A DNA stretch of 64,000 nucleotides from a bacterium (lineage in GTDB: Bacteria > JAAXHH01): positions 1,715,287 to 1,779,286 of the forward strand of contig OZ253560.1 in the NCBI GenBank assembly GCA_965262815.1. Reading direction: 5' to 3'. This document shows positions 1-64,000 of this stretch, piece after piece. Made by a program: the position numbers and the translations under genes. A model generated the notes under the pieces. That model saw only the letters and a program-made list of their open reading frames with translations. It was not told the origin of the DNA and made no database searches. Positions within the stretch are counted from its first letter, which is position 1. Each line of letters starts with the position of its first letter.

Positions 1-2
1 GG

Positions 3-1055
3 ATTTACGGCGTTCAGTTCCATCCCGAAGTGGTGCACACGGTCCAGGGCCGTGAGATCCTGGAGAACTTCGTTTTTAACATCTGCGGCTGTGAAGGAAG
101 CTGGACGCCCCGGACCTTCATCGACGACGCCCTTGCCTCCATCCGGGAGACGGTAGGAGAGCGCCGGGTGGCCTGCTTCGCCAGCGGCGGAGTGGATTCC
201 TCGGTCGTAGCGGCGCTGATCGGCAGGGCCGTCGGGGATCGACTGACCTGCATCTTCGTGGACACGGGCATGCTCAGGAAGGACGAGGCCAAACAGGTCG
301 AAGAGACCTATCGCCGGACCATCAACGCCCGTTTCCGTTTCGTGGACGCCTCGGACCGGTTTCTGAACCGGCTGAAGGGCGTGGAGGAACCGGAACAGAA
401 GCGCCGGATCATCGGTGACGAGTTTATACGGGTGCTCGAAACAGAACTGACTTCACTGCGCGGCGTACGCATCCTGGCCCAGGGCACGCTCTATCCCGAC
501 GTGATCGAAAGCGCCTCCGTGAAGGGACCGGCCAGCACCATCAAGACCCATCACAACGTCGGCGGACTGCCGGACGACCTGGAACTGGAACTGCTGGAAC
601 CGGTTCGAAGCCTCTTCAAGGACGAGGTGCGCACCGTGGGACGGGAACTCGGCCTGCCGAACGAAATTATCGACCGGCATCCCTTCCCCGGACCCGGACT
701 GGGCATCCGCGTGCTGGGAAAAGTTACCCGTGAACGGGTGTCCATGCTGCAGGACGCGGACAAAATATTTATCGACGAGTTGCGAAAAGCCGGCCTGTAC
801 GATGAAGTTTCCCAGGCGCTGGCCGTACTGCTGCCCGTCAAGACCGTGGGCGTGATGGGCGACGCCCGCACCTACGAAAGTGTCATCGCCCTCCGTGCGG
901 TAACCACGCTGGACTTCATGACGGCCGACTGGGCACGCCTGCCTACCGAGTTCCTGGCGTACGTGTCGAATCGCATCATCAACGAAGTCAGAGGCGTAAA
1001 CCGCGTGGTCTACGACCTGAGTTCCAAACCACCCGGCACCATCGAATGGGAATAA
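3..1055 (+). CDS. guaA: GMP synthase (glutamine-hydrolysing), C-terminal ATP-pyrophosphatase part; 5' end lies outside the window
   Basis: The frame is open from the window edge. The GATase-domain end motif GVQFHPEV is present, followed by the PP-loop SGGVDSSV and a C-terminal dimerisation region ending ...GTIEWE. Confidence 0.93.
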
Positions 1056-1059
1056 CCAC

Positions 1060-3087
1060 GTGATCTTCCAGGAATACCTCGCCGCCCTGCCCATGGGCGA
1101 CCTTAAGTCAATAGCTTTCACGCTCGGTGTGCAACCGGGCATGATCTCCCGCGCCCGGTTGATCCGGGAAATCACGGACCAGACCTTCCAGCCCGGATTC
1201 ATCGATCAATCCGTGGACGATCTGACCGAAGAAGAGCGGGAGATCCTCCTGGCCGTACTGTCGGCGGGAGAATCGGGGCAGATTTACGATACGAGAAAAC
1301 CTGGCAACGGCGGGTTTATCGATCAACTCCACGAACTGCTGACCCGGGGACTCGTAATTGGACGCCGCCGCGCGTTCCGTACGGTCGACTTCGTCGTACC
1401 GGAAGACACCCGCGATATGCTGATCCGTTACTACACGGACCGGTTGGCGGGATTATTCTCGACGCAGGCTGCGAAAACAGAAGAAGACGGCAGCCGGGAT
1501 CTCACCGTCGTCCGGAACGTCTTTTCCCTCGTGAATGGATTGCGTCACAACCCGGCACGGCTTACGGACCGGGGCAAACCGTACAAAAGAGCACTCGATG
1601 CCATGGTGGAACGGCAGGAATCCGCGACGAACGGACTGCCGGACTCGGCGACGGACATCACCGAACAGATGCGATTCGTCATGGATTATTCACGTTGGCG
1701 CGGACTGACACGGGAAGAGGACGGACGACTCCGCGCCGCCAACGAATTCGAGACCTGGTTATTGCTGTCCACCTCGGATAAACTCGAGGACCTGATGTCC
1801 TTCTGGCATGGGCGGGAACGGGCGAAATCCCCCGCGGTTTCCGCGCTGCCCGGCATCTTGCAGCTGTGCGTGGGATTCGACCAGGTGGACCTGGAACAGA
1901 TCATGCGCTTCGTGCTGAACTGTTCGTCTCCCCACGTGCGGACGGATACTTTCGGCGAACATGACCGGAAAGAAGTCCTCGCCGCGATGCGTGAACTGGA
2001 ATGGATCGGACTCCTTCGCCAGTACGCGGGTAAAAACGGAACCGGCGCCGGCCTGGTGATCACGCCGGCCGGCAGACACGTATTGGGCGGGCATAGCTGG
2101 TCCGACGAGCAGGCCTGGAGCACCAGGTTCATCGTCCAGCCCACATTCGAAATCATCACGCCCCGGGACCTGGACCTGCTCATCCGGGAAAAACTCGAGC
2201 GGTTCGCCGACCTCGTCAAGGTCGATCTCACGCTGACCTACCACGTTACGCGCAATACCATCTACCGGGCGGCCAATTCCGACATGTCGGGTAACGAAGT
2301 CGTCGATTTCCTGGCGGCCCATTCCGAAAAAGACATACCACAGAATGTCGCTTACTCAATCCAGTCCTGGGGAGACGCCTACGGACAGGTGTATTTCATG
2401 GACGTTTTTCTTCTGCGGACCGCTACCGCCGAAATCGCGAGCCACATCAAGGCACACGGTGAACTGGCGCCATACATCCGCGGCGAGGTGGCTCCCAACG
2501 CACTGATCGTAGAGCGTAAACGATACCGGGAACTGATGGATCTTCTGCAGAAGCAGGGCTACATGCCGAAATCCGAGGTCGTCGGAACTGCGGAATCGGC
2601 TTCCGTACTTAGCTCAGGAGAAAGGAGCCTGACCGGCGACGGGGGTAATGGACCGGCAAGAACGCACGGACGAAGCAGCCCTTCCATGAAAGAAGCGCAG
2701 AAGCGTACACCCGCTTCAACCGATCAGAAACCCGCGCTCGGGTTCGGAGATTGTCTTCCGGGCTACCAACTGCATAAGGGACCGGGTGGGACTGACAGCA
2801 GCGCACCGCACTTCGAGCAGGCCGCCAACATGCAGTACCTGTCTCCAAAGCACACGGAAGAACTCCTGGAAATGGCGGTAAAGAACGACCACCGGGCCGT
2901 CATCGATTACTACCTGGGCAACAGGAGCCGCAGCTTCCTGCACCGGATCCAACCCGTGCGGATCGAAAGGACCCGGGGTACGCCCTTCGTCGAGGCGAAT
3001 CGCATGCCGGAGGGCGACGTGCACGCCTTCAAGATTGCGAACATCAGGGCGATCCGGATCGTCTACGAAAACGAAGAGAACGAATAA
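1060..3087 (+). CDS. XPB-N-terminal-like helicase-associated domain protein (stand-alone, no helicase core); hypothetical
   Basis: 675 aa with a GTG start. The central block IVQPTFEIITPRDLDLLIREKLERFADLVKVDLTLTYHVTRNTIYRAANSDMSGNEVVDFLAAHSEKDIPQNVAYSIQSWGDAYGQVYF resembles the domain found N-terminal to XPB/ERCC3-type helicases. No Walker motifs are present. Confidence 0.55.
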   Translation: MIFQEYLAALPMGDLKSIAFTLGVQPGMISRARLIREITDQTFQPGFIDQSVDDLTEEEREILLAVLSAGESGQIYDTRKPGNGGFIDQLHELLTRGLVIGRRRAFRTVDFVVPEDTRDMLIRYYTDRLAGLFSTQAAKTEEDGSRDLTVVRNVFSLVNGLRHNPARLTDRGKPYKRALDAMVERQESATNGLPDSATDITEQMRFVMDYSRWRGLTREEDGRLRAANEFETWLLLSTSDKLEDLMSFWHGRERAKSPAVSALPGILQLCVGFDQVDLEQIMRFVLNCSSPHVRTDTFGEHDRKEVLAAMRELEWIGLLRQYAGKNGTGAGLVITPAGRHVLGGHSWSDEQAWSTRFIVQPTFEIITPRDLDLLIREKLERFADLVKVDLTLTYHVTRNTIYRAANSDMSGNEVVDFLAAHSEKDIPQNVAYSIQSWGDAYGQVYFMDVFLLRTATAEIASHIKAHGELAPYIRGEVAPNALIVERKRYRELMDLLQKQGYMPKSEVVGTAESASVLSSGERSLTGDGGNGPARTHGRSSPSMKEAQKRTPASTDQKPALGFGDCLPGYQLHKGPGGTDSSAPHFEQAANMQYLSPKHTEELLEMAVKNDHRAVIDYYLGNRSRSFLHRIQPVRIERTRGTPFVEANRMPEGDVHAFKIANIRAIRIVYENEENE

Positions 3088-3114
3088 GAGAGGATTCCGC
3101 CGAGCGGAGGGGCC

Positions 3115-3966
3115 ATGCATACCACGCTGATCGACGTACATACATTGCACCGGCATCACCGGGATCCGAACTGGCGCGTGATCGACGCCCGGTTTTCCCT
3201 CGCCGATCCGGGCCAGGGCGCGCGGGAGTACGATGAGGGCCATGTGCCCGGCGCCACGTACGCCCACCTGGACGAAGATCTTTCCGGTCCAATCATACGC
3301 GGGGAGACGGGCCGGCATCCCTTGCCCTCGGTGAAAAAGGCGGTGGAAGTGTTCTCGCGATGGGGGATAGACGACCATGTGCAGGTCGCGGTCTACGACA
3401 GCGCCGCCGGTTCGGTTGCCGCCCGGCTCTGGTGGATGCTCCGCTGGCTCGGACACGACGCCGTTGCCGTGATCGACGGCGGTTGGCCGGCCTGGACCGG
3501 CGCGGGCATGGCGGTTTCACGGGACGTTCCCGAATGGACGCCCCGATCTTTCATACCTGACGTCAGGACGCACCTGGTCACCGACGTGGAAGGCGTGGAC
3601 AAGTATCGGAACGATGGGGACTGGGCCGTCCTGGATGCCCGCACGCCGGAGCGTTTCCGCGGTGAGCAGGAACCCATAGACCCCGTGGCCGGCCACATTC
3701 CCGGTGCGCGGTGCGCGACTTTCGACGGGAATTTAGGGGAAGATGGACGCTTCCTGTCACCGGAGGATCTGAGACGGAGATTTGAAGGATTGTTCGGTGG
3801 TGTTCCCGCGGACCGTGCCGTCAACTACTGCGGATCGGGGGTATCGGCCTGCCACAACCTGCTCGCCATCGCCCACGCGGGACTGGGAGACGCCGTGCTT
3901 TATCCAGGTTCATGGAGCGAGTGGATAACGGGAGAGGATCGTCCGATCGGGACGGGGGAGGGGTGA
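3115..3966 (+). CDS. sseA: 3-mercaptopyruvate/thiosulfate sulfurtransferase (tandem rhodanese domains)
   Basis: Two rhodanese domains. The active-site loop CGSGVSACH is in the second domain. Length is 283 aa. Confidence 0.85.
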   Translation: MHTTLIDVHTLHRHHRDPNWRVIDARFSLADPGQGAREYDEGHVPGATYAHLDEDLSGPIIRGETGRHPLPSVKKAVEVFSRWGIDDHVQVAVYDSAAGSVAARLWWMLRWLGHDAVAVIDGGWPAWTGAGMAVSRDVPEWTPRSFIPDVRTHLVTDVEGVDKYRNDGDWAVLDARTPERFRGEQEPIDPVAGHIPGARCATFDGNLGEDGRFLSPEDLRRRFEGLFGGVPADRAVNYCGSGVSACHNLLAIAHAGLGDAVLYPGSWSEWITGEDRPIGTGEG

Positions 3967-3969
3967 GTT

Positions 3970-4683
3970 TCAGCCTCCTCGCCCAAACGCATACCTGAAC
4001 GTCACCCACAGGATCTTGACGCCAGCCCTGACCGCCCCGGTCAGCGTTCCGGTGATCTTCGAGACCCCGACTCGCTTCCGGTACCGCACCGGAACGTCGA
4101 GCGTTCGGTACTTCTTCTGCGCCGCCTTGATCTGCATTTCCACCGTCCAGCCGAAGTCCTTGTCCGCCATTTCCAGTTCAAGCAGGCGATCGTAGCGTAT
4201 CGCACGAAACGGTCCCAGGTCTGTGTATCGATGTCCGTACAGCCACCGGATGATCCTGGGCACGAGGATGTTTCCGATCAGGGACTGAATCGGCATGGCG
4301 CCCGGTGCGCGCCGGCCCAGCATCCGGGAACCGATCACCATGTCGCAGCCCTCTTCGGCGATAGGCCGCACCAGGCTGGCCATCTCTTCCGGATAATCGC
4401 TGTAATCCCCGTCCAGAAACACGATGATGTCCGGGGTGAATCGGGCGGCTTCGGCCATGCCCCGCAGGCAGGCCGCCCCGTAACCACGCCGGGGTTCCCG
4501 CACGACGACGGCACCGCCAGCCTCAGCCACCGCACTGGTCCGATCCGTCGAACCGTTGTCCACGACGATCACGGCCGTGGCCAGTCCCTCCGATAAATGC
4601 GACAGAACCAGGCCGATCGAATCTTCTTCGTTCAGGACCGGTATGATGACCACAATGGTCTGATCTTCCAGTGATCGCACCAT
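3970..4683 (-). CDS. Glycosyltransferase family 2 (DPM1-like polyprenol-phosphate glycosyltransferase)
   Basis: VVIIPVLNEEDSI ... VVDNGSTDRTS ... FLDGDYSDYPEE (DxD-like motif), followed by a C-terminal membrane/amphipathic region. Confidence 0.8.
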   Translation of the reverse strand: MVRSLEDQTIVVIIPVLNEEDSIGLVLSHLSEGLATAVIVVDNGSTDRTSAVAEAGGAVVVREPRRGYGAACLRGMAEAARFTPDIIVFLDGDYSDYPEEMASLVRPIAEEGCDMVIGSRMLGRRAPGAMPIQSLIGNILVPRIIRWLYGHRYTDLGPFRAIRYDRLLELEMADKDFGWTVEMQIKAAQKKYRTLDVPVRYRKRVGVSKITGTLTGAVRAGVKILWVTFRYAFGRGG

Positions 4684-4758
4684 GTCAACCCGCGCCGAAA
4701 CCCTTTCTATCCGTGCTCAAAACGGAATCCCGCCCATCGTACATAATGTATAAATTTC

Positions 4759-4786
4759 TTGACAAACCCCCTACATATACTAATAT
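4759..4786 (+). promoter_or_regulatory. Sigma-70-type promoter upstream of smc (TTGACA-N16-TAATAT)
   Basis: TTGACA at 4759-4764 and TAATAT at 4781-4786. It sits in an AT-rich intergenic island between the divergent GT2 and smc genes. Confidence 0.5.
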
Positions 4787-4880
4787 ATCCCCTTATTAGT
4801 CTCCTGTAACCGATTTTCAATCAGATTTCATTTCGCCGACATTCGAACCGCGCAGTCTTTGCCATCAGGATTCGACTCCA

Positions 4881-7800
4881 ATGCGTCTATCCCATCTTGA
4901 AATCATTGGTTTCAAGTCGTTCTCCACCCGGCTCAAGGTGAAGTTCAGCGACGGTATTACGGCCGTGGTCGGTCCCAACGGTTGCGGCAAGTCGAATATC
5001 GTCGACGCCATTCGCTGGGCGCTGGGAGAACACCGGGCGACTTCGCTCCGGGGCGACCGGATGGAGGATATCGTCTTCAACGGCACCGACGCCCGTAAAC
5101 CCCTGGGCATGGCGGAGGTGTCGCTGACGATAGACAACACCGAACAGAAACTGCCTGTCGAATACAGTGAAGTCACCATCACGCGCCGCTATTTCCGTTC
5201 CGGCGCGAGCGAGTACATGATCAACAAGGTGCCGTGCCGCCTGAAAGACATCACCAACCTCCTGCTGGATACGGGCATGGGGGCCCACGCCTACTCGATC
5301 ATCGAGCAGGGCATGGTGGAATCGGTGGTAAACGGCAGTCCCATGGAACGGCGCCAGCTCATCGAGGAAGCCGCCGGCATCAACAAGTATAAGACGCGCC
5401 GGCGCCTGGCACAGCGGAAACTGGAAGGAACCGAGCACGACCTGGTTCGCATCGCCGACCTCCTGGAGGAAGTCGACCGAAGCGTGAGTCAACTTCGACG
5501 CCAGGTGCGGAAATACGAACGCCACGACCTGCTCATGCAACAGATGAAGGAAGTGGAGATCGTGATCGCCTGCCATGAGTTCCTGGACCTGCGCCGGCAG
5601 ACCGAACCCGTTCGGGCGCGGATCAAGAAACTTTCAGACCAGAAGGAATCCCTCCTCACGCGCATTCGAACCGCCGAAGCCGGTGTCGAGGAAAGTAAAG
5701 CCGGCGAACTGGAAAAGGAAGGTCAGTTGCAGCAACGGCAGGACGGCGTGAACCGGATCGACCAACAGATCCGTACGCTGACCGAGGAACTCCTGGTAAA
5801 CAAGGAGCGCCGGGCCGGCCTGGAACAGCGAACCAAATCCGCGGCGGCGGAAGCGGAAGAGGCTGAGACGGAGCAAAAGCGAATCCGTGCACAACTGACG
5901 CAGATCAGCGATGACCGAAAGACCCTGAATACCTCCCTGGAGCAGGCGCGCACCGCCTTCGCGGAGCGGGAAAACAAGGCCAATGCCTCTGTTGAACGGA
6001 TTTCCGTGCAGAAGGAGTCATCCCAGGTTCTTCGGAACCACAGCATGGCGCTGATTCAAAAGCACTCCCACGAGCAGGCGGAGATCAGTTCCCTCGAGGC
6101 CCGCGAGGAGTCCCAGCGCAACCGGAGCGGCGAAGTGACCGCCGCCCGGAAGAAACTCGGCGAAGAACTGGCAACGAATTCCACGGCTGTCGAAGCCGTA
6201 AGAAAGGAACTGCGCGAAGCAAGAAAGGTGGTCGAGGATAACACGACGCTGAACGCCACCCTGCAGGAATCCGTGCAGGACGTGCAGCGTTGTATCGAGT
6301 CCGCCCGGGACAAGTTGTTCGGGATCGAAACCACCCTGGCGACAGCGGAAAAAGAACGGGCGCTTCTCGATCGCATGCACCGGCAATACGAGGGGTACGG
6401 ACAGGGGGTAAGGACGCTTTTAACCAACGGCGCGGCGATCGATGGACTCCGCAGCGTCCTGGCCGACCAGATATCGATCGACAAGGAATACGAGGCGGTG
6501 ATCGCGGCCTACCTGGACGACATGCTGCAGTACATCGTGGCCGAGCGCGTGGAAGACGCCGTAGCGGGCATCCGCTACCTCCGGGAACAGGAATCGGGGC
6601 TGGTCTCCTTCATTCTACTCGACCGGATAAAGTCACGTCCTTCCCCATCGGAACTGCCTTTCGAGGATGATGGCATCATAGGCCGCGCGAGTTCCTACGT
6701 GACTTCCGGCAAGGATCTGGATCCGGCGGTGATTCACCTGCTGTCCAGGGTGGTGCTCGTGAAGGACCTCGAAACGGCCTTTCGCCTGTCACCTGTTTTC
6801 GACACCGACCAGGACTGGAAACTGCTGACGACCGGTGGAGAGGTCGTGGATCCCGCCGGCCTGTTGACCGGTGGATCCACCGTTGAAAACGAATCGGACC
6901 TGCTTCGGCGGACGGAACGCATCGAAGCGCTGGACAGGGAACTGGTATCCAGCCGCGAGGATCGTGAAAAGATCACCGGAGAAATAGAGGGCCTGTCCGC
7001 TGAACTGTCCACGTTAACGGAGCGGCAGGAGTCTACCGCACAGTTTCTCGGCGAATCTCAGCGCATGATGATTGAACTGGAAACCCGGGAACGGCAGCAT
7101 GATTTCGAACTCGCCCGACTCGGCGATCAGGACGAGGAACTCGAACGGGAATCAGCTTCTTTGTCCGCACGGATAGCGTCATCGGGCACGGACCGCGAGC
7201 ACCGCAGGAAAGAACTGGAAAGGCTGGCAAAGGACCGAATCACGGCCGAGGAAGAAGTACGGGAGAACCAGGAGACGCTCGACGAACTGGAAGGGGAGCG
7301 CCAGCGCCTGGCCGAAGCGGCTCACGAGGCCCGTATCGCCCTGGTCTCTCTGGAGGGCCGGAGCAACGAACTGGGCACCACGGACGAATTCCTCACCCAG
7401 GAAGACGATCGCCTTACAAAGGTCCTGCACCAGCGGAAAACCGAATCGGTGGAAGCCGGCGGTCAGACCCAGGAATTGAAGCTTACCCAGGAGCACCACG
7501 AGAAACAACTCGAGACCCTCTATAAATCCAGGCGGGGACGGGAGGTGGATCGCGACGCCGTACTCGAAGAACACCGGAACCTGCAGGACGAGGTAAGGCG
7601 ATTGCAGCAGGAGTTGGATGAAAACCGAAACACCCTGGGCCAGGTACAGGAACAGATTCACCAGGTGGAACTGGATGATAAAGAATTGTACATGAAGAGC
7701 AGCGAGGTTCGGCGGCAGTTGATGGAAAGACACGGCACCGATCCGGAGAGCATGGAGGAACCGCCCCAGATCGCCGAAATGGAAGACTACTCGTCTGACG

Positions 7801-8510
7801 CGGCACAGACACTACGGTCCGATCTCCAGCACAAGGCGGATGACCTGGGTCCCATCAACATGGCGGCGGTCGAAGAGTACAAGGCCTCCAAGGAGCGGCT
7901 GGACTTCCTCCAGCAGCAGCAGAACGACCTCATCGAGGCCAAGGAGAACCTGGAAAAGACCATCGTCAAGATGAACAAGGCCGCGCGCACCCGGTTCATG
8001 ACCACCTTTGAACAGGTCCGGGGCAACTTCATGACCACGTTCCAGACGCTGTTCGAAGGGGGAGAAGCCGACCTCAAGCTTGAAGAAGGAGACCCCCTCG
8101 AAACCGGTATCGAAATCATGGCGCGCCCGGGTGGCAAGCGCCTCCAGAGCCTGGCCCTGCTGTCCGGCGGTGAGACGGCCCTGACGGCCATCGCCCTGCT
8201 CTTCGCCATCTACCTCGTGAAGCCAAGTCCTTTCTGCGTATTCGACGAAGTGGACGCACCCCTCGACGACGCCAACGTCCGGCGATTCGCCGGCGCCCTG
8301 CATCAGTTCACCCACGACACGCAGTTCCTGGTCGTCACCCACAATAAACGGACCATGGAAGCGGCCGATTACCTATACGGCATTACCATGGAAGAACCCG
8401 GCCTGTCCAAGATGGTATCCGTGCGCCTCGAGGGCGCGGAGTCGGAACAGCTGGAACCGACGGCCGCCCATGGTGAAGGAGCCAACGGCGCAGGAACGGT
8501 CGGGGTATAG
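4881..8510 (+). CDS. smc: Chromosome segregation protein SMC
   Basis: N-terminal Walker A (GPNGCGKSNIVDAIRWALGE), long coiled coils, a hinge, and C-terminal signature/Walker B (LSGGETALTAIALLFAIY...FCVFDEVDAPLD). 1209 aa. Confidence 0.97.
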   Translation: MRLSHLEIIGFKSFSTRLKVKFSDGITAVVGPNGCGKSNIVDAIRWALGEHRATSLRGDRMEDIVFNGTDARKPLGMAEVSLTIDNTEQKLPVEYSEVTITRRYFRSGASEYMINKVPCRLKDITNLLLDTGMGAHAYSIIEQGMVESVVNGSPMERRQLIEEAAGINKYKTRRRLAQRKLEGTEHDLVRIADLLEEVDRSVSQLRRQVRKYERHDLLMQQMKEVEIVIACHEFLDLRRQTEPVRARIKKLSDQKESLLTRIRTAEAGVEESKAGELEKEGQLQQRQDGVNRIDQQIRTLTEELLVNKERRAGLEQRTKSAAAEAEEAETEQKRIRAQLTQISDDRKTLNTSLEQARTAFAERENKANASVERISVQKESSQVLRNHSMALIQKHSHEQAEISSLEAREESQRNRSGEVTAARKKLGEELATNSTAVEAVRKELREARKVVEDNTTLNATLQESVQDVQRCIESARDKLFGIETTLATAEKERALLDRMHRQYEGYGQGVRTLLTNGAAIDGLRSVLADQISIDKEYEAVIAAYLDDMLQYIVAERVEDAVAGIRYLREQESGLVSFILLDRIKSRPSPSELPFEDDGIIGRASSYVTSGKDLDPAVIHLLSRVVLVKDLETAFRLSPVFDTDQDWKLLTTGGEVVDPAGLLTGGSTVENESDLLRRTERIEALDRELVSSREDREKITGEIEGLSAELSTLTERQESTAQFLGESQRMMIELETRERQHDFELARLGDQDEELERESASLSARIASSGTDREHRRKELERLAKDRITAEEEVRENQETLDELEGERQRLAEAAHEARIALVSLEGRSNELGTTDEFLTQEDDRLTKVLHQRKTESVEAGGQTQELKLTQEHHEKQLETLYKSRRGREVDRDAVLEEHRNLQDEVRRLQQELDENRNTLGQVQEQIHQVELDDKELYMKSSEVRRQLMERHGTDPESMEEPPQIAEMEDYSSDAAQTLRSDLQHKADDLGPINMAAVEEYKASKERLDFLQQQQNDLIEAKENLEKTIVKMNKAARTRFMTTFEQVRGNFMTTFQTLFEGGEADLKLEEGDPLETGIEIMARPGGKRLQSLALLSGGETALTAIALLFAIYLVKPSPFCVFDEVDAPLDDANVRRFAGALHQFTHDTQFLVVTHNKRTMEAADYLYGITMEEPGLSKMVSVRLEGAESEQLEPTAAHGEGANGAGTVGV

Positions 8511-8517
8511 GTGAGAC

Positions 8518-9111
8518 TTGATCGTCATCGGAGTAGCCGGCGGCATTGCCTCAGGGAAATCGACCGTGGCCCAGCTATACGGGAAACTCGGCGCCCGTGT
8601 GCTGGACGCCGATGCCATCGGCCACGAACTGCTCCGGACCGATAGGCTGCGCGACCGTATCCGGGAGGCCTTCGGTGAAGGCGTTCTAACCCAGGAAGGG
8701 GACGTGGACCGCCGCGCACTCGGCCGTCTTGTTTTCAGCGACGAGGACGCCCGGCACAGGCTGAACAGCCTGGTAAGGCCCGCCATCCGTGCAGAGATAC
8801 GCCAGCAGATCGCGGTGATGCGCGAAGCACATCAGGACGGGATCGTGGTGGTCGATGCGCCCCTGTTGGTAGACACCGGCCCCACGGACCTCGCAGACCG
8901 GGTCATCCTGGTCACCGCGCCCGCCGCCACGAGGAAAGAACGGATCATCCTTCGCAACAGGCTCTCCGAACGCGAAGCCGAGCAGCGTATCGCCGCCCAG
9001 GTACCTGATACGAAACAGGCGAGATGGGCGGATTATGTACTGGAAAACAACGGAACGGGGGACGAGTTGATGGCAAAGGCCGAGGCAATTTGGAAGGTTC
9101 TCGTTTCCTGA
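8518..9111 (+). CDS. coaE: Dephospho-CoA kinase
   Basis: GVAGGIASGKST P-loop, 197 aa, TTG start 7 nt after the smc stop. Confidence 0.88.
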   Translation: MIVIGVAGGIASGKSTVAQLYGKLGARVLDADAIGHELLRTDRLRDRIREAFGEGVLTQEGDVDRRALGRLVFSDEDARHRLNSLVRPAIRAEIRQQIAVMREAHQDGIVVVDAPLLVDTGPTDLADRVILVTAPAATRKERIILRNRLSEREAEQRIAAQVPDTKQARWADYVLENNGTGDELMAKAEAIWKVLVS

Positions 9112-9122
9112 GACGGAATCCG

Positions 9123-9734
9123 CTATCCTTCCCGCTCCCCACGACCTCGGTACAGACCCCGTTCTTTGATGTATCCCGCCACTTCTTCCGGAACCATGTT
9201 TGCGATGGAAAGCCCTTTGCCGATGCGTTGGCGTATGTCCGTGGACGAGATATCGATTTCGGGCAGCTGGACGGTGACTACGCGGTCCCTCCAGCTTGGG
9301 TCCACGCCCGTGAGATCCTTGCCAGGCCTCGGGACCGTCACGACCGTGGCCAGGTCGAATACCCGGTCCGGCGCGTACCAGGTGTCTATTTCGAGCAGGC
9401 TGTCGGCCCCAATGACGAGGTAGATACGACTCGACGCACCATGGATCCTCCGCAGTTCCTCCAGCGTGTCCACGGTGTAGGACAGACCCGGACGGTTGAT
9501 CTCCATGTCCGAAACCTCGAAGTTGGAATCGCGTTGCGAAGCCAGTTCGGCCATGCGAAACCGATCTCGCGGCGGGGCGACGGCATGGCCCTGTTTATGC
9601 GGGGGACGGGCGGACGGGACGAATAGCAGCCGATCGAGACCGCAGTGTTCCACTATGCCCCGGGCAATGACCAGATGGCCGGTGTGAATCGGGTCGAAAG
9701 TCCCCCCGTAAACACCAAGCCGGCAGGTTTTCAC
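9123..9734 (-). CDS. nadD: Nicotinate-nucleotide adenylyltransferase
   Basis: GGTFDPIHTGHL (HxGH nucleotidyltransferase motif) ... SSTDIR; 203 aa. Confidence 0.9.
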   Translation of the reverse strand: MKTCRLGVYGGTFDPIHTGHLVIARGIVEHCGLDRLLFVPSARPPHKQGHAVAPPRDRFRMAELASQRDSNFEVSDMEINRPGLSYTVDTLEELRRIHGASSRIYLVIGADSLLEIDTWYAPDRVFDLATVVTVPRPGKDLTGVDPSWRDRVVTVQLPEIDISSTDIRQRIGKGLSIANMVPEEVAGYIKERGLYRGRGEREG

Positions 9735-10672
9735 GGTGTGTCGACGCTCTCGAATTCAGCCGGTGAGGATTCGTCCGGCGAAGTCGGTCCAGGCGGACCG
9801 CCACCGGCCCCGGATTCAGACGGTGACGTTTCGTCGGTCGAGGATGGTGTGTCGTCCGCCCCGGATTCGACCGGTGACGTTTCATTGGACAATTCGGGCG
9901 GCTCCACGTAGGTGCTTCTCAGGAACTCCAACCGTCTTACGGCCTCCGCCGAGAGTTCGTTTTCGGAATAGCTCTGGATGAAGATATCGAATTGTTCGAT
10001 CGCCTCGCGGAGTTTTCCTTCCTTCGCATAGCTTTCGGCGATCTCGTACTGCGCACGGGAAGCCCAATTGCTCATGGGATATGCTTCCAGCAATTCCTTG
10101 AAATAGAGGCGGGCCGCTTCCCAGTCCTTCAGCTTGTAGTACAGGTTTCCGATTCGATAGTCCTTTTCGGCAACCTTGTCGAAACATTCCTGCAGCAACT
10201 CGTGGACTTCCGTGCTCCACTCGCTGTTAGGGTACTCTTCCAGGAAGAACTGGAGTTCCCGGATGGCTTCGAAGGTCTTGTCCTGCGTGAGATGAGGCGG
10301 GTTGGATTGAAGAAACGTGGCATAGGCCAGTTTGTACTGGCTTTCATCGCTATAGGGACTCTGGGGGAAATCACTGATCAACCGGCGAAACACGACCACG
10401 GCGAGGGGATATTCCTTGAGCTGGATATGCATTTCGCCCTGGTGGTACAGGGCGTCGTCCACGATGCCGCTGCCGGAATAACTGAGGGTGATTGCCCTGA
10501 AAGCGTCCAGTGCGTCCAGCCAGTCTTCCTGCTCCATTTTTTGCAGCCCGAAGTCATACAATTCTTCCGCTTCCCAGTCCGGGTCGAAGTCCGGCGGATT
10601 GCACGAAGGAAGGACGAACAGGGCGAAGAGAAACCCCATTAGCCATATCTTATTGCGCACACGTTGGATCAT
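9731..10672 (-). CDS. bamD: Outer membrane protein assembly factor BamD-like TPR lipoprotein with acidic S/T/P-rich C-terminal tail
   Basis: Signal peptide plus a lipobox-like VLPSC. TPR-like repeats with DALYHQGEMHIQLKEY / AEKDYRIGNLYYKLKDWEAARLYF are typical of BamD/YfiO. The C-terminus is a low-complexity ETSPVESGADDTPSSTDETSPSESG... stretch. Confidence 0.72.
   Translation of the reverse strand: MIQRVRNKIWLMGFLFALFVLPSCNPPDFDPDWEAEELYDFGLQKMEQEDWLDALDAFRAITLSYSGSGIVDDALYHQGEMHIQLKEYPLAVVVFRRLISDFPQSPYSDESQYKLAYATFLQSNPPHLTQDKTFEAIRELQFFLEEYPNSEWSTEVHELLQECFDKVAEKDYRIGNLYYKLKDWEAARLYFKELLEAYPMSNWASRAQYEIAESYAKEGKLREAIEQFDIFIQSYSENELSAEAVRRLEFLRSTYVEPPELSNETSPVESGADDTPSSTDETSPSESGAGGGPPGPTSPDESSPAEFESVDTP
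9760..9900. repeat. Imperfect tandem nucleotide repeat encoding the S/T/P/E-rich BamD tail
   Basis: Copies of ccccggattc[ag]ac[cg]ggtgacgtttc occur at about 9806 and 9859, with related gtgaggattcgtc units upstream. Confidence 0.5.
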
Positions 10673-12075
10673 GCCAGGGACTCGAATTCGGCGGGGACCG
10701 CACGCACGTCATGATCGCCAGGGCGCGGAATCCCTGTCGAGGCCGTACCGGCCGTACCGGCTGTACCAATCAGATCGTATTCCATGGCGTCGGTAATGTC
10801 CACGGACACAAAGGCGCCGGGTGAGAGATCTTCGCCGGTGACCAGCACCTCGTTGTCGACCTCCGGCGCATCCGAAGCGGTACGTCCGCTGTAGTACCCT
10901 TCCTCTGTCCGTTCGTCGATCAGCACATTTACCGTCTGTCCCACGTATGCCTGGTTACGCTCGAGAGATACTTCGCGCTGCAGGGCCATGAGCCGGTTGT
11001 ATCGTTCCTGCTTGACGGACTCGGGCAATTGCTCATCGTACCGTGCGGCCGGGGTATGCTCTTCCTTCGAATACATGAATACGCCCATGCGGTCGAATCT
11101 CGTTTCTTCCGCGAAGTCGAACAGTTCCTCGAAGTCCGCCTCCGTCTCCCCGGGAAAACCCACGATGAAAGTGGTACGCAACGTCACATCTGGAATCCCG
11201 GCGCGGATCCGGTTCAAAAGCGCTCTCGTTTCCTTCGAGGTCGTTTCCCGGTTCATTCGCCTGAGCATGGGATCCGATATGTGCTGCAGCGGCATATCGA
11301 CGTAGTTGCACACATGCTCGAGATCGGCGAAGGCATGGATCAAGGTGTCGGTGAACCGCACGGGGTGGTTGTACAGCGGCCGGATCCACCGTATGCCATC
11401 CACGGCGTTCAGGGCGGCAAGCAGATCTTCCAGCCTGGCCGGCACCTCCAGGTCTTTGCCGTACCACGTGGTATCCTGGGAAATCAGGTTCAGCTCCACC
11501 GCCCCCTGGTCCGCAAGCATTCGCGCTTCTTCCACGAGGGAATCGACAGTTCGGCTTCTCTGGCTGCCCCGGATGGCCGGGATAATGCAGAAAGTGCACC
11601 GCCGGTCGCATCCCTCGGCGATCTTCATGTAAACGGAATGATTCGGGGTGGTGATGACCCTGGGATAAGAATAGTCGGTGGGCAGCGGCTGCCTGCGTAT
11701 TTCCCGCAGGGTCTCGTGGCGGTCGTGCAGGCGTTCCAGCAACTGGACGATCCGTGGGTACTGGTGCACGCCGATGACGGCGTCCACTTCCGGCATCTCC
11801 GCGACCAGGCCGTGGGCGTACCGTTGCGCCATGCATCCGGTGACTACCAGGGAAGTGCACTGGCCGTCCTCTTTGAACCGTGCCAGGTCCAGAATCGTTT
11901 CGATGGACTCTTCCTTGGCGGGACCGATGAACGCGCAGGTATTCACGATGATGACATCCGCCTCGCCATGGTCGGTCACCACGTCATAGCCGGCCCGGGT
12001 CAATTGGCCAAGCATGACTTCGGAATCCACCAGGTTCTTCGAACAGCCCAGGCTGGCGAGACTGATGTTGGGCAA
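10669..12075 (-). CDS. rimO: Ribosomal protein S12 methylthiotransferase RimO (radical-SAM MTTase)
   Basis: N-terminal LGCSKNLVDSE...NTCAFI (MTTase domain), radical-SAM CDRRCTFC, and a C-terminal TRAM region. Confidence 0.85.
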   Translation of the reverse strand: MPNISLASLGCSKNLVDSEVMLGQLTRAGYDVVTDHGEADVIIVNTCAFIGPAKEESIETILDLARFKEDGQCTSLVVTGCMAQRYAHGLVAEMPEVDAVIGVHQYPRIVQLLERLHDRHETLREIRRQPLPTDYSYPRVITTPNHSVYMKIAEGCDRRCTFCIIPAIRGSQRSRTVDSLVEEARMLADQGAVELNLISQDTTWYGKDLEVPARLEDLLAALNAVDGIRWIRPLYNHPVRFTDTLIHAFADLEHVCNYVDMPLQHISDPMLRRMNRETTSKETRALLNRIRAGIPDVTLRTTFIVGFPGETEADFEELFDFAEETRFDRMGVFMYSKEEHTPAARYDEQLPESVKQERYNRLMALQREVSLERNQAYVGQTVNVLIDERTEEGYYSGRTASDAPEVDNEVLVTGEDLSPGAFVSVDITDAMEYDLIGTAGTAGTASTGIPRPGDHDVRAVPAEFESLA

Positions 12076-12105
12076 AACGCTTCTCCGCTCTTTGGTCGAC
12101 GCCTG

Positions 12106-12756
12106 CTAGCGCAGATCGACCCATTCGACATCCGCGGGCGTCGTCATCCTGAACAGCCCGGGTGGAATCGCCGTGTTCAATTGAAAATCCATGAATCGCA
12201 GGGTAGTTTCTGATCCCATGTCGTCTGTATAGACTACCTTCTTCGTGAGCCAGGTGCCGTCGTCCACCCAGATCCGCAACTCGGGGATACCGTCTGTGGG
12301 CGCGACAGCCGTAAGCCTGAGTACGTAGAAGCTGGATCCTTCGATCTGTTCTCGGCCCTCCAGATCATACCGGTACCGGTTCGTGTAACTGAACAGGAAC
12401 TCGTCCGGACGCATTCCCGCCTTGCTTTCCTGAGCCGGCGACACGATGACCTGTCTATTGCCGGGCACGTAGGTCCATACCGATACTCCGTCGGAAATAA
12501 TGGTCTGAGCGACCTCTTCGAGGCGAAGAAGATCCTCGTCTCTCTGCAGAAACAGGCGGCCCTCGGTCTCGCTCCGCTGGTCGAGCACGGCCGCGTAAGT
12601 CGTAACGGAATACCTGGCCGCCAGCGACCTCACGCCATCCAGGCGCTGCTGCATCATTCCGGTCACGGCATCCGCCGAGTGGAGCTCCCGCGACGAATCA
12701 TATCCCTGAAACGCCAGCAATCCGGTCATCAAGCAGACCCAGAGATGGGTGACCAC
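12106..12756 (-). CDS. LolA-like outer-membrane lipoprotein carrier protein
   Basis: Signal peptide with a composition typical of LolA/LolB-fold proteins. It sits downstream of rimO in the same orientation. Confidence 0.55.
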   Translation of the reverse strand: MVTHLWVCLMTGLLAFQGYDSSRELHSADAVTGMMQQRLDGVRSLAARYSVTTYAAVLDQRSETEGRLFLQRDEDLLRLEEVAQTIISDGVSVWTYVPGNRQVIVSPAQESKAGMRPDEFLFSYTNRYRYDLEGREQIEGSSFYVLRLTAVAPTDGIPELRIWVDDGTWLTKKVVYTDDMGSETTLRFMDFQLNTAIPPGLFRMTTPADVEWVDLR

Positions 12757-12901
12757 GCTGCCTCCCCTTACGATTTATTTCCTCGAATCACCGCGAATTC
12801 AAGCCTGTAAATATGCACTTGCTACGCGCTTGCGTCAAGGCTTACCGGTCGGTCTGACCTGTCGAACCGGCGGTGGGTGAAATCGGCGTCGATGGATGCT
12901 C

Positions 12902-12946
12902 CTGATATAAAGAACGGGGAAAGGCCCCTTCGGTTCCCTCCCCGTT
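12902..12946 (-). terminator. Rho-independent terminator after the amidohydrolase gene
   Basis: On the minus strand, the GC hairpin gaacggggagggaaccgaaggggcctttccccgttc is followed by tttatatc. Confidence 0.6.
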
Positions 12947-12981
12947 CCATACAACGCTGGTTTGAGCTGCGGGACACCCGT

Positions 12982-14688
12982 TTAAGGCATTGGGACCCGG
13001 CCTCTTTCGTACCGTACCGTGCCGTCCACGATGGTATATACAATTTCCGTATCGAGAATCTCGTTTTCGGGTACGGTCATGATGTCCTTCGACAGCACGG
13101 TGAAATCCGCGAGTTTTCCGTTCTCGATGGAGCCAAGCACATCTTCGTGAAACGAACCGTAGGCGGCGTCCAGGGTATACGATTTCAGGGCTTCCTGGCG
13201 TGACATGCGCTGGTCGCCGAACATCCCGCCTTCCGGAGTGCCGTCAGGCAGCTCCCGGGTCACGCTGGCGTAAAAGGAAGCGATGGGGCTTATGTCTTCG
13301 ACCGGCGCGTCAGTCCCGTTGACGATCTTCACCCCTTCTTTCAACAGTTTCTGCCAGACATAGCCGCCTTCCACCGTGCGGGCGTGGCCGAGCCGGTCCG
13401 GGGCCCAGGGAAGATCGGAAGTCGCGTGTATCCCCTGCATGGAAGCGATCACGCCCAGCCTGGCGAATCTCGGGATATCGGCCTCGTCCAGGATCTGGGT
13501 ATGTTCGTCACGGAAACGGTGGTCCTTCACGTGGGGAAACTCCTTCATCGCCTTTTCGTACATGTCGAGCATCATGCGGTTGCCGCGGTCGCCGATGGCG
13601 TGGGTACATACCTGCCAGCCGTGCTCTAGTCCGAAGCGCGCGGCCTCGTAAATCGAATCGGGCGGCGTGGTGAAGAATCCGGAATTGCCCGGGTCGTCTT
13701 CGTAGGGTTCCAGCAGCCAGGCGCCCCTTGAACCGAGCGCCCCGTCACCGTACATTTTTACGGCGCGGATGGTCAGGAACCCACCGGGATGGGCCGACGG
13801 CGTTTTCAAGGCTCGCATGGTCGATAGATTCGAGGCCATCACGTAGACCCGCATGTCCAGCTTGCCCTGGTCGGCGTATTCCCTGTAGAGTTCGATCCCA
13901 TTCAGGCCCACACCGGCGTCGTCGAACATGGTGATGCCGTTGGCCAGGCATTCCTGGATGCCGAGTTCAAGGGCCTGGCGCCGCTGGTTTTCCGTAAACG
14001 AGGGAACACTCACCAGCCCCATGGCCTTGTCCACAAACACGCCCGTGGGATTGCCTTCCGCGTCCCGAATGATGTCCCCGCCTTCGGGTGATTGCGTCGT
14101 GCGGTCAATGCCCATCAGTTCCATGGCTTTGGCATTGGCGAATGCGGCGTGTCCATCCGCCCTTCGCAGGTAGACCGGGATATCGGGCACGGCCTCGCTC
14201 AACTCGTGATGGGTCATGAACCCGCGGACGGTGAGCGAACTGCGGTCCGTCCACTTTTCCTCGTGCCACCCGCGGCCGGTGATCCACTCGCCTTCGCCGA
14301 TGCCGTCAGCCGCCGCCAGTACCCGTTCGATCAACTCTTCGTAACCCGAAATACCGACCAGGTTGACCGTCATTTTGGCAATTCCGATGCCCATGAGATG
14401 GCCGTGACTCTCCTTCAACCCGGGAACCACGGTCTGTCCTTCCAGGTCGATCACCCGGGTATCCGGGCCGATAAAAGGTTCCACGTCCTCGTTGACGCCG
14501 ACTATCGCGATCCGGTTTCCGATGACGGCCACGGCCTGCGCCTTGGGCCGATCCTCGTCGAGCGTGTATACCGTACCGTTGACCAGCACCAGGTCCGCCG
14601 ATGATTTGCGTACCTGGGCCTGGCCGCCGGAGAACGAAATCATCATCATCAAGCCTGCGATCGCCACCACCAATACAGATTTCCGCAT
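12982..14688 (-). CDS. Secreted metal-dependent amidohydrolase (Amidohydro_3 family)
   Basis: Signal peptide MRKSVLVVAIAGLMMMISFSGGQA and an HGH metal-binding motif (ESHGHLMGIG). 568 aa is typical for Amidohydro_3 proteins. Confidence 0.75.
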   Translation of the reverse strand: MRKSVLVVAIAGLMMMISFSGGQAQVRKSSADLVLVNGTVYTLDEDRPKAQAVAVIGNRIAIVGVNEDVEPFIGPDTRVIDLEGQTVVPGLKESHGHLMGIGIAKMTVNLVGISGYEELIERVLAAADGIGEGEWITGRGWHEEKWTDRSSLTVRGFMTHHELSEAVPDIPVYLRRADGHAAFANAKAMELMGIDRTTQSPEGGDIIRDAEGNPTGVFVDKAMGLVSVPSFTENQRRQALELGIQECLANGITMFDDAGVGLNGIELYREYADQGKLDMRVYVMASNLSTMRALKTPSAHPGGFLTIRAVKMYGDGALGSRGAWLLEPYEDDPGNSGFFTTPPDSIYEAARFGLEHGWQVCTHAIGDRGNRMMLDMYEKAMKEFPHVKDHRFRDEHTQILDEADIPRFARLGVIASMQGIHATSDLPWAPDRLGHARTVEGGYVWQKLLKEGVKIVNGTDAPVEDISPIASFYASVTRELPDGTPEGGMFGDQRMSRQEALKSYTLDAAYGSFHEDVLGSIENGKLADFTVLSKDIMTVPENEILDTEIVYTIVDGTVRYERGRVPMP

Positions 14689-14747
14689 GTAACCCTCCCT
14701 GACAAATAACCGATACGCCAGGCCTTCGATCCATGGCCCGGCGCGTA

Positions 14748-15164
14748 CTATACCTCGTCCTCCACGCGCCTGCGGCCTACTTCCTTCCTGATGTAGGCGA
14801 TGATGTCGCGCGTTGAAGTACCTGGTCCGAACAATTTTCCCACACCCAGCTTTGCAAGTTCTTCCGCATCGGATTTCGGGATGATTCCACCACCGGTGAG
14901 GAGCATGTGGTGGACGCCCTTCTCCCGCAACAGGTTCATCACCCGGGGGAATATGGTCATGTGTGCGCCCGACAGGATGCTGAGCGCGACCACGTCCACA
15001 TCTTCCTGTATGGCGGCTTCCACGATCATTTCGGGCGTTTGCCTGAGGCCGGTGTAAATCACCTCCATACCGGCGTCCCTCAGCGCGCTGGCTACTACCT
15101 TGGCGCCCCGGTCATGGCCGTCCAGGCCCGGTTTGGCTACGAGAACGCGTAAGTTGTCCGACAT
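14748..15164 (-). CDS. Methylmalonyl-CoA mutase family B12-binding small subunit
   Basis: [62 protein letters not shown] is the canonical DxHxxG B12-binding domain. The start is taken at MSDNLRVLV. Confidence 0.85.
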
Positions 15165-15215
15165 GATCGATCCTTCTCCCACAACCTGCGAATCCGCGTG
15201 GTCAAGACCACCGCG

Positions 15216-16154
15216 TCAAATCGCGAGTCTGTCCATGATCTCCCGGGCGGCCGCCAGGGGCTGGATTTCCCTTCGGGCGACGCGTTCGGAAAGGCGGTCC
15301 ATCGTCTCGTCCACGTCCCGAGAATCCGTCAACCTGCCGCGCCATAGTGCGCCGAGCGCTTTCTGTATGGCCGCGCGGCCCTGCCTCAGGCGGCGTTTCT
15401 CCAGCCGCCCGTCCCCGGCGAGGTAGTCCCTGTGCTCTTCCAGCTGTTCATACACGCCATCCATACCGGTGTTGTCCCGTGCGCTGACGCGCAGGACAGG
15501 CGGTTTCCAGCCGTCTCCCCATTGCCCCATGTCCACCACCATCTGTAGTTCCGCGGCGAACCGGCCGGCTCCTTCACGGTCTTCCTTGTTGACGACAAGC
15601 ACGTCGGCGATCTCCATCAGGCCGGCCTTCATGGCCTGTATGCTGTCACCCGACTCCGGCGTAAGCAGTACAACGGTGGTATCGCTGACCTCGGAAATAT
15701 CAAGCGTGGACTGGCCTACGCCCACGGTCTCCACAATGATAATGTCTTTGCCGAAGGCGTCAAGGGCCGTCATCGCGTGGGGAGTCGCCTCCGAGAGGCC
15801 GCCCGTATGGCTGCGGTCGGCCATGCTGCGTACGAATACTTCCGGGTCGTCCCACGAACTCTGCATGCGAAGCCGGTCGCCGAGCAGCGCTCCGCCGGTG
15901 AAGGGGCTGGTGGGATCCACCGCGATGATGCCGACCGTGCTACTATTCACTCGCAGCAGTGCGGTCAGGCGGTCCGTAAGCGTACTCTTGCCGACTCCGG
16001 GTGGACCCGTAATACCGATACGGCGGGCCCTGCCGGACCGGGGATACAGCCGGTCCAGAATCGCGGACCGGCGGCCAGTGTCGTTTTCCAGCAGGGAGAT
16101 GACGCGGGACAGGGCGATTCGGTCGCCTTCAAGGAAACGATCGAGTAGCTTCAT
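15216..16154 (-). CDS. meaB: Methylmalonyl-CoA mutase-associated GTPase MeaB/ArgK
   Basis: GITGPPGVGKSTL P-loop, DxxG, NKxD (VVNKEDR). The start is taken at MKLLDRFLEGD. Confidence 0.88.
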   Translation of the reverse strand: MKLLDRFLEGDRIALSRVISLLENDTGRRSAILDRLYPRSGRARRIGITGPPGVGKSTLTDRLTALLRVNSSTVGIIAVDPTSPFTGGALLGDRLRMQSSWDDPEVFVRSMADRSHTGGLSEATPHAMTALDAFGKDIIIVETVGVGQSTLDISEVSDTTVVLLTPESGDSIQAMKAGLMEIADVLVVNKEDREGAGRFAAELQMVVDMGQWGDGWKPPVLRVSARDNTGMDGVYEQLEEHRDYLAGDGRLEKRRLRQGRAAIQKALGALWRGRLTDSRDVDETMDRLSERVARREIQPLAAAREIMDRLAI

Positions 16155-16168
16155 AGCGTGAGTGGAGT

Positions 16169-17878
16169 CTATACCGTGCCGAGTTTTATGTCTTTGATGC
16201 GCAACTGGAGGCTGGTCTCGCCACGGTAGGTGTTTTCTTCGAGGGTAAAGGCCAGGTCGAGTTGATCCCGCCAATCGTTCAGTCGATCGGCGTAGTCCGC
16301 CATTCCAAAACCGATCGCTTCCATGGTCCGACCCTTCTGCCTGACCCTGAACTTGAGGTGTCTTTTGCCCACCCCCAGGGTTCTTGGAGAACCGACGAGG
16401 CTCAGGTTGCGCGACACCAGCACGGGGTGATGGTTTGCCGATCCAAAGGGTCCGAGCATTTTCATCAGCCGAACCATGCGCGGGGTCACTTCGTCGAGTT
16501 CAATTTCCGAGTCGATATCGAGCCTTGGTACGAAGTCAGCCGGGGTTGCCCGCTCGGCGACCACCTCGTGAAACTTCTGCGTGAACGCTTCGATGCGGTC
16601 CTTTTCGATGGACAAGCCCGCCGCGTGGTGATGTCCGCCGAATTTAATCAAAAGATCGGAGCATTCCTTGATGGCGTTGTACAGGTGAAAGTCACCCACG
16701 GTCCGGGCCGAACCGCGCCCCTGCTCACCCGCTGTCGAGATCATGACGACGGGGCGGTTAAAGACCTCCACCATGCGGGAAGCGACGATGCCGATAACAC
16801 CTGGATGCCAGGTGTCCGAAGCGAGTACGAGACCCTTTGCCTCCCTGAGGAACGGATCGTTTTCGACGATGTTCCTGGCCGCTTCAAAGGTAAGGGTGTC
16901 CTCCTTGCGCCGTCTCAGGTTCTCCTCGTTCAACTCTGCGGCCAGTTCCGCCGCTTCTTTCCGGTCTTCCGTGGTCAGCAGGTCCACCACGCGCGTCGCG
17001 TCGCCCATGCGGCCGGCGGCGTTGATGCGGGGCGCAAGGTGGAAAAGCATGTGTCCCGTCGACAGTTCCTTCTCCCGCAACCCGGATACGTCGAGCAGCG
17101 CCTGCAGGCCTGATTTGTGGGTCTGCTGCATCATGTCCAACCCATACTTGGTCAGCACCCGGTTTTCGTCGCGCAAAGGCACGATGTCCGCCGTCGTTCC
17201 CAGGGCCACGAGGTCCAGGTGCGTGTACACCGCGTTTTCCGGCAGCCCAACGTGCTCGGCCAGCGCCTGCGCCACCTTGTACGCCAGCCCGACACCGCAG
17301 AGTTCCTTGAACGGATACCCGCAGTCCTCCCGCTTGGGATTCAGAATGGCCACGCTCCTGGGCAGGGTATCGCCCGGTACGTGGTGATCGATGATGACCA
17401 CATCGATGCCCATTTCGCGTGCCTGGTCCACCTCCACGTTTGCGGTGATTCCGCAGTCAACGGCCAGAATCAGCGTTACCCCGCGGTTCCTGGCTTCCTG
17501 CAGCCCTTCCATGGACAATCCGTAACCATCCGTAAGGCGATTGGGTATGTAGGAGGAAATCCGCTCCGTCAGCAGTTTAATCGTAAGGTACAGCAGCGTG
17601 GTGGCCGTAGTGCCGTCCACATCATAGTCCCCGTAGACCATGATGTGTTCCTCTCGTTCTATGGCGGCGGCGATCCGATCAATGGCCAGGTCCATGTCCG
17701 CCATGAGAAAGGGACTGTGCAAATCATCCAGGGTGGGCTTCAGAAAGAACCGGGCGTCGTCAAAGGTTGAAACGCCCCGGTTGAGCAGAATCTGTGCGAT
17801 CACGCGGGGCACGTTGATCTGCTCCATCATCCGGGGAACCTGGGGATGTTCGTCGAATAGGACCCAGCGGGTGTTCAT
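16169..17878 (-). CDS. recJ: Single-stranded-DNA-specific exonuclease RecJ
   Basis: DHH motifs (LAVDCGI, DVVIIDHH) and a DHHA1 domain. The start is taken at MNTRWVLFDEHPQ. The longer ORF would run into rnpB. Confidence 0.9.
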   Translation of the reverse strand: MNTRWVLFDEHPQVPRMMEQINVPRVIAQILLNRGVSTFDDARFFLKPTLDDLHSPFLMADMDLAIDRIAAAIEREEHIMVYGDYDVDGTTATTLLYLTIKLLTERISSYIPNRLTDGYGLSMEGLQEARNRGVTLILAVDCGITANVEVDQAREMGIDVVIIDHHVPGDTLPRSVAILNPKREDCGYPFKELCGVGLAYKVAQALAEHVGLPENAVYTHLDLVALGTTADIVPLRDENRVLTKYGLDMMQQTHKSGLQALLDVSGLREKELSTGHMLFHLAPRINAAGRMGDATRVVDLLTTEDRKEAAELAAELNEENLRRRKEDTLTFEAARNIVENDPFLREAKGLVLASDTWHPGVIGIVASRMVEVFNRPVVMISTAGEQGRGSARTVGDFHLYNAIKECSDLLIKFGGHHHAAGLSIEKDRIEAFTQKFHEVVAERATPADFVPRLDIDSEIELDEVTPRMVRLMKMLGPFGSANHHPVLVSRNLSLVGSPRTLGVGKRHLKFRVRQKGRTMEAIGFGMADYADRLNDWRDQLDLAFTLEENTYRGETSLQLRIKDIKLGTV

Positions 17879-17949
17879 GTAATCAATCGGAAGTTGGGGT
17901 GAGCATGGCGCCTGGCAAATCGGGCCGATACTGTTACCGGAAACCGTAA

Positions 17950-18332
17950 AACGTCCAAGCCGGCCGTAAGCCGAGTTCTGTACCTTCGTGCTGAAGGCGG
18001 CGATCATCTATCTGGGACGACTGTCGCCAGCCGCCTCTTGCGACCTAACCCGAGAGTCTCCGGTTTCCCGGCGGGCGAGACGGGCCGTCTCTCCTCTCCT
18101 ATTCGGTCTTGCACCAGATGGGGTTTGTCCTGCCGGACCGGTTACCCGGACCGCGGTGAGCTCTTACCTCGCCTTTTCACCTTTGCCTCCCCGAAGGGAT
18201 CGGCCGTGTGTTTTCTGTGACACTTTCCGTGGCATCACTGCCCCCTGCCGTTAGCAGGCATCCTGCCCTTTGGTGCTCGGACTTTCCTCGTCCACACGTC
18301 GGCGGACGCGATCGCCTGGACGACTTGGAACG
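17950..18332 (-). ncRNA. rnpB: RNase P RNA, bacterial type A
   Basis: The reverse complement contains GAGGAAAGUCCGAGCACCAAAGGGCAGGAUGCCUGCUAACGGCAGGGGG (E. coli: GGAAAGUCCGGGCUCCAUAGGGCAGGGUGCCAGGUAACGCCUGGGGG). It also has AGGUGAAAAGGCGAGGUAAGAGCUCACC (P10-12 region), ACAGAACUCGGCUUA near the 3' end, and P1 pairing CCAAGUCGUCC/GGCCGGCUUGG. Ends are approximate (+/-10 nt). Confidence 0.93.
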
Positions 18333-18434
18333 TTTTACACCGTTAATATACTGATTAATGTTACGCGGTTCAACTCCGGCGTATGAGGATGGTATCACGG
18401 GGCGGGGCGGCGTCTGCGAGACCGGTCTCCGGTC

Positions 18435-19151
18435 TCAGTACTCCATGCCTTCTTCGATGATCAGGATGCGGCCGCAACTTTCACAGGATATCAGTCTTTG
18501 GCCCTGGCGGATCTGCAGCACGATCTGAAGCGGGATTATATTGAAGCAGCCAGAGCACGCACCCTTCTTTATGGGTACTACCGTCATGTCTCGCAGGTTT
18601 CGCCGTATACGGTTGTATACACCCAGAACCCGGTTCTCCACGCGCATCGCCATTCTCTTTCGCTCGTCCATTTTCACGGCTACGTCCTCGTCTACCGCCG
18701 AAAGACGGGATTCGAGCGCCCCGCTCTCTTCACTGAATCGCGCGACAAGCGAATCGGTTTCACCGCGCATGGCCTCCAGCGCTTCAACCGCCGCTTCGGC
18801 CTCGGTGATCAACTGCAAAATAGCGTCTTCGAGTTCCCCGATGAGGATCTTCTGCGCCTGGATTTCCGCCTGAAGGGCATCGTATTCCTTGTTGGTCTTG
18901 ACGCTGAAAAGCTGTCCCTGGTACTTCTTTACCTGTTCCTGCGCGGTCTGCAGTTCCAGTTCGCGCTGCCGCCGGTCTCTGTCGAGTTCCTCGACCTTCG
19001 TTTCCTGTTCCGTCAACCGGGATTCCGCCTCGGCCTGTGCGGATTTCATCGTCTCCAGCTGGTTGGGAATGTCTACCTTATACTGTTCGAGTTCGTGCAG
19101 GTCCTGATCCGTCTTCTGTAATTCCAATAGCGCTCTCAAGCTCTCCTGCAT
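18435..19151 (-). CDS. Zinc-ribbon coiled-coil protein (COG1579/DUF164 family)
   Basis: Long coiled coil followed by a C-terminal CSGCFNII...CESCGRIL zinc ribbon. The start is taken at MQESLRAL. Confidence 0.75.
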   Translation of the reverse strand: MQESLRALLELQKTDQDLHELEQYKVDIPNQLETMKSAQAEAESRLTEQETKVEELDRDRRQRELELQTAQEQVKKYQGQLFSVKTNKEYDALQAEIQAQKILIGELEDAILQLITEAEAAVEALEAMRGETDSLVARFSEESGALESRLSAVDEDVAVKMDERKRMAMRVENRVLGVYNRIRRNLRDMTVVPIKKGACSGCFNIIPLQIVLQIRQGQRLISCESCGRILIIEEGMEY

Positions 19152-19187
19152 GCGTCCAAATCCCTCCATGGAGACGAAAAGGCGGAC

Positions 19188-19219
19188 AAAAAAAAATGCA
19201 CTTTGACAGTGCATTTTTT
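19188..19219. promoter_or_regulatory. Perfect 12-bp-arm inverted repeat (AAAAAATGCACT-ttgac-AGTGCATTTTTT) between divergent genes; candidate operator
   Basis: Read directly from the sequence. The arms are flanked by A and T runs, and a TTGACA hexamer sits in the loop. Confidence 0.45.
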
Positions 19220-19402
19220 CTCGATTCAATCTGGTTTTGCCGAACCCCGGGTCCGAAGAGGCAACTGCAGTCGGACCAAAAAAACAATCGGGCTCATAGA
19301 CTTATCCATCCTTTTCCCACATACTACTTGATTTTTCGATCACAAACCGTAAAGATAATCCCGGAGAGGCGTACTGTCAACTAAAATCACGAGGAGGAAA
19401 TC

Positions 19403-19921
19403 ATGGGTTCGATCATTCGATTACGGGGCAACAAAAGCGAAGAAACAGTCGAGTTGAATATCATAATGTCCAAATGGCTGTTTGCCGGCGTCATGGCGAT
19501 GCTCATCGCCGCTGTCTCCCTGGGTTACGCCGTATTGCCCGTCCAGTCGCAGGACGATCGGGGTCGCAATGCGATATCGCCCGGTCAGAACTACAGCGAA
19601 GCCATCGAGGCGGGCGACTTCGTGTTCCTTTCAGGTAAAATCGCGTCCGTTCGCGGTCGGATTATACCCGGCGGCATCAAGGCGGAAACGAAAATGGTCA
19701 TGGACAACCTGCAGACCGCGTTGGCCAAGTCCGGGCTGACGATGAACGACGTCGTCAAAGCCACCGTCTTTCTGGGTGACCTGAACGATTTCTCCGACAT
19801 GAATGAAGTGTACCGTGCCTATTACACGGGCGATCCGCCGGCCCGTTCGACCGTGCAGTCGGGTGTCGTCCTGAACGCCGGCATAGAAATCGACTTGATC
19901 GCCTATCGCGGCGGCAATTAA
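19403..19921 (+). CDS. ridA: RidA/YjgF family protein with N-terminal signal/membrane anchor
   Basis: C-terminal YjgF/RidA core (FLSGKIA...TVFLGDLNDFSDMNEVY...ARSTVQ). The hydrophobic N-terminus MSKWLFAGVMAMLIAAVSLGYA is atypical for RidA. Confidence 0.8.
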   Translation: MGSIIRLRGNKSEETVELNIIMSKWLFAGVMAMLIAAVSLGYAVLPVQSQDDRGRNAISPGQNYSEAIEAGDFVFLSGKIASVRGRIIPGGIKAETKMVMDNLQTALAKSGLTMNDVVKATVFLGDLNDFSDMNEVYRAYYTGDPPARSTVQSGVVLNAGIEIDLIAYRGGN

Positions 19922-19947
19922 TTGACGGAATTACACCTAAGAGTAGC

Positions 19948-20967
19948 ATGATCGAAAAAACGACCGTTGGCGTGATCGGCCTCGGGCTGGGCCAGGCCCA
20001 TCTAGCCGGGTACCTGAAGAACGACCGGGCTTCCGTCATCGGGCTAGCCGACCTCGATACCGGTTTGCTGGAGCGCACCGCATCCACGCACGGCGTGGCC
20101 CACGCGTTTGCCTCCTACCATGACCTGCTCGCCCTGGGTCCCGATCTCGTCAGCATTTGCCTGCCCAATTTCCTCCACGCGCCCGTGTCTATCGAATGCC
20201 TTGACGCGGGCGTTCATGTGTTGTGCGAAAAGCCGATGGCGCTGAACGCGGTCCAGGCGCAGGACATGGTCGAAGCCTCCCGGCGTAACGGCCGGTACCT
20301 GATGATCGCCCTGAACAACCGTTTTCGCACCGAAACCCAGATCCTGAAGAAACTCGTCGAGCAAGAAGTGCTTGGCGAGATCTACTATGCCAAGACGGGA
20401 TGGCTGAGGCGCAGCGGCATTCCGGGCCCGGGTACCTGGTTTACCCGCAAATCCCAGGCCGGCGGCGGCCCCTTGATCGATCTCGGGGTCCACATGATCG
20501 ATCTCACGCGCTGGCTCATGGGCAATCCAAGGCCGGTGGCCGTGGTCGGCGCCACCTATTCGAGGCTGAGCGATACGGTGGAAGGCGTATTCGACGTGGA
20601 AGACCTTGCGACGGCCTTTGTCCGCTTGGAAGGCGGCATCACGCTCATCGCGGAAACGAGTTGGGCCTCTCACGTCCCTTCGGAGGGATCATACGTTAAG
20701 TTGATGGGCACCCGGGGCGGCGCCGAGATCACGGGTAACGATCTGACCGTTTATACCGACCTGCATGGAGAACAGGTGGATATCACCCCCGCCTATGCTC
20801 CGCGGGAGTGGTCGGATTGCATCGCGGCAGAAATCGCTCATTTCGTGGACTGCATCCAGGCAGGACGCACGCCCATGTCAACGGGGGAACAGGGCGTTGA
20901 GATCATGCAGATCCTGGATGGCATTTACGACTCGGCCGAAAATAACCGGATGGTCCACTTAGCGTAG
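19948..20967 (+). CDS. Gfo/Idh/MocA family NAD(P)-dependent oxidoreductase
   Basis: N-terminal Rossmann GVIGLGLGQAHLAGY and a C-terminal GFO_IDH_MocA alpha/beta domain. Confidence 0.85.
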   Translation: MIEKTTVGVIGLGLGQAHLAGYLKNDRASVIGLADLDTGLLERTASTHGVAHAFASYHDLLALGPDLVSICLPNFLHAPVSIECLDAGVHVLCEKPMALNAVQAQDMVEASRRNGRYLMIALNNRFRTETQILKKLVEQEVLGEIYYAKTGWLRRSGIPGPGTWFTRKSQAGGGPLIDLGVHMIDLTRWLMGNPRPVAVVGATYSRLSDTVEGVFDVEDLATAFVRLEGGITLIAETSWASHVPSEGSYVKLMGTRGGAEITGNDLTVYTDLHGEQVDITPAYAPREWSDCIAAEIAHFVDCIQAGRTPMSTGEQGVEIMQILDGIYDSAENNRMVHLA

Positions 20968-21062
20968 TGCGCAGCACGGCAGCTCAACGGTCTCAAGATC
21001 TTTACGTTCTCGCGATCTTTTATTGTTGTACGATCTCAGTAGTTTTCGCGTATTCCTTCGCT

Positions 21063-22064
21063 TTATTCCCTACCCGAACCGCTGTCCACGCCGAATCCGG
21101 ATTCCCGGCAATTGAACTGTATCGTCAGGTCGTCCGGTTTTGCAGCCAGGGCGCTGCGGCAGGCCCCCTCGGCATCTATCCGGCGTCCTGACCGTTCATA
21201 GGCGACCGCCAGGTTGTTCCAAGCCGACGCGTCGTTTGGATCGTCTGCAACGGTTTCTTCCCAGATCATCACTGCACGGGACCAGTTCCCTTCCCGGACT
21301 GCGGAGATGGCCCGGATGTCCATGGTAACCAATAGCCGCCGGGTGACCGGTATCTGCTCCTGGACCAGGGATGCCATCAGCCGGCTTACAATACGCCGGG
21401 CCAGGATCTCGGTCAGCACGGGCGAGACGATCTCGACGGAGATTGCTTCTTCCGGCGGCGCTTCGACGGGTTCGGGCAGCATGGTGCGATAGGTACCGGA
21501 CTCCGTGACGATGTAGTTGCCCATCAACGTATTGGAGTCGACCCTGTACGCCCTGAGGGTGGCAGTGATGTCCGCCGACTGATCAATGTAGGGACGGACG
21601 TAGGCCCTGTTTATGAACCGGATGCCTGTTTTCTCAAGTACCTCTTCCTGTCGAAACACCTTTTCTTCCCCGTATTCTTCCAGATAGTCTCTTTCCAGTT
21701 CGCCGATCAGCACGATTTCGGCGTTCAATTCGCTACCGACAGCCACCGCGGTAGAATCAGGGATTTGTCCGGCCTCGTGGGGATGGCGGGACAGGATACG
21801 GCGTATCGGCCTCAATTCTATGGTCGACAGGGTGGTATCCGCTGCCAGGGCCCGAACGAATATAAACCCGGTCAGACTATTCAGGGCCAGGTCGGTGCCA
21901 TTAAATCCCAGGGGGGCAATGGTTCCTTCTCCGGAAAGACTGAGCAACGGAGACTGTTGAACGTTGAACCGGACAGACAGGGAAGAAGACGCGCAGCCGG
22001 GGTAACACGCCATGGCAGCCGCCAGCAAAAGAGGCAAGCCTGTCTTGTAAGGTGAAGTGCCCAT
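21063..22064 (-). CDS. Hypothetical exported protein with C-terminal TPR-like repeat
   Basis: Hydrophobic N-terminus (LPLLLAAAMACYPGCAS) and a C-terminal AWNNLAVAYERSGRRIDAEGACRSALAAKPDD TPR motif. Confidence 0.5.
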   Translation of the reverse strand: MGTSPYKTGLPLLLAAAMACYPGCASSSLSVRFNVQQSPLLSLSGEGTIAPLGFNGTDLALNSLTGFIFVRALAADTTLSTIELRPIRRILSRHPHEAGQIPDSTAVAVGSELNAEIVLIGELERDYLEEYGEEKVFRQEEVLEKTGIRFINRAYVRPYIDQSADITATLRAYRVDSNTLMGNYIVTESGTYRTMLPEPVEAPPEEAISVEIVSPVLTEILARRIVSRLMASLVQEQIPVTRRLLVTMDIRAISAVREGNWSRAVMIWEETVADDPNDASAWNNLAVAYERSGRRIDAEGACRSALAAKPDDLTIQFNCRESGFGVDSGSGRE

Positions 22065-22140
22065 GATACTTGAATAGGTACCCTGCTCCCACGGGCGCGT
22101 CAAGACGATTCAGACCCGGGTCCGGTCACCTTGAAAGGGG

Positions 22141-22169
22141 TTGACAACCCGGCCGGTGGTTCTTAATCT
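22141..22169 (+). promoter_or_regulatory. Sigma-70-type promoter for the Rieske/cyt b/cyt c operon (TTGACA-N17-TAATCT)
   Basis: TTGACAAcccggccggtggttctTAATCT. Confidence 0.5.
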
Positions 22170-22208
22170 ACGCTTGACCAGCAACCACGCAGTTAAGGGC
22201 AAAACTCC

Positions 22209-22703
22209 ATGGCCTCGCCACAGAAACCACCCGGGGATCCGGATCCTCGGAATAAGTCGAATGAAGCGCCCGGGAAGAAGCGTCCCGACCCGGTCCGCCG
22301 CCGCCGTTTCCTTCAGAAATGTCTTGGAGCGCTGGGCGGACTCGGTTTCCTGATGGCCGTCTACCCTCTCATCAGGTACATCGAACCGCCCCCCGACGCC
22401 GAAGGCAGCAACCGGGTTGAAATCGACCGGGCGACACTGCCTCCGGGTTCGTCCAGGACGGTCATCTATCGGGGTCGACCGACTATCGTGGTCAACGCGC
22501 CGGACGGCTATATCGCCTATAACGCCGTGTGTCCCCACCTGGGCTGCGTCGTCAAGTGGGAGGGAAGAACGCAGAATCTGATCTGTCCCTGTCACGGCGG
22601 CAAGTTCGGCACCGACGGCAGCGTTCTGGGCGGACCGATACCCGGCCCCCTGACCGCGGTTGAATTGTCCGTCAGCGACGACAAGATCATCATCGGCGCG
22701 TAA
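22209..22703 (+). CDS. Rieske [2Fe-2S] subunit of a cytochrome bc-type complex (Tat signal)
   Basis: Twin-arginine RRRFLQKCLGALGG and Rieske boxes CPHLGCVV and CPCHGGKF. Confidence 0.9.
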   Translation: MASPQKPPGDPDPRNKSNEAPGKKRPDPVRRRRFLQKCLGALGGLGFLMAVYPLIRYIEPPPDAEGSNRVEIDRATLPPGSSRTVIYRGRPTIVVNAPDGYIAYNAVCPHLGCVVKWEGRTQNLICPCHGGKFGTDGSVLGGPIPGPLTAVELSVSDDKIIIGA

Positions 22704-22750
22704 CCGATGCCCGGACAGTCCCCTCTTCGCGGAGCATAAAACCAACCACC

Positions 22751-23950
22751 ATGATCAAACGCCTGTTCCACGGGTTGTACAACTGGCTCGATGATCGCGT
22801 CGAGATATCCGTAGTCATCGATTTCTGCCGGCGCCAGTTGACCAAGCCCGTGCCCCGCCACCTCAACTGGCTGTTTTCTTTCGGGACGGTCACCCTGATG
22901 TTCTTTCTTTCCCAGGCCGTCTCGGGCGTCCTCCTGATGATCTATTACGAAGCCTCCGCCGATTCGGCCTACGAAAGCGTCAAGTACATCATGGAACAGG
23001 TGCGGTTCGGCTGGCTCATGCGCCAGGTCCATTCCTATGGCGCCAACTTCATGATCGCCTTCCTGCTGCTGCACTCGGTCCGCGTCTTCTTCTACGGGGG
23101 ATACAAGAAGCCCAGGGAGCTTACCTGGCTCTTTGGAGTCGGCCTGCTGTTCGTGACCCTGGCCTTTGGTTTTACGGGTTACCTGCTGCCCTGGGACCAA
23201 CTCTCCTACTGGGGCACGACCGTAGGTACGGAAATCGCCGCCGCGACCCCGGTCATCGGCGAGTATCTCCTGATCCTCATGCGGGGCGGCGAGATCATTT
23301 CCGATGTAACGCTGACCCGCTTCTTCATGGTACACGTCGTTCTTCTGCCCTGGGTCTTCGTCGCCCTGGTGGCAGGGCACCTGTTCCTCATCCGGTACAA
23401 GGGCATTTCGCCGCTCGAAGGCACGGACGTTCCAGAAAAAACTCCGGCAGAACTCAAGAAAGCCGGCGGCCAACCCTTCTATCCCCATCATGTCATGAAA
23501 GAAGCCATCGTGGTCATGCTGGTACTGGTCTCCATGATCCTCATGATCATCTACTATCCCCTGCCGCTGCACGAAAAAGCCGATCCCTTCAACACGCCGG
23601 TCGGCGTCAGGCCGGAATGGTATTTCCTTTCTTCCTACCAGGCGCTGAAATACATGCCCAAAACCATCGGCATCATCGGGTCGGGACTGGTTGTCCTGGC
23701 CATATGCCTGTTGCCCTTCTGGGACAGGACATCCGCTCGCAGACCATCCCGCCGGCCCATCGCGACGTCCCTCGGCATCCTCTTCGTCGTCCTGAACATC
23801 ATGCTTGCGCTCCTTGGTAAGATCTCGGAAACGGAAATGACCTTCATGGGCACGCGGTACCATTTCGACATTTACGGTTGGCCTCATGCCATCGCGACGG
23901 TTGAAGAATCGCCACCCGAACAGAACAACGGCAGCGAGGGTACCGAATGA
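22751..23950 (+). CDS. Cytochrome b (fused b6 + subunit IV-like) of a bc-type complex
   Basis: Multi-TM protein with haem-ligating His in helices B and D (RQVHSYGANFM, HSVRVFFYGGYKKPRELTW), a PWDQ-like motif (LPWDQLSYWGTTV), and a subunit IV-like C-terminal half. Confidence 0.9.
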   Translation: MIKRLFHGLYNWLDDRVEISVVIDFCRRQLTKPVPRHLNWLFSFGTVTLMFFLSQAVSGVLLMIYYEASADSAYESVKYIMEQVRFGWLMRQVHSYGANFMIAFLLLHSVRVFFYGGYKKPRELTWLFGVGLLFVTLAFGFTGYLLPWDQLSYWGTTVGTEIAAATPVIGEYLLILMRGGEIISDVTLTRFFMVHVVLLPWVFVALVAGHLFLIRYKGISPLEGTDVPEKTPAELKKAGGQPFYPHHVMKEAIVVMLVLVSMILMIIYYPLPLHEKADPFNTPVGVRPEWYFLSSYQALKYMPKTIGIIGSGLVVLAICLLPFWDRTSARRPSRRPIATSLGILFVVLNIMLALLGKISETEMTFMGTRYHFDIYGWPHAIATVEESPPEQNNGSEGTE

Positions 23951-24843
23951 GCGGGCATATTCATGCCGGGCGTCAGGTCAGCGAAAGTGCGGGCAGGCCG
24001 GGATCGGCCCATACGGCGGGAGATACCTTACGGGCGTCACTTGTTCCTGTGCTGTTCCTGGTCATATTGGGACCGCCCGTCCAGACTACGGATGCACAGC
24101 AGACTGCGACGTCCAATACCTGCGTGTCCTGTCACGCCGACCTGGACGACGAGGACATGAGCTTGCCGGTGGCCGAATGGCAGCGAAGCGTGCACCTTCC
24201 CGCGGGCATCGCCTGCCAGGACTGTCACGGAGGCAACCCCGCCACCACGGTGGAGGAGGAAGCGCACGATGTGGAAAAGGGATTCGTGGGCTTGCCGGAA
24301 CCGGACATTGTCCACGAAATGTGCGGTAGCTGCCACCAGATCCAGATGGAGAATTTCCTTCCCAGCCCCCATGGAATCGAGGGGGATTTCTGGCCCAACT
24401 GCGTAGACTGTCACACGAACCATGATGTGGTCTATCCCGAGGCATCGCTGATCTCCATACCCGATAACTGCGAAGATTGCCACGAACAGGAAATAATGGA
24501 TGACTTCATTGCCCTTACCGACCGGGGACTGGGACCCGTCAACGGGTTCAGGCAGGTTGCGGATGAAATCAGGCTGTCGGGAGTCCCGGTCGACATGATC
24601 CTGGCCCGGACGACCCTGGCGCGGGAAGCTTACATACAGGAGGCTTCACACGTTTTTGTGCTCGAGAAGATGATCGCCACCGTCGATTCTCTGGAACAGG
24701 TCTATCCACAAATTCAAAAGGAAGTGGATATCGCGCGCACCGAGGTCGATACCCGTCGTAAATTCGGCTGGATGTTCATCGGCCTGTTCCTCTTGCTGGC
24801 GGGCGTCACATGGCTGTACCGCCGTTCACTGCCGGACGCCTGA
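23947..24843 (+). CDS. Pentahaem c-type cytochrome, membrane anchored (C-terminal TM)
   Basis: Five CxxCH motifs: CVSCH, CQDCH, CGSCH, CVDCH, CEDCH. C-terminal helix FGWMFIGLFLLLAGVTWLY. ATGA overlap with cyt b. Confidence 0.85.
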   Translation: MSGHIHAGRQVSESAGRPGSAHTAGDTLRASLVPVLFLVILGPPVQTTDAQQTATSNTCVSCHADLDDEDMSLPVAEWQRSVHLPAGIACQDCHGGNPATTVEEEAHDVEKGFVGLPEPDIVHEMCGSCHQIQMENFLPSPHGIEGDFWPNCVDCHTNHDVVYPEASLISIPDNCEDCHEQEIMDDFIALTDRGLGPVNGFRQVADEIRLSGVPVDMILARTTLAREAYIQEASHVFVLEKMIATVDSLEQVYPQIQKEVDIARTEVDTRRKFGWMFIGLFLLLAGVTWLYRRSLPDA

Positions 24844-24869
24844 CCGTTCTGCGTCACTGGGATTTATCC

Positions 24870-27506
24870 ATGCGCGTACGCTTATTCCTATGCATTCTGA
24901 TTGCCGTCACCGCTCCCCGTGCCGTCGCCGGTACCATCCAGCCCGTGCCCGATGGCAAGGGAACGGGCACGCTGGGCCAGGCGGTGCTTCGCCTGCCCGT
25001 CGTCGCCAGCATGCTGCATACCGGCGCCCATCCCGATGACGAAAACAGCGCCCTGGTCGCCTATGTAAGCCGTGGACTGCATGCCAGGACGGCCTACCTT
25101 TCCCTGAATAGAGGCGAAGGCGGACAGAACCTGATCGGTTCCGAGCTCTACGATGCGATCGGCGTGATCCGGACGGAAGAACTGCTGAGCGCCCGCCGTT
25201 TCGACGGAGCGCAGCAGTTTTTTACCCGCGCCTACGACTTCGGTTTTTCCAAGTCGGCCGAAGAGGCGATGGACTACTGGAATCAGGATGAAATGCTCCT
25301 GGCGGACGTGGTGCGCGTTATACGGCGCTTTCGCCCCGACGTGATCGTTTCCGTTTTCGCCGATTCGCCACGCGACGGCCACGGCCAACACCAGGCTTCC
25401 GGACGGATTTCACGGGAGGCTTTTTACGCCGCCGCGGACCCGGATCGTTTTCCGGAACACCTGCGGGACGGTCTGCGTCCCTGGCAGGCCCGTAAACTTT
25501 ACATCAACAATACGCGGGCCTCGTTCGACAGCATCGATTCCCTGCAGATCGACGTGGGAACCTACAGCCCCGTGTTGGATCGTTCGTTCCGAGAACTCGG
25601 GCTGGCCGGGCGCAGCATGCATCGGTCCCAGGACATGGGAACCCTCCAGTTGAAGGGACCGGCGACCACCAAGATCAAACTGGTCGCCCGAGTGGGAATG
25701 GTGGATGCCGCCGGAGACGACCATCTGTTCCAGGGCGTGGACACGACCTTCATGAGGTTCCACGCTATGGCCGGACCGGAGGCCGAGAAGGTCACCGGAT
25801 TCGCCACGCGTCTCGGCCGATTGGATGCGCTGGCCCGTGAGGCCGTAGACGCGTACAGGCCGCTGGATCCTTCCCACTTGCTGCCTCCCGTGCTGGAAGG
25901 CTTGCGCATAATCCGGTCACTTCGGGAGGATCTCGTTCAGAGTGCGCTGCCGCGCATCGTCCTCGACGACATCCTCTTCCTTCTTGGCCACAAGGAAGAA
26001 GACTTCACCAACGTGGCGGGCCTGGCCCTCGGCATGGCCTTCGAAGTTCTTGCCGACGACGATCGGGTGGTTCCGGGTGACACCCTCGGGGTCAACCTGG
26101 CGTTGTTGAACCGCAGCTTCATGACCGTAAACGTCACCAGTCTCGACCTGGACGTCCCGCCGGGATGGACAGCCGCAGCCGGTCCGGCCGGGGCCGAACC
26201 GTCCTCGGACATCGGTTACAACGAAAGCGTTGAACGGAAATGGCAGGTATTCGTTCCTTCAGATGCCCGTCTCACCCGGCCCTACTGGTATCGCGGGTCA
26301 CTGAACGATCCGCGCGTCGAAGTTGAAGACGAGTCGCTGATCGGATTGCCGTGGAGCTCCCAGCCCGTCGCAGGACGGGCCGGGTTCGTCGTGGACGGAG
26401 TTGAAATCGAAATCCGGCAACCCGTGCAGCACCGCTTCGCGGACCGGGCCTTCGGCGAAATTCGCCGCGAACTCCAGGTGGTGCCTGCCCTGTCGGTTAC
26501 CCTCGAGCCGCAAGCGTTAGTCGCCGCCGAGGGACGAGGCCGGCCCTTGCGATTCAGCGTAGCCGTACTCAGCAATGTGAACAGGGCGATTGAAGGCGGG
26601 GTGCTGCTTGAAGCACCGGACGGATGGAAAGTTTCCCCGTCCGAAGTTCCCCTGTCCTTCTCGGGCAAGGGGCAGACTGCGACGTTTAACTACACGGTGA
26701 CTCCCGACTCTTCCTCGAGTACGGGCGCCTACGAAGTGCGGGCGACGGCCAGGACCGCGGGCAACAACTATGGCGAAGGATACGAGGTGATCGCCTATCC
26801 CCATACCGAGCCCAGGCACCTGTACCGGAAAGCGGCTTCGACGGTGCAGGTCGCCCGCGTCGATCTGCCGGCCAACCTGGCGGTGGGCTACATCATGGGT
26901 TCCGGAGACCAGGTGCCCGTCACGCTGGAGCAGATGGGCGTTCGGGTGCGGATGCTGACTGGAGAGGATCTCGCGACGGCCGACCTGGGGGCCTTTGACC
27001 TGATCATAGCGGGAATTCGGGCCTACGAAGTCCGGGAAGACCTCGTCGCGGTGAATCAACGTCTACTGGATTATGTGAAGGCAGGCGGCGTCTATATCGT
27101 CCAATACAACAAGTATGCCTTCAACCGGGACCGCTACGGCCCCTATCCCTTCCAAATAAACCGCCCCCATGACCGGGTCACGCGGGAGGACGCGCCCGTC
27201 GAGATTCTCGTTCCGGATCATCCCGTCTTCAACAGGCCCAACCGTATCACCGAGGCGGACTTCGACGGGTGGATCCAGGAACGCGGCCTCTATTTCCTGG
27301 GAGAATGGGATCCCCGCTACACGCCGCTCATGGCTTCGCAGGATCCGGGAGAAACGCCCAGGGAAGGCGGTCTCGTCGAAGCCCGCTACGGCGAGGGCCG
27401 CTATATCTACACGGGATACGCCTGGTTCCGCCAGTTACCGGCGGGTGTACCCGGAGCGGTGAGACTGTTTGCGAACCTGATCAGCCTGGCGGATAAAAAC
27501 AGGTAA
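24870..27506 (+). CDS. Large secreted PIG-L/LmbE-family deacetylase fusion protein
   Basis: Signal peptide MRVRLFLCILIAVTAPRAVAG. LmbE motif HTGAHPDDENSALVAYVS. About 600 aa of additional beta-rich sequence and a C-terminal GATase1/ThuA-like segment. 878 aa in total. Confidence 0.7.
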   Translation: MRVRLFLCILIAVTAPRAVAGTIQPVPDGKGTGTLGQAVLRLPVVASMLHTGAHPDDENSALVAYVSRGLHARTAYLSLNRGEGGQNLIGSELYDAIGVIRTEELLSARRFDGAQQFFTRAYDFGFSKSAEEAMDYWNQDEMLLADVVRVIRRFRPDVIVSVFADSPRDGHGQHQASGRISREAFYAAADPDRFPEHLRDGLRPWQARKLYINNTRASFDSIDSLQIDVGTYSPVLDRSFRELGLAGRSMHRSQDMGTLQLKGPATTKIKLVARVGMVDAAGDDHLFQGVDTTFMRFHAMAGPEAEKVTGFATRLGRLDALAREAVDAYRPLDPSHLLPPVLEGLRIIRSLREDLVQSALPRIVLDDILFLLGHKEEDFTNVAGLALGMAFEVLADDDRVVPGDTLGVNLALLNRSFMTVNVTSLDLDVPPGWTAAAGPAGAEPSSDIGYNESVERKWQVFVPSDARLTRPYWYRGSLNDPRVEVEDESLIGLPWSSQPVAGRAGFVVDGVEIEIRQPVQHRFADRAFGEIRRELQVVPALSVTLEPQALVAAEGRGRPLRFSVAVLSNVNRAIEGGVLLEAPDGWKVSPSEVPLSFSGKGQTATFNYTVTPDSSSSTGAYEVRATARTAGNNYGEGYEVIAYPHTEPRHLYRKAASTVQVARVDLPANLAVGYIMGSGDQVPVTLEQMGVRVRMLTGEDLATADLGAFDLIIAGIRAYEVREDLVAVNQRLLDYVKAGGVYIVQYNKYAFNRDRYGPYPFQINRPHDRVTREDAPVEILVPDHPVFNRPNRITEADFDGWIQERGLYFLGEWDPRYTPLMASQDPGETPREGGLVEARYGEGRYIYTGYAWFRQLPAGVPGAVRLFANLISLADKNR

Positions 27507-27512
27507 GATGCG

Positions 27513-28451
27513 CTACCGGGGCACCTCGGTGCGCCATTCGGGAAAACTTCCGTCTATTCCCCTGATCAGATCGTTATAGGCGCCGCGGAACTGTTGCGTG
27601 ACGGAACCGATGGACCCGTCCCCGATGTCGTAGTGGTCGATGGAAATAACGGGTTTCACCTCAGCGCCCGTCCCGCACAGGAACACCTCGTCGGCCGTGT
27701 AGAGTTCAGTACGGTCGATCTCCCGTTCCACGACGGGCATCTTTATGATGTCCCGCCCGATCCTCAGCACGGTATCCCGGGTGACGCTTACCAGGATGTC
27801 GCTCGTTACCGGCGGAGTGAGCAGGACGCCGTCCTGGATCATCATCAGGCAGGCGCCGGGCGCCTCGCAGACCTTGCCCCGGTTGTTCAGCATGATCGTC
27901 TCGTCGAAACCCTGGAGCGTGGCTTCTGTCCAGGCAATAGCGCTGTTGCGGTAGTTGGCCCAGCACTTGATGCGCGCCGGCAGCGTGTTGTCCGAAATGC
28001 GCGTCCAGGAACTGACGGAACTTCTGGCGCCGTCCTTTCTGCGCAGGCTGGATTCGTAGGGGAAGGTATGCACGTAGACGTGGGCTGGACCGGTCATCCG
28101 GTTGAGATACACGTCGGGAGAGAAATAAACGGTCGGGAATACGTAGACGTCCTCCTGGTACCCGTGGACCCTGCATAGCTCGAGGGAGCCGTTCCACACG
28201 TCCTCCAGCGTGTACGGCGTTTCCATCCGCATCAGCTTGATCGACCGGTACAGGCGTTTCAGGTGATCTTCCAGACGGAAGACGAAGAGTTTCTCCCGGT
28301 CGGCGTTCCAGTAGGCCCGTATCCCTTCGAATATGGCGTGGGCGAAGATGTGGCCCTGGGTAACGTGAATCGTACCCTGGTCCCACGGGACCTGCTCCCC
28401 GTCCAGCCAGATGTATTTGGAATGATCCTCACCCCACATTTTCCTGCCCAT
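27513..28451 (-). CDS. ilvE: Branched-chain amino acid aminotransferase (class IV PLP fold)
   Basis: 312 aa with an overall class-IV aminotransferase architecture (FEGIRAY...; LTPPVTSDILVSVTRDTV; EVFLCGTGAEVKPV). Confidence 0.85.
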   Translation of the reverse strand: MGRKMWGEDHSKYIWLDGEQVPWDQGTIHVTQGHIFAHAIFEGIRAYWNADREKLFVFRLEDHLKRLYRSIKLMRMETPYTLEDVWNGSLELCRVHGYQEDVYVFPTVYFSPDVYLNRMTGPAHVYVHTFPYESSLRRKDGARSSVSSWTRISDNTLPARIKCWANYRNSAIAWTEATLQGFDETIMLNNRGKVCEAPGACLMMIQDGVLLTPPVTSDILVSVTRDTVLRIGRDIIKMPVVEREIDRTELYTADEVFLCGTGAEVKPVISIDHYDIGDGSIGSVTQQFRGAYNDLIRGIDGSFPEWRTEVPR

Positions 28452-28522
28452 ACCCGCGCTCCTTCGATTGGTTGATTCGTGATCCAGCCGTCCCGTTGAT
28501 CAAAAGTTCGTCCCGTTTCCGT

Positions 28523-28849
28523 CTACGCCCTGTCCGGTTCCCACCAGCCCGCAACGTCATCCTTCTGCACTTCCTCCAGACGCGCTCGCCAATCATACTC
28601 GTCGATCCGGAGCACATCTACCTGCCGGCACGCCATGCACCACTGCAGGATCAGCGGCTCATCCTCTCTGGAGACCGTGCGGACCGCCACCCAGTACTCC
28701 ACGCCGTGGGGACAGCCCAACCCGGTCCTCTGATACTCGGGGAGGATGTGATGGACCTTGTCATTCGGAGGTGCCAGGTCGATTACAGTTTCGTCATACG
28801 GTCGGATGGGCACGCGCTGCGTTCCTTGAAGGGGACGGTGGAGGGACAC
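28523..28849 (-). CDS. Hypothetical small Cys-containing protein (strand assignment ambiguous)
   Basis: 108 aa with protein-like composition (W/Y/D/E/K; GCPHG...WCMACR). A 132-aa R/P/L-rich ORF overlaps exactly on the plus strand. Codon-position GC does not discriminate between them. Confidence 0.3.
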   Translation of the reverse strand: MSLHRPLQGTQRVPIRPYDETVIDLAPPNDKVHHILPEYQRTGLGCPHGVEYWVAVRTVSREDEPLILQWCMACRQVDVLRIDEYDWRARLEEVQKDDVAGWWEPDRA

Positions 28850-28945
28850 GGAATCCTGAGTACTTTATAGACCGGGAGCACGTTCGTGTCAAGGGATATC
28901 CCGTTGAATCACAACGGTCCATATCCCTGTTGCGTTACCAGGTAC

Positions 28946-28965
28946 CACGGTCTCCGGAGACCGTG
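28946..28965. promoter_or_regulatory. Perfect 20-bp palindrome CACGGTCTCC|GGAGACCGTG upstream of formamidase gene; candidate operator
   Basis: Read directly from the sequence. A second hairpin, gggatatcc...ggatatccc, lies at 28893-28927. Confidence 0.4.
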
Positions 28966-29099
28966 AAAGGACACCACGCAAAGGCAGCCCCGGAGGCCCC
29001 GAAGACCGCCGATTTCACCTTGACCGCCAGCGCGGCGCCGGTTTATTCTTACCAGCGTAGAGAGGGCGCGTTTCAAAAACAAAAACACCAGGAGTTATC

Positions 29100-30068
29100 A
29101 TGGTCCACCACTTCGAACCCACCCGTTATCATACCACCATCGGTACCCATGAACCGGCCCTGCGCGTGAAAGACGGGGATACCGTCATCACGACGACAGT
29201 CGACGCAAGGGGGAAGGATCGTACCGACAAGCCCGTGACACCCCCCGGAAATCCGCAGACGGGACCCTTTCACGTCGAAGGCGCCGAACCGGGCGACACG
29301 CTCGCCGTCCACCTGGACAGACTGACGCCCAATCGTCCTTTCGGGTGGACCCGGCCCCTCGTGGCGGCCAACGTGCTCGACCCTGATTACGTGAGGGAAA
29401 CCGCCGGAGAGATCGAGAACCCGGATGACCTCTGCCGGTGGGAGATGGACCTGAACCGGCGTACGGTGACGCTGATCGAACCCGGTGATACCCGCCTCGG
29501 CCGGCTAACCCTTCCCATGGCCCCCATGGCCGGGTGCTTCGGTGTGGCGCCGCCCGGTGGCCAGGCGATCTCCACGGCCACGTCTTCCAGCCATGGCGGT
29601 AACATGGATTACCGCGGATTCGTGGAAGGGGTCACCGTGTACTTCCCCGTATTCGCATCCGGGGCCCTGTTTCACATCGGCGACGGCCACGCCTTGCAAG
29701 GTGATGGGGAAATAGTCGGCACGGGTATCGAGATCTCCTTCGACGCGCAGTTTACCTTACGCCTGCTCAAGGGGAAGCAAAGCGCCTGGCCCCGGGGAGA
29801 AAACGGGGACTACCTGTTCACGGCCGGCAACGCCCGGCCACTCGACCAGTGCGTCCAGCACGCGACCACGGAGATGCTGCGCTGGCTACAGGCCGACTAC
29901 GGCCTCGATCCCGGGTCGGCCCACACCCTCCTCGGCCAGTGCGTCGAGTACGACATGGGCAACGTGTACGATCCCGCGTACACCATGGTGTGCAAGATCA
30001 GGAAAGATCTGCTCGAAGGTTTGGGTATCGACACCCGTTCGATACACGCCGAGTTGGCCGGTAAATAA
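29100..30068 (+). CDS. Acetamidase/formamidase family amidohydrolase
   Basis: 322 aa with FmdA/AmdA-type conserved blocks (GPFHVEGAEPGDTL, HGGNMDYRGF, HIGDGHALQGDGE). Confidence 0.85.
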   Translation: MVHHFEPTRYHTTIGTHEPALRVKDGDTVITTTVDARGKDRTDKPVTPPGNPQTGPFHVEGAEPGDTLAVHLDRLTPNRPFGWTRPLVAANVLDPDYVRETAGEIENPDDLCRWEMDLNRRTVTLIEPGDTRLGRLTLPMAPMAGCFGVAPPGGQAISTATSSSHGGNMDYRGFVEGVTVYFPVFASGALFHIGDGHALQGDGEIVGTGIEISFDAQFTLRLLKGKQSAWPRGENGDYLFTAGNARPLDQCVQHATTEMLRWLQADYGLDPGSAHTLLGQCVEYDMGNVYDPAYTMVCKIRKDLLEGLGIDTRSIHAELAGK

Positions 30069-30083
30069 CTGTCATCACACAGA

Positions 30084-30845
30084 ATGGAGACTGTCATGCA
30101 TAGACTTGATGGACACGTGGCCTGGGTTACAGGCGCGGGAACCGGTATCGGACGCGGCATCGCCCTGGGCCTGGCCCATGAAGGCGTGGACGTGATCCTA
30201 TCCAGCAGGCGGCGCGAACCCCTCGAAGAGGTTGCCGCGGAGGTTGAGGCCGCCGGTCGTAGAGCGCTGGCAGCCCCCATGGACGTAACCGACCGGGAAC
30301 AGATCGACGAAGCGGTCGCCCTGGCGACGGAACAGTTGGGCCCCGTCTCTATCCTGGTGAACAACGCGGGCGTCAATACGCCCCTTCGTACCGCCACCGA
30401 GATGGCGGTGAAGGACTGGGATCTCGTGGTGGACATCAATCTCACGGGGGCGTTCAACTGTTTCCGCGCGGTTTACGAATCCATGAAGGAAAGGGGAGAA
30501 GGCACCGTGATCAACGTCGCTTCCATGGCCGGGCGCCAGGTGTCCCTGCTCGGCGGGGCCGCCTATTGCGCGTCCAAGCACGGCATGGTGTCGCTGACCC
30601 ATTCGATCAACCTGGAAGCCGCTGAGTTCGGTCTTCGCGCCTGCGCCATCCTGCCGGGCGAGGTGAAAACACCCATCCTTAAAAACAGGCCGCAGCCGGT
30701 ATCCGAAAAACGCCTGTCCCTGATGCTTACACCGGAAGACATCGCGGCCACGGTCCTATTCGTCACATGCCTGCCGCCCCGCGTGGTCATACCCGAAATG
30801 TGGGTCATGCCCGCTTACCAGGTATCGGCCCAGCCACTGCCGTGA
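30084..30845 (+). CDS. SDR family short-chain dehydrogenase/reductase
   Basis: TGAGTGIGRGIA glycine-rich loop, NNAG, catalytic YCASK. Confidence 0.88.
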   Translation: METVMHRLDGHVAWVTGAGTGIGRGIALGLAHEGVDVILSSRRREPLEEVAAEVEAAGRRALAAPMDVTDREQIDEAVALATEQLGPVSILVNNAGVNTPLRTATEMAVKDWDLVVDINLTGAFNCFRAVYESMKERGEGTVINVASMAGRQVSLLGGAAYCASKHGMVSLTHSINLEAAEFGLRACAILPGEVKTPILKNRPQPVSEKRLSLMLTPEDIAATVLFVTCLPPRVVIPEMWVMPAYQVSAQPLP

Positions 30846-30905
30846 AATCGCCGCGGGGACGCGATACGGGGTCTCCCCGGGAGGCTTGACCTCCCTGTTT
30901 ACCGA

Positions 30906-30934
30906 TTGACAGAACGGGGTCAGGGGCGTACTTT
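30906..30934 (+). promoter_or_regulatory. Putative promoter TTGACA-N17-TACTTT upstream of the first sigma-54 activator gene
   Basis: TTGACAgaacggggtcaggggcgTACTTT. The -10 element is weak. Confidence 0.3.
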
Positions 30935-31026
30935 CGAGTCAACGGCGTATCGACAGGAGTCCACGTTAAGGAGGCTCCGAGTCGAGCAGGTGGCATGATC
31001 TCGCCGTGCCCGAAGCATCGTCCTGA

Positions 31027-32727
31027 ATGGAAGCCGCGTCGACCTGTCCCCCGCCTACCAATCCCGAAACCATGGACGTTCAGATAGAAACCGCCATCCT
31101 GCTGGTTGAAGACTCCTCCCGCGGCCGTGACGAGAAGCACTACGGCCTGACCCAGCGCGGTTACCGCGTGATCGCCGTGGAAAACAGCGACCACGCCCTC
31201 AACGTCCTGGCCACGGAATCCACGAACGTCATCATATCGGATCTGAACGCGCCCGGGATCGACGGGCTGCGCCTGATGAGCGTCGCACTCGGCAGGAATC
31301 CCGAGGTCGGTGTCATCCTGATGACCGAACCGGGTTCCATGGATCTTGCCGTCGCCGCCATGAAGGAGGGGGCGTACGATGTGCTGGAAAAACCCGTATA
31401 CGTGGAGAAGCTTGCGGCAGAAATCGACAAGATCCGGGAGCGGCAGCACATTGTGCAGGAAAACCGAGAGCTGCTGCACCAGCTGGACTCCCGCTATGGT
31501 TTCGAGAATATCGTGGGCCGGTCCGCGTCCATGCAGCGCATACGGGACCAGATCCTCCAGATCGCGGATACCCAGTCGACGGTACTGATTTTCGGCGCAA
31601 GCGGTACGGGCAAGGAACTGGTGGCCCACGCTTTACATCAGGCCAGTTCACGGAGGGACAGGTCCTTCGTGCCGGTCTTCTGCAACGCCCTCTCGGAAGG
31701 GGTGATCGAAAGCGAACTGTTCGGACACGAAAGAGGAGCGTTCACGAACGCGGTCAAGACGTACAAGGGGCGTTTCGAACTGGCCGACGGAGGCACGCTC
31801 TTTCTCGACGAGGTCGGCGAACTTTCGCCGTCCACGCAGGTGAAACTATTGCGGGTCCTGCAGGAACGCAAGTTCCAGCGCGTGGGGAGTACGAACTGGC
31901 TCCGGACGGACACCCGGGTCATCGCGGCGACGAACCTCGACCTCGAAGCCGAAATCGAAAAGGGACGTTTCCGTGAAGACCTGTATTACCGGCTCCGGGT
32001 AGTAACTCTTTCCCTCCCGCCTCTTCGAGAACGTAAGGAAGACCTCCCCCTGCTGATCGACCACTGCATCCGTCGGTTCAGCGAACGGGAAAACAAGCGG
32101 ATCGAGCGCATCGACCAGCAGGCCCTGGAGTTGCTGTCGACCTACCACTGGCCCGGAAACGTCCGGCAGCTCGAAAACTGCATCGAAGGCATGATCGTCA
32201 TGGGGGCCGGGGAAACGCTGACGGTGGCGGATGTCCCCGAGTTCGTTCGGCATCCCCAGGCGGAACCGCTGTCGGGCGCGTTGAACGACGATCCGGAACA
32301 TGGTGACGGCCTGACGCCGGATTTCATCCAATACCTGGCCATGAAGGTCGCCGAACAACGTAACGTACCCGTCAGGAACGTCACCGACGGGGCGCTGGCC
32401 ATCCTGGCCGCCGTCGACTGGTCGAAGGACGGCGGATCACTGCGTCGATGCCTGGAAACCATGGTATTGCTCGCCGATGGATCCGAGCTGGACGTGGAGG
32501 ACATCCCGGCGGAATACCTGCCCGACCTGTCGAAGCAATCCGGCGCGGACGAGGAGGACGAAGACGGGGTGGACATCCGCGTAGGCATGTCGATGAAAGA
32601 AAGCGAACGAAGGCTGATCGCCGCGACCCTGGCCGCGTGTGGACAGAACAAGGCGCGGACCGCCCGGGTACTTCAGATCGGCCAGAGAACCCTGTTTCGG
32701 AAAATCAAGACCTATCACCTGGAGTAG
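31027..32727 (+). CDS. NtrC-family response regulator / sigma-54 enhancer-binding protein with non-canonical GAFTNA motif
   Basis: Receiver domain (ILLVEDSS...IISDLNAPGIDG), AAA+ sigma-54 interaction domain (GASGTGKELVAHALH, ESELFGHERGAFTNA, R-finger), a long linker, and a Fis-type HTH (ARTARVLQIGQRTLFRKIKTYHLE). The start could instead be MDVQIETA at 31072. Confidence 0.85.
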   Translation: MEAASTCPPPTNPETMDVQIETAILLVEDSSRGRDEKHYGLTQRGYRVIAVENSDHALNVLATESTNVIISDLNAPGIDGLRLMSVALGRNPEVGVILMTEPGSMDLAVAAMKEGAYDVLEKPVYVEKLAAEIDKIRERQHIVQENRELLHQLDSRYGFENIVGRSASMQRIRDQILQIADTQSTVLIFGASGTGKELVAHALHQASSRRDRSFVPVFCNALSEGVIESELFGHERGAFTNAVKTYKGRFELADGGTLFLDEVGELSPSTQVKLLRVLQERKFQRVGSTNWLRTDTRVIAATNLDLEAEIEKGRFREDLYYRLRVVTLSLPPLRERKEDLPLLIDHCIRRFSERENKRIERIDQQALELLSTYHWPGNVRQLENCIEGMIVMGAGETLTVADVPEFVRHPQAEPLSGALNDDPEHGDGLTPDFIQYLAMKVAEQRNVPVRNVTDGALAILAAVDWSKDGGSLRRCLETMVLLADGSELDVEDIPAEYLPDLSKQSGADEEDEDGVDIRVGMSMKESERRLIAATLAACGQNKARTARVLQIGQRTLFRKIKTYHLE

Positions 32728-32746
32728 TCTTCCAAGGAGTCCCGGA

Positions 32747-34279
32747 GTGGAAGGTCGGACGATACTCGTCGTGGATGGCGAAACGGACAGCCAGAGGCAC
32801 GCGGTGCGTATCCTGCGGGAAGCGGGATACGAAGCAAAGGGGACCGGCGACGCGGCCGAGGCGTTGAGCGTGATGAGGAAGGACCACCCTTCCGCCGTGC
32901 TCATCGATCTCACCCTGAACGACACCGACCCGGACCGCCTCATTCGCACCATTTCGGGGAAGCACCCCGATACGGACATCATCCTCACCACGCGGCAGCA
33001 CCAGCCGCCCCGGCAGTACCGCCAGCTCGACGCCAGCGACTATATCGAAAAACCCGTAGATCCCGAAGAACTGCTTACGAAGATGCGCATGCTGGACCTG
33101 AGACGGGAGTTTCACCACATGTTCCAGCTTGTGGGAAGAGACGAACGCTTCATCGCCGCCATCGAGTCGGTGCTCCAGGTGGCGCCCACGGGTATCCAGG
33201 TTCTGCTCACCGGCGAAAGCGGTACCGGCAAGGAAGGGTTCGCCCGGGCGATCCACCATTACAGCGACCGGCGAGACGGTCCCTTCATACCGATCAACTG
33301 CGGGGCCATCGCCGAAGGGATATTGGAAAGCGAGCTGTTTGGCCACGAAAAAGGCGCGTTCACGGACGCGAAGGGTCAGCGGAAGGGATACTTCGAGCAG
33401 GCGGACGGGGGAACGCTGCTTCTCGACGAGATCGGTGAGATGCCCCGTACCACGCAGGTAAAGCTGTTGCGCGTCCTGGAGCAGCAGGAATTCATCCGGG
33501 TCGGCGGATCGACGCCGGTGAAGATTAACGTCCGGCTGATCGCGTCGACCAACCGGGACCTCGCCGAGGAGATCCGCGATGGGACCTTTCGCCAGGATCT
33601 CTACTATCGGCTCAACGCCGTGCGCATCCATCTGCCGGCCTTACGTGAACGCCGAGAAGACATCCCCAGGCTGATTCACCATTTCCTTCACGAGGCACGG
33701 GAAAGACATGGCGTGTCTCCCCCTGTCTTCACGGCGGAAACCCTCGCGACGCTCTCGGACTACGAGTGGCCGGGGAACATCCGGGAACTGCGCAACCTCG
33801 TCGAAACCCTGGTGGTTACGGCCGGTAAACCCCGGATTGACGCGGACGACCTGCCGGACGCCATCTATACGCCGCCCATGTCGAACCGCGCCCTGCCGGT
33901 CCCGCAGAACCGGAATCCGGAGGACATGGACCGGGAGATGTTCTACAAGATCCTGTGGCAGATCCTTACAGCCATTCACGACCTTCCTTCCAAGATCACA
34001 ACCGCCTTCGGCGGGGGAAATCCCGCCCAGCTGCCGGAACGCTTGCAGCTTCCCGCCGCCGTGGAAGAGGAACAGGACATCGAACCTCCCGCCATGGGGG
34101 TTTCGGACAGCGGCGACCTGGACCGGCTGCGCACGATGGGAGACTGGGAACGGGAGGCCATACGGCGCGCCCTCGAGCGCAACGAAGGCCACCGTGGCAA
34201 GGCCGCGCGGGATCTCGGCATCAGCGAGCGGTCTATATACCGCAAGATAAAGGACTACGGTCTGGACGACCGCGCCTGA
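32747..34279 (+). CDS. NtrC-family response regulator / sigma-54 enhancer-binding protein with non-canonical GAFTDA motif
   Basis: GTG start after GGAG. Receiver domain (ILVVDGETD...LIDLTLNDTD), AAA+ domain (GESGTGKEGFARAIH, ESELFGHEKGAFTDA), and HTH (ARDLGISERSIYRKIKDYGL). Confidence 0.85.
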   Translation: MEGRTILVVDGETDSQRHAVRILREAGYEAKGTGDAAEALSVMRKDHPSAVLIDLTLNDTDPDRLIRTISGKHPDTDIILTTRQHQPPRQYRQLDASDYIEKPVDPEELLTKMRMLDLRREFHHMFQLVGRDERFIAAIESVLQVAPTGIQVLLTGESGTGKEGFARAIHHYSDRRDGPFIPINCGAIAEGILESELFGHEKGAFTDAKGQRKGYFEQADGGTLLLDEIGEMPRTTQVKLLRVLEQQEFIRVGGSTPVKINVRLIASTNRDLAEEIRDGTFRQDLYYRLNAVRIHLPALRERREDIPRLIHHFLHEARERHGVSPPVFTAETLATLSDYEWPGNIRELRNLVETLVVTAGKPRIDADDLPDAIYTPPMSNRALPVPQNRNPEDMDREMFYKILWQILTAIHDLPSKITTAFGGGNPAQLPERLQLPAAVEEEQDIEPPAMGVSDSGDLDRLRTMGDWEREAIRRALERNEGHRGKAARDLGISERSIYRKIKDYGLDDRA

Positions 34280-34311
34280 CCACGTCCGTTGAGCAGCCCG
34301 CGGAAAAAGGC

Positions 34312-34341
34312 TTGACAATCCACCCCCTGAATACCGAATAT
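34312..34341 (+). promoter_or_regulatory. Sigma-70-type promoter upstream of trxA (TTGACA-N17/18-GAATAT)
   Basis: cTTGACAAtccaccccctgaataccGAATAT. Confidence 0.45.
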
Positions 34342-34386
34342 GCGTGGGATCGATTTTTACCCAAAACTGGGAAAGGAGCAGTAAAA

Positions 34387-34710
34387 GTGGCACATCCTAC
34401 ACCGATCACGGATGATCAGTTCGAGTCCGAGGTGATCAATAGCAGCACCCCCGTGCTGGTCGATTTCTGGGCGGAATGGTGCGGACCCTGCAAGGCCGTC
34501 GCCCCCACCCTGGTAGAACTTGCAGACGACTACGACGGGCGCTTGAAAGTCGTCAAGGTCGACGTGGACGAAAATCGGGAAGCAGCGACCCGTTTTGGAA
34601 TCCGGAGCATACCGAGCCTGTTGATATTCAAGGGCGGCGCCGAGGTGGACCGTATCATCGGCGCGCTCCCCAAGCAGCAACTCGCCGAAAAGATCGACGG
34701 TCACCTGTAG
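34387..34710 (+). CDS. trxA: Thioredoxin
   Basis: WCGPCK active site, 107 aa, GTG start after AAAGGAG. Confidence 0.93.
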   Translation: MAHPTPITDDQFESEVINSSTPVLVDFWAEWCGPCKAVAPTLVELADDYDGRLKVVKVDVDENREAATRFGIRSIPSLLIFKGGAEVDRIIGALPKQQLAEKIDGHL

Positions 34711-34748
34711 GCGCGACCAAGTGAACGCGAAACGGGGATTAACACGTA

Positions 34749-34784
34749 AGCCGGGACGGCCGACAACTGCTCTCCCGGCTTTTT
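34749..34784 (+). terminator. Rho-independent terminator after trxA
   Basis: aagccggga-N16-tcccggctttttg. Confidence 0.55.
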
Positions 34785-34831
34785 GTATGCAATCCGGCTT
34801 GAACGAACGAAAGAGAACCAGGGACTAGCGC

Positions 34832-35752
34832 ATGCTGGGCGTCGTACGAAGACTGAGGGACGGGCTGGCCAAGACGCGGGACGGATTGATTCGCAGCATC
34901 GATCGGGCCGTGGTTCGGTATGACCGCATCGACGAGGACCTGTTGGAGGAAATCGAATCCATCCTCCTGCAGACTGACGTGGGCATGGAAACAACCATGC
35001 GGATCATCGACGGACTCCGCGACCGGGCGGTCGGCCAGCGGACCCGAAATCCAGCAGATCTCCTGCGGCTGCTCCGCGAAGAGATGGCGGGTATCCTGGA
35101 CCGCCTTGGCGATACCCCGAACCCGGAAACTGACCACCGTCCCCACGTCGTCATGATCGTGGGGGTCAACGGTACGGGCAAGACGACGACCGCCGGCAAG
35201 ATGGCGGCGCGATATGCCAGAGAGGGGAAGAAAGTCCTGCTGGCCGCGGCCGATACGTTTCGCGCGGCGGCCATAGACCAGCTGGAGATCTGGGCGCGCC
35301 GCGCGGAAGCGGATATCATCCGGCATCAGCATGGATCCGATCCTTCGGCCGTCGTCTTCGACGCGATGCAGGCCGCCATGGCCCGGAAGTCGGATGTCGT
35401 AATCATCGACACGGCAGGCAGGCTCCACACCAGGGACAACCTGATGGAAGAACTGAAAAAGATCCAGCGTACCCTGGGCAAGCAAATGGCCGGAGCCCCC
35501 CACGAAATGCTGCTCGTCCTCGACGGCACGACGGGCCAGAACGCGTTGTCCCAGGCCCGCGTTTTCAACGAAGCCATGGGCGGACTGACGGGCATCGCGT
35601 TGACGAAGCTGGACGGAACCGCCCGGGGAGGTATCGTGTTCGCCATCGGTGTCCAGCTGGCGATCCCCGTCAAACTGATCGGCGTGGGCGAAGGCATCGA
35701 GGATCTGCAGGATTTCGACGCCCCCGCCTTCGTGGACGCCCTCTTCAACTGA
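34832..35752 (+). CDS. ftsY: Signal recognition particle receptor FtsY (short form, NG domain)
   Basis: N domain plus GTPase G1 GVNGTGKTTT, DTAGR and TKLDG motifs. 306 aa. Confidence 0.93.
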   Translation: MLGVVRRLRDGLAKTRDGLIRSIDRAVVRYDRIDEDLLEEIESILLQTDVGMETTMRIIDGLRDRAVGQRTRNPADLLRLLREEMAGILDRLGDTPNPETDHRPHVVMIVGVNGTGKTTTAGKMAARYAREGKKVLLAAADTFRAAAIDQLEIWARRAEADIIRHQHGSDPSAVVFDAMQAAMARKSDVVIIDTAGRLHTRDNLMEELKKIQRTLGKQMAGAPHEMLLVLDGTTGQNALSQARVFNEAMGGLTGIALTKLDGTARGGIVFAIGVQLAIPVKLIGVGEGIEDLQDFDAPAFVDALFN

Positions 35753-35768
35753 TCCCAGGGAGAACTTC

Positions 35769-36992
35769 ATGCCCCGACTGGCCATAAACGGTGCGTCACC
35801 GGTACGGACTGAACCCTTCCCCGCCTGGCCCATGAACCTGGAAGCAAGCGCCCGGGCCGCCAGTGAAACCATAGGCTCGGGAAAATGGGGAAGCAACCAC
35901 GGCGAGAAAGTACGAAGCTTCGAAAAGCGCTTCGCCGCGTTCCAGCAAGCCGCCCACGGCATCGCCGTCAGCAACGGCACCACGGCGCTGTGTCTCGCAC
36001 TGCAGGCGGTCGGCATCGAACCCGGCGACGAAGTCATCGTTCCGGCCTATACGTTCATCGCGTCGGCCAGCGCAATCGTGATGTCGAATGCCATACCCGT
36101 GTTCGTCGACATCGATCCCGATTCCTACAACCTGGATCCCCACCTGGTCGAACAAGCGGTAACTCCGCGAACCAGGGCCGTGGTCGCGGTTCATTTCGCG
36201 GGCCTGCCGGCGGACATGGACCGGCTCGGCGATATCGCGAATCGGCACGGCCTGACCGTGATAGAGGACGCGGCCCAGGCCCACGGCGCGCGATGGGGAG
36301 GACAGGGCGTGGGCGGTATCGGCGCGATGGGGGCCTTCAGCTTCCAGTCATCCAAAAACCTCAACGCCGGCGAGGGCGGCATCGTGCTGACCAACGACGA
36401 CGGTCTGGCGGAAGCGGCGCGGTCCCTCGCCGACTGCGGACACGTCCCATCGGAACCCCGGTACAACCACTACAGCGTGGCCGGCAACCACCGTATGACC
36501 GAAATGCAGGGCGCCCTGCTCCTGGTCCAGATGGAATATCTCGAGGCGCAGGCAAGCAAGCGCCACGAGAACGGCGACTACCTGACCGAACGGCTCGGGA
36601 ATATCGACGGTATCCTTCCGGTGTCCAGACCCGCGAAGGCCGACCGCCACGCGCGGCATCTCTACCTGTTCAGATACAACGACGAAGCCTTCCGGGGCAT
36701 CCCGAAATCTCGGTTCATCGAGGCCCTGCGCGCGGAAGGTATTCCCGCCAGTCCCGGTTACTCCATTCCCCTGTACAAGCAGCCGGTCTTCAGGGAGCGG
36801 AACTACGGCATTTACCAAAGTAATGCGCTGTCGGCCATCGAATTCGGCAGGATGAATCTGCCGGTAACGGAAAGGGCATGCAGTTCGGAGTCGGTCTGGT
36901 TCACGCAGAATGTGCTGCTGGGCAACCGGGGGGACATGGACGATATCGTCCGGGCCGTCGCGAAGATAGGGGATCACCGCGACGAACTGTAG
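35769..36992 (+). CDS. DegT/DnrJ/EryC1/StrS family PLP-dependent aminotransferase
   Basis: Fold-type I sugar aminotransferase blocks (AVSNGTTAL, VIVPAYTF, IEDAAQAHGA, SFQSSKNL with the PLP lysine). Confidence 0.85.
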   Translation: MPRLAINGASPVRTEPFPAWPMNLEASARAASETIGSGKWGSNHGEKVRSFEKRFAAFQQAAHGIAVSNGTTALCLALQAVGIEPGDEVIVPAYTFIASASAIVMSNAIPVFVDIDPDSYNLDPHLVEQAVTPRTRAVVAVHFAGLPADMDRLGDIANRHGLTVIEDAAQAHGARWGGQGVGGIGAMGAFSFQSSKNLNAGEGGIVLTNDDGLAEAARSLADCGHVPSEPRYNHYSVAGNHRMTEMQGALLLVQMEYLEAQASKRHENGDYLTERLGNIDGILPVSRPAKADRHARHLYLFRYNDEAFRGIPKSRFIEALRAEGIPASPGYSIPLYKQPVFRERNYGIYQSNALSAIEFGRMNLPVTERACSSESVWFTQNVLLGNRGDMDDIVRAVAKIGDHRDEL

Positions 36993-37027
36993 GATGGCGG
37001 TCAATCCTGCCGGCGGATACTTCCCGC

Positions 37028-38119
37028 TTACGCTTCTTCCTTCACCGTGGATAGAAGATGGACCGGCTTTCCTCCGGACCGCCGGAACTCGATCAACTCG
37101 GCCATGATGCTGACCGCGATCTCCTCGGGGGTATCGGCCTGAATCTCCACGCCGATCGGCGCGTGCACCTGGTCCAGCAGGTGCCTGGGCGTTCCCTTTT
37201 CTTCCAGTTTCTTCCACATCAGGGCGATTTTCCGGCGGCTGCCGATCATGCCGATGTACGCGGCGTCGGTCCACACCGCCTGCTCGATGACGGGCTGGTC
37301 CCACTGGTGGCCCCGGGTCACGGCGATCAGGTAGGATGAACCGTCGATGGCCAGCTTGCCGACGACCTCGTCGAAGGCATCCACGACCACCTCGGCGGCC
37401 TCGGGAAACCGTTCATGGTTCGCGAACGCCGGGCGGTCGTCCACCACGATGATCCTGAATCCCACGGTAGCGGCGAGCCGGGCAATGGCCCTGCCGACGT
37501 GACCGCCGCCGAAAAGGAACAGTTGCGGCGCCGGCCAGATGGACTCGATGAAGACCCGGGTCTCCACTCCTTCGTGTTCCAGCGTGACCACCTTCAGCAG
37601 GTTCTCCGTAATTTCGATGTCCGAATCCAGACGGACCCGGTCATCCAGGGCGGGGTCTCCCAGCGTTCCGATGGTCTCTCCCGACCCGGTAACCAGCATC
37701 TTGCTGCCTTCCGCACCGACTTGTCCCGACACCAGTGTGGCCAACAGTCCGATACCCCGCGTGTCATGGAGGCGGCGGATCGCTTCGAACACCTCCTGCA
37801 TCGATCCCGAATTGATCGGTTCGGTGAAAATCTCCACGTTACCGCCGCAGTTCAGGCCCTCGTCGCCGGCGTGCTTCTCGGTCAGAATGAAATGCTGCAA
37901 CCGGGGCGAAGACCTTTCCATCACCTCCCGCGCCTCGGCCCAGACGTCTGCTTCCAGGCAACCTCCGCCCACCGTTCCCGTGAAGGTACCGTCGCTCTTG
38001 ACGAGCATTTTCGCCTTCTTGCTCATCGGCAGCGATCCCTTGCTCGATACGATGGTGGACAGCGCCGCCCGTTCACCCCGCGACAGTACTTCCACGACCT
38101 CGTCGAATACTTCTTTCAT
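37028..38119 (-). CDS. XdhC/CoxI-family molybdenum-cofactor insertion/maturation protein
   Basis: N-terminal XdhC_CoxI domain (ERAALSTIVSSKGSLP...GTVGGGC) and a C-terminal Rossmann-like XdhC_C (LFLFGGGHVGRAIARLAATVGFRIIVVDDR). Confidence 0.8.
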   Translation of the reverse strand: MKEVFDEVVEVLSRGERAALSTIVSSKGSLPMSKKAKMLVKSDGTFTGTVGGGCLEADVWAEAREVMERSSPRLQHFILTEKHAGDEGLNCGGNVEIFTEPINSGSMQEVFEAIRRLHDTRGIGLLATLVSGQVGAEGSKMLVTGSGETIGTLGDPALDDRVRLDSDIEITENLLKVVTLEHEGVETRVFIESIWPAPQLFLFGGGHVGRAIARLAATVGFRIIVVDDRPAFANHERFPEAAEVVVDAFDEVVGKLAIDGSSYLIAVTRGHQWDQPVIEQAVWTDAAYIGMIGSRRKIALMWKKLEEKGTPRHLLDQVHAPIGVEIQADTPEEIAVSIMAELIEFRRSGGKPVHLLSTVKEEA

Positions 38120-38140
38120 GAGCCTGCTCCCGATGAAGGG

Positions 38141-38602
38141 TCATACCACCTTGACGGGAATCTCCATGAATCCCGTCTCGTCGTCGACCCACCGGTACAT
38201 CCTGATTTCGCTCACGGTATCGCCCGTAGCGGAAAGGACCAGGTAACCCGGTTCCGGGTCCAACCAGTCGGTCAAGGCTTCCATCCGGTCCTTTTCGGAG
38301 AAATACGCCGGTTGGTCCGGGTGGGAATGGTAGAATCCGATGACCCGCGCGCCGGGTGGTTCGAACCTTCCGAAGAACAACGTCTCCATGTCCTCACGGC
38401 CGAATACGTAGGCGGTCCGGGCATCCCTGGGATACTGGGCCGGATCCTTCGCGTGCAGTTCGTTCTGAATGTTCGTACAACGGTGTACCCGCCAGGTATC
38501 CGGATCATCCGCTCCCGTGAGAAAACCACAGCACTCCTGCGGATACTCCTCGACGGCATGGGCGGCCATGTCGTCGTACACGGCCCGGGGGATCGGCAGC
38601 AT
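38141..38602 (-). CDS. JAMM/MPN+ (Mov34) family metalloprotease
   Basis: JAMM motif E(x)n-HSHPDQPAYFSEKD with the upstream EEYPQECCGFLTG. 153 aa. The start overlaps the mrp stop by 1 nt. Confidence 0.8.
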   Translation of the reverse strand: MLPIPRAVYDDMAAHAVEEYPQECCGFLTGADDPDTWRVHRCTNIQNELHAKDPAQYPRDARTAYVFGREDMETLFFGRFEPPGARVIGFYHSHPDQPAYFSEKDRMEALTDWLDPEPGYLVLSATGDTVSEIRMYRWVDDETGFMEIPVKVV

Positions 38603-39435
38603 CAGGACCGAACCACGACGGGCACCGGCGCCGCCTGGCTTTCGATTTCGGCCAAGACGGACGCCCGGATGCTTCTGAAGGCCGCCATCTCCTCAGTGCG
38701 CGCCGGGTCGAGGAAGATCGGTACTCCGGCGTCTCCCCCCGCGCAGACTGCCGGCGAGAGCGGGATCTCTCCCAGGAAAGGCAGGCCCAGTTCGTCGCTC
38801 AGCGCCCTGCCGCCTCCCTGGCCGAAAATGTAGGTACGCCTGGTCCGATCACCCGATCCGTCGTTGATGTAGAAACTCATGTTTTCGACGATACCCAGCA
38901 CGGGAACCCGCAGGCGCTGAAACATCGTGATAGACTTGCGGACGTCCAACAGGGCGACCTGCTGGGGTGTCGTGACGATAACGGCCCCGGTCAGCTCGGT
39001 AGACTGGACCAGGGTAAGTGCCGCGTCGCCGGTACCGGGAGGGAGATCGACCAGCAGATAATCCAGCTTGCCCCAGGCCACGTTTCCGAGAAACCCCTTG
39101 ACCATCTTCCCGACCAGGGGGCCTCGGTAGATCACCGCGTCCGACGGACCCGCGACAAAACCGACGGAAACCAGCCTGATTCCATGCTGAATGATGGGTT
39201 GGATACTTCCGGAAGGATCTTTTTCGAGGGACCCGGTAACGCCCATCATCTGGGGTACGTTCGGGCCGTACACGTCTGCGTCGAGCAGGCCCACCGACTG
39301 TTGCGCTTCGGCCAGGGCCAGGGCCAGGTTGACGCTGACGGTCGACTTTCCTACACCGCCCTTGCCGCTGGCCACCGCGATAACGTGCCGGATGCCGGTC
39401 AAAGACTTCTGTTGGGTTTCAGATTCCGCTGCCAA
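38602..39435 (-). CDS. apbC: Fe-S cluster carrier P-loop NTPase Mrp/ApbC
   Basis: Deviant Walker A VASGKGGVGKST, ParA/MinD fold, and a CxxC-like C-terminal region. Confidence 0.9.
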   Translation of the reverse strand: MAAESETQQKSLTGIRHVIAVASGKGGVGKSTVSVNLALALAEAQQSVGLLDADVYGPNVPQMMGVTGSLEKDPSGSIQPIIQHGIRLVSVGFVAGPSDAVIYRGPLVGKMVKGFLGNVAWGKLDYLLVDLPPGTGDAALTLVQSTELTGAVIVTTPQQVALLDVRKSITMFQRLRVPVLGIVENMSFYINDGSGDRTRRTYIFGQGGGRALSDELGLPFLGEIPLSPAVCAGGDAGVPIFLDPARTEEMAAFRSIRASVLAEIESQAAPVPVVVRS

Positions 39436-39490
39436 AGTTATCGACCCGCGCTAACGGAATGCCGGTGTGCCAGGTGTACGCTACACAGGC

Positions 39491-39814
39491 TTAAACGTAA
39501 AACGACTCGCCGCAACCGCAGGAGCCCTTGGCGTTGGGATTGTTGACCTTGAAACCGGCGCCCATGAGCCCTTCCACGTAGTCCAGTTCCGCGCCCATCA
39601 GGTAAATAGCGCTTTTGCTGTCGACAAAGACCCTTACGCCGTTCTGCTCGATAATCTGGTCGCTATCGCCGGCCTGCTTGTCAAAAGCAAGACGGTACTG
39701 AAAACCGGAACATCCGCCACCGGCGATCATAACGCGCAGTGCGAGGTCCGGATTGCCCTGATCCTCTATCATGGTTTTAATCTTGTCGGCGGCAATATCC
39801 GTTACAGTGACCAT
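39491..39814 (-). CDS. erpA: A-type iron-sulfur cluster carrier (IscA/ErpA/HesB family)
   Basis: GGGCSGFQY ... C-terminal GSCGCGESF motif. The start is taken at MVTVTD after GGAGG. Confidence 0.88.
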   Translation of the reverse strand: MVTVTDIAADKIKTMIEDQGNPDLALRVMIAGGGCSGFQYRLAFDKQAGDSDQIIEQNGVRVFVDSKSAIYLMGAELDYVEGLMGAGFKVNNPNAKGSCGCGESFYV

Positions 39815-39903
39815 GATATTCAACCTCCCATTGCAAAGACCGTAAGTGGTTTGATTTCCGTTATCTTGCATCGACCGGTATGAAACACCATATTCTATTT
39901 ATC

Positions 39904-39932
39904 TATATAACCACAAGTCCCGCGGTTGTCAA
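39904..39932 (-). promoter_or_regulatory. Sigma-70-type promoter for the erpA-mrp-JAMM-xdhC operon (TTGACA-N17-TATATA on minus strand)
   Basis: The minus strand reads TTGACAAccgcgggacttgtggtTATATA. Confidence 0.5.
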
Positions 39933-40017
39933 ATCCTTTATCCGAATCGCGGCGCGGGATCATCGCCTTAAACCCATGCGCTCCCTCCGAGCGAATCCTT
40001 CTGTGCACGGGGACAGT

Positions 40018-42093
40018 TCAGCGCAGCAAAAGCAGTTTGCCGCCTTCCTCGAAGGCACCGGCCTTCAACCTGTAGAAGTAGACTCCGCTCGGAACGGTCC
40101 GGCCGGCACCATCCGTGCCGTTCCATAGCTTCGAGTACCTGCCCGGTGCCTGATCGGCATCGATCAGTACCCGTACCTTCCTGCCGAGCAGATTGTAAAT
40201 CGTCAATGTGACACGGGAGGACTCCGTCAGTTCATAGCGTAACTGCGTGCTCGTGGCAAACGGATTGGGCGCGTTCGCATACAGCGTTGCCGCCAGGACG
40301 GCTGCGTCGCCGGGATCATAGGTAATCCGGGTAGCCACGGGCTCCGCCGACAGCGGAAAACCTTCCCGGCCGACGGGCTGCAGCCGGTATTCGTACGACG
40401 CTCCCGTCTGGACGGCCGTATCCGTGAAAACATAGGATTTCGAATTTTCGTTGTTCCCTCCTGTTCGCGTTACGGGTATGGAGGATAGCAGTTTGAAAGA
40501 TCCGTCGGGGTAGTTCCTGCGCTCGATCCGGTAGGAGAGGAGATTGATCTCCAGCCCGGCGGTCCAGGACAGAAAAACCCCGCTTGGGCTGCTTTCGGCG
40601 GTCAGATCAAGTACCGTTCCCCGTGATTCCGTCAACAGGGCGTTGAGCGCGTGGACGATTCCGTAACCGTTCAGCGTATCCGGTGCGGCGGCCTGGGTCG
40701 CGGTACTTCGCAACGCCCGTTGCACCCTGTCGGGCGTCCAGTGGGGATAGGCTTCCAGCAGCAGCGCGGCCACGCCGGCCACCAGGGGCGCAGAGAAGGA
40801 AGTGCCGTCGCTCCGAAGGTAGTCGTCCATGGAAAGGGGATCCACCGTATAGACGTCTTGCCCCATGGCCATCACGTCCGGCTTGATGCGGCCGTCGAAG
40901 GTGGGGCCGATGGACGAGAACGCAGTTCGCCTGCCCGCGGCATCCACGGCGCCCACGGAAACCACCTCTTCCGCGTCGGCCGGCGCTCCCATCTTTTCGT
41001 AAGGGAAACCGCCCAGGTTCCCCATGGCGTTCACGACCACGATGCCGCGGCGCGCCGCCATCGCCGCCGCCCTCGTGACGACGGCCGTTTCCCCGTCCAT
41101 GTCGGAATAGGTGTACCAGTCGCTGTACCCGACCGAACTGCTGATCACGTCCGCCCCGAGACTGTCGGCCCATTCCATGGCGGCAAGCCACCAGTCCTCC
41201 TCGATCTCCACCTCGAATGGGACGGACTCCGTGTTGGCCAGTAGGTAATGGGCACCGTAGGCCGGTCCGATCAGCTGTCCCGGCGCATAACCGCCGATGG
41301 TCGAAAGTACCTGCGTGCCGTGTTCGTGGAATTCGATTTCACCGATCTCGAATTCGTCTTGAATGAAGTCGCGTTCACCCACAACCCGGGTTCTCAGGCT
41401 GTCGAAGGCCACGTGATCCAGTTTGAATCCTGTATCGAAGAGCGCCACCAGCACACCGTGGCCCGACAGACCCAGGTCGTGCAGTTCCGGTACGCGCAGT
41501 TGGTTCATCTGGATGTCCGAGGGGCCGTAATCGAGTTGCGTAGCGCGGACCGTGCGAAGCCCTAGGCCTGTTTCTGCCTGTCCCTGTTGTTGCGACGGGA
41601 CCGGCGACGGCCGCCGCAAGCTGGTGACTGCTTCGATTTTCAACACGAAAGACTGGTCGGCCAGTTGTAGAATATCCGCCGGCGCGATGGATACGCTCGC
41701 CGCGTTGATCCATCGGGACACCTGCAGGACCCGTCCTCCAGATTCTACGATCCGGGCAACATAGGGAGCATGAACCGGTATGTCCTCCCAACCCGTCAGC
41801 CTGTCGCTTCGTGTAGTTAGCCGGCGGCGTGCCCGGGGCATCAGGCGGTCTTCGGCGGCGCCCAGGGCAGCGCCGATCTCCCCCTCGTCCTGGATCCCCT
41901 TATCCGCAAGGTAAACCCAGACCTTCATCGATTCACCGGGTAATCTCGAAGCAATTTCATTCTGAAGGCGGTCGGATATCTTCCTTTCGTCTTCGGGGGA
42001 GGCGGTCTGCCGCAAGGGCCGCTGATCGGGCGGCGGACTCCCGAGCGCGTGGGAGGTTAGCAAAACGGCCAGGATCGGCCAGCAAATTTTCAT
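40018..42093 (-). CDS. Secreted S8 (subtilisin-like) serine peptidase with T9SS C-terminal sorting domain
   Basis: Signal peptide MKICWPILAVLLTSHALG. Catalytic D (ALFDTGF), H (HGTQV), S (GTSFSAPLVAG). The C-terminal Por_Secre_tail-type CTD is LYANAPNPFATSTQLRYEL...VTLTIYNLLGRKV...GVYFYRLKAG...LLLLR. Confidence 0.88.
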   Translation of the reverse strand: MKICWPILAVLLTSHALGSPPPDQRPLRQTASPEDERKISDRLQNEIASRLPGESMKVWVYLADKGIQDEGEIGAALGAAEDRLMPRARRRLTTRSDRLTGWEDIPVHAPYVARIVESGGRVLQVSRWINAASVSIAPADILQLADQSFVLKIEAVTSLRRPSPVPSQQQGQAETGLGLRTVRATQLDYGPSDIQMNQLRVPELHDLGLSGHGVLVALFDTGFKLDHVAFDSLRTRVVGERDFIQDEFEIGEIEFHEHGTQVLSTIGGYAPGQLIGPAYGAHYLLANTESVPFEVEIEEDWWLAAMEWADSLGADVISSSVGYSDWYTYSDMDGETAVVTRAAAMAARRGIVVVNAMGNLGGFPYEKMGAPADAEEVVSVGAVDAAGRRTAFSSIGPTFDGRIKPDVMAMGQDVYTVDPLSMDDYLRSDGTSFSAPLVAGVAALLLEAYPHWTPDRVQRALRSTATQAAAPDTLNGYGIVHALNALLTESRGTVLDLTAESSPSGVFLSWTAGLEINLLSYRIERRNYPDGSFKLLSSIPVTRTGGNNENSKSYVFTDTAVQTGASYEYRLQPVGREGFPLSAEPVATRITYDPGDAAVLAATLYANAPNPFATSTQLRYELTESSRVTLTIYNLLGRKVRVLIDADQAPGRYSKLWNGTDGAGRTVPSGVYFYRLKAGAFEEGGKLLLLR

Positions 42094-42647
42094 GGGGGAC
42101 TTTCGTGGTCGGGCCCGCCGGGCTTGCTGACGGATTTTCGTCTGATCCGGTACAGCATGAGTCCGAGGATTGCCAGAAAAACAACGCTTCCCAGGGCCAG
42201 TGAAAGATCCACGCCCAGGGCGCCCGCCATCTGCCTTCCGAGGTAGAACCCCAGGACGCCGCCGATCTTGAACCGCAGGGACTCGGGAAGAATCGGGATC
42301 AGGCTCCCCGTTGCGATGCCAATTACCATGAGGACAAGGAGCCAACCGGATTGGGCGAACAGTATCAACGGACGCTGAACCCGGATCCTGTTCCAGGCAA
42401 GTAATCCTATGAGGATGGGCAGAACGTATGCCCCGTATCCCAGGGCGAGCATCGCCCCGTAGGAAATCAGGGCGCCGGGACGGCCGGCCAGGTTGACCAC
42501 TTCTTCCGGATCCTGGCTTGAATTGGGGTAATCATTTTCCGCGTGGGTTACCAGGCTGACCAGGACGAAGACCGCGACGGGAACCAGGAGAATCCCGATC
42601 GCGTGCATGCGGCGTTCGATGGCTCGGCTGAACGGAGGGAAGCTCAA
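42090..42647 (-). CDS. Stand-alone FtsK N-terminal 4-TM domain-like membrane protein
   Basis: Four TM helices with FtsK_4TM-like motifs (SLVTHAENDYPNSSQ; VNLAGRPGALISY; GAYVLPILIGLLAWNRIR vs E. coli FtsK SFNPSDPSWSQ / HNLGGMPGAWLAD / MAYTIPVIIVGGCWFAWR). No motor domain. ATGA overlap with the protease gene. Confidence 0.6.
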   Translation of the reverse strand: MSFPPFSRAIERRMHAIGILLVPVAVFVLVSLVTHAENDYPNSSQDPEEVVNLAGRPGALISYGAMLALGYGAYVLPILIGLLAWNRIRVQRPLILFAQSGWLLVLMVIGIATGSLIPILPESLRFKIGGVLGFYLGRQMAGALGVDLSLALGSVVFLAILGLMLYRIRRKSVSKPGGPDHESPP

Positions 42648-42668
42648 TCGATTCGCTCCCGTCAGAAG

Positions 42669-43469
42669 CTATTGGATCTCACGTGCATGGTTCACGGCGT
42701 TCCGGAATATGTGCAGTCCGTCGGGCTCCCGGCCTCCCTCCCGTGTCCACCGTGGATGATGGGTCGGGTGGGTGTAACGCTCTGGATGAGGCATGAGCCC
42801 GAAGACCCGTCCCGTTCCGTCGCAAATCCCGGCAATGGCATCCACCGAACCGTTCGGGCTCCAGGGATACCCGGCCTCTCCGGCGTCCACCCAGGGCGGA
42901 TTGGTGTACCGAAGCGCGACGTGACCGCCGGAACCCAGCCGATCCCGCACTTCCGGTGAAGCCAGCATGACCTTGCCTTCTCCGTTAGCGACCGGAATGT
43001 AAATGGTCTCCGGCATGTCGCGGGTGAAGACGCAGGGGCTCTCCGGGTTTCTGCGCAGGTAGACCCAACGGCATTCGAATTTCCCGGAGTCGTTGTAAAA
43101 CACCGTCGCTTCCTGCTGTCTCTCGCCCTGTTTCGTCTGGGGCAGGAGTCCCATCTTGACCAGCACCTGGAATCCATTGCAGATGCCGAGAATGAGTTTA
43201 CCGTCCCCGATGAAGGATTCCACGTCGTCCATCAGCCTGCACTGCAGTTCGTTGGCGAGCACCTTGCCGCCTGAAATATCGTCTCCGTAGGAGAAACCGC
43301 CGGACAGGACCAGTATATTGTATTCGGACAGGCTGCGGCGTCCGCGTATGAATTGGTTGATGTGCACGGGATCCACCCGCTCGGCGCCGGCAAGGCGGAA
43401 AGCGTGGGCCGTTTCCTCGTCGCAGTTGATCCCCGCGGCGCGCAGAATCAGGACGGAAGCAGTAGACAT
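42669..43469 (-). CDS. purQ: Phosphoribosylformylglycinamidine synthase subunit PurQ (glutaminase)
   Basis: Class-I GATase with catalytic Cys in LGICNGFQVL. 266 aa. Confidence 0.92.
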   Translation of the reverse strand: MSTASVLILRAAGINCDEETAHAFRLAGAERVDPVHINQFIRGRRSLSEYNILVLSGGFSYGDDISGGKVLANELQCRLMDDVESFIGDGKLILGICNGFQVLVKMGLLPQTKQGERQQEATVFYNDSGKFECRWVYLRRNPESPCVFTRDMPETIYIPVANGEGKVMLASPEVRDRLGSGGHVALRYTNPPWVDAGEAGYPWSPNGSVDAIAGICDGTGRVFGLMPHPERYTHPTHHPRWTREGGREPDGLHIFRNAVNHAREIQ

Positions 43470-43518
43470 GGACTCTCCCGGATTCGAAAGGGAATGGCTG
43501 GCGTTACGCCGTGGCGCG

Positions 43519-45951
43519 TCACCATCTCAGGGGACGCTGCCAGGCTTCCTTCAAGGTGCACAGGTCAGACGATACGACCTCTTCTCCGCCCAGCCCGCGC
43601 ACGAGAAAGCGATCATCGCCGGTTACGACTCCCACGCGGCCGAAAGGACATCCGTCCATTTGCGTTTCGAAATCGGTCTCGCGGCCCCGGGGTACTTCCA
43701 CCACGAAGCGGCTGTTGGATTCGGAAAACAGGACGACGTCGTCGCGGTCCGCGCCAGGATCCCGGGGAACGGCGCCCAGATCCATCGTCATGCCGAATCC
43801 ACCGGCGAAGGCCATCTCCGCCGCGGCAACGGCCAGCCCGCCGTCGGAGCAGTCATGACACGCGGATACGAGTCCCCGGGACATGGCCTGGTGCAACCCG
43901 TTCATATTCCCGCCGCCGGCGGCGGCGTCCACGGTCGGTACGTTTCGGCCGATGTATCCCAGCATGCGGTAGTACTGGGAACCACCCAGTTCGTTGCGGG
44001 TAAGTCCCACTACGTAGATCGCGTTGCCCGGCGACTTGACATCCATGCTGACGGCCCGGCGAACGTCATCCATCACGCAGATGGCCGATATGAGCAGCGT
44101 GGGCGGGATGGCAATGGTCCGGCTGCCGCCAGAAAACTCGTTGTAGAAGCTGTCTTTACCTGATATGAAAGGCGTGCCATAGGCCACGGCCGTGTCGTAA
44201 CAGGCCCGCGCCGCACGGACCAGCGCGGCGAGCCGGTCGGTCTTGTCCGGGTTTCCCCAGCAGAAATTATCCAGCAGCGCCGTATGTTCGATGCTGCCTC
44301 CCACACAGGTGATCTGCCGCAGGGCTTCGTCTATGGCGGAGGCCGCCATCCAGTAGGGATCGATATCTGCATAGGATGGATTGATGCCATTGGCGACGAT
44401 GACGCCCCTGTTCGATGACAGCACGGGGCGCACGATGGCGGCGTCCCCGGGGCCGTCGTTACGGGCGCCCTGCAGGGGCTTGAGTACGCTGCCGCCCTGA
44501 ACCTCGTGATCGTATTGCCGCACGACCCATTCCTTGCTCGCGATGTTCCACGACGACAGCAACCGGGTCAGGCTCGAGGAGGGATCGGACCGGTCGGATT
44601 CGGCGGGTTCGGGATGGTCCGGCGGTTCCCACCGGGCCGTCCGGACGATGCGCGGCACCCCCCTGTGCAGGAATTCCATGTCCAGGTCCGCGACAGTGGT
44701 CTGCTCACCGTCCCCATGCACGTCTCTGCAGGTTACCCTCAACCGCCGGTCGCCGGTAAATGCGCCGATCACCGTGGCCTCTACGTCCTCGCCCGCGCAG
44801 AGTTCCCGCAGCGCATCGATGCGATCGGGCGGGACTGCCAGGATCATGCGCTCCTGGGATTCCGAGAGGAAGATCTCCCACGGTTTCAATCCACCGTATT
44901 TGAGGGGCGCCAGTTCCAGGTGCACCACCGCGCCCGTTTCCTGGCCCATCTCACCGATTGCCGACGAAAACCCCCCGGCGCCGCAGTCGGTGATGTTCCG
45001 GTAGAGCATGCGGTCCCTGGCCTGCATCAGCACGTCGAGGATCTTCTTCTCCTCGATGGGATTGCCGATTTGAACGGCCTGCGTAGCGGTAGATTCCGAA
45101 GTCTCGGTCAGTTCGATGGAAGAAAACGTGGCGCCGTGGATGCCGTCCCGGCCCGTCTTCCCGCCTATGGTGACAATGTAATCACCGGGTTCGGCCGACT
45201 TTTCACACCGGTCAACCGGAATGACTGCGGCGGTGCCGCAGTACACCAGCGGGTTGCCCAGAAAACGTTCATCGAAGAGGATGGCCCCGTTGACGGTCGG
45301 TATGCCCATGCGGTTGCCGTAATCCCTCACGCCCGCGACGACACCCTTGAAAATCCGCTTCGGATGCAACACGCCTTCGGGAAGCTCGTCGTAGGGGAAG
45401 TCTGGCGGAGCAAAACAGAACACATCCGTGTTGAAGATGGGCCGTCCGCCCAGGCCCGTGCCGAGCGGATCGCGAATGACCCCGCCGATACCCGTGTTGG
45501 CTCCGCCGTAGGGATCCAGCGCCGACGGATGGTTGTGGGTCTCGACCTTGAAAACGAGGTGATAATCTTCGTCGTACTTGATGATGCCCGCGTTGTCGAC
45601 AAACACGGAAACGCACCGGTCTTCGTTACCCTTCTGCCGGCGGATATCCTCGGTCGCCTTCCTGATGGTGTGGGCGAAGAGGTTGTCAATGCGCTCTGTC
45701 CTGCCATCCGAAACGTAATCAATGACCCCGTTGAAGACCTTGTGCTTGCAGTGCTCGGACCAGGTCTGCGCCAGCGTTTCGAGTTCCACGTCGGTCGGAT
45801 CGCGGCCGATCTCGGTGAAATAGCGGCGAATCGACCGCATTTCCTCCAGGTTCAGGGCTAGCATGCCTTCCCGGCTCAACCGCGTCATTTCGTCATCGGA
45901 AGCCTTCAGCAGGCGAATGTTTTCTACCGTGGTATCGGTGGCGGAAGTCAT
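43519..45951 (-). CDS. purL: Phosphoribosylformylglycinamidine synthase subunit PurL
   Basis: Duplicated PurM-like (AIRS) domains, 810 aa, downstream of purS and upstream of purQ. Confidence 0.92.
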   Translation of the reverse strand: MTSATDTTVENIRLLKASDDEMTRLSREGMLALNLEEMRSIRRYFTEIGRDPTDVELETLAQTWSEHCKHKVFNGVIDYVSDGRTERIDNLFAHTIRKATEDIRRQKGNEDRCVSVFVDNAGIIKYDEDYHLVFKVETHNHPSALDPYGGANTGIGGVIRDPLGTGLGGRPIFNTDVFCFAPPDFPYDELPEGVLHPKRIFKGVVAGVRDYGNRMGIPTVNGAILFDERFLGNPLVYCGTAAVIPVDRCEKSAEPGDYIVTIGGKTGRDGIHGATFSSIELTETSESTATQAVQIGNPIEEKKILDVLMQARDRMLYRNITDCGAGGFSSAIGEMGQETGAVVHLELAPLKYGGLKPWEIFLSESQERMILAVPPDRIDALRELCAGEDVEATVIGAFTGDRRLRVTCRDVHGDGEQTTVADLDMEFLHRGVPRIVRTARWEPPDHPEPAESDRSDPSSSLTRLLSSWNIASKEWVVRQYDHEVQGGSVLKPLQGARNDGPGDAAIVRPVLSSNRGVIVANGINPSYADIDPYWMAASAIDEALRQITCVGGSIEHTALLDNFCWGNPDKTDRLAALVRAARACYDTAVAYGTPFISGKDSFYNEFSGGSRTIAIPPTLLISAICVMDDVRRAVSMDVKSPGNAIYVVGLTRNELGGSQYYRMLGYIGRNVPTVDAAAGGGNMNGLHQAMSRGLVSACHDCSDGGLAVAAAEMAFAGGFGMTMDLGAVPRDPGADRDDVVLFSESNSRFVVEVPRGRETDFETQMDGCPFGRVGVVTGDDRFLVRGLGGEEVVSSDLCTLKEAWQRPLRW

Positions 45952-46436
45952 TTGCCCCCTTCGTAGCAGGAATACCTCTCGATCACGTCGTTGGCCAGCA
46001 GGCGGCGGCAGATGGTGTCGATCTGCGGCCTGGCAAGCGAACCCGCCAGGATATATCCCCTTCCCGTGTCCACCGATTCGATCCCCGAAATCCCGAGGTC
46101 AAGGCCACCTTTCAAGGTCGTCTCGCCCACGGCGTCGGTCACACCCGGTCTGAGCCACACCTCCACGCCCCATTCCCCGGACTTGACCGGGAGGGCGAGG
46201 GTGTCCGTTTCAAGGTGGTTCTGGGAGACCGGATCGGTGAGTAAAATCCTGGTGATCTGATCCACTTCCACATCCGACAGTGCGCCGTGAAGGGCATAGA
46301 GCCGGACGTAACGCACACGGTCGACCCCGTCGATCCCCAGGTCAATGATATCGCCGCGAAGCCCTTCGCCCACGGCGTCCACCACGTCTTCCTTGTTCAC
46401 GACAGCGATACGCCAGGTTTTCGATTCGGAGGTCAT
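45948..46436 (-). CDS. purS: PurS, duplicated (tandem PurS-PurS fusion)
   Basis: Two roughly 75-aa PurS-like halves (RIAVVNKEDVVDAVGEGLRGDIIDLGIDGVDRVRYVRLYAL / GVEVWLRPGVTDAVGETTLKGGLDLGISGIESVDTGRGYIL). ATGA overlap with purL. Confidence 0.75.
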   Translation of the reverse strand: MTSESKTWRIAVVNKEDVVDAVGEGLRGDIIDLGIDGVDRVRYVRLYALHGALSDVEVDQITRILLTDPVSQNHLETDTLALPVKSGEWGVEVWLRPGVTDAVGETTLKGGLDLGISGIESVDTGRGYILAGSLARPQIDTICRRLLANDVIERYSCYEGGK

Positions 46437-46985
46437 CCGCCGTTTTCCCCACGGGATGGATCACGGGTCAAGCGAACCTGCGCCCGATTTTGAGAGTGCC
46501 AATTTATCCACGGCCACCCCGTATGTCAATCCTAAAGGGAAAACACTTGACTTACCGGGCCATTCCATGTACTTTGGCAATACTGAGGACTGTCACCCTG
46601 GCTAAGCCTTCCAATAAGCCCGTACATCTATATTTCGGTTTGTTTGATGGCAACCCCTAGCAGTTCCCGCAGTCTGATCAAGAACGTATATTCAGGTATA
46701 AATCGCACCCGCTGGATTATCCTTCCGCTTGTCTGACGATGGCGTCTTTGCCGCTCGTTTTTCTCTGACAGGATCCTGTATGGCACGCATCGTTCGACAC
46801 ACCGTTTTAACCACAAGGAAACACGTTGTGACGGAACCCGCGCCTGCATAGGCCGGAGCGGAACAGGTGGACTACGCGTGGTGCATGGCGCGGATGGGAG
46901 GTGACGCAAGATCGCTACATCAAATCAAGAGTCCTATGGCAACGGGGCGAGATACGAACAGGCGCTGTATCGCTACCTGGCCGAA

Positions 46986-47786
46986 ATGTCCAAGTATCCG
47001 TTGATAACGGCCGAAGAGGAAGTCAGGCTGGCCCGCCTGATCAAGCAAGGTGACCAGAACGCTTTGGATCAGCTGGTGAAGGCCAACCTGAGATTCGTCG
47101 TCAGCGTTGCCCGTCAGTATCAGAACTACGGCTTGCCCCTGCTGGACATGATCAACGAAGGCAACATGGGCCTGATGCGGGCCGCCAAGAAGTTCGACGA
47201 AACAAGGGGTTACAAGTTTATCTCCTATGCCGTCTGGTGGATACGCCAGGCCATCATCCAGTCCATAGCAAACCAGTCGAGAACCGTGCGGGTTCCCGTC
47301 AATCGCTCTGAAGAACTCCGACGAATCAAGCAGACCTCCAAACATCTTCAGCACGAACTCGGTCGAAAACCCGATATCGATGAAATCGCCCAGGAAATGG
47401 ACATCACGGTCGAAGAAATAAACGAAGCGCTCAGTTCATTCAGCCATTGCATCTCCCTCGATGTCCCCTTCAATCACGATGACGACCGCAGCCTGCTTGA
47501 CCTCCTGCCCGATGAAATGCAGACGGCGCCGGACGAAAACACCATGCTGCAGTTCCTGAAGTCGGATGTCGGCAAGGTGCTGGACACGCTTCCGGACCGG
47601 GAAGCGGAGGTAATCCGCCTGTATTTCGGCGTAGGTTCGGTAAGGGCCCATACGCTCGAGGAAATCGGCATTCGTTTCGGTCTTACGAGGGAACGGATTC
47701 GCCAGATCAAGGAACGGGCACTGCAGCGGTTGCGTCACGCTACCCGAAGCGGCAAGCTCAGTCCCTATCTCCGTGACGATGACTAA
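46986..47786 (+). CDS. rpoD: RNA polymerase sigma-70 family factor, short primary-like form lacking region 1.1
   Basis: Regions 2.1-2.4 (DLVKANLRFVVSVARQYQNYGLPLLDMINEGNMGLMRAAKKFDETRGYKFISYAVWWIRQAI), region 3, and region 4 (EVIRLYFG...LEEIGIRFGLTRERIRQIKERAL). The upstream in-frame YEQALYRYLAE suggests a real start 5' of the first ATG. Confidence 0.88.
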   Translation: MSKYPLITAEEEVRLARLIKQGDQNALDQLVKANLRFVVSVARQYQNYGLPLLDMINEGNMGLMRAAKKFDETRGYKFISYAVWWIRQAIIQSIANQSRTVRVPVNRSEELRRIKQTSKHLQHELGRKPDIDEIAQEMDITVEEINEALSSFSHCISLDVPFNHDDDRSLLDLLPDEMQTAPDENTMLQFLKSDVGKVLDTLPDREAEVIRLYFGVGSVRAHTLEEIGIRFGLTRERIRQIKERALQRLRHATRSGKLSPYLRDDD

Positions 47787-47816
47787 GCGGTAAGCTTTGT
47801 CTGAATGCAGCATGAA

Positions 47817-47855
47817 ACCCCGGCGCGTATTCGCATTCACGCCGGGGTTTTTTTC
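47817..47855 (+). terminator. Rho-independent terminator after rpoD
   Basis: ccccggcg-N14-cgccggggttttttt. Confidence 0.7.
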
Positions 47856-47993
47856 GTGTCGTGTGGAACCGTATGCCGGCCTGGACGGTTCTTAGAAAAT
47901 AGTTGTTTCAAGCCCGTTTCAACTGTAGTTTGATCCGTGGTATCAATCGAAATCGAGCGCGGTCCCGGGTACGGGAACAAGGGAAGAAGAGAC

Positions 47994-50900
47994 ATGCTCA
48001 CGCAGATGAAAGGCCTGATCGCCAGAACTTTCGGCACCAAGCACGACAGGGACGTCAAGCGACTGGAACCCATCGCAGAAATCGTGAACGAATGGGCCGA
48101 CGAATACCAGGCGCTTGGCGAAGATCAATTCCCCGACAAAACGAGGGAGTTCCGGGGCAGGTGGGAAGAAGGCGAGTCGCTGGACGACATCCTGCCCGAA
48201 GCCTTCGGGCTGGTAAAGGAAGCGTGCAGACGCATGATCGGAAAATCCTGGACGGTTCCGGGGCAGGGCGAGATGGTCTGGGACATGACGCCCTACGACG
48301 TACAGATCATCGGCGGCATCGTGCTCCACGAAGGAAAAATCGCCGAGATGGCGACGGGCGAAGGCAAGACGCTCGTGGCCCTGTTCCCCATGTATCTCAA
48401 CGGCCTGACCGGCCAGGGCGCCCATCTGGTGACGCACAACGAGTTCCTCGCCAAGCGCGACCGGGCCTGGATGGGGCCGGTCTTCGAGTTCCTCGGTCTC
48501 ACCGTCGAGTGCCTGGAGACCAATGACCCGGATATGGAACGGAAGAAGGCGGGCTACCTGGCAGACGTTACCTACGGCACCACCAACGAATTCGGCTTCG
48601 ACTACCTACGGGACAACATGAAGTGGCGTCTGGAGGATCGCGTGCAGCGGGGACGCAGCTACGCCATCGTCGACGAGGTTGATTCGATCCTGATCGACGA
48701 AGCCCGCACGCCTCTCATCATCGCCGGAGAGGTAAGCGAATCGAACAGCGGCAAGTACGCCGAATCGCTGCCGGACGTACAGAAACTGATGCGCGCGCAG
48801 ACCCGCTTCGTGGCCAGGATCATCGCAGAAGCCGAAGCGGTGTTGGACGAAGCCGAGTACGCCTCCGACGCCGGGATCAAATTGTTACAGGCGCAGCGGG
48901 GCATGCCTAAGAACAAGAAACTGCTCAAAATTCAGCAGGAGACCGGCATCAAGAAACTGATACAGCAGGTGGAAGGTGATTTCATCCGGGAGAAAAAGTT
49001 GCCGGTCCTAGACGATGATCTCTTCTTCACGGTGGACGAAAAGACCCGCCACACCGAGATCAACGAGAAGGGCAGGGAATTGCTCTCGCCGGGCGATCAG
49101 GAGCTCTTTATCATTCCCGATCTCAGCGAGGGCATAGTGGAAATCGAATCCGACGCGAGCCTCACCGAACCGCAGAAGGACGAGAAAAAAGCCCAGCTGG
49201 AGAAACTGTACGCCGAACGCAGTGAACGGATCCACAACATGCACCAGCTGCTCCAGGCCTACGCGATTTACGAGAAGGACATCGACTACGTGATCGAGGA
49301 CGACAAGGTCGTCCTGGTGGACACGTTCACGGGCCGCCTGATGTACGGCCGGCGCCTGGCTGAAGGCCTGCACCAGGCCATTGAGGCCAAGGAAGGCGTG
49401 AAAATCGAGCAGGAAACCCGCACGGTCGCCTCCATCACTATCCAGAATTACTTTCGCATGTACGACACGCTGGCGGGCATGACCGGTACGGCGGTGACGG
49501 AAGCGAACGAGTTTTTCGGGATCTATAGTATGGACGTGGTGGAAATACCCACCAACCAACCCGTCCGGCGCATGGACTACGAAGACCTGGTCTACCGGAC
49601 CCGCCGGGAGAAGTACAACGCTGTCCTCGACGAGATCGAGGAGATAAACACCCGTCGGCGTCCGATCCTGATCGGGACCACGTCCGTCGACGCCTCGGAG
49701 ACGCTGAGTCGCATGCTGAAGAGGCGGGGTATCAAGCACAACGTGCTCAACGCCAAGTTTCACCAGCAGGAAGCCGAAATCATCGCGAACGCCGGGCAGC
49801 CCGAGTCCGTGACCATCGCCACCAATATGGCTGGCCGAGGGACCGACATCAAACTCGGCGCCGGTGTGGTGAAGTGCGATCGCTGCCACCTTGTAAACGG
49901 CGAACCAATGAACACCCCCACCGCGGAAGGGCTGACCGTGAGGGACTGCATGGCCGATATGCCCTGCGGACTCCATATCATCGGAACGGAGCGCCACGAA
50001 GCCCGGCGCATCGACCGGCAGCTCCGCGGCCGGTCCGGCCGCCAGGGTGACCCCGGTTCCTCTCGATTCTTTCTCTCTCTCGAGGACGACCTGATGCGTC
50101 TCTTCGGGTCAGAGCGCATCGCCGCCGTCATGGACCGCCTGAAGATACCGGAAGGCGAAGTGATCGAACATTCCATGGTCACCCGCTCCATAGAACGGGC
50201 GCAAAAACGGGTGGAAGCCCAGCATTTCGACATGCGGAAGCACGTGCTCGAGTACGACAACGTCATGAATCAGCAGCGCGAAGCCGTGTACGACCGCCGC
50301 CTGCACGCCCTTGAGCGGAAAGACCTCCGGAACGACGTCATCGAAATGATTCGCGGCGTAGCGGAACGGAAGGTCGCGGAATACACCGATCCCAAGAGCT
50401 ATCCCGAGGACTGGGAGCTGGATGCGCTGAGCGCCGACCTGGCCCGCAACTTCCACGTCGCCGTGGTGGTGGCCGAAGAAGAAATGTCCGATTTGAACGT
50501 AGAGTCGCTGGTGGAACTGGTCAACGAGAAGATGTTGGAATCCTACGAGCGTAAGGAATCGGGGCTGGCGCCGTCACCGGAACTGATGCGCGACCTCGAG
50601 CGCTTCGCAACCCTCCACGTCATCGACAATGCCTGGCAGGAGCACCTGTACGAGATCGATCGGATGCGGGAGGGCATCGGCCTGCGCGCCTACGGCCAAC
50701 TGGATCCCCTGATCCAGTATAAGAAAGAAGCCTACGCGATGTTCGAAGAATTGTGGGACCGGCTGGACGAGGAGATCGTCAAGACCGTGTTCAATGCCGA
50801 ACTGGCCGAAACGCGGGTGCCGCGTCAGGAAACCCCGACCAATATGCGGGAGATTCACCAGGAAGCCCCGGCCATGGCCGGCATGTCGGCGGTAGATACC

Positions 50901-51068
50901 GATGAAACCGCCGGCGCCCAACGGGGTGAACGGCGGGGGTCAGGCTCCAGCGAAAGATCATCCCGGTCGAAACCCGTCAAGGTCGAACAGAAAGTCGGCC
51001 GAAACGCACCCTGTCCCTGCGGAAGCGGTAAGAAGTACAAGAAGTGTCACGGCGCGGGCGTCGCCTGA
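47994..51068 (+). CDS. secA: Preprotein translocase ATPase SecA
   Basis: N-terminal MLTQMKGLIARTFGTKHDRDVKRL, DEAD-like motor, and C-terminal zinc finger CPCGSGKKYKKCHG. The start is chosen at MLTQMK. Confidence 0.96.
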   Translation: MLTQMKGLIARTFGTKHDRDVKRLEPIAEIVNEWADEYQALGEDQFPDKTREFRGRWEEGESLDDILPEAFGLVKEACRRMIGKSWTVPGQGEMVWDMTPYDVQIIGGIVLHEGKIAEMATGEGKTLVALFPMYLNGLTGQGAHLVTHNEFLAKRDRAWMGPVFEFLGLTVECLETNDPDMERKKAGYLADVTYGTTNEFGFDYLRDNMKWRLEDRVQRGRSYAIVDEVDSILIDEARTPLIIAGEVSESNSGKYAESLPDVQKLMRAQTRFVARIIAEAEAVLDEAEYASDAGIKLLQAQRGMPKNKKLLKIQQETGIKKLIQQVEGDFIREKKLPVLDDDLFFTVDEKTRHTEINEKGRELLSPGDQELFIIPDLSEGIVEIESDASLTEPQKDEKKAQLEKLYAERSERIHNMHQLLQAYAIYEKDIDYVIEDDKVVLVDTFTGRLMYGRRLAEGLHQAIEAKEGVKIEQETRTVASITIQNYFRMYDTLAGMTGTAVTEANEFFGIYSMDVVEIPTNQPVRRMDYEDLVYRTRREKYNAVLDEIEEINTRRRPILIGTTSVDASETLSRMLKRRGIKHNVLNAKFHQQEAEIIANAGQPESVTIATNMAGRGTDIKLGAGVVKCDRCHLVNGEPMNTPTAEGLTVRDCMADMPCGLHIIGTERHEARRIDRQLRGRSGRQGDPGSSRFFLSLEDDLMRLFGSERIAAVMDRLKIPEGEVIEHSMVTRSIERAQKRVEAQHFDMRKHVLEYDNVMNQQREAVYDRRLHALERKDLRNDVIEMIRGVAERKVAEYTDPKSYPEDWELDALSADLARNFHVAVVVAEEEMSDLNVESLVELVNEKMLESYERKESGLAPSPELMRDLERFATLHVIDNAWQEHLYEIDRMREGIGLRAYGQLDPLIQYKKEAYAMFEELWDRLDEEIVKTVFNAELAETRVPRQETPTNMREIHQEAPAMAGMSAVDTDETAGAQRGERRGSGSSERSSRSKPVKVEQKVGRNAPCPCGSGKKYKKCHGAGVA

Positions 51069-51076
51069 CATACCCT

Positions 51077-51853
51077 CTATTCGTCCTCGGCGCCGATCTG
51101 GCCCAGGTCCAGGTCCACCTCATCGCGCCGCTGGTTCCTGGCGATCCTTCCATCCTGCACCCACAGGATGCGGTCTGATACATCCAGCATCTTCAGATCG
51201 TGGGTCGCGGAAATGATCGTCACCTGCTTCTCCTGGTTCAACTCTCTCAATAGTTCGATAATCTCGCGGCCCGTTTTCCGGTCCAGGTTTCCAGTGGGTT
51301 CATCGGCGAGTACGATGGCCGGATCGTTGGCCAGCGCGCGGGCGACGGCGACGCGCTGTTGCTGCCCGCCGGACAGTTCCAGCGGTTTGTGCTGCACACG
51401 TTCTCCCAGGCCCACGAGCGAGAGCAGGGAAACGCCCTTGTCGATGGCTTCATCCGTAGCCAGTCCGGCGAAAATCATCGGCAGGGTCACGTTTTCCAGG
51501 GCGGTCATGACCGGAATCAGGTTGAAAGTCTGAAAGATGTAACCGATCTTCCGGCATCGCAACCAGGCCAGTTCGTAGGCGTCCAACTGGGCGACGTCGA
51601 CCTCATCGATGTAGACCTTGCCTTCCGTGGGCTTGTCCAGCGCGCCGATCATGTTGAACAGGGTGGACTTCCCCGAACCGGAAGGACCCATGATGGATAT
51701 GTACTCTCCACGCTGCACTTCCATGTCTATGCCCTTGAGGGCCTCGAGGGAGAGTTTACCCATCAGGTAGACTTTTTTTACGCCGCGTGTACGAACGATA
51801 TTCTGCGTTTCGGTCTCCGGCGCATCCATTACCGCGGTCTGTTCTTCCGACAT
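51077..51853 (-). CDS. ABC transporter ATP-binding protein, MacB/LolD-type
   Basis: Walker A GPSGSGKST, Q-loop block FQTFNLIPVMTALENV (MacB/LolD-type), LSGGQQQRVAVARA signature, Walker B ILADEPTGNLD. Confidence 0.9.
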   Translation of the reverse strand: MSEEQTAVMDAPETETQNIVRTRGVKKVYLMGKLSLEALKGIDMEVQRGEYISIMGPSGSGKSTLFNMIGALDKPTEGKVYIDEVDVAQLDAYELAWLRCRKIGYIFQTFNLIPVMTALENVTLPMIFAGLATDEAIDKGVSLLSLVGLGERVQHKPLELSGGQQQRVAVARALANDPAIVLADEPTGNLDRKTGREIIELLRELNQEKQVTIISATHDLKMLDVSDRILWVQDGRIARNQRRDEVDLDLGQIGAEDE

Positions 51854-51923
51854 ATCCTGCCCCTTTCACGGGTCCGTTCCAGGTCCGGTCGTTCCGGCAT
51901 GGCGTTCCAGTTGATATTCGACG

Positions 51924-52586
51924 TTAAACTTCCGTGCGCATGGCGTCGGCCGGCGGCATCTGCGATGCCCTGTACGCGGGATACAGCGCCCCGATGATGG
52001 CGAGGCCCAACCCGGCGCCCAGCGAATACAATCCGCTACGGGCGACATCCACCACGGGAAAAAATACCAGCGGATCCCACCCATACGATGACATCATGGA
52101 AACCGTCATGAACAGGCATCCGAGTATTACCCCGCCCACCGATCCCACCAGACCCTGGAAGGTGGACTCGAGCACGAAAATCTGAATGATGAATTTGTCC
52201 AGGGCTCCCAGGCATTTCATGGTCCCGATTTCCCGGTACCGTTCGGTCACCGACATCAACATGGCATTGGTGATACCGACCACGCAGACCAGCAGCGAAA
52301 GAGAAACGAGCCATATCTGTTGCGTGGCCGAGTCTCCGTCGGCGCCCTTCTGTTCCAGCAGTGCCCTGACCTGCGGGGAGCCGTTTTCCACGAGTACCTC
52401 GTTAATGGATGCTCCGACCAGGATGGACATCAGGAAGGCGATGGCGAAAAAGATGCCGCCGATCGTGATCATCGACCGCCAGAACCTGATTTTCAGGCTG
52501 CGGAAACTGATCTCGATCGCCTTGGACAAGGGCAGCGATATCTGCTTCTCGGTCGTACCGGCCGTCGTGACCGATTCTGTCGTCAT
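51924..52586 (-). CDS. Short 4-TM FtsX-family ABC permease
   Basis: 220 aa. TM1 (ITIGGIFFAIAFLMSIL), a short periplasmic loop of about 35 aa, then three C-terminal TMs typical of the FtsX/MacB permease fold. Confidence 0.7.
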   Translation of the reverse strand: MTTESVTTAGTTEKQISLPLSKAIEISFRSLKIRFWRSMITIGGIFFAIAFLMSILVGASINEVLVENGSPQVRALLEQKGADGDSATQQIWLVSLSLLVCVVGITNAMLMSVTERYREIGTMKCLGALDKFIIQIFVLESTFQGLVGSVGGVILGCLFMTVSMMSSYGWDPLVFFPVVDVARSGLYSLGAGLGLAIIGALYPAYRASQMPPADAMRTEV

Positions 52587-52978
52587 GCGCTCTTCTCTCC
52601 TTTTGTGTTTGCCACGGCCAGTCCGATCAATCCTTTTTCCGTGAGTTGTTTCAGATAGGTCAGCGTGGAGACTTCCGCTTCCTTCCGTTCGAGTTTGTAC
52701 TCGTTCCGTATCGTAGATATGACGTGATCCACCGTGTTCTGTCCGTCACAGAGCTCCCAGAGGAAGGAACCTATCCGGTCCAGCACCACCGTTCTCCGGC
52801 CGGGCACGTAGAATACCCTGGACAGCAGGTTGATCCACCAGGTTTTACGCCTGGGAATGCCCAGCACTATTTCCCCGTCGGAGTTTTCTTCACAGGTCAG
52901 TTTTCCGTTGCGTATCGGCTTCGAACGCAGTAACTCCCTGCGCGGCAGCGAGGGCGATTTCTTTCGAAAGAGCGACAT
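52583..52978 (-). CDS. PqqD-family / RiPP-recognition-element (RRE)-like small protein
   Basis: GEIVLGIP...VVLDRIGSFLWELCDGQNTVDHVISTIRNEYKLERKEAEVSTLTYLKQLTEKGLIG matches the PqqD pattern (beta strands, then Lnxxga-iWelldG-rtv-eiv--l--eY-v---ea--dv--fl--L---gli). ATGA overlap with the FtsX gene. Confidence 0.6.
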   Translation of the reverse strand: MSLFRKKSPSLPRRELLRSKPIRNGKLTCEENSDGEIVLGIPRRKTWWINLLSRVFYVPGRRTVVLDRIGSFLWELCDGQNTVDHVISTIRNEYKLERKEAEVSTLTYLKQLTEKGLIGLAVANTKGEKSA

Positions 52979-53036
52979 CGTTTACGACCCGTGAGAACGG
53001 TTACCGCCCTGGAAAGGGCGTTCCCGACTCGTACAT

Positions 53037-53981
53037 TCAGTGGCACATCACCGTGCCGGCGATTTCATCCAGGACGTCCAACCGGTGCGCCTCGTCCATG
53101 TGGCGCAGCGCATAGAGCCTATTGCCATCGATACAATGCCAGACGCAACAACTCAATGGTTTTTTTCGCGGTCGGCGCCAGGGCAGCCATGCCATCTTGC
53201 TGTGAACCGTCTCGGGATCCACCCCCTCACCCGTTCCCCGGATACCCGGGTGATCAAAGCAGGTACCATGGAATTCAGCCCAGTTTTCGATCTCGCGTCC
53301 ATAGGTATCCTGGAACCAGTCTTCGAACGTTCGGTTTTCGAGATGCATCTCGGCGAGACTCATTCTTTCCAGTTCCAATCTGGCGCCGCCGCTTTCAAAT
53401 GTCAACTCGATCCGTCCCGTCAGGAACGAGTGCTTCTTCAAGGACCAGGCGGCAGGAAGTTCGAGTTTCATCCCGTAAACGGCCCAGACGGCCACTTCGC
53501 CGCGCGCATGGTCGTCCAGGGTGTTCAGTAGCTTCGAGGCCAGGGCCATGAGGGATTCTCCTCCGCGGCCGAGCACCTGTGCGAAGACCGTCCTTCCGCA
53601 GGTTTCGCACATCCAGAGACTTCCATAGGCCTGCAGGGGATCCCGTCCTTCCGTGCGCCAGTGGAATCCCTCCACCGTTCTATCCTGTAATACGGACTCG
53701 TTTTTAATAAGCCCCAGGTCCCTCCGCACCTTGACCGGGGGTGCTTTCTTTCCTCCCTTTCCGGCCAGGTTCTTCAGGTATCTCGCGACTACCTGGTCGA
53801 CCGGCTCCCCGCCGCGGGTACGCTCCCACCTCAGTTCGAAGCGGGGCATTTCCGCATCGTCGAGCCGCAGGTAGCCCGTAGCATTATCCCCCGTTACCGC
53901 GCCGATGCTCCACTCTTCCGGCCTTTCGAAATACAGGTGCTGCCAACCGGTAACAGCCCAATTTGAAGTTCCGCGATTCAT
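53037..53981 (-). CDS. Hypothetical 314-aa soluble Cys/His/Trp-rich protein of unknown family
   Basis: Protein-like composition with no TM segments and no recognisable catalytic motif. Cys clusters CETCGR, CCVWHC and C-terminal MCH. ATGA overlap with pgsA upstream. Confidence 0.55.
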   Translation of the reverse strand: MNRGTSNWAVTGWQHLYFERPEEWSIGAVTGDNATGYLRLDDAEMPRFELRWERTRGGEPVDQVVARYLKNLAGKGGKKAPPVKVRRDLGLIKNESVLQDRTVEGFHWRTEGRDPLQAYGSLWMCETCGRTVFAQVLGRGGESLMALASKLLNTLDDHARGEVAVWAVYGMKLELPAAWSLKKHSFLTGRIELTFESGGARLELERMSLAEMHLENRTFEDWFQDTYGREIENWAEFHGTCFDHPGIRGTGEGVDPETVHSKMAWLPWRRPRKKPLSCCVWHCIDGNRLYALRHMDEAHRLDVLDEIAGTVMCH

Positions 53982-54640
53982 GGGGCCTTGTCACCTCGCG
54001 GTGGACCCTGACCGCCCATCGATCCGGGGGTGCCGGGGCCGTTTACCGGTGACCGGTCCGCCTGCGACCGGGCCGCCCGCGCGAACCCGATGGCGTAATG
54101 AATACCCGATCCGACGACGCAACAGAGCGCCGCCCACAGGGCCCACTCCCCGTAAGGTTGCAGGTCCAGGGTGTAAAGGATGAGCGTGCCTCCCATGACG
54201 AGCGTGGTCAGCTTGCCGATCCGGTCTGCGGGAATGACCATGCTGCCCGGTTTGAGATACAGGTACACGCCCGCGCCCAGTATGGACAGGTCGCGGGTTA
54301 TGATCAGCGCCGCGGTCCACAGGGGAAATTCACGAAACAGGACCAGGAAGACCGCCATGCTGCCGACCAGGATCTTGTCGGCCAGTGGGTCGAGGACAAG
54401 CCCCCATTTACTTTGCCAGTCGAACCGTCGCGCCAGGTAACCATCGGCCGCGTCCGTCAGAAAGGCCCAGCCAAGCAGGATGGAAACGCCCAGGTACGAA
54501 TCCCGGGCGAATCCCCAGTATATGAAGGGTACGGCGACTATGCGGGAAAGGGACAGCAGGTTGGGCGGCGACCAGAACCATCCCGCCTTCTCATCCGGTA
54601 CGATATCCGGGTTCATGTCGCTGTCCTGTACGTTGCTCAT
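53978..54640 (-). CDS. pgsA: CDP-alcohol phosphatidyltransferase (PgsA-like)
   Basis: DAADGYLARRFDWQSKWGLVLDPLADK is the CDP-OH_P_transf signature D-G-x2-A-R-x8-G-x3-D-x3-D. Multi-TM protein. Confidence 0.85.
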   Translation of the reverse strand: MSNVQDSDMNPDIVPDEKAGWFWSPPNLLSLSRIVAVPFIYWGFARDSYLGVSILLGWAFLTDAADGYLARRFDWQSKWGLVLDPLADKILVGSMAVFLVLFREFPLWTAALIITRDLSILGAGVYLYLKPGSMVIPADRIGKLTTLVMGGTLILYTLDLQPYGEWALWAALCCVVGSGIHYAIGFARAARSQADRSPVNGPGTPGSMGGQGPPRGDKAP

Positions 54641-56346
54641 ACCGCCGCCGTGCGCCGCAGCATTTCACGGGCGTGGGTAAGGGCCATGGTGTCCACCGTT
54701 TCTCCCGCCAGCATCCGGGCAATCTCCTGGACCCTGCCGTCTTCGTCCAGGTGATCGACCAGCGTGACGGATTTGCCTCGAGTGGACTGCTTGTGCACGG
54801 TAAAATGCGTACGGCCCCAGCAGGCCACCTGGTGAAGATGGGTAATACAAAGCACCTGGTGGTCCCTCGACAGCAGTTTCAACCGGTGACCGACCGATTC
54901 GGCGATGCGTCCACCGATGCCTATATCCAGTTCGTCGAACACCAGTGTAGGCATACGGTCCGATTCGGCAAGGATCACCTTCAGGGCCAGCATGATCCGG
55001 GATATCTCCCCGCCGGACGCGATGTTCACCAGCGGTTTGAGCTCTTCTCCGGCATTGGGCGAAATCAAGAATTCGATCCGGTCCATCCCGCGGGCGTCCA
55101 CCCGGTAAGTGCGGCCGTCGATACGAAGCGGGCCGTCATCGGACTCCTGCCATGCAATCCCCACCTGGAATCCCGTCTTTTCCATGCCGAGTTCCGCCAG
55201 CTCCGCCACCACCCTGCGTTCCAGTTTGCGCGCTACTTGCTTTCGCCGGTCCGAGAGGGTCCTGGCCCTCTCCGTCAGTTCTTGCCGGGCCGTATCCACT
55301 TCGGCGCCTATCCGGTCCCTGCTTTCGTCGACAGAGTCCATTCGGCCGAGTTCCACGGCGATCTGGTCACGGTAGGCAGACACCTCCTCGAGCGTTGCGC
55401 CGTATTTGCGCTTGAGACGCCCAATGAGATCCAGGCGGTCGAGCACCTCCTCCAGGCGCACCGGATCGTACTCGATGCGATCCCGGTACCGCTGTAGGAA
55501 ATCGGCGCAGTCGTCCAACTGGTAACGCGCGCCCCGAATACCCTCGAGCGCTTCGCCCAGCGAGGGATCGATACGCTCCGATTCCTCGAGTAAGCGGATG
55601 ATCCCGGCCAGTCTGTCGACGATCGCGTCGTCCCGCTCGGCGAGGGCCTCTTGGGCGTCGGAGGCGACACGGATCAACTGCTCGGCGTGTTCCAGGACGG
55701 CCCGCTCCCGGTCCAGGTCTTCGTCCTCTCCCGGTGTCATCTCCGCCCGGTCGAGCTCGTCCAGTTGAAAGCGGTACAGGTCTTCCCGCTCCCGGGTGTT
55801 GGCGAGTTCACTGTCCAGCTTCCTCAGCGCTTCGGTCCGTTCTGCGAAACGCCGGTAGGCTTCGGCGACGTGTTGTTTCGGTTCTCCGATGTCCACGAAT
55901 CCGTCCAGGAATTCCTGGTGGGTCCGCGGGTTCAACAAAGACTGGTGGTCGTGCTGTCCGTGCAGGTCCACCAGCAGGACGCCCAGTCTCTTGAGGACGG
56001 AGACCGTGACCAGGCTGCCGTTGATCGTGCACCTGCTGCGGCCGTCGCGACTGACCTCCCTCCTGACGATGAGCGTCCGGTCTTCGGGGTCAACGCCGAT
56101 TTCCGACAGCAGGACCTGAACCGGCGCGTCGCTTTCCCATTCAAACAACCCTTCGATCGTCGCGGTCTGCTCGCCGCTTCGTATGGACTCCGACGTGGCG
56201 CGATCACCAAGTATGAGCCCCAGCGCACCAATCAGGATGGACTTGCCGGATCCGGTTTCACCCGTAAGTACGTTCAACCCGGGGGTGAATTCGATATCCA
56301 CCTCGTCCAGCAGTGCGTAGTTTCTTACCCTCAGGTTCGCGAGCAT
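54637..56346 (-). CDS. recN: DNA repair protein RecN
   Basis: N-terminal Walker A GETGSGKSILIGALGLILG, coiled coil, C-terminal signature/Walker B. 569 aa. Confidence 0.95.
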   Translation of the reverse strand: MLANLRVRNYALLDEVDIEFTPGLNVLTGETGSGKSILIGALGLILGDRATSESIRSGEQTATIEGLFEWESDAPVQVLLSEIGVDPEDRTLIVRREVSRDGRSRCTINGSLVTVSVLKRLGVLLVDLHGQHDHQSLLNPRTHQEFLDGFVDIGEPKQHVAEAYRRFAERTEALRKLDSELANTREREDLYRFQLDELDRAEMTPGEDEDLDRERAVLEHAEQLIRVASDAQEALAERDDAIVDRLAGIIRLLEESERIDPSLGEALEGIRGARYQLDDCADFLQRYRDRIEYDPVRLEEVLDRLDLIGRLKRKYGATLEEVSAYRDQIAVELGRMDSVDESRDRIGAEVDTARQELTERARTLSDRRKQVARKLERRVVAELAELGMEKTGFQVGIAWQESDDGPLRIDGRTYRVDARGMDRIEFLISPNAGEELKPLVNIASGGEISRIMLALKVILAESDRMPTLVFDELDIGIGGRIAESVGHRLKLLSRDHQVLCITHLHQVACWGRTHFTVHKQSTRGKSVTLVDHLDEDGRVQEIARMLAGETVDTMALTHAREMLRRTAAV

Positions 56347-56389
56347 AGGTCACAGCAGGATTGATGTGACGGGATGATTCCCAGATGAT

Positions 56390-57277
56390 TCAGCGTTCAC
56401 CCCATTTCAGCTTCGTACGCAATACATCGTAAAAAGACCGTTCCGCGAACCGGATCAGCTGGACGGTGTGTGACGCCCGGAAAATCTCGACAGAGTTTCC
56501 AGGCTGTATAGCCACGTTTTCCTGGCCGTCCATCGTGAGCAGGAGATCGGGATGGTCGGCCCGTACTTCTATCATGATGCGGTCCTGCGCGGAAAGCACC
56601 ATGGATCGGTTCGACAGGGTATGGGGACAGATGGGCGAGACGACGATCGCCTCCATATGGGGCGCCACGATCGGGCCGCCCGCCGCCAGCGAGTAAGCCG
56701 TGGACCCGGTCGGCGTGGAGACGATCAACCCGTCGGCGAATACGTTGTTTACAAATTGGCCGTTAACATAAATGCTCAATTCTATGACCCGGCAGATCGA
56801 TCCCTTGTCGATCACGATATCGTTCAGCGCGCAGAAGCCTTCATCGCGATCGTTTTGCGTTGTAGGTCCGTTTCCAATCCTTCCCTGCAGGACCTGCCTC
56901 TTGTCCAGTGTAAATTCGCCGTCGAAAACCCTTTCAACGGCAACTCCCAGCTCCTCGGGCGTCGTCTGCATCATGAACCCGAGCTTGCCTGAGTTGACCC
57001 CCAGGATGGGAATGCCGGAAGGTCCCACCAGGCGCGCGGTTTTGAGCAGGGTCCCGTCCCCCCCGATGGCGATGACCCAGTCGACGTCCCGTGCGGCCCC
57101 ATCGTCCGTTGCGACGACCAGGCAGTTCCGCCGGGATTCCTCTTCGGTGACCATTTCGGCCAGTTCGGCCGAAAGCGTTGGCCGTCCCGACCGCGACGAA
57201 AGCAGACGGGCTAGTTCCGGTATCAGGTGGCTGACCACGGGCCGGGCGGGATTGGCTATGATGCCCACGCGATTCAT
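56390..57277 (-). CDS. nadK: NAD+ kinase
   Basis: GGDGTLL motif and NSGKLGFM. Confidence 0.92.
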   Translation of the reverse strand: MNRVGIIANPARPVVSHLIPELARLLSSRSGRPTLSAELAEMVTEEESRRNCLVVATDDGAARDVDWVIAIGGDGTLLKTARLVGPSGIPILGVNSGKLGFMMQTTPEELGVAVERVFDGEFTLDKRQVLQGRIGNGPTTQNDRDEGFCALNDIVIDKGSICRVIELSIYVNGQFVNNVFADGLIVSTPTGSTAYSLAAGGPIVAPHMEAIVVSPICPHTLSNRSMVLSAQDRIMIEVRADHPDLLLTMDGQENVAIQPGNSVEIFRASHTVQLIRFAERSFYDVLRTKLKWGER

Positions 57278-58374
57278 CAGAACGACCTTCCGATCAGGTA
57301 TTCCGCCCAGTTGACCAGGTATCCCTTATAAGAAGAGTCGGGAATCGCGTCGAGATTTCGAATGGCATCGGCCACGCGTTGCTCCATGAGCGATCGGGCG
57401 TATTCAAGACCACCGTGTTTCAGGATAAGCTCCCGCACCTCTCCGATCTGTTCGTCCGTCGCCCCCGGCTTTCCGACTACATCGAGTATAAACCGCTTTT
57501 CGGCGTCCGAAGCCCGGTGGTAGGTGTGTATAAGCAGCAGTGTGCGCTTCCCTTCCCGGAGATCGGAACACACCGGTTTGCCGAGCGTGGCCTCGTCGGC
57601 CGTGAGGCCCAGGATATCGTCCTGTAGTTGAAAGGCCACGCCGCATTTACCCGTAAAAGAAGAAATCGCCCGTACCATGGGGTGGTTGCGGTCCGGCGTA
57701 TTCAGGCCGATCATGGCGCCGGCGGCGCCGGCGAACGCGTAGAGCGTACCGGTTTTACGCCAGAACATGGCGGTCACGGCCTCTTCGTCCAGGCTGTCCA
57801 TGGGCGCCTTGGCATACTGAATGTCCAGCGCCTGGCCACCGACGAGGGCCAGCAGGACGTCCGTTTCCAGGTACCGGATCAGTTCGATCACCATCTCGCC
57901 GTTGCCCGCGTCCGCGTCGTACAGTTCGGACAGGAGCGAGATCGCCCACCCGTGCTGTACCTCGCCCGTCATGATTCCGATGGACAGTCCGTAGTGGCAG
58001 GCTTCCGCTTCATCAAAGTCCTTCGTGGCCAGCGCTCGTTGCCGAAACTCCTCGTGAACGGTGCGCGCCCCGCGCCGTAGCGTGTCCCGGTCCATGATAT
58101 CGTCATGGACTATGGTCCAGGTGTGGAACAGTTCAATCGCGACGGCCGCGGGGGTTGCCATCGGCTCCTCCCCGCCGACGGCGCCGCAGGAAAAATACAG
58201 TACGCAGGGACGGAGTACCTTTCCCGACGCCCGAAGGTAGCTGTACACCCCGTCATGTATGTCCCGGGGGATGAAAAGCGTTTTCCTGTGGTCCCGTTCC
58301 AGGAAATCGGTCACCCATTCCTTGCGCACCGCCAGGGCTTCCAGAAATGCCTGATGTTCAGTGGTGGTTGTCAT
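57277..58374 (-). CDS. ispA: Polyprenyl diphosphate synthase (farnesyl/geranylgeranyl diphosphate synthase family)
   Basis: First and second Asp-rich motifs (IVHDDIMDRD and FQLQDDILG). Confidence 0.85.
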   Translation of the reverse strand: MTTTTEHQAFLEALAVRKEWVTDFLERDHRKTLFIPRDIHDGVYSYLRASGKVLRPCVLYFSCGAVGGEEPMATPAAVAIELFHTWTIVHDDIMDRDTLRRGARTVHEEFRQRALATKDFDEAEACHYGLSIGIMTGEVQHGWAISLLSELYDADAGNGEMVIELIRYLETDVLLALVGGQALDIQYAKAPMDSLDEEAVTAMFWRKTGTLYAFAGAAGAMIGLNTPDRNHPMVRAISSFTGKCGVAFQLQDDILGLTADEATLGKPVCSDLREGKRTLLLIHTYHRASDAEKRFILDVVGKPGATDEQIGEVRELILKHGGLEYARSLMEQRVADAIRNLDAIPDSSYKGYLVNWAEYLIGRSF

Positions 58375-58376
58375 GA

Positions 58377-58652
58377 TCAGAATTTAAGATCGTCGTCCTG
58401 GCCGGCTGTTGACTCTGGTTCCAGAGGTTCGATTACGAACCGGCCATTCTCCACTCGGACCAGCTTCCGCACCCGTTCGTCCGCCGCGTTCAACTGTCCC
58501 GTGCAGATCCGGGAGAGTTCGATGCCTTCCTGGAACAGGGCAAGCGATTCATCCAACGGAAGATCGCCCCTTTCCATGCGTTCAACGATATGCTCCAGAC
58601 GCTTCAATGCTTCCTCGAAGGTCGGCCCTTCCTTTTCATTCATCGCGGTCAT
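58377..58652 (-). CDS. xseB: Exodeoxyribonuclease VII small subunit
   Basis: 91 aa. FEEALKRLEHIVERMERGDLPLDESLALFQEGIELSRIC. Confidence 0.9.
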   Translation of the reverse strand: MTAMNEKEGPTFEEALKRLEHIVERMERGDLPLDESLALFQEGIELSRICTGQLNAADERVRKLVRVENGRFVIEPLEPESTAGQDDDLKF

Positions 58653-59971
58653 CCCTGTGATTGCTTGTGATTCTTGGGGTTGGACTCATCGAAGAGGCTG
58701 AAGGAAGCCGCCTCTTCCCTTTGAGGTTTCTTACGAGAGGAAAGCGGTACCGGTGCCGATTTGCCTCGCAAGTGTTCCACGCGGCAGAGCGCTTCGCCTT
58801 CGTGTAACCGTACGTTCACGCGGTCGTCGACCCGGAGGTCTTCCGCGCTGTGGATTATTTTGCCATCGGAGGCGCTGTGACAGACCGCGTAACCCCGTTC
58901 CAGGACGGAGAGGGGACTGAGGGCCTGCAGTCTACCTGCCAGGCTGCCCACGAGCTGGCTGCGCGTGTCATGGGCATGGACGTGCCGGTCGATCAGACGG
59001 CGGGTCAGTTCATCGGTAAACTGGGCGTACTGCGCGATCTGGTCGACGGGCCGGCGAAATCCGTAGCTGGAGACCAGCGTGGCTACACGTTGACGGTTCC
59101 GGTCCATGTACCCGGCCATGCTTCCGCACAGACGCTTCATGGATCCATCCAGCCGTTCCGTCAGTTCCCGCAGGTCGCGAACGACGATTTCGGCCGCGCC
59201 CGAAGGTGTAGGAGCCCGGTGGTCGGCCACGAAATCGGACAGGGTAAAGTCCGTTTCATGTCCCACGGCCGAAACCACGGGAATCCGGGACTTGAAAATG
59301 GCCCGGACCACCGCCTCTTCGTTGAAAGCCCACAGGTCTTCCACCGAACCGCCGCCTCGACCGACGATCAGCACGTCTACCTCGCCGTATGCGTTCATCT
59401 CTTCGATGGCTTGCGCGATTTCAGCCGCGGCGCCTTCTCCCTGCACGGGCGTGGGTCTCAGGATGATCGATACCCAGGGCGCCCTTCGACGCAGAACCTG
59501 TATGATGTCGCGGATCGCCGCTCCTGAACCGGAAGTAATCACTCCCACGCGATCCGGAAAGGAAGGCAGCGCCTGCTTGTGTTCCTCCAGGAACAGCCCC
59601 TCTTGCTCGAGCAGCGATTTCAGCCGTTCAAAGGCTGCCTGCAGCGCGCCTGCGCCGACGGGCTTCAGCCGCTGGGCAACCAGCTGGTATTGACCCTGCA
59701 CTTCGTAGACGGAAAGGACACCCTGGGCAATCACTTCCATGCCGTCCTCGGGCTCGAAGGTAAGTTTCCGGTTGGCCGTACGCCACATGACGCAGCGCAA
59801 CTGGCTGCGGTCATCCTTCAGGGAAAAGTAGGCATGACCGGAGGAGTGCCGTTTGTAATTGGAGATTTCACCCGAGACCGATAGGTAGGCAAAGGCCTCT
59901 TCGAGCAGCGTTTTAATCCCCGCGGTCAGTTCGGTAACGGTAAGGATTGTGGTGTCGGCATCAGTCCCCAA
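58649..59971 (-). CDS. xseA: Exodeoxyribonuclease VII large subunit
   Basis: N-terminal OB fold (SVSGEISNYKRHSSGHAYFSLKD) and catalytic core. 440 aa. Overlaps xseB by 4 nt. Confidence 0.92.
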   Translation of the reverse strand: MGTDADTTILTVTELTAGIKTLLEEAFAYLSVSGEISNYKRHSSGHAYFSLKDDRSQLRCVMWRTANRKLTFEPEDGMEVIAQGVLSVYEVQGQYQLVAQRLKPVGAGALQAAFERLKSLLEQEGLFLEEHKQALPSFPDRVGVITSGSGAAIRDIIQVLRRRAPWVSIILRPTPVQGEGAAAEIAQAIEEMNAYGEVDVLIVGRGGGSVEDLWAFNEEAVVRAIFKSRIPVVSAVGHETDFTLSDFVADHRAPTPSGAAEIVVRDLRELTERLDGSMKRLCGSMAGYMDRNRQRVATLVSSYGFRRPVDQIAQYAQFTDELTRRLIDRHVHAHDTRSQLVGSLAGRLQALSPLSVLERGYAVCHSASDGKIIHSAEDLRVDDRVNVRLHEGEALCRVEHLRGKSAPVPLSSRKKPQREEAASFSLFDESNPKNHKQSQG

Positions 59972-60010
59972 GCCTGGTTTCCTCCCCTGCCCATGTCGTC
60001 GACCGTGCCG

Positions 60011-61588
60011 TTACTTTGCGATTTCGACCGCACGGGTCTGCCGGATGACGGTTACCTTGATTTGACCCGAGTATTCCATCTTGACCTGGATTTTACGTGC
60101 GATTTCGGTGGCGAGTTGCACCGCCCGGAGGTCGTCCACTTCTTCGTGATCGATCATGACCCGGACTTCTTTTCCGGCTTTCATCACGAAGGCGCTGGAT
60201 ACGCCCTCAAAGGAACTCACCAGCTTTTCCATTTCCCGGAGTCGACTTACGAATTTCTCCAGCGGCTCCCGGAGTGCGCCGGGCCTGGACACGGAGAGGG
60301 CGTCGGCGGTTTTCACCACCACGGCCATGGGGCCGGCCTCTTCCAGGTTCTCGTGGGCAAAGTCTATACATTCCAGTACTTGGGGCGGTTCGCCGTACTT
60401 TTCAGCCGCCGACCTGCCCAGTTCGCCATGGGCGCCTTCCGGTCCGCCTTCCACGGCCTTGCCGATGTCGTGGAAAAGCCCGCAACGCTTGGCCATGGTG
60501 ACGTCCATCTCCAGTTCCTGGGCTATCAGACCCGACAGTTCCGCCACCTCGCGGCTGTGATGCAGTGCGTTCTGTCCACAGGTCATACGGTACTTCAGCT
60601 GGCCGAGCAGCATGGCCAACTCGGGGCGGACGCCGGTTACGCCCAGGTCGAACAGTACCTGGTCTCCCGTCTCCTGGATCAGGTCGCCGATTTCTTCCTG
60701 GGTCTTGGCGACTACCTGCTCGATGAAACCGGGGTGTATTCGGCCGTCCTGGATCAACTTCTCCATGGAGAGCTTCGCGATTTCGCGGCGCATGGGATTG
60801 AAACCGGAGAGGACGACGGCGTTGGGCGTATCGTCGACGATGACATCGATCCCGGTTGTCATTTCGAACGCCTGGATATTCCGCCCATCGCGCCCGATGA
60901 TGCGGCCTTTCATTTCATTGTCGGGCAGCGAAATAACCGATGTCGTCGTTTCCGTCACGTGATCCAGCGTGTATTTCTGCATCGCGTGCGTGATGATTTC
61001 CCGGGCCTCGACCTGTGCGTTCTGGCGGGCTTCTTCAACGATGCTTCGCGCCTGTTGACCCGCTTCGGTGCGGATACGGGCATCGATATTGCTAAACAGG
61101 GACCGCCTCGCCTCTTCGGTTGTCATGCCTGCGGACTGTTCCAGCTGTTCGGTCTGCTGCTTGACCAGGCGATCCAGTCGTTCTTCTTCTTCCGCGATTT
61201 TCTCGTCCCGCTCCTGCAACGACCGCAGTTGACTCTGGATCCCGCGTTCCCGCTTGGCTACATAGTCGGCCTTGCGCTCGATATTCTGTTCCCTGATCGC
61301 GATCCGTTTTTCCGCCCGCTGGAATTCCTGTCGGGCCTTGTTGCTCTCACGCTCGAATTTCACCTTGGCCTGATAGGATTCCTCCTCCGTTTCGATCCTG
61401 GCCGTCTTCTTTATCGTTTCAGATTCTTCCACCGCCTCTGCTAGGATGCTCTCAGCCAAACGCTCCGCACTGTCAGACTTACGTTTTTCGACACGCTTTC
61501 GAACGTACCAACCGACGAGAAACATGATCAGGGCGGTGCCGGCATAGAGACTTATCGTCACAACCATAGTGGCAGCCACCTTCTGCAA
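60011..61588 (-). CDS. rny: Ribonuclease Y
   Basis: N-terminal TM helix, coiled coil, KH domain (GRIIGRDGRNIQAFE), HD domain (LFHDIGK). 525 aa. Confidence 0.93.
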   Translation of the reverse strand: MQKVAATMVVTISLYAGTALIMFLVGWYVRKRVEKRKSDSAERLAESILAEAVEESETIKKTARIETEEESYQAKVKFERESNKARQEFQRAEKRIAIREQNIERKADYVAKRERGIQSQLRSLQERDEKIAEEEERLDRLVKQQTEQLEQSAGMTTEEARRSLFSNIDARIRTEAGQQARSIVEEARQNAQVEAREIITHAMQKYTLDHVTETTTSVISLPDNEMKGRIIGRDGRNIQAFEMTTGIDVIVDDTPNAVVLSGFNPMRREIAKLSMEKLIQDGRIHPGFIEQVVAKTQEEIGDLIQETGDQVLFDLGVTGVRPELAMLLGQLKYRMTCGQNALHHSREVAELSGLIAQELEMDVTMAKRCGLFHDIGKAVEGGPEGAHGELGRSAAEKYGEPPQVLECIDFAHENLEEAGPMAVVVKTADALSVSRPGALREPLEKFVSRLREMEKLVSSFEGVSSAFVMKAGKEVRVMIDHEEVDDLRAVQLATEIARKIQVKMEYSGQIKVTVIRQTRAVEIAK

Positions 61589-61660
61589 TAGTGGTTTTGA
61601 AACCGGTCATGGCTCGTTCCTCAACTGGGTCAAACGCCCGTTTTCGATCTGCTTTCATGT

Positions 61661-61972
61661 TCAGGAATCGAGGTTTTCCAGCAATTCGTCCATGCGCCGG
61701 ATCAGGTCCGTGATCCGATCGTCCTGCATGGACTCCGATACAACCTGTTCTTTCTTTTGCGCTCGTTCTTTGTGCAACTCATCGGCGATCCTGATCGCCG
61801 TGAGGACGGCCACGCTGGTGAGGGACTGCATGGTCACGCTGACAGGCACCTCGCGCATGCGCTCGTCGACGTATGCGGCGATCCGCTGAATGTACTCGGC
61901 TTCCTCTTCCGCCTGTATAGGATACTCGGTACCACAGATGTTGACCCGAACCGTAACTTTTGAGTCATCCAT
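61661..61972 (-). CDS. zapA: Cell division protein ZapA
   Basis: Roughly 100 aa. VTVRVNICGTEYPIQAEEEAEYIQRIAAYVDERMRE is typical of ZapA. The start is taken at MDDSKV. Confidence 0.8.
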   Translation of the reverse strand: MDDSKVTVRVNICGTEYPIQAEEEAEYIQRIAAYVDERMREVPVSVTMQSLTSVAVLTAIRIADELHKERAQKKEQVVSESMQDDRITDLIRRMDELLENLDS

Positions 61973-62200
61973 AATGTGTTCATCCCCGTAAGTAGCCGAT
62001 GCCTGAATCGGGCGCGATACGAACGACAATTACCGGTCCGTTTTCTCCTCTTGAAGCCTGCGTCGAGATCCCGCTGCCGGTCCCCGACCGACGCATACCC
62101 GCGGGTTCAAACTGGATGCCAGGGAGCCGTTGATTCACAGGCAACCGGCTCACTCGAGACGGACGGCCGTGAATGACTGGAAGAACAAAAGGGGCAGATC

Positions 62201-62464
62201 TTACTCGATGACGTCGAGCCGGGACAGCATGGTGTCAATGCGCGCCTTGATGTCGTCCTGCTTGACGCGCAACTCCTGATTTTCCTGTTCCAGCTCTTCT
62301 TTCGAGGTGGTCGACTGCTCCTGGACGCGCTGCAGGTCCTGAACCTGTGATTCCAGGTTCTGGTTCTGGTTGCGCAGTTCCGTGTTTTCGTCCTTCAGTC
62401 GCTGAATCAGGTCAATCATCGTTTCAATACGGTTCAACAACAGCTCTATGGATTGCTCTTGCAT
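62201..62464 (-). CDS. Small coiled-coil protein, ZapB-like
   Basis: 87 aa, all coiled coil (LLLNRIETMIDLIQRLKDENTELRNQNQNLESQVQDL...). Located upstream of zapA. Confidence 0.5.
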   Translation of the reverse strand: MQEQSIELLLNRIETMIDLIQRLKDENTELRNQNQNLESQVQDLQRVQEQSTTSKEELEQENQELRVKQDDIKARIDTMLSRLDVIE

Positions 62465-62505
62465 AAATCCCTCCGCTGGAGTGGTTCTTGCGCGCCTCTA
62501 CGGAG

Positions 62506-63999
62506 CTATGCACGAAGTTCCGCCCGGTACCGCTTTACCAGTCGGCGCAGCACCTTATCCTGAAGCGAAGAAACCTCGGCGTCCGTCAGCGTTCGTTCAT
62601 CGGATCGAAATCGCAGGGCGTACGCCATGCTCTTCCGGTCAGCGGCTATCTGCTCTCCGCGATACACGTCAAACAATTCGACGGCCTCCAGCAGGTCGCC
62701 GCAACACGTGCGTATTTCTTCCAGTATGTCCCGATGAGAAACTTCATCGGGTACGACAATTGCCAAATCTCTTTCAACCGCCGGGTACTTCGGCGGCGAA
62801 TGATAGGTCCTTCGTTCAGATGCACGACCGAACAAGACCCCGCAGTCGATCAAGCCCATCAACACGGGCTCCCGGATCTCGTACCGGTCAAGGACCCGGT
62901 GCGCTACGAAGCCGAAACGACCGATCGGCAGACCGTCCGCGCGTAGTTCACCGACCCGGTTTACGTCGAACAGTGGGTCGTCTTTATCATACGGGACTGT
63001 TTCAACCCTGTCAAGTCCTAACCGCCCCAGCAGCGCTTCGGCCAGACCCTTCAAATCGAAGAAGTCAAAAGCCCCTGGAGACCCGTCCCAGTGGGGGCGG
63101 TGGCGTTGTCCCGTGACAGATATGCAAAGGTGAACGGGCTCGTCGGGAAGGTCGCCGGGTTTTGGCCAGAACACCCGGCCGACTTCGAATACACGGATGT
63201 CACGCACTTTTCGATTGGCGTTCCAGCGTATGACGTTCAACACGGATGCCGCAAGATTCGTGCGCATGGCCGACAGATCCGGACTCAGGGGATTGTCGAC
63301 CAGCAGGCTGGGTTGGGCGGGATCTATTAGTTCGTTCAGATCGGGGTGTACGAAACTGTGGGTAACCACTTCCGTGAAACCAAATCCGGCCATCGTATCG
63401 CGCAGCCGCTGCTGGTCGTCCTGATGATCGCGGCGGACCCTTTCCCTTTCCCGGGCCTCGGGCGACTCGTCGTGTTTGGGCGAGGAAGTGACGGGTTCGA
63501 TCCGGTCGTATCCATGAAGACGGGCGACCTCCTCGATCAGGTCCACTTCGCGGGATATATCCCTTCGGAAAGAAGGCACCCGGACTGCGAGATCGCTGTT
63601 TTCGGTCTGAACTTCAAACTTCAGGTTCCGCAGCAATGCGGCGATTTCGTCACGGTCTATACTTGTACCCAGCAACCCGTTTACGCGGTTCGTTCTAAGC
63701 TGGATGACCGAATCCGGTTCGGCCGGCGTTCGGACGTCGATCCCGCCCGTGGCCACCGTGCCCCCGGCCACCTCGGCAATCAGCGCCGCGGCCCGGGTAA
63801 CGGCCTTTCCCTGCAATTCCGGATCCATGCCCCGCTCAAACCGCCGGGACGCGTCCGTCGGCAGCTGCAACGCCTTCGAACCGCGCCGTACCCGTACCGC
63901 GTCGAAACAGGCGCCCTCCAGGAACACCCGGTCGGTATCGGCTGTGATCTCGGTGTTCAAACCGCCCATCACGCCGCCGACCCCGATGCCCCTTTCATG
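62506..63999 (-). CDS. pheT: Phenylalanine--tRNA ligase beta subunit, C-terminal part (N-terminal part beyond window end)
   Basis: B3/B4 region, B5, and C-terminal FDX-ACB-like regions (EVDLIEEVARLHGYDRI; FEVGRVF). The ORF is open to the window edge. Confidence 0.88.
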   Translation of the reverse strand, partial: HERGIGVGGVMGGLNTEITADTDRVFLEGACFDAVRVRRGSKALQLPTDASRRFERGMDPELQGKAVTRAAALIAEVAGGTVATGGIDVRTPAEPDSVIQLRTNRVNGLLGTSIDRDEIAALLRNLKFEVQTENSDLAVRVPSFRRDISREVDLIEEVARLHGYDRIEPVTSSPKHDESPEARERERVRRDHQDDQQRLRDTMAGFGFTEVVTHSFVHPDLNELIDPAQPSLLVDNPLSPDLSAMRTNLAASVLNVIRWNANRKVRDIRVFEVGRVFWPKPGDLPDEPVHLCISVTGQRHRPHWDGSPGAFDFFDLKGLAEALLGRLGLDRVETVPYDKDDPLFDVNRVGELRADGLPIGRFGFVAHRVLDRYEIREPVLMGLIDCGVLFGRASERRTYHSPPKYPAVERDLAIVVPDEVSHRDILEEIRTCCGDLLEAVELFDVYRGEQIAADRKSMAYALRFRSDERTLTDAEVSSLQDKVLRRLVKRYRAELRA

Positions 64000-64000
64000 A

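Follow-up and report, generated by a model that had tools for sequence, protein, structure and literature searches.

The locus lies within a 64,000-nucleotide stretch of bacterial DNA that was analyzed as a whole and is referred to here as the window. It comprises four tightly packed, co-directional genes on the minus strand, in the order erpA, a Mrp/NBP35-type ATPase gene, a JAMM peptidase gene, and xdhC, together with the following upstream features:

39904 to 39932, minus strand: promoter-like site read from the sequence (TTGACA at 39932-39927, 17-nt spacer, TATATA at 39909-39904)
39815 to 39903, minus strand: 5' leader (about 85 nt) in which alignment revealed conserved sequence blocks; it has a GGGAGG ribosome-binding site
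39491 to 39814, minus strand: erpA, A-type Fe-S carrier, 107 aa (NCBIfam ErpA equivalog; Pfam Fe-S_biosyn)
38602 to 39435, minus strand: Mrp/NBP35-family P-loop ATPase, 277 aa (from TTG 39435) or 266 aa (from TTG 39402) (Pfam PF10609)
38141 to 38602, minus strand: predicted JAMM/MPN+ zinc peptidase of the CysO-associated (Mec-type) subfamily, 153 aa (Pfam Prok-JAB and JAB)
37028 to 38119, minus strand: xdhC, XdhC/CoxF-family molybdenum-cofactor (Moco) chaperone, 363 aa (Pfam XdhC_CoxI and XdhC_C)

A previous sequence-only reading of this DNA had described four tightly linked minus-strand genes with a 1-nt overlap between mrp and the JAMM gene. Both observations stand: the four genes form a single operon and the mrp/JAMM junction reads TGATG, with gaps of 21 nt between the JAMM gene and xdhC and of 55 nt between erpA and mrp. 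The most likely start of erpA is ATG 39814, which has GGGAGG 8 nt upstream and is the choice of gene callers, rather than the longest-ORF start at 39871. For the Mrp-like gene, TTG 39402 (266 aa) is also used by gene callers. Long plus-strand ORFs across the operon (e.g., 37415-38833 and 39467-39883) were dismissed as shadow ORFs of sequence with 60% GC.

The TTGACA-N17-TATATA site that had been taken for a promoter is present, with a conserved GATAAAG immediately 5' of TTGACA. Alignment revealed that GATAAAG..TTGAC..N17..TTATATA is kept in nine relatives, the rest of the spacer having diverged. The site was not listed in a consensus promoter scan because the scan rule demands a T as the sixth base of the -10 hexamer, and it is retained as a candidate promoter on conservation alone. 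An RNA element in the leader was rejected, as an Rfam search of the leader returned no match and no conserved fold was detected (-1 kcal/mol, 5 pairs).

The order mrp-JAMM-xdhC was kept in every relative with a JAMM 52-95% identical to that of the window (about 19 loci, labeled Latescibacterota, ‘Gemmatimonadota’, and Zixibacteria; hereafter, the clade). Loci with erpA-mrp-JAMM-xdhC comprised L011-L020 (JAMM 95-55% identical), L091, L096, L097, L101-L104, and L181. Among clade loci, the JAMM gene is flanked by overlaps of 1-4 nt or by gaps of at most 33 nt. The deeper branches carry a six-gene form with 4-nt overlaps between genes (L019, L096, L097, and L181), which comprises an IscS/NifS-type cysteine desulfurase gene, erpA, mrp, the JAMM gene, xdhC, and nadA, the last encoding an Fe-S enzyme. 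Since L181 combines this form with the downstream synteny of the window (DegT-FtsY-Trx), the six-gene form looks ancestral and the four-gene operon of the window looks like a trimmed version of it, with the desulfurase and NadA genes lost from the window locus. The presence of a cysteine desulfurase at the head of the operon in deeper relatives strengthens the previously proposed link to cysteine sulfur. In addition, the JAMM gene occupies the same position in all close relatives; its absence from them had been named as an outcome that would count against the proposal, and the proposal is therefore not refuted on these grounds.

Phylogenetic reconstruction by neighbor joining placed the clade JAMMs in a monophyletic group, with JAMMs from Nitrospirota as the sister group. 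This single origin is compatible with a JAMM gene that landed once in a housekeeping operon and has been carried along since with no functional tie to its neighbors, as is the turnover of flanking genes (i.e., the loss of the desulfurase and NadA genes from the locus). However, the JAMM gene has kept precisely this place between mrp and xdhC, its frame overlapping or nearly abutting theirs, through divergence to 52-55% protein identity and the rearrangement of both operon ends. Moreover, JAMM (dN/dS 0.11-0.23) is under the same constraint as the products of the neighboring genes. We consider the absence of a functional tie distinctly unlikely.

The JAMM motif reported previously (HSHPxxxxxxSxxD) was recovered as part of E23...H92-S-H94-P-x6-S102-x2-D105, and E23, H92, H94, S102, and D105 are invariant across 30 aligned homologs. 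The protein matched Prok-JAB in Pfam (70.9 bits, 1e-19; cutoff 25), and an AF2 model adopted the JAMM (MPN) fold (pLDDT 87.5, pTM 0.84). The best Foldseek matches to this model were 2kcq, 2kks, 5lda (PfJAMM1-SAMP2), and Rpn11, all with a probability of 1.00, such that the closest solved structures are prokaryotic JABs and PfJAMM1 bound to SAMP2. JAMM is predicted to be catalytically intact and, as judged from dN/dS, is under purifying selection.

Homologs of JAMM with 35-48% identity (about 146 loci) were identified in Rrf2-cysK/M-cysO-JAMM operons of the Mec/CysO cysteine pathway, arranged as CysM-JAMM-CysO or Rrf2-CysK-CysO-JAMM. A CysO gene was detected in 42 of the 70 genome loci and 53 of the 76 metagenome loci, and mrp, erpA, or xdhC in the clade arrangement was detected at none of these about 146 loci. 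The clade and cysO-linked JAMMs have all catalytic and subfamily-specific residues in common, and 25 columns are invariant across them, including ECCG, N44, Q46, H50, P54, R59, D60, and Y65. Collectively, these observations place the window JAMM in the CysO-associated (Mec-type) subfamily, and the kinship with Mec-type enzymes noted previously is borne out by the adjacency of the 35-48% homologs to cysO and cysK/M. Most of the CysO ORFs at those loci extend beyond GG, with 1-2 extra residues in four of six aligned examples, and so would need a Gly-Gly-cutting peptidase of the JAMM kind.

The nearest known enzyme in this respect is Mec+ (Mycobacterium tuberculosis Rv1334 type), which hydrolyzes CysO-cysteine in the CysO-CysM pathway and is alike in JAMM motif and fold. 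The subfamily signature ECCG, NIQNxLH, and PRDARTAY is common to the window JAMM and its cysO-linked homologs. In contrast to Mec+, the putative peptidase of the window has neither cysO nor cysM nearby, and its gene is wedged between the Mrp-like ATPase gene and xdhC. The clade JAMMs also carry private changes after the catalytic Asp, near the active-site loop, that comprise a 3-residue deletion and several residues.

To identify partners of JAMM, Pfam tables of called genes were screened for positions of about 9.9-64 kb in the window and about 4 kb past its right end, whereas at 0-9.7 kb selected ORFs were scanned with Pfam (the ORF at about 4.9-8.5 kb was named from sequence only). Genes for ThiS/MoaD/CysO, E1 (ThiF/MoeB), CysM/K, or xdhAB/coxLMS were not found within about 70 kb. 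Likewise, tblastn with CysO, MoaD, ThiS, and CysM probes across the whole window recovered no partner gene, and a screen of small ORFs ending in GG in the window recovered no carrier. The previous observation that the window lacks a MoaD/ThiS-like gene and xdhAB agrees with these results. Nor is there a cysO or cysM nearby that would provide the conventional context considered previously as an argument against the proposal. In the relatives, cysO, cysM, and cysK were absent from about 19 clade loci, moa genes were absent from the clade loci examined, and structural genes of Mo-hydroxylases (xdhAB, coxLMS, and paoABC) were absent from the window and clade loci. A profile search with six Latescibacterota CysO queries returned >8000 matches, and none of the best 120 listed was attributed to a clade chromosome. 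One ThiS-like match in L018 (tblastn, E 0.007) was spurious, as it lies on the other strand inside a sigma-54 activator gene. The sister JAMMs from Nitrospirota either adjoin cysK-cysM without cysO or stand alone, so that a distant carrier gene is normal for this subfamily.

The explanation that we favor, albeit tentatively and at somewhat less than even confidence, is that JAMM is still a Gly-Gly-specific hydrolase of a sulfur-carrier protein that is encoded elsewhere in the genome and that it is co-expressed with users of cysteine sulfur. JAMM would cut a CysO/MoaD-type carrier right behind its C-terminal Gly-Gly, and this cut would trim residues encoded after GG, release cysteine from a CysO-Cys adduct, or both. 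In this lineage, the JAMM gene would have left a cysteine-synthesis operon and become fixed between the Mrp-like ATPase gene and xdhC, in an operon that consumes cysteine sulfur. There, desulfurase persulfide would feed Fe-S carriers and XdhC-bound Moco, the latter in the manner of NifS4 and XdhC in Rhodobacter capsulatus (PMC2997495), such that the release of cysteine or carrier would be co-expressed with its use. Several points count against this explanation. First, no CysO/MoaD/ThiS, E1, or CysM gene was found within the same approximately 70 kb. Second, if JAMM merely supplied cysteine, a place beside the desulfurase would be more natural than coupling between the Mrp-like and XdhC genes. 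Third, the clade-private deletion and residues after the catalytic Asp could reflect a changed partner. Since no ubiquitin-like substrate was found, the ‘deconjugation step in cofactor sulfur trafficking’ suggested in the sequence-only reading is an inference.

An alternative is that JAMM acts in the synthesis of the molybdenum cofactor and not in that of cysteine. It might expose a MoaD-type GG end, cleave a fusion of MoaD to MoaE, or detach the one from the other, after which XdhC could receive Moco by way of molybdopterin synthase. The archaeal desampylases HvJAMM1 and PfJAMM1, likewise stand-alone JAMMs of about 130-150 aa, show that a JAMM can be tied to Moco synthesis, with SAMP1-MoaE conjugates among the substrates of HvJAMM1. 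In mycobacteria, MoaX combines MoaD and MoaE in one protein that is cleaved at GG. The desampylases provide both the best NCBIfam match of the window JAMM (the haloarchaeal desampylase model NF041370, its only match) and one of its top structural matches, with PfJAMM1-SAMP2 as the closest solved complex. In addition, xdhC directly follows the JAMM gene throughout the clade, and the two often overlap. However, identity to HvJAMM1/PfJAMM1 is about 20%, the NCBIfam match scored 58.7 bits against a cutoff of 130, and the host of the window is bacterial with no SAMP or E1 gene in sight. Furthermore, all of the nearest JAMM homologs are tied to cysO/cysK/cysM rather than to moaD/moaE, no clade locus encodes moa genes, and the closest XdhC homologs outside of the clade work without any JAMM. 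A role in Moco synthesis is unlikely.

ErpA exceeded the cutoff of the NCBIfam equivalog NF010147 (140.8 bits, cutoff 117), has the three ligand cysteines (C-x(n)-C-G-C) within a clade-conserved GGGCSGF...GSCGCGESF, and is 79-96% identical across the clade (dN/dS 0.05-0.13). XdhC matched PF02625 (86.9 bits) and PF13478 (150.4 bits) above their cutoffs. It has the GGGC motif in the XdhC_CoxI N-domain (GTVGGGCLE is conserved) and the XdhC_C Rossmann domain, and is 67-95% identical across the clade. The NCBIfam model XdhC_rel_AOR (332.9 bits, cutoff 350) and the XdhC equivalogs scored slightly under their cutoffs. The closest XdhC homologs outside of the clade are encoded in NUDIX-MoxR AAA-VWA(CoxE)-XdhC clusters without JAMM, and in those examined (61-64% identical) the xdhC gene comes after genes for a MoxR-type AAA ATPase and a VWA_CoxE protein, as in the CoxD-CoxE-CoxF genes of Mo-Cu CO dehydrogenase (PMC4240915). 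In contrast, the partners in the clade are a Mrp/NBP35-type P-loop ATPase and a JAMM peptidase rather than a VWA protein.

The Mrp-like protein matched PF10609 (NUBPL/ParA; 303 bits, 1.5e-90) and has the deviant Walker A P-loop GKGGVGKS in common with ApbC/Mrp/Nbp35 Fe-S carrier ATPases; it scored 229 bits against the PDB 8zkc chain (deposited as ‘iron-sulfur cluster carrier protein’). However, it lacks the N-terminal DUF59, and alignment to solved Mrp/ApbC chains revealed ENMSFYINDGSGD where 8zkc, 3kb1, and 2ph1 have ENMS..C..CG, that is, N..S and a 3-residue insert in place of CxxC. The CxxC cluster ligands are absent from all 14 clade orthologs, in which a single clade-conserved Cys lies within ‘VCAGGD’, and the ApbC and MrpORP equivalogs scored under their NCBIfam cutoffs. 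The previous designation of this protein as a Mrp Fe-S carrier is therefore unproven, since both ligand cysteines are missing in every clade member. Among the 150 nearest representatives of 50% clusters, at least 38 likewise have no CxxC (7 more were unscorable), which suggests that CxxC-less Mrp is a widespread, uncharacterized variant and rules out its loss as a clade-specific co-adaptation with JAMM.

JAMM might also be a part of the maturation machine itself, in line with the deconjugation step suggested in the sequence-only reading. A ubiquitin-like thiocarboxylate would then be the sulfur donor for Fe-S assembly or for the Moco bound to XdhC, and JAMM, in a complex with the Mrp-like ATPase and XdhC, would recycle or release the carrier. 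JAMM could conceivably act directly in the transfer of sulfur to Moco or Fe-S clusters. The JAMM gene is translationally coupled to both of its neighbors in genomes of the Latescibacterota type as well as in Zixibacteria, the ancestral operon begins with a cysteine desulfurase gene, and the clade-private changes lie near the JAMM active-site loop. In addition, the Mrp-like partner lost CxxC and gained a clade-conserved Cys, and no paper pairs the genes of the operon. Conversely, a carrier gene is absent from all of the about 19 clade loci, and neither Moco sulfuration nor Fe-S assembly is known to draw on a protein thiocarboxylate in any pathway. The desulfurase NifS4 of Rhodobacter capsulatus binds XdhC and supplies sulfur to the Moco that XdhC carries, and its persulfide suffices (PMC2997495). 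The ancestral six-gene form resembles this pair in encoding XdhC with an IscS/NifS-type desulfurase, but differs in the absence of adjacent xdhAB, in the additional ErpA, Mrp-like ATPase, JAMM, and NadA genes, and in the loss of the desulfurase from the window's own locus. The maturation machine is, in our assessment, rather unlikely. Equally doubtful is its fuller form, in which the Latescibacterota-type and Zixibacteria lineages would have wired a thiocarboxylate system into cofactor maturation, with JAMM in physical contact with XdhC and the Mrp-type ATPase that lacks CxxC. In that form, a dedicated cysteine desulfurase would act first, and JAMM would deliver or recycle the sulfur on the carrier for use in Fe-S clusters or as the sulfido ligand of Moco.

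JAMM might instead cut a substrate that is not ubiquitin-like, for instance a maturation factor, a molybdoenzyme, or an Fe-S enzyme with a C-terminal tail to be removed. A parallel is the endopeptidase that completes [NiFe]-hydrogenase maturation beside the Mrp/MinD-type ATPase HypB. The Mrp-like ATPase lacks cluster ligands and matched the Mrp/MinD-type chain in PDB 3vx3 (6e-29), the Thermococcus HypB nickel-insertion ATPase, as a relative; it could therefore be a nucleotide switch for cofactor insertion. However, the subfamily residues common to clade and cysO-linked enzymes point to substrates of one kind for both, and to our knowledge no proteolytic step occurs in Mo-hydroxylase maturation. 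The C-terminus of XdhC (‘RRSGG|KP..’) was rejected as a cleavage site, as the ‘SGG’ is replaced by SKG, AKG, or SAG in relatives and the same stretch is found in JAMM-less relatives. A substrate of this kind is very unlikely.

The placement of a JAMM gene between a Mrp-type ATPase gene and xdhC, with no carrier gene nearby, is real and undescribed. Our literature search recovered no paper that pairs XdhC with a JAMM or with ApbC, and a 2006 survey of JAB neighborhoods makes no mention of XdhC, Mrp, or desulfurase contexts. Bacterial JAMM peptidases are understood almost only through neighboring ubiquitin-like sulfur carriers, whereas this one has long been retained in evolution with a Mrp-type ATPase on one side and a Moco chaperone on the other, and the ancestral operon runs from a cysteine desulfurase gene to nadA. 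The locus also flags a common CxxC-less Mrp variant of uncharacterized function. Molybdenum hydroxylases are abundant in such symbiont and marine genomes. If JAMM acts in a maturation pathway, protein thiocarboxylate chemistry or a proteolytic step would be linked to molybdenum hydroxylase maturation, and a thiocarboxylate system wired into cofactor maturation would represent a route for sulfur that no organism is known to use. If, as we favor, JAMM still serves CysO, the locus would show how poorly known and mostly uncultured phyla couple their cysteine supply to Fe-S and Moco sulfuration at the level of transcription.

Family scans bear out the gene names that the sequence-only reading gave to four minus-strand genes (XdhC, JAMM, Mrp/NBP35, and ErpA):

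37028-38119, minus strand: XdhC, 363 aa, with Pfam domains XdhC_CoxI and XdhC_C
38141-38602, minus strand: JAMM peptidase, 153 aa, matching Prok-JAB (1e-19) and JAB
38602-39435, minus strand: Mrp/NBP35-type ATPase, TTG start, matching NUBPL/ParA (1.5e-90)
ATG at 39814, minus strand: ErpA, 107 aa, above the NCBIfam equivalog cutoff

The sequence likewise confirms the 1-nt mrp/JAMM overlap, a TGATG junction in which stop and start have one base in common, and the complete JAMM motif (E23, H92-S-H94, S102, and D105). JAMM and xdhC are spaced by 21 nt and erpA and mrp by 55 nt. The Mrp-like ATPase has an alternative start at a second TTG (39402), used by gene callers elsewhere. For ErpA, the ATG at 39814 is the most probable true start; it is preceded by GGGAGG and was also chosen by gene callers on identical contigs. 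ORFs at 37415-38833 (plus), 39467-39883 (plus), and 36348-37304 (minus) were rejected as shadow ORFs that overlap the true genes, either antisense to them or in another frame; such ORFs are typical of 60% GC DNA and are wrongly selected by a longest-ORF gene map.

The TTGACA-N17-TATATA motif claimed upstream of erpA was located at 39932-39904, although a consensus promoter scan, the rule of which requires T at the last -10 position, misses the site. It is credible as a putative promoter because GATAAAG..TTGAC..TTATATA is kept in a spacer alignment of nine relatives in which the remaining spacer has diverged. The GATAAAG box lies just upstream of the -35 hexamer (39933-39945), and the erpA leader of ~85 nt (39815-39903) also has blocks kept among relatives, with zero Rfam matches and no conserved fold. 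The leader or the GATAAAG box may represent a putative regulator binding site.

Screening of one genome per species yielded 80 loci. The mrp-JAMM-xdhC order was identified in all 10 loci with a JAMM 95-55% identical to that of the window (L011-L020), and erpA was also present in each except L020, whose contig starts within mrp. Exact-protein look-ups and a JGI metagenome scan recovered the same arrangement in eight further loci (L091, L096, L097, L101-L104, and L181). The neighborhood comparison suggested by the sequence-only reading thus finds JAMM retained in the operon of relatives, and the refuting outcome that this reading named, loss of JAMM from the operon, was not seen. Relatives are labeled Latescibacterota, ‘Gemmatimonadota/Gemmatimonadetes’, or bacterium, and the identical JAMM protein is encoded on several long-read metagenome chromosomes of ~3.65-3.8 Mb.

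A six-gene operon was identified in L019, L096, L097 (Zixibacteria), and L181, in the order IscS/NifS-type class-V cysteine desulfurase, ErpA, Mrp-like ATPase, JAMM, XdhC, and quinolinate synthase NadA, in most cases with 4-nt overlaps flanking the JAMM gene. Downstream of this operon, L181 shares the synteny of the window (DegT, FtsY, thioredoxin, and a sigma-54 activator), and the six-gene form therefore looks ancestral, with the desulfurase and nadA lost from the locus in the sub-lineage of the window. The operon is old, and purifying selection acts on each of its four genes, with a dN/dS for JAMM (0.11-0.23) inside the range of its neighbors. Set beside this constraint, a JAMM gene that is simply carried along, functionally unconnected to the operon, is improbable.

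Every catalytic residue, together with the signature ECCG, N44-I-Q46, H50, P54, R59-D60, and Y65, is common to JAMMs of the clade (relatives with JAMMs 52-95% identical) and to those linked to cysO. Features private to the clade are few (W37, R41, M72, P98, W113, E117, and the loss of three residues that follow the catalytic Asp). The JAMM as modeled by AlphaFold (pLDDT 87.5) has the MPN fold and in structural comparison most closely resembles two prokaryotic JAB proteins, PfJAMM1 in complex with SAMP2, and Rpn11. With the residues shared with cysO-linked JAMMs in view, cleavage of a non-ubiquitin-like target during enzyme maturation is the remotest of the roles considered. Several clade JAMMs (P0008, P0010, P0011, P0013, P0018, and L018:10001-10534) carry a variable, low-complexity insert of 9-27 residues rich in Asp, Pro, Asn, and Ala (e.g., DDPYDPANQANPANPVNSVDPV) directly behind ‘LTGTD’, on the connection from the catalytic Glu strand to the following one; the JAMM of the window is without it. 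Some homologs are fusions of JAMM to a NIL domain (237-248 aa; P0051, P0060, P0075, P0078, P0085, P0088, P0092, and P0110).

In a neighbor-joining tree, the clade forms one branch, the sister of which is a Nitrospirota group with JAMM after cysK-cysM without cysO, or alone. A distant carrier gene is therefore not unusual in this JAMM subfamily. The next-closest homologs (35-48% identical) lie in CysM-JAMM-CysO(-NIL-Rrf2-CysK) operons in the genome set and mostly in Rrf2-CysK-CysO-JAMM operons in the metagenome set, with a CysO gene in 42 of 70 and 53 of 76 loci, respectively. They belong to the Mec/CysO system type covered in the survey of Iyer et al. 2006 (PMC1779556). None of the ~146 Mec-type loci has the erpA-mrp-JAMM-xdhC arrangement. 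Only one, L063 (Latescibacterota; 9054-13264), has an XdhC nearby (44% identical to that of the window, 1.2 kb past cysO, after CysM-JAMM-CysO and an rpsT on the other strand), which may be chance. L034 and L085 each contain a distantly related Mrp-family gene with a CxxC motif (31-34% identical), on the opposite strand and about 8-10 kb off.

Few CysO ORFs stop exactly at GG; among six aligned C-termini, four extend beyond GG by one or two residues (AIAGGC, AIAGGRV, AIAGGS) and two have longer tails. Since these ORFs run past GG, they need a peptidase that cuts after it. CysO proteins with one or two such residues adjoin Mec-type JAMMs at L036:9944-10222 and L033:12132-12410, and also in L084 and L063. 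In two cases the additional residue is Cys (AIAGGC), such that the primary translation product mimics the CysO-Cys adduct, the presumed peptidase substrate. In two Latescibacterota loci (L023:10915-11172 and L030:10866-11123), a free-standing 85-aa ORF directly follows cysO and is putatively NIL-like by position.

Partner genes were sought with Pfam on called genes (~9.9-64 kb of the window and ~4 kb past its right end) and on selected ORFs at 0-9.7 kb (an ORF at ~4.9-8.5 kb was named by sequence alone), with tblastn of the whole window using CysO, MoaD, ThiS, CysM, and CysK probes, and with a screen of small ORFs with a GG end. These identified no ThiS, MoaD, CysO, E1-like, CysM/K, or Mo-hydroxylase structural genes in the window, in agreement with the earlier statement that MoaD/ThiS-like and xdhAB genes are absent from it. 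Neighbors of the operon are housekeeping genes: an S8 peptidase, PurSLQ, sigma-70, and SecA on one side, and a convergent DegT-type aminotransferase, FtsY, thioredoxin, and two sigma-54 activators on the other. The latter pair, tandem sigma-54-dependent response regulators at 31027-34279 (566 aa; 510-546 aa) beside thioredoxin and FtsY, is kept with the locus in relatives. Upstream of the operon (40018-42647), a small FtsK_4TM membrane protein and the S8 subtilase are neighbors kept in the sub-lineage of the window; the C-terminal end of the subtilase gives a weak FlgD_ig-like match, and gene callers assign the protein 691 aa, a length that a 775-aa ORF overstates. Outside the operon, a single sulfur-transfer gene was seen in the window, a two-domain rhodanese sulfurtransferase (3115-3966) 34 kb away.

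These data establish the family of the JAMM, its intact active site, purifying selection, the age of the operon, and gene contexts in relatives, whereas the substrate and the logic of co-expression are inferred. In the likeliest of the readings considered, which we place at somewhat below even odds, the JAMM is a Mec-family hydrolase. It would still cut directly after the C-terminal Gly-Gly of a putative CysO/MoaD-type carrier, its gene having moved from a cysteine-synthesis operon into an operon that spends cysteine sulfur. Recipients of this sulfur, released by the desulfurase, would be the Fe-S carriers, NadA, and Moco on XdhC. The reading is weakened in that CysO in the same genome is putative only. 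Moreover, the slot between mrp and xdhC, with its overlapping frames, hints at a tie closer than cysteine supply, such as a new sulfur route that depends on a carrier and has JAMM as an integral component beside Mrp and XdhC, which we consider unlikely.

XdhC is strongly conserved across the clade. NifS4, a desulfurase of R. capsulatus, is a binding partner of XdhC and sulfurates the Moco that XdhC carries (PMC2997495), and this fits the desulfurase that heads the six-gene operon. Action of JAMM on a MoaD-type carrier for Moco synthesis is also unlikely, though slightly less so than the new route. XdhC homologs just outside the clade (L092, L093, L099, and L100; 61-64% identical) follow a MoxR-type AAA ATPase and a VWA_CoxE protein in four of four loci looked up, both preceded by a NUDIX gene in L092 and L093, with no CO-dehydrogenase or xanthine-dehydrogenase structural genes within 6-7 kb. 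This order corresponds to CoxD-CoxE-CoxF, a pattern known from Mo-hydroxylase maturation (PMC4240915). Compared with the clade operon, these clusters thus indicate one chaperone type with two partner sets.

ErpA is a standard A-type carrier with three cysteines present. Relative to solved Mrp/ApbC chains, the bridging-cluster CxxC of the Mrp-like ATPase is replaced by N..S and a 3-residue insert. The CxxC is missing in all clade orthologs, which have in common a new single Cys in ‘VCAGGD’. The protein lacks the N-terminal DUF59 and does not reach the equivalog cutoff of either ApbC or MrpORP. That CxxC loss is unique to the clade was rejected: among the closest 150 representatives of 50%-identity clusters (P0361-P0510), the motif is also missing from at least 38, about a quarter, with 7 more unscorable. 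Such variants have, for example, F/Y-x-x-P-D-x-G or PPDLPD..YY-IFG, and many keep the N-terminal DUF59. Since the loss is common beyond the clade, the Mrp-like ATPase is by its sequence a member of a widespread Mrp variant, with a putative Fe-S carrier role. The earlier interpretation is supported in part: the arrangement is kept in relatives, but the Fe-S carrier role assigned to Mrp is unproven, and the proposed deconjugation step in cofactor sulfur trafficking is hypothetical.

A literature search found no paper pairing XdhC with JAMM or with ApbC/Mrp, and a survey of JAB neighborhoods (PMC1779556) has no XdhC/Mrp-type context for JAMM. Each component is of a known kind; the novelty lies in the conserved slot that a Mec-type JAMM occupies, with no carrier gene, within a desulfurase-ErpA-Mrp-XdhC-NadA module.
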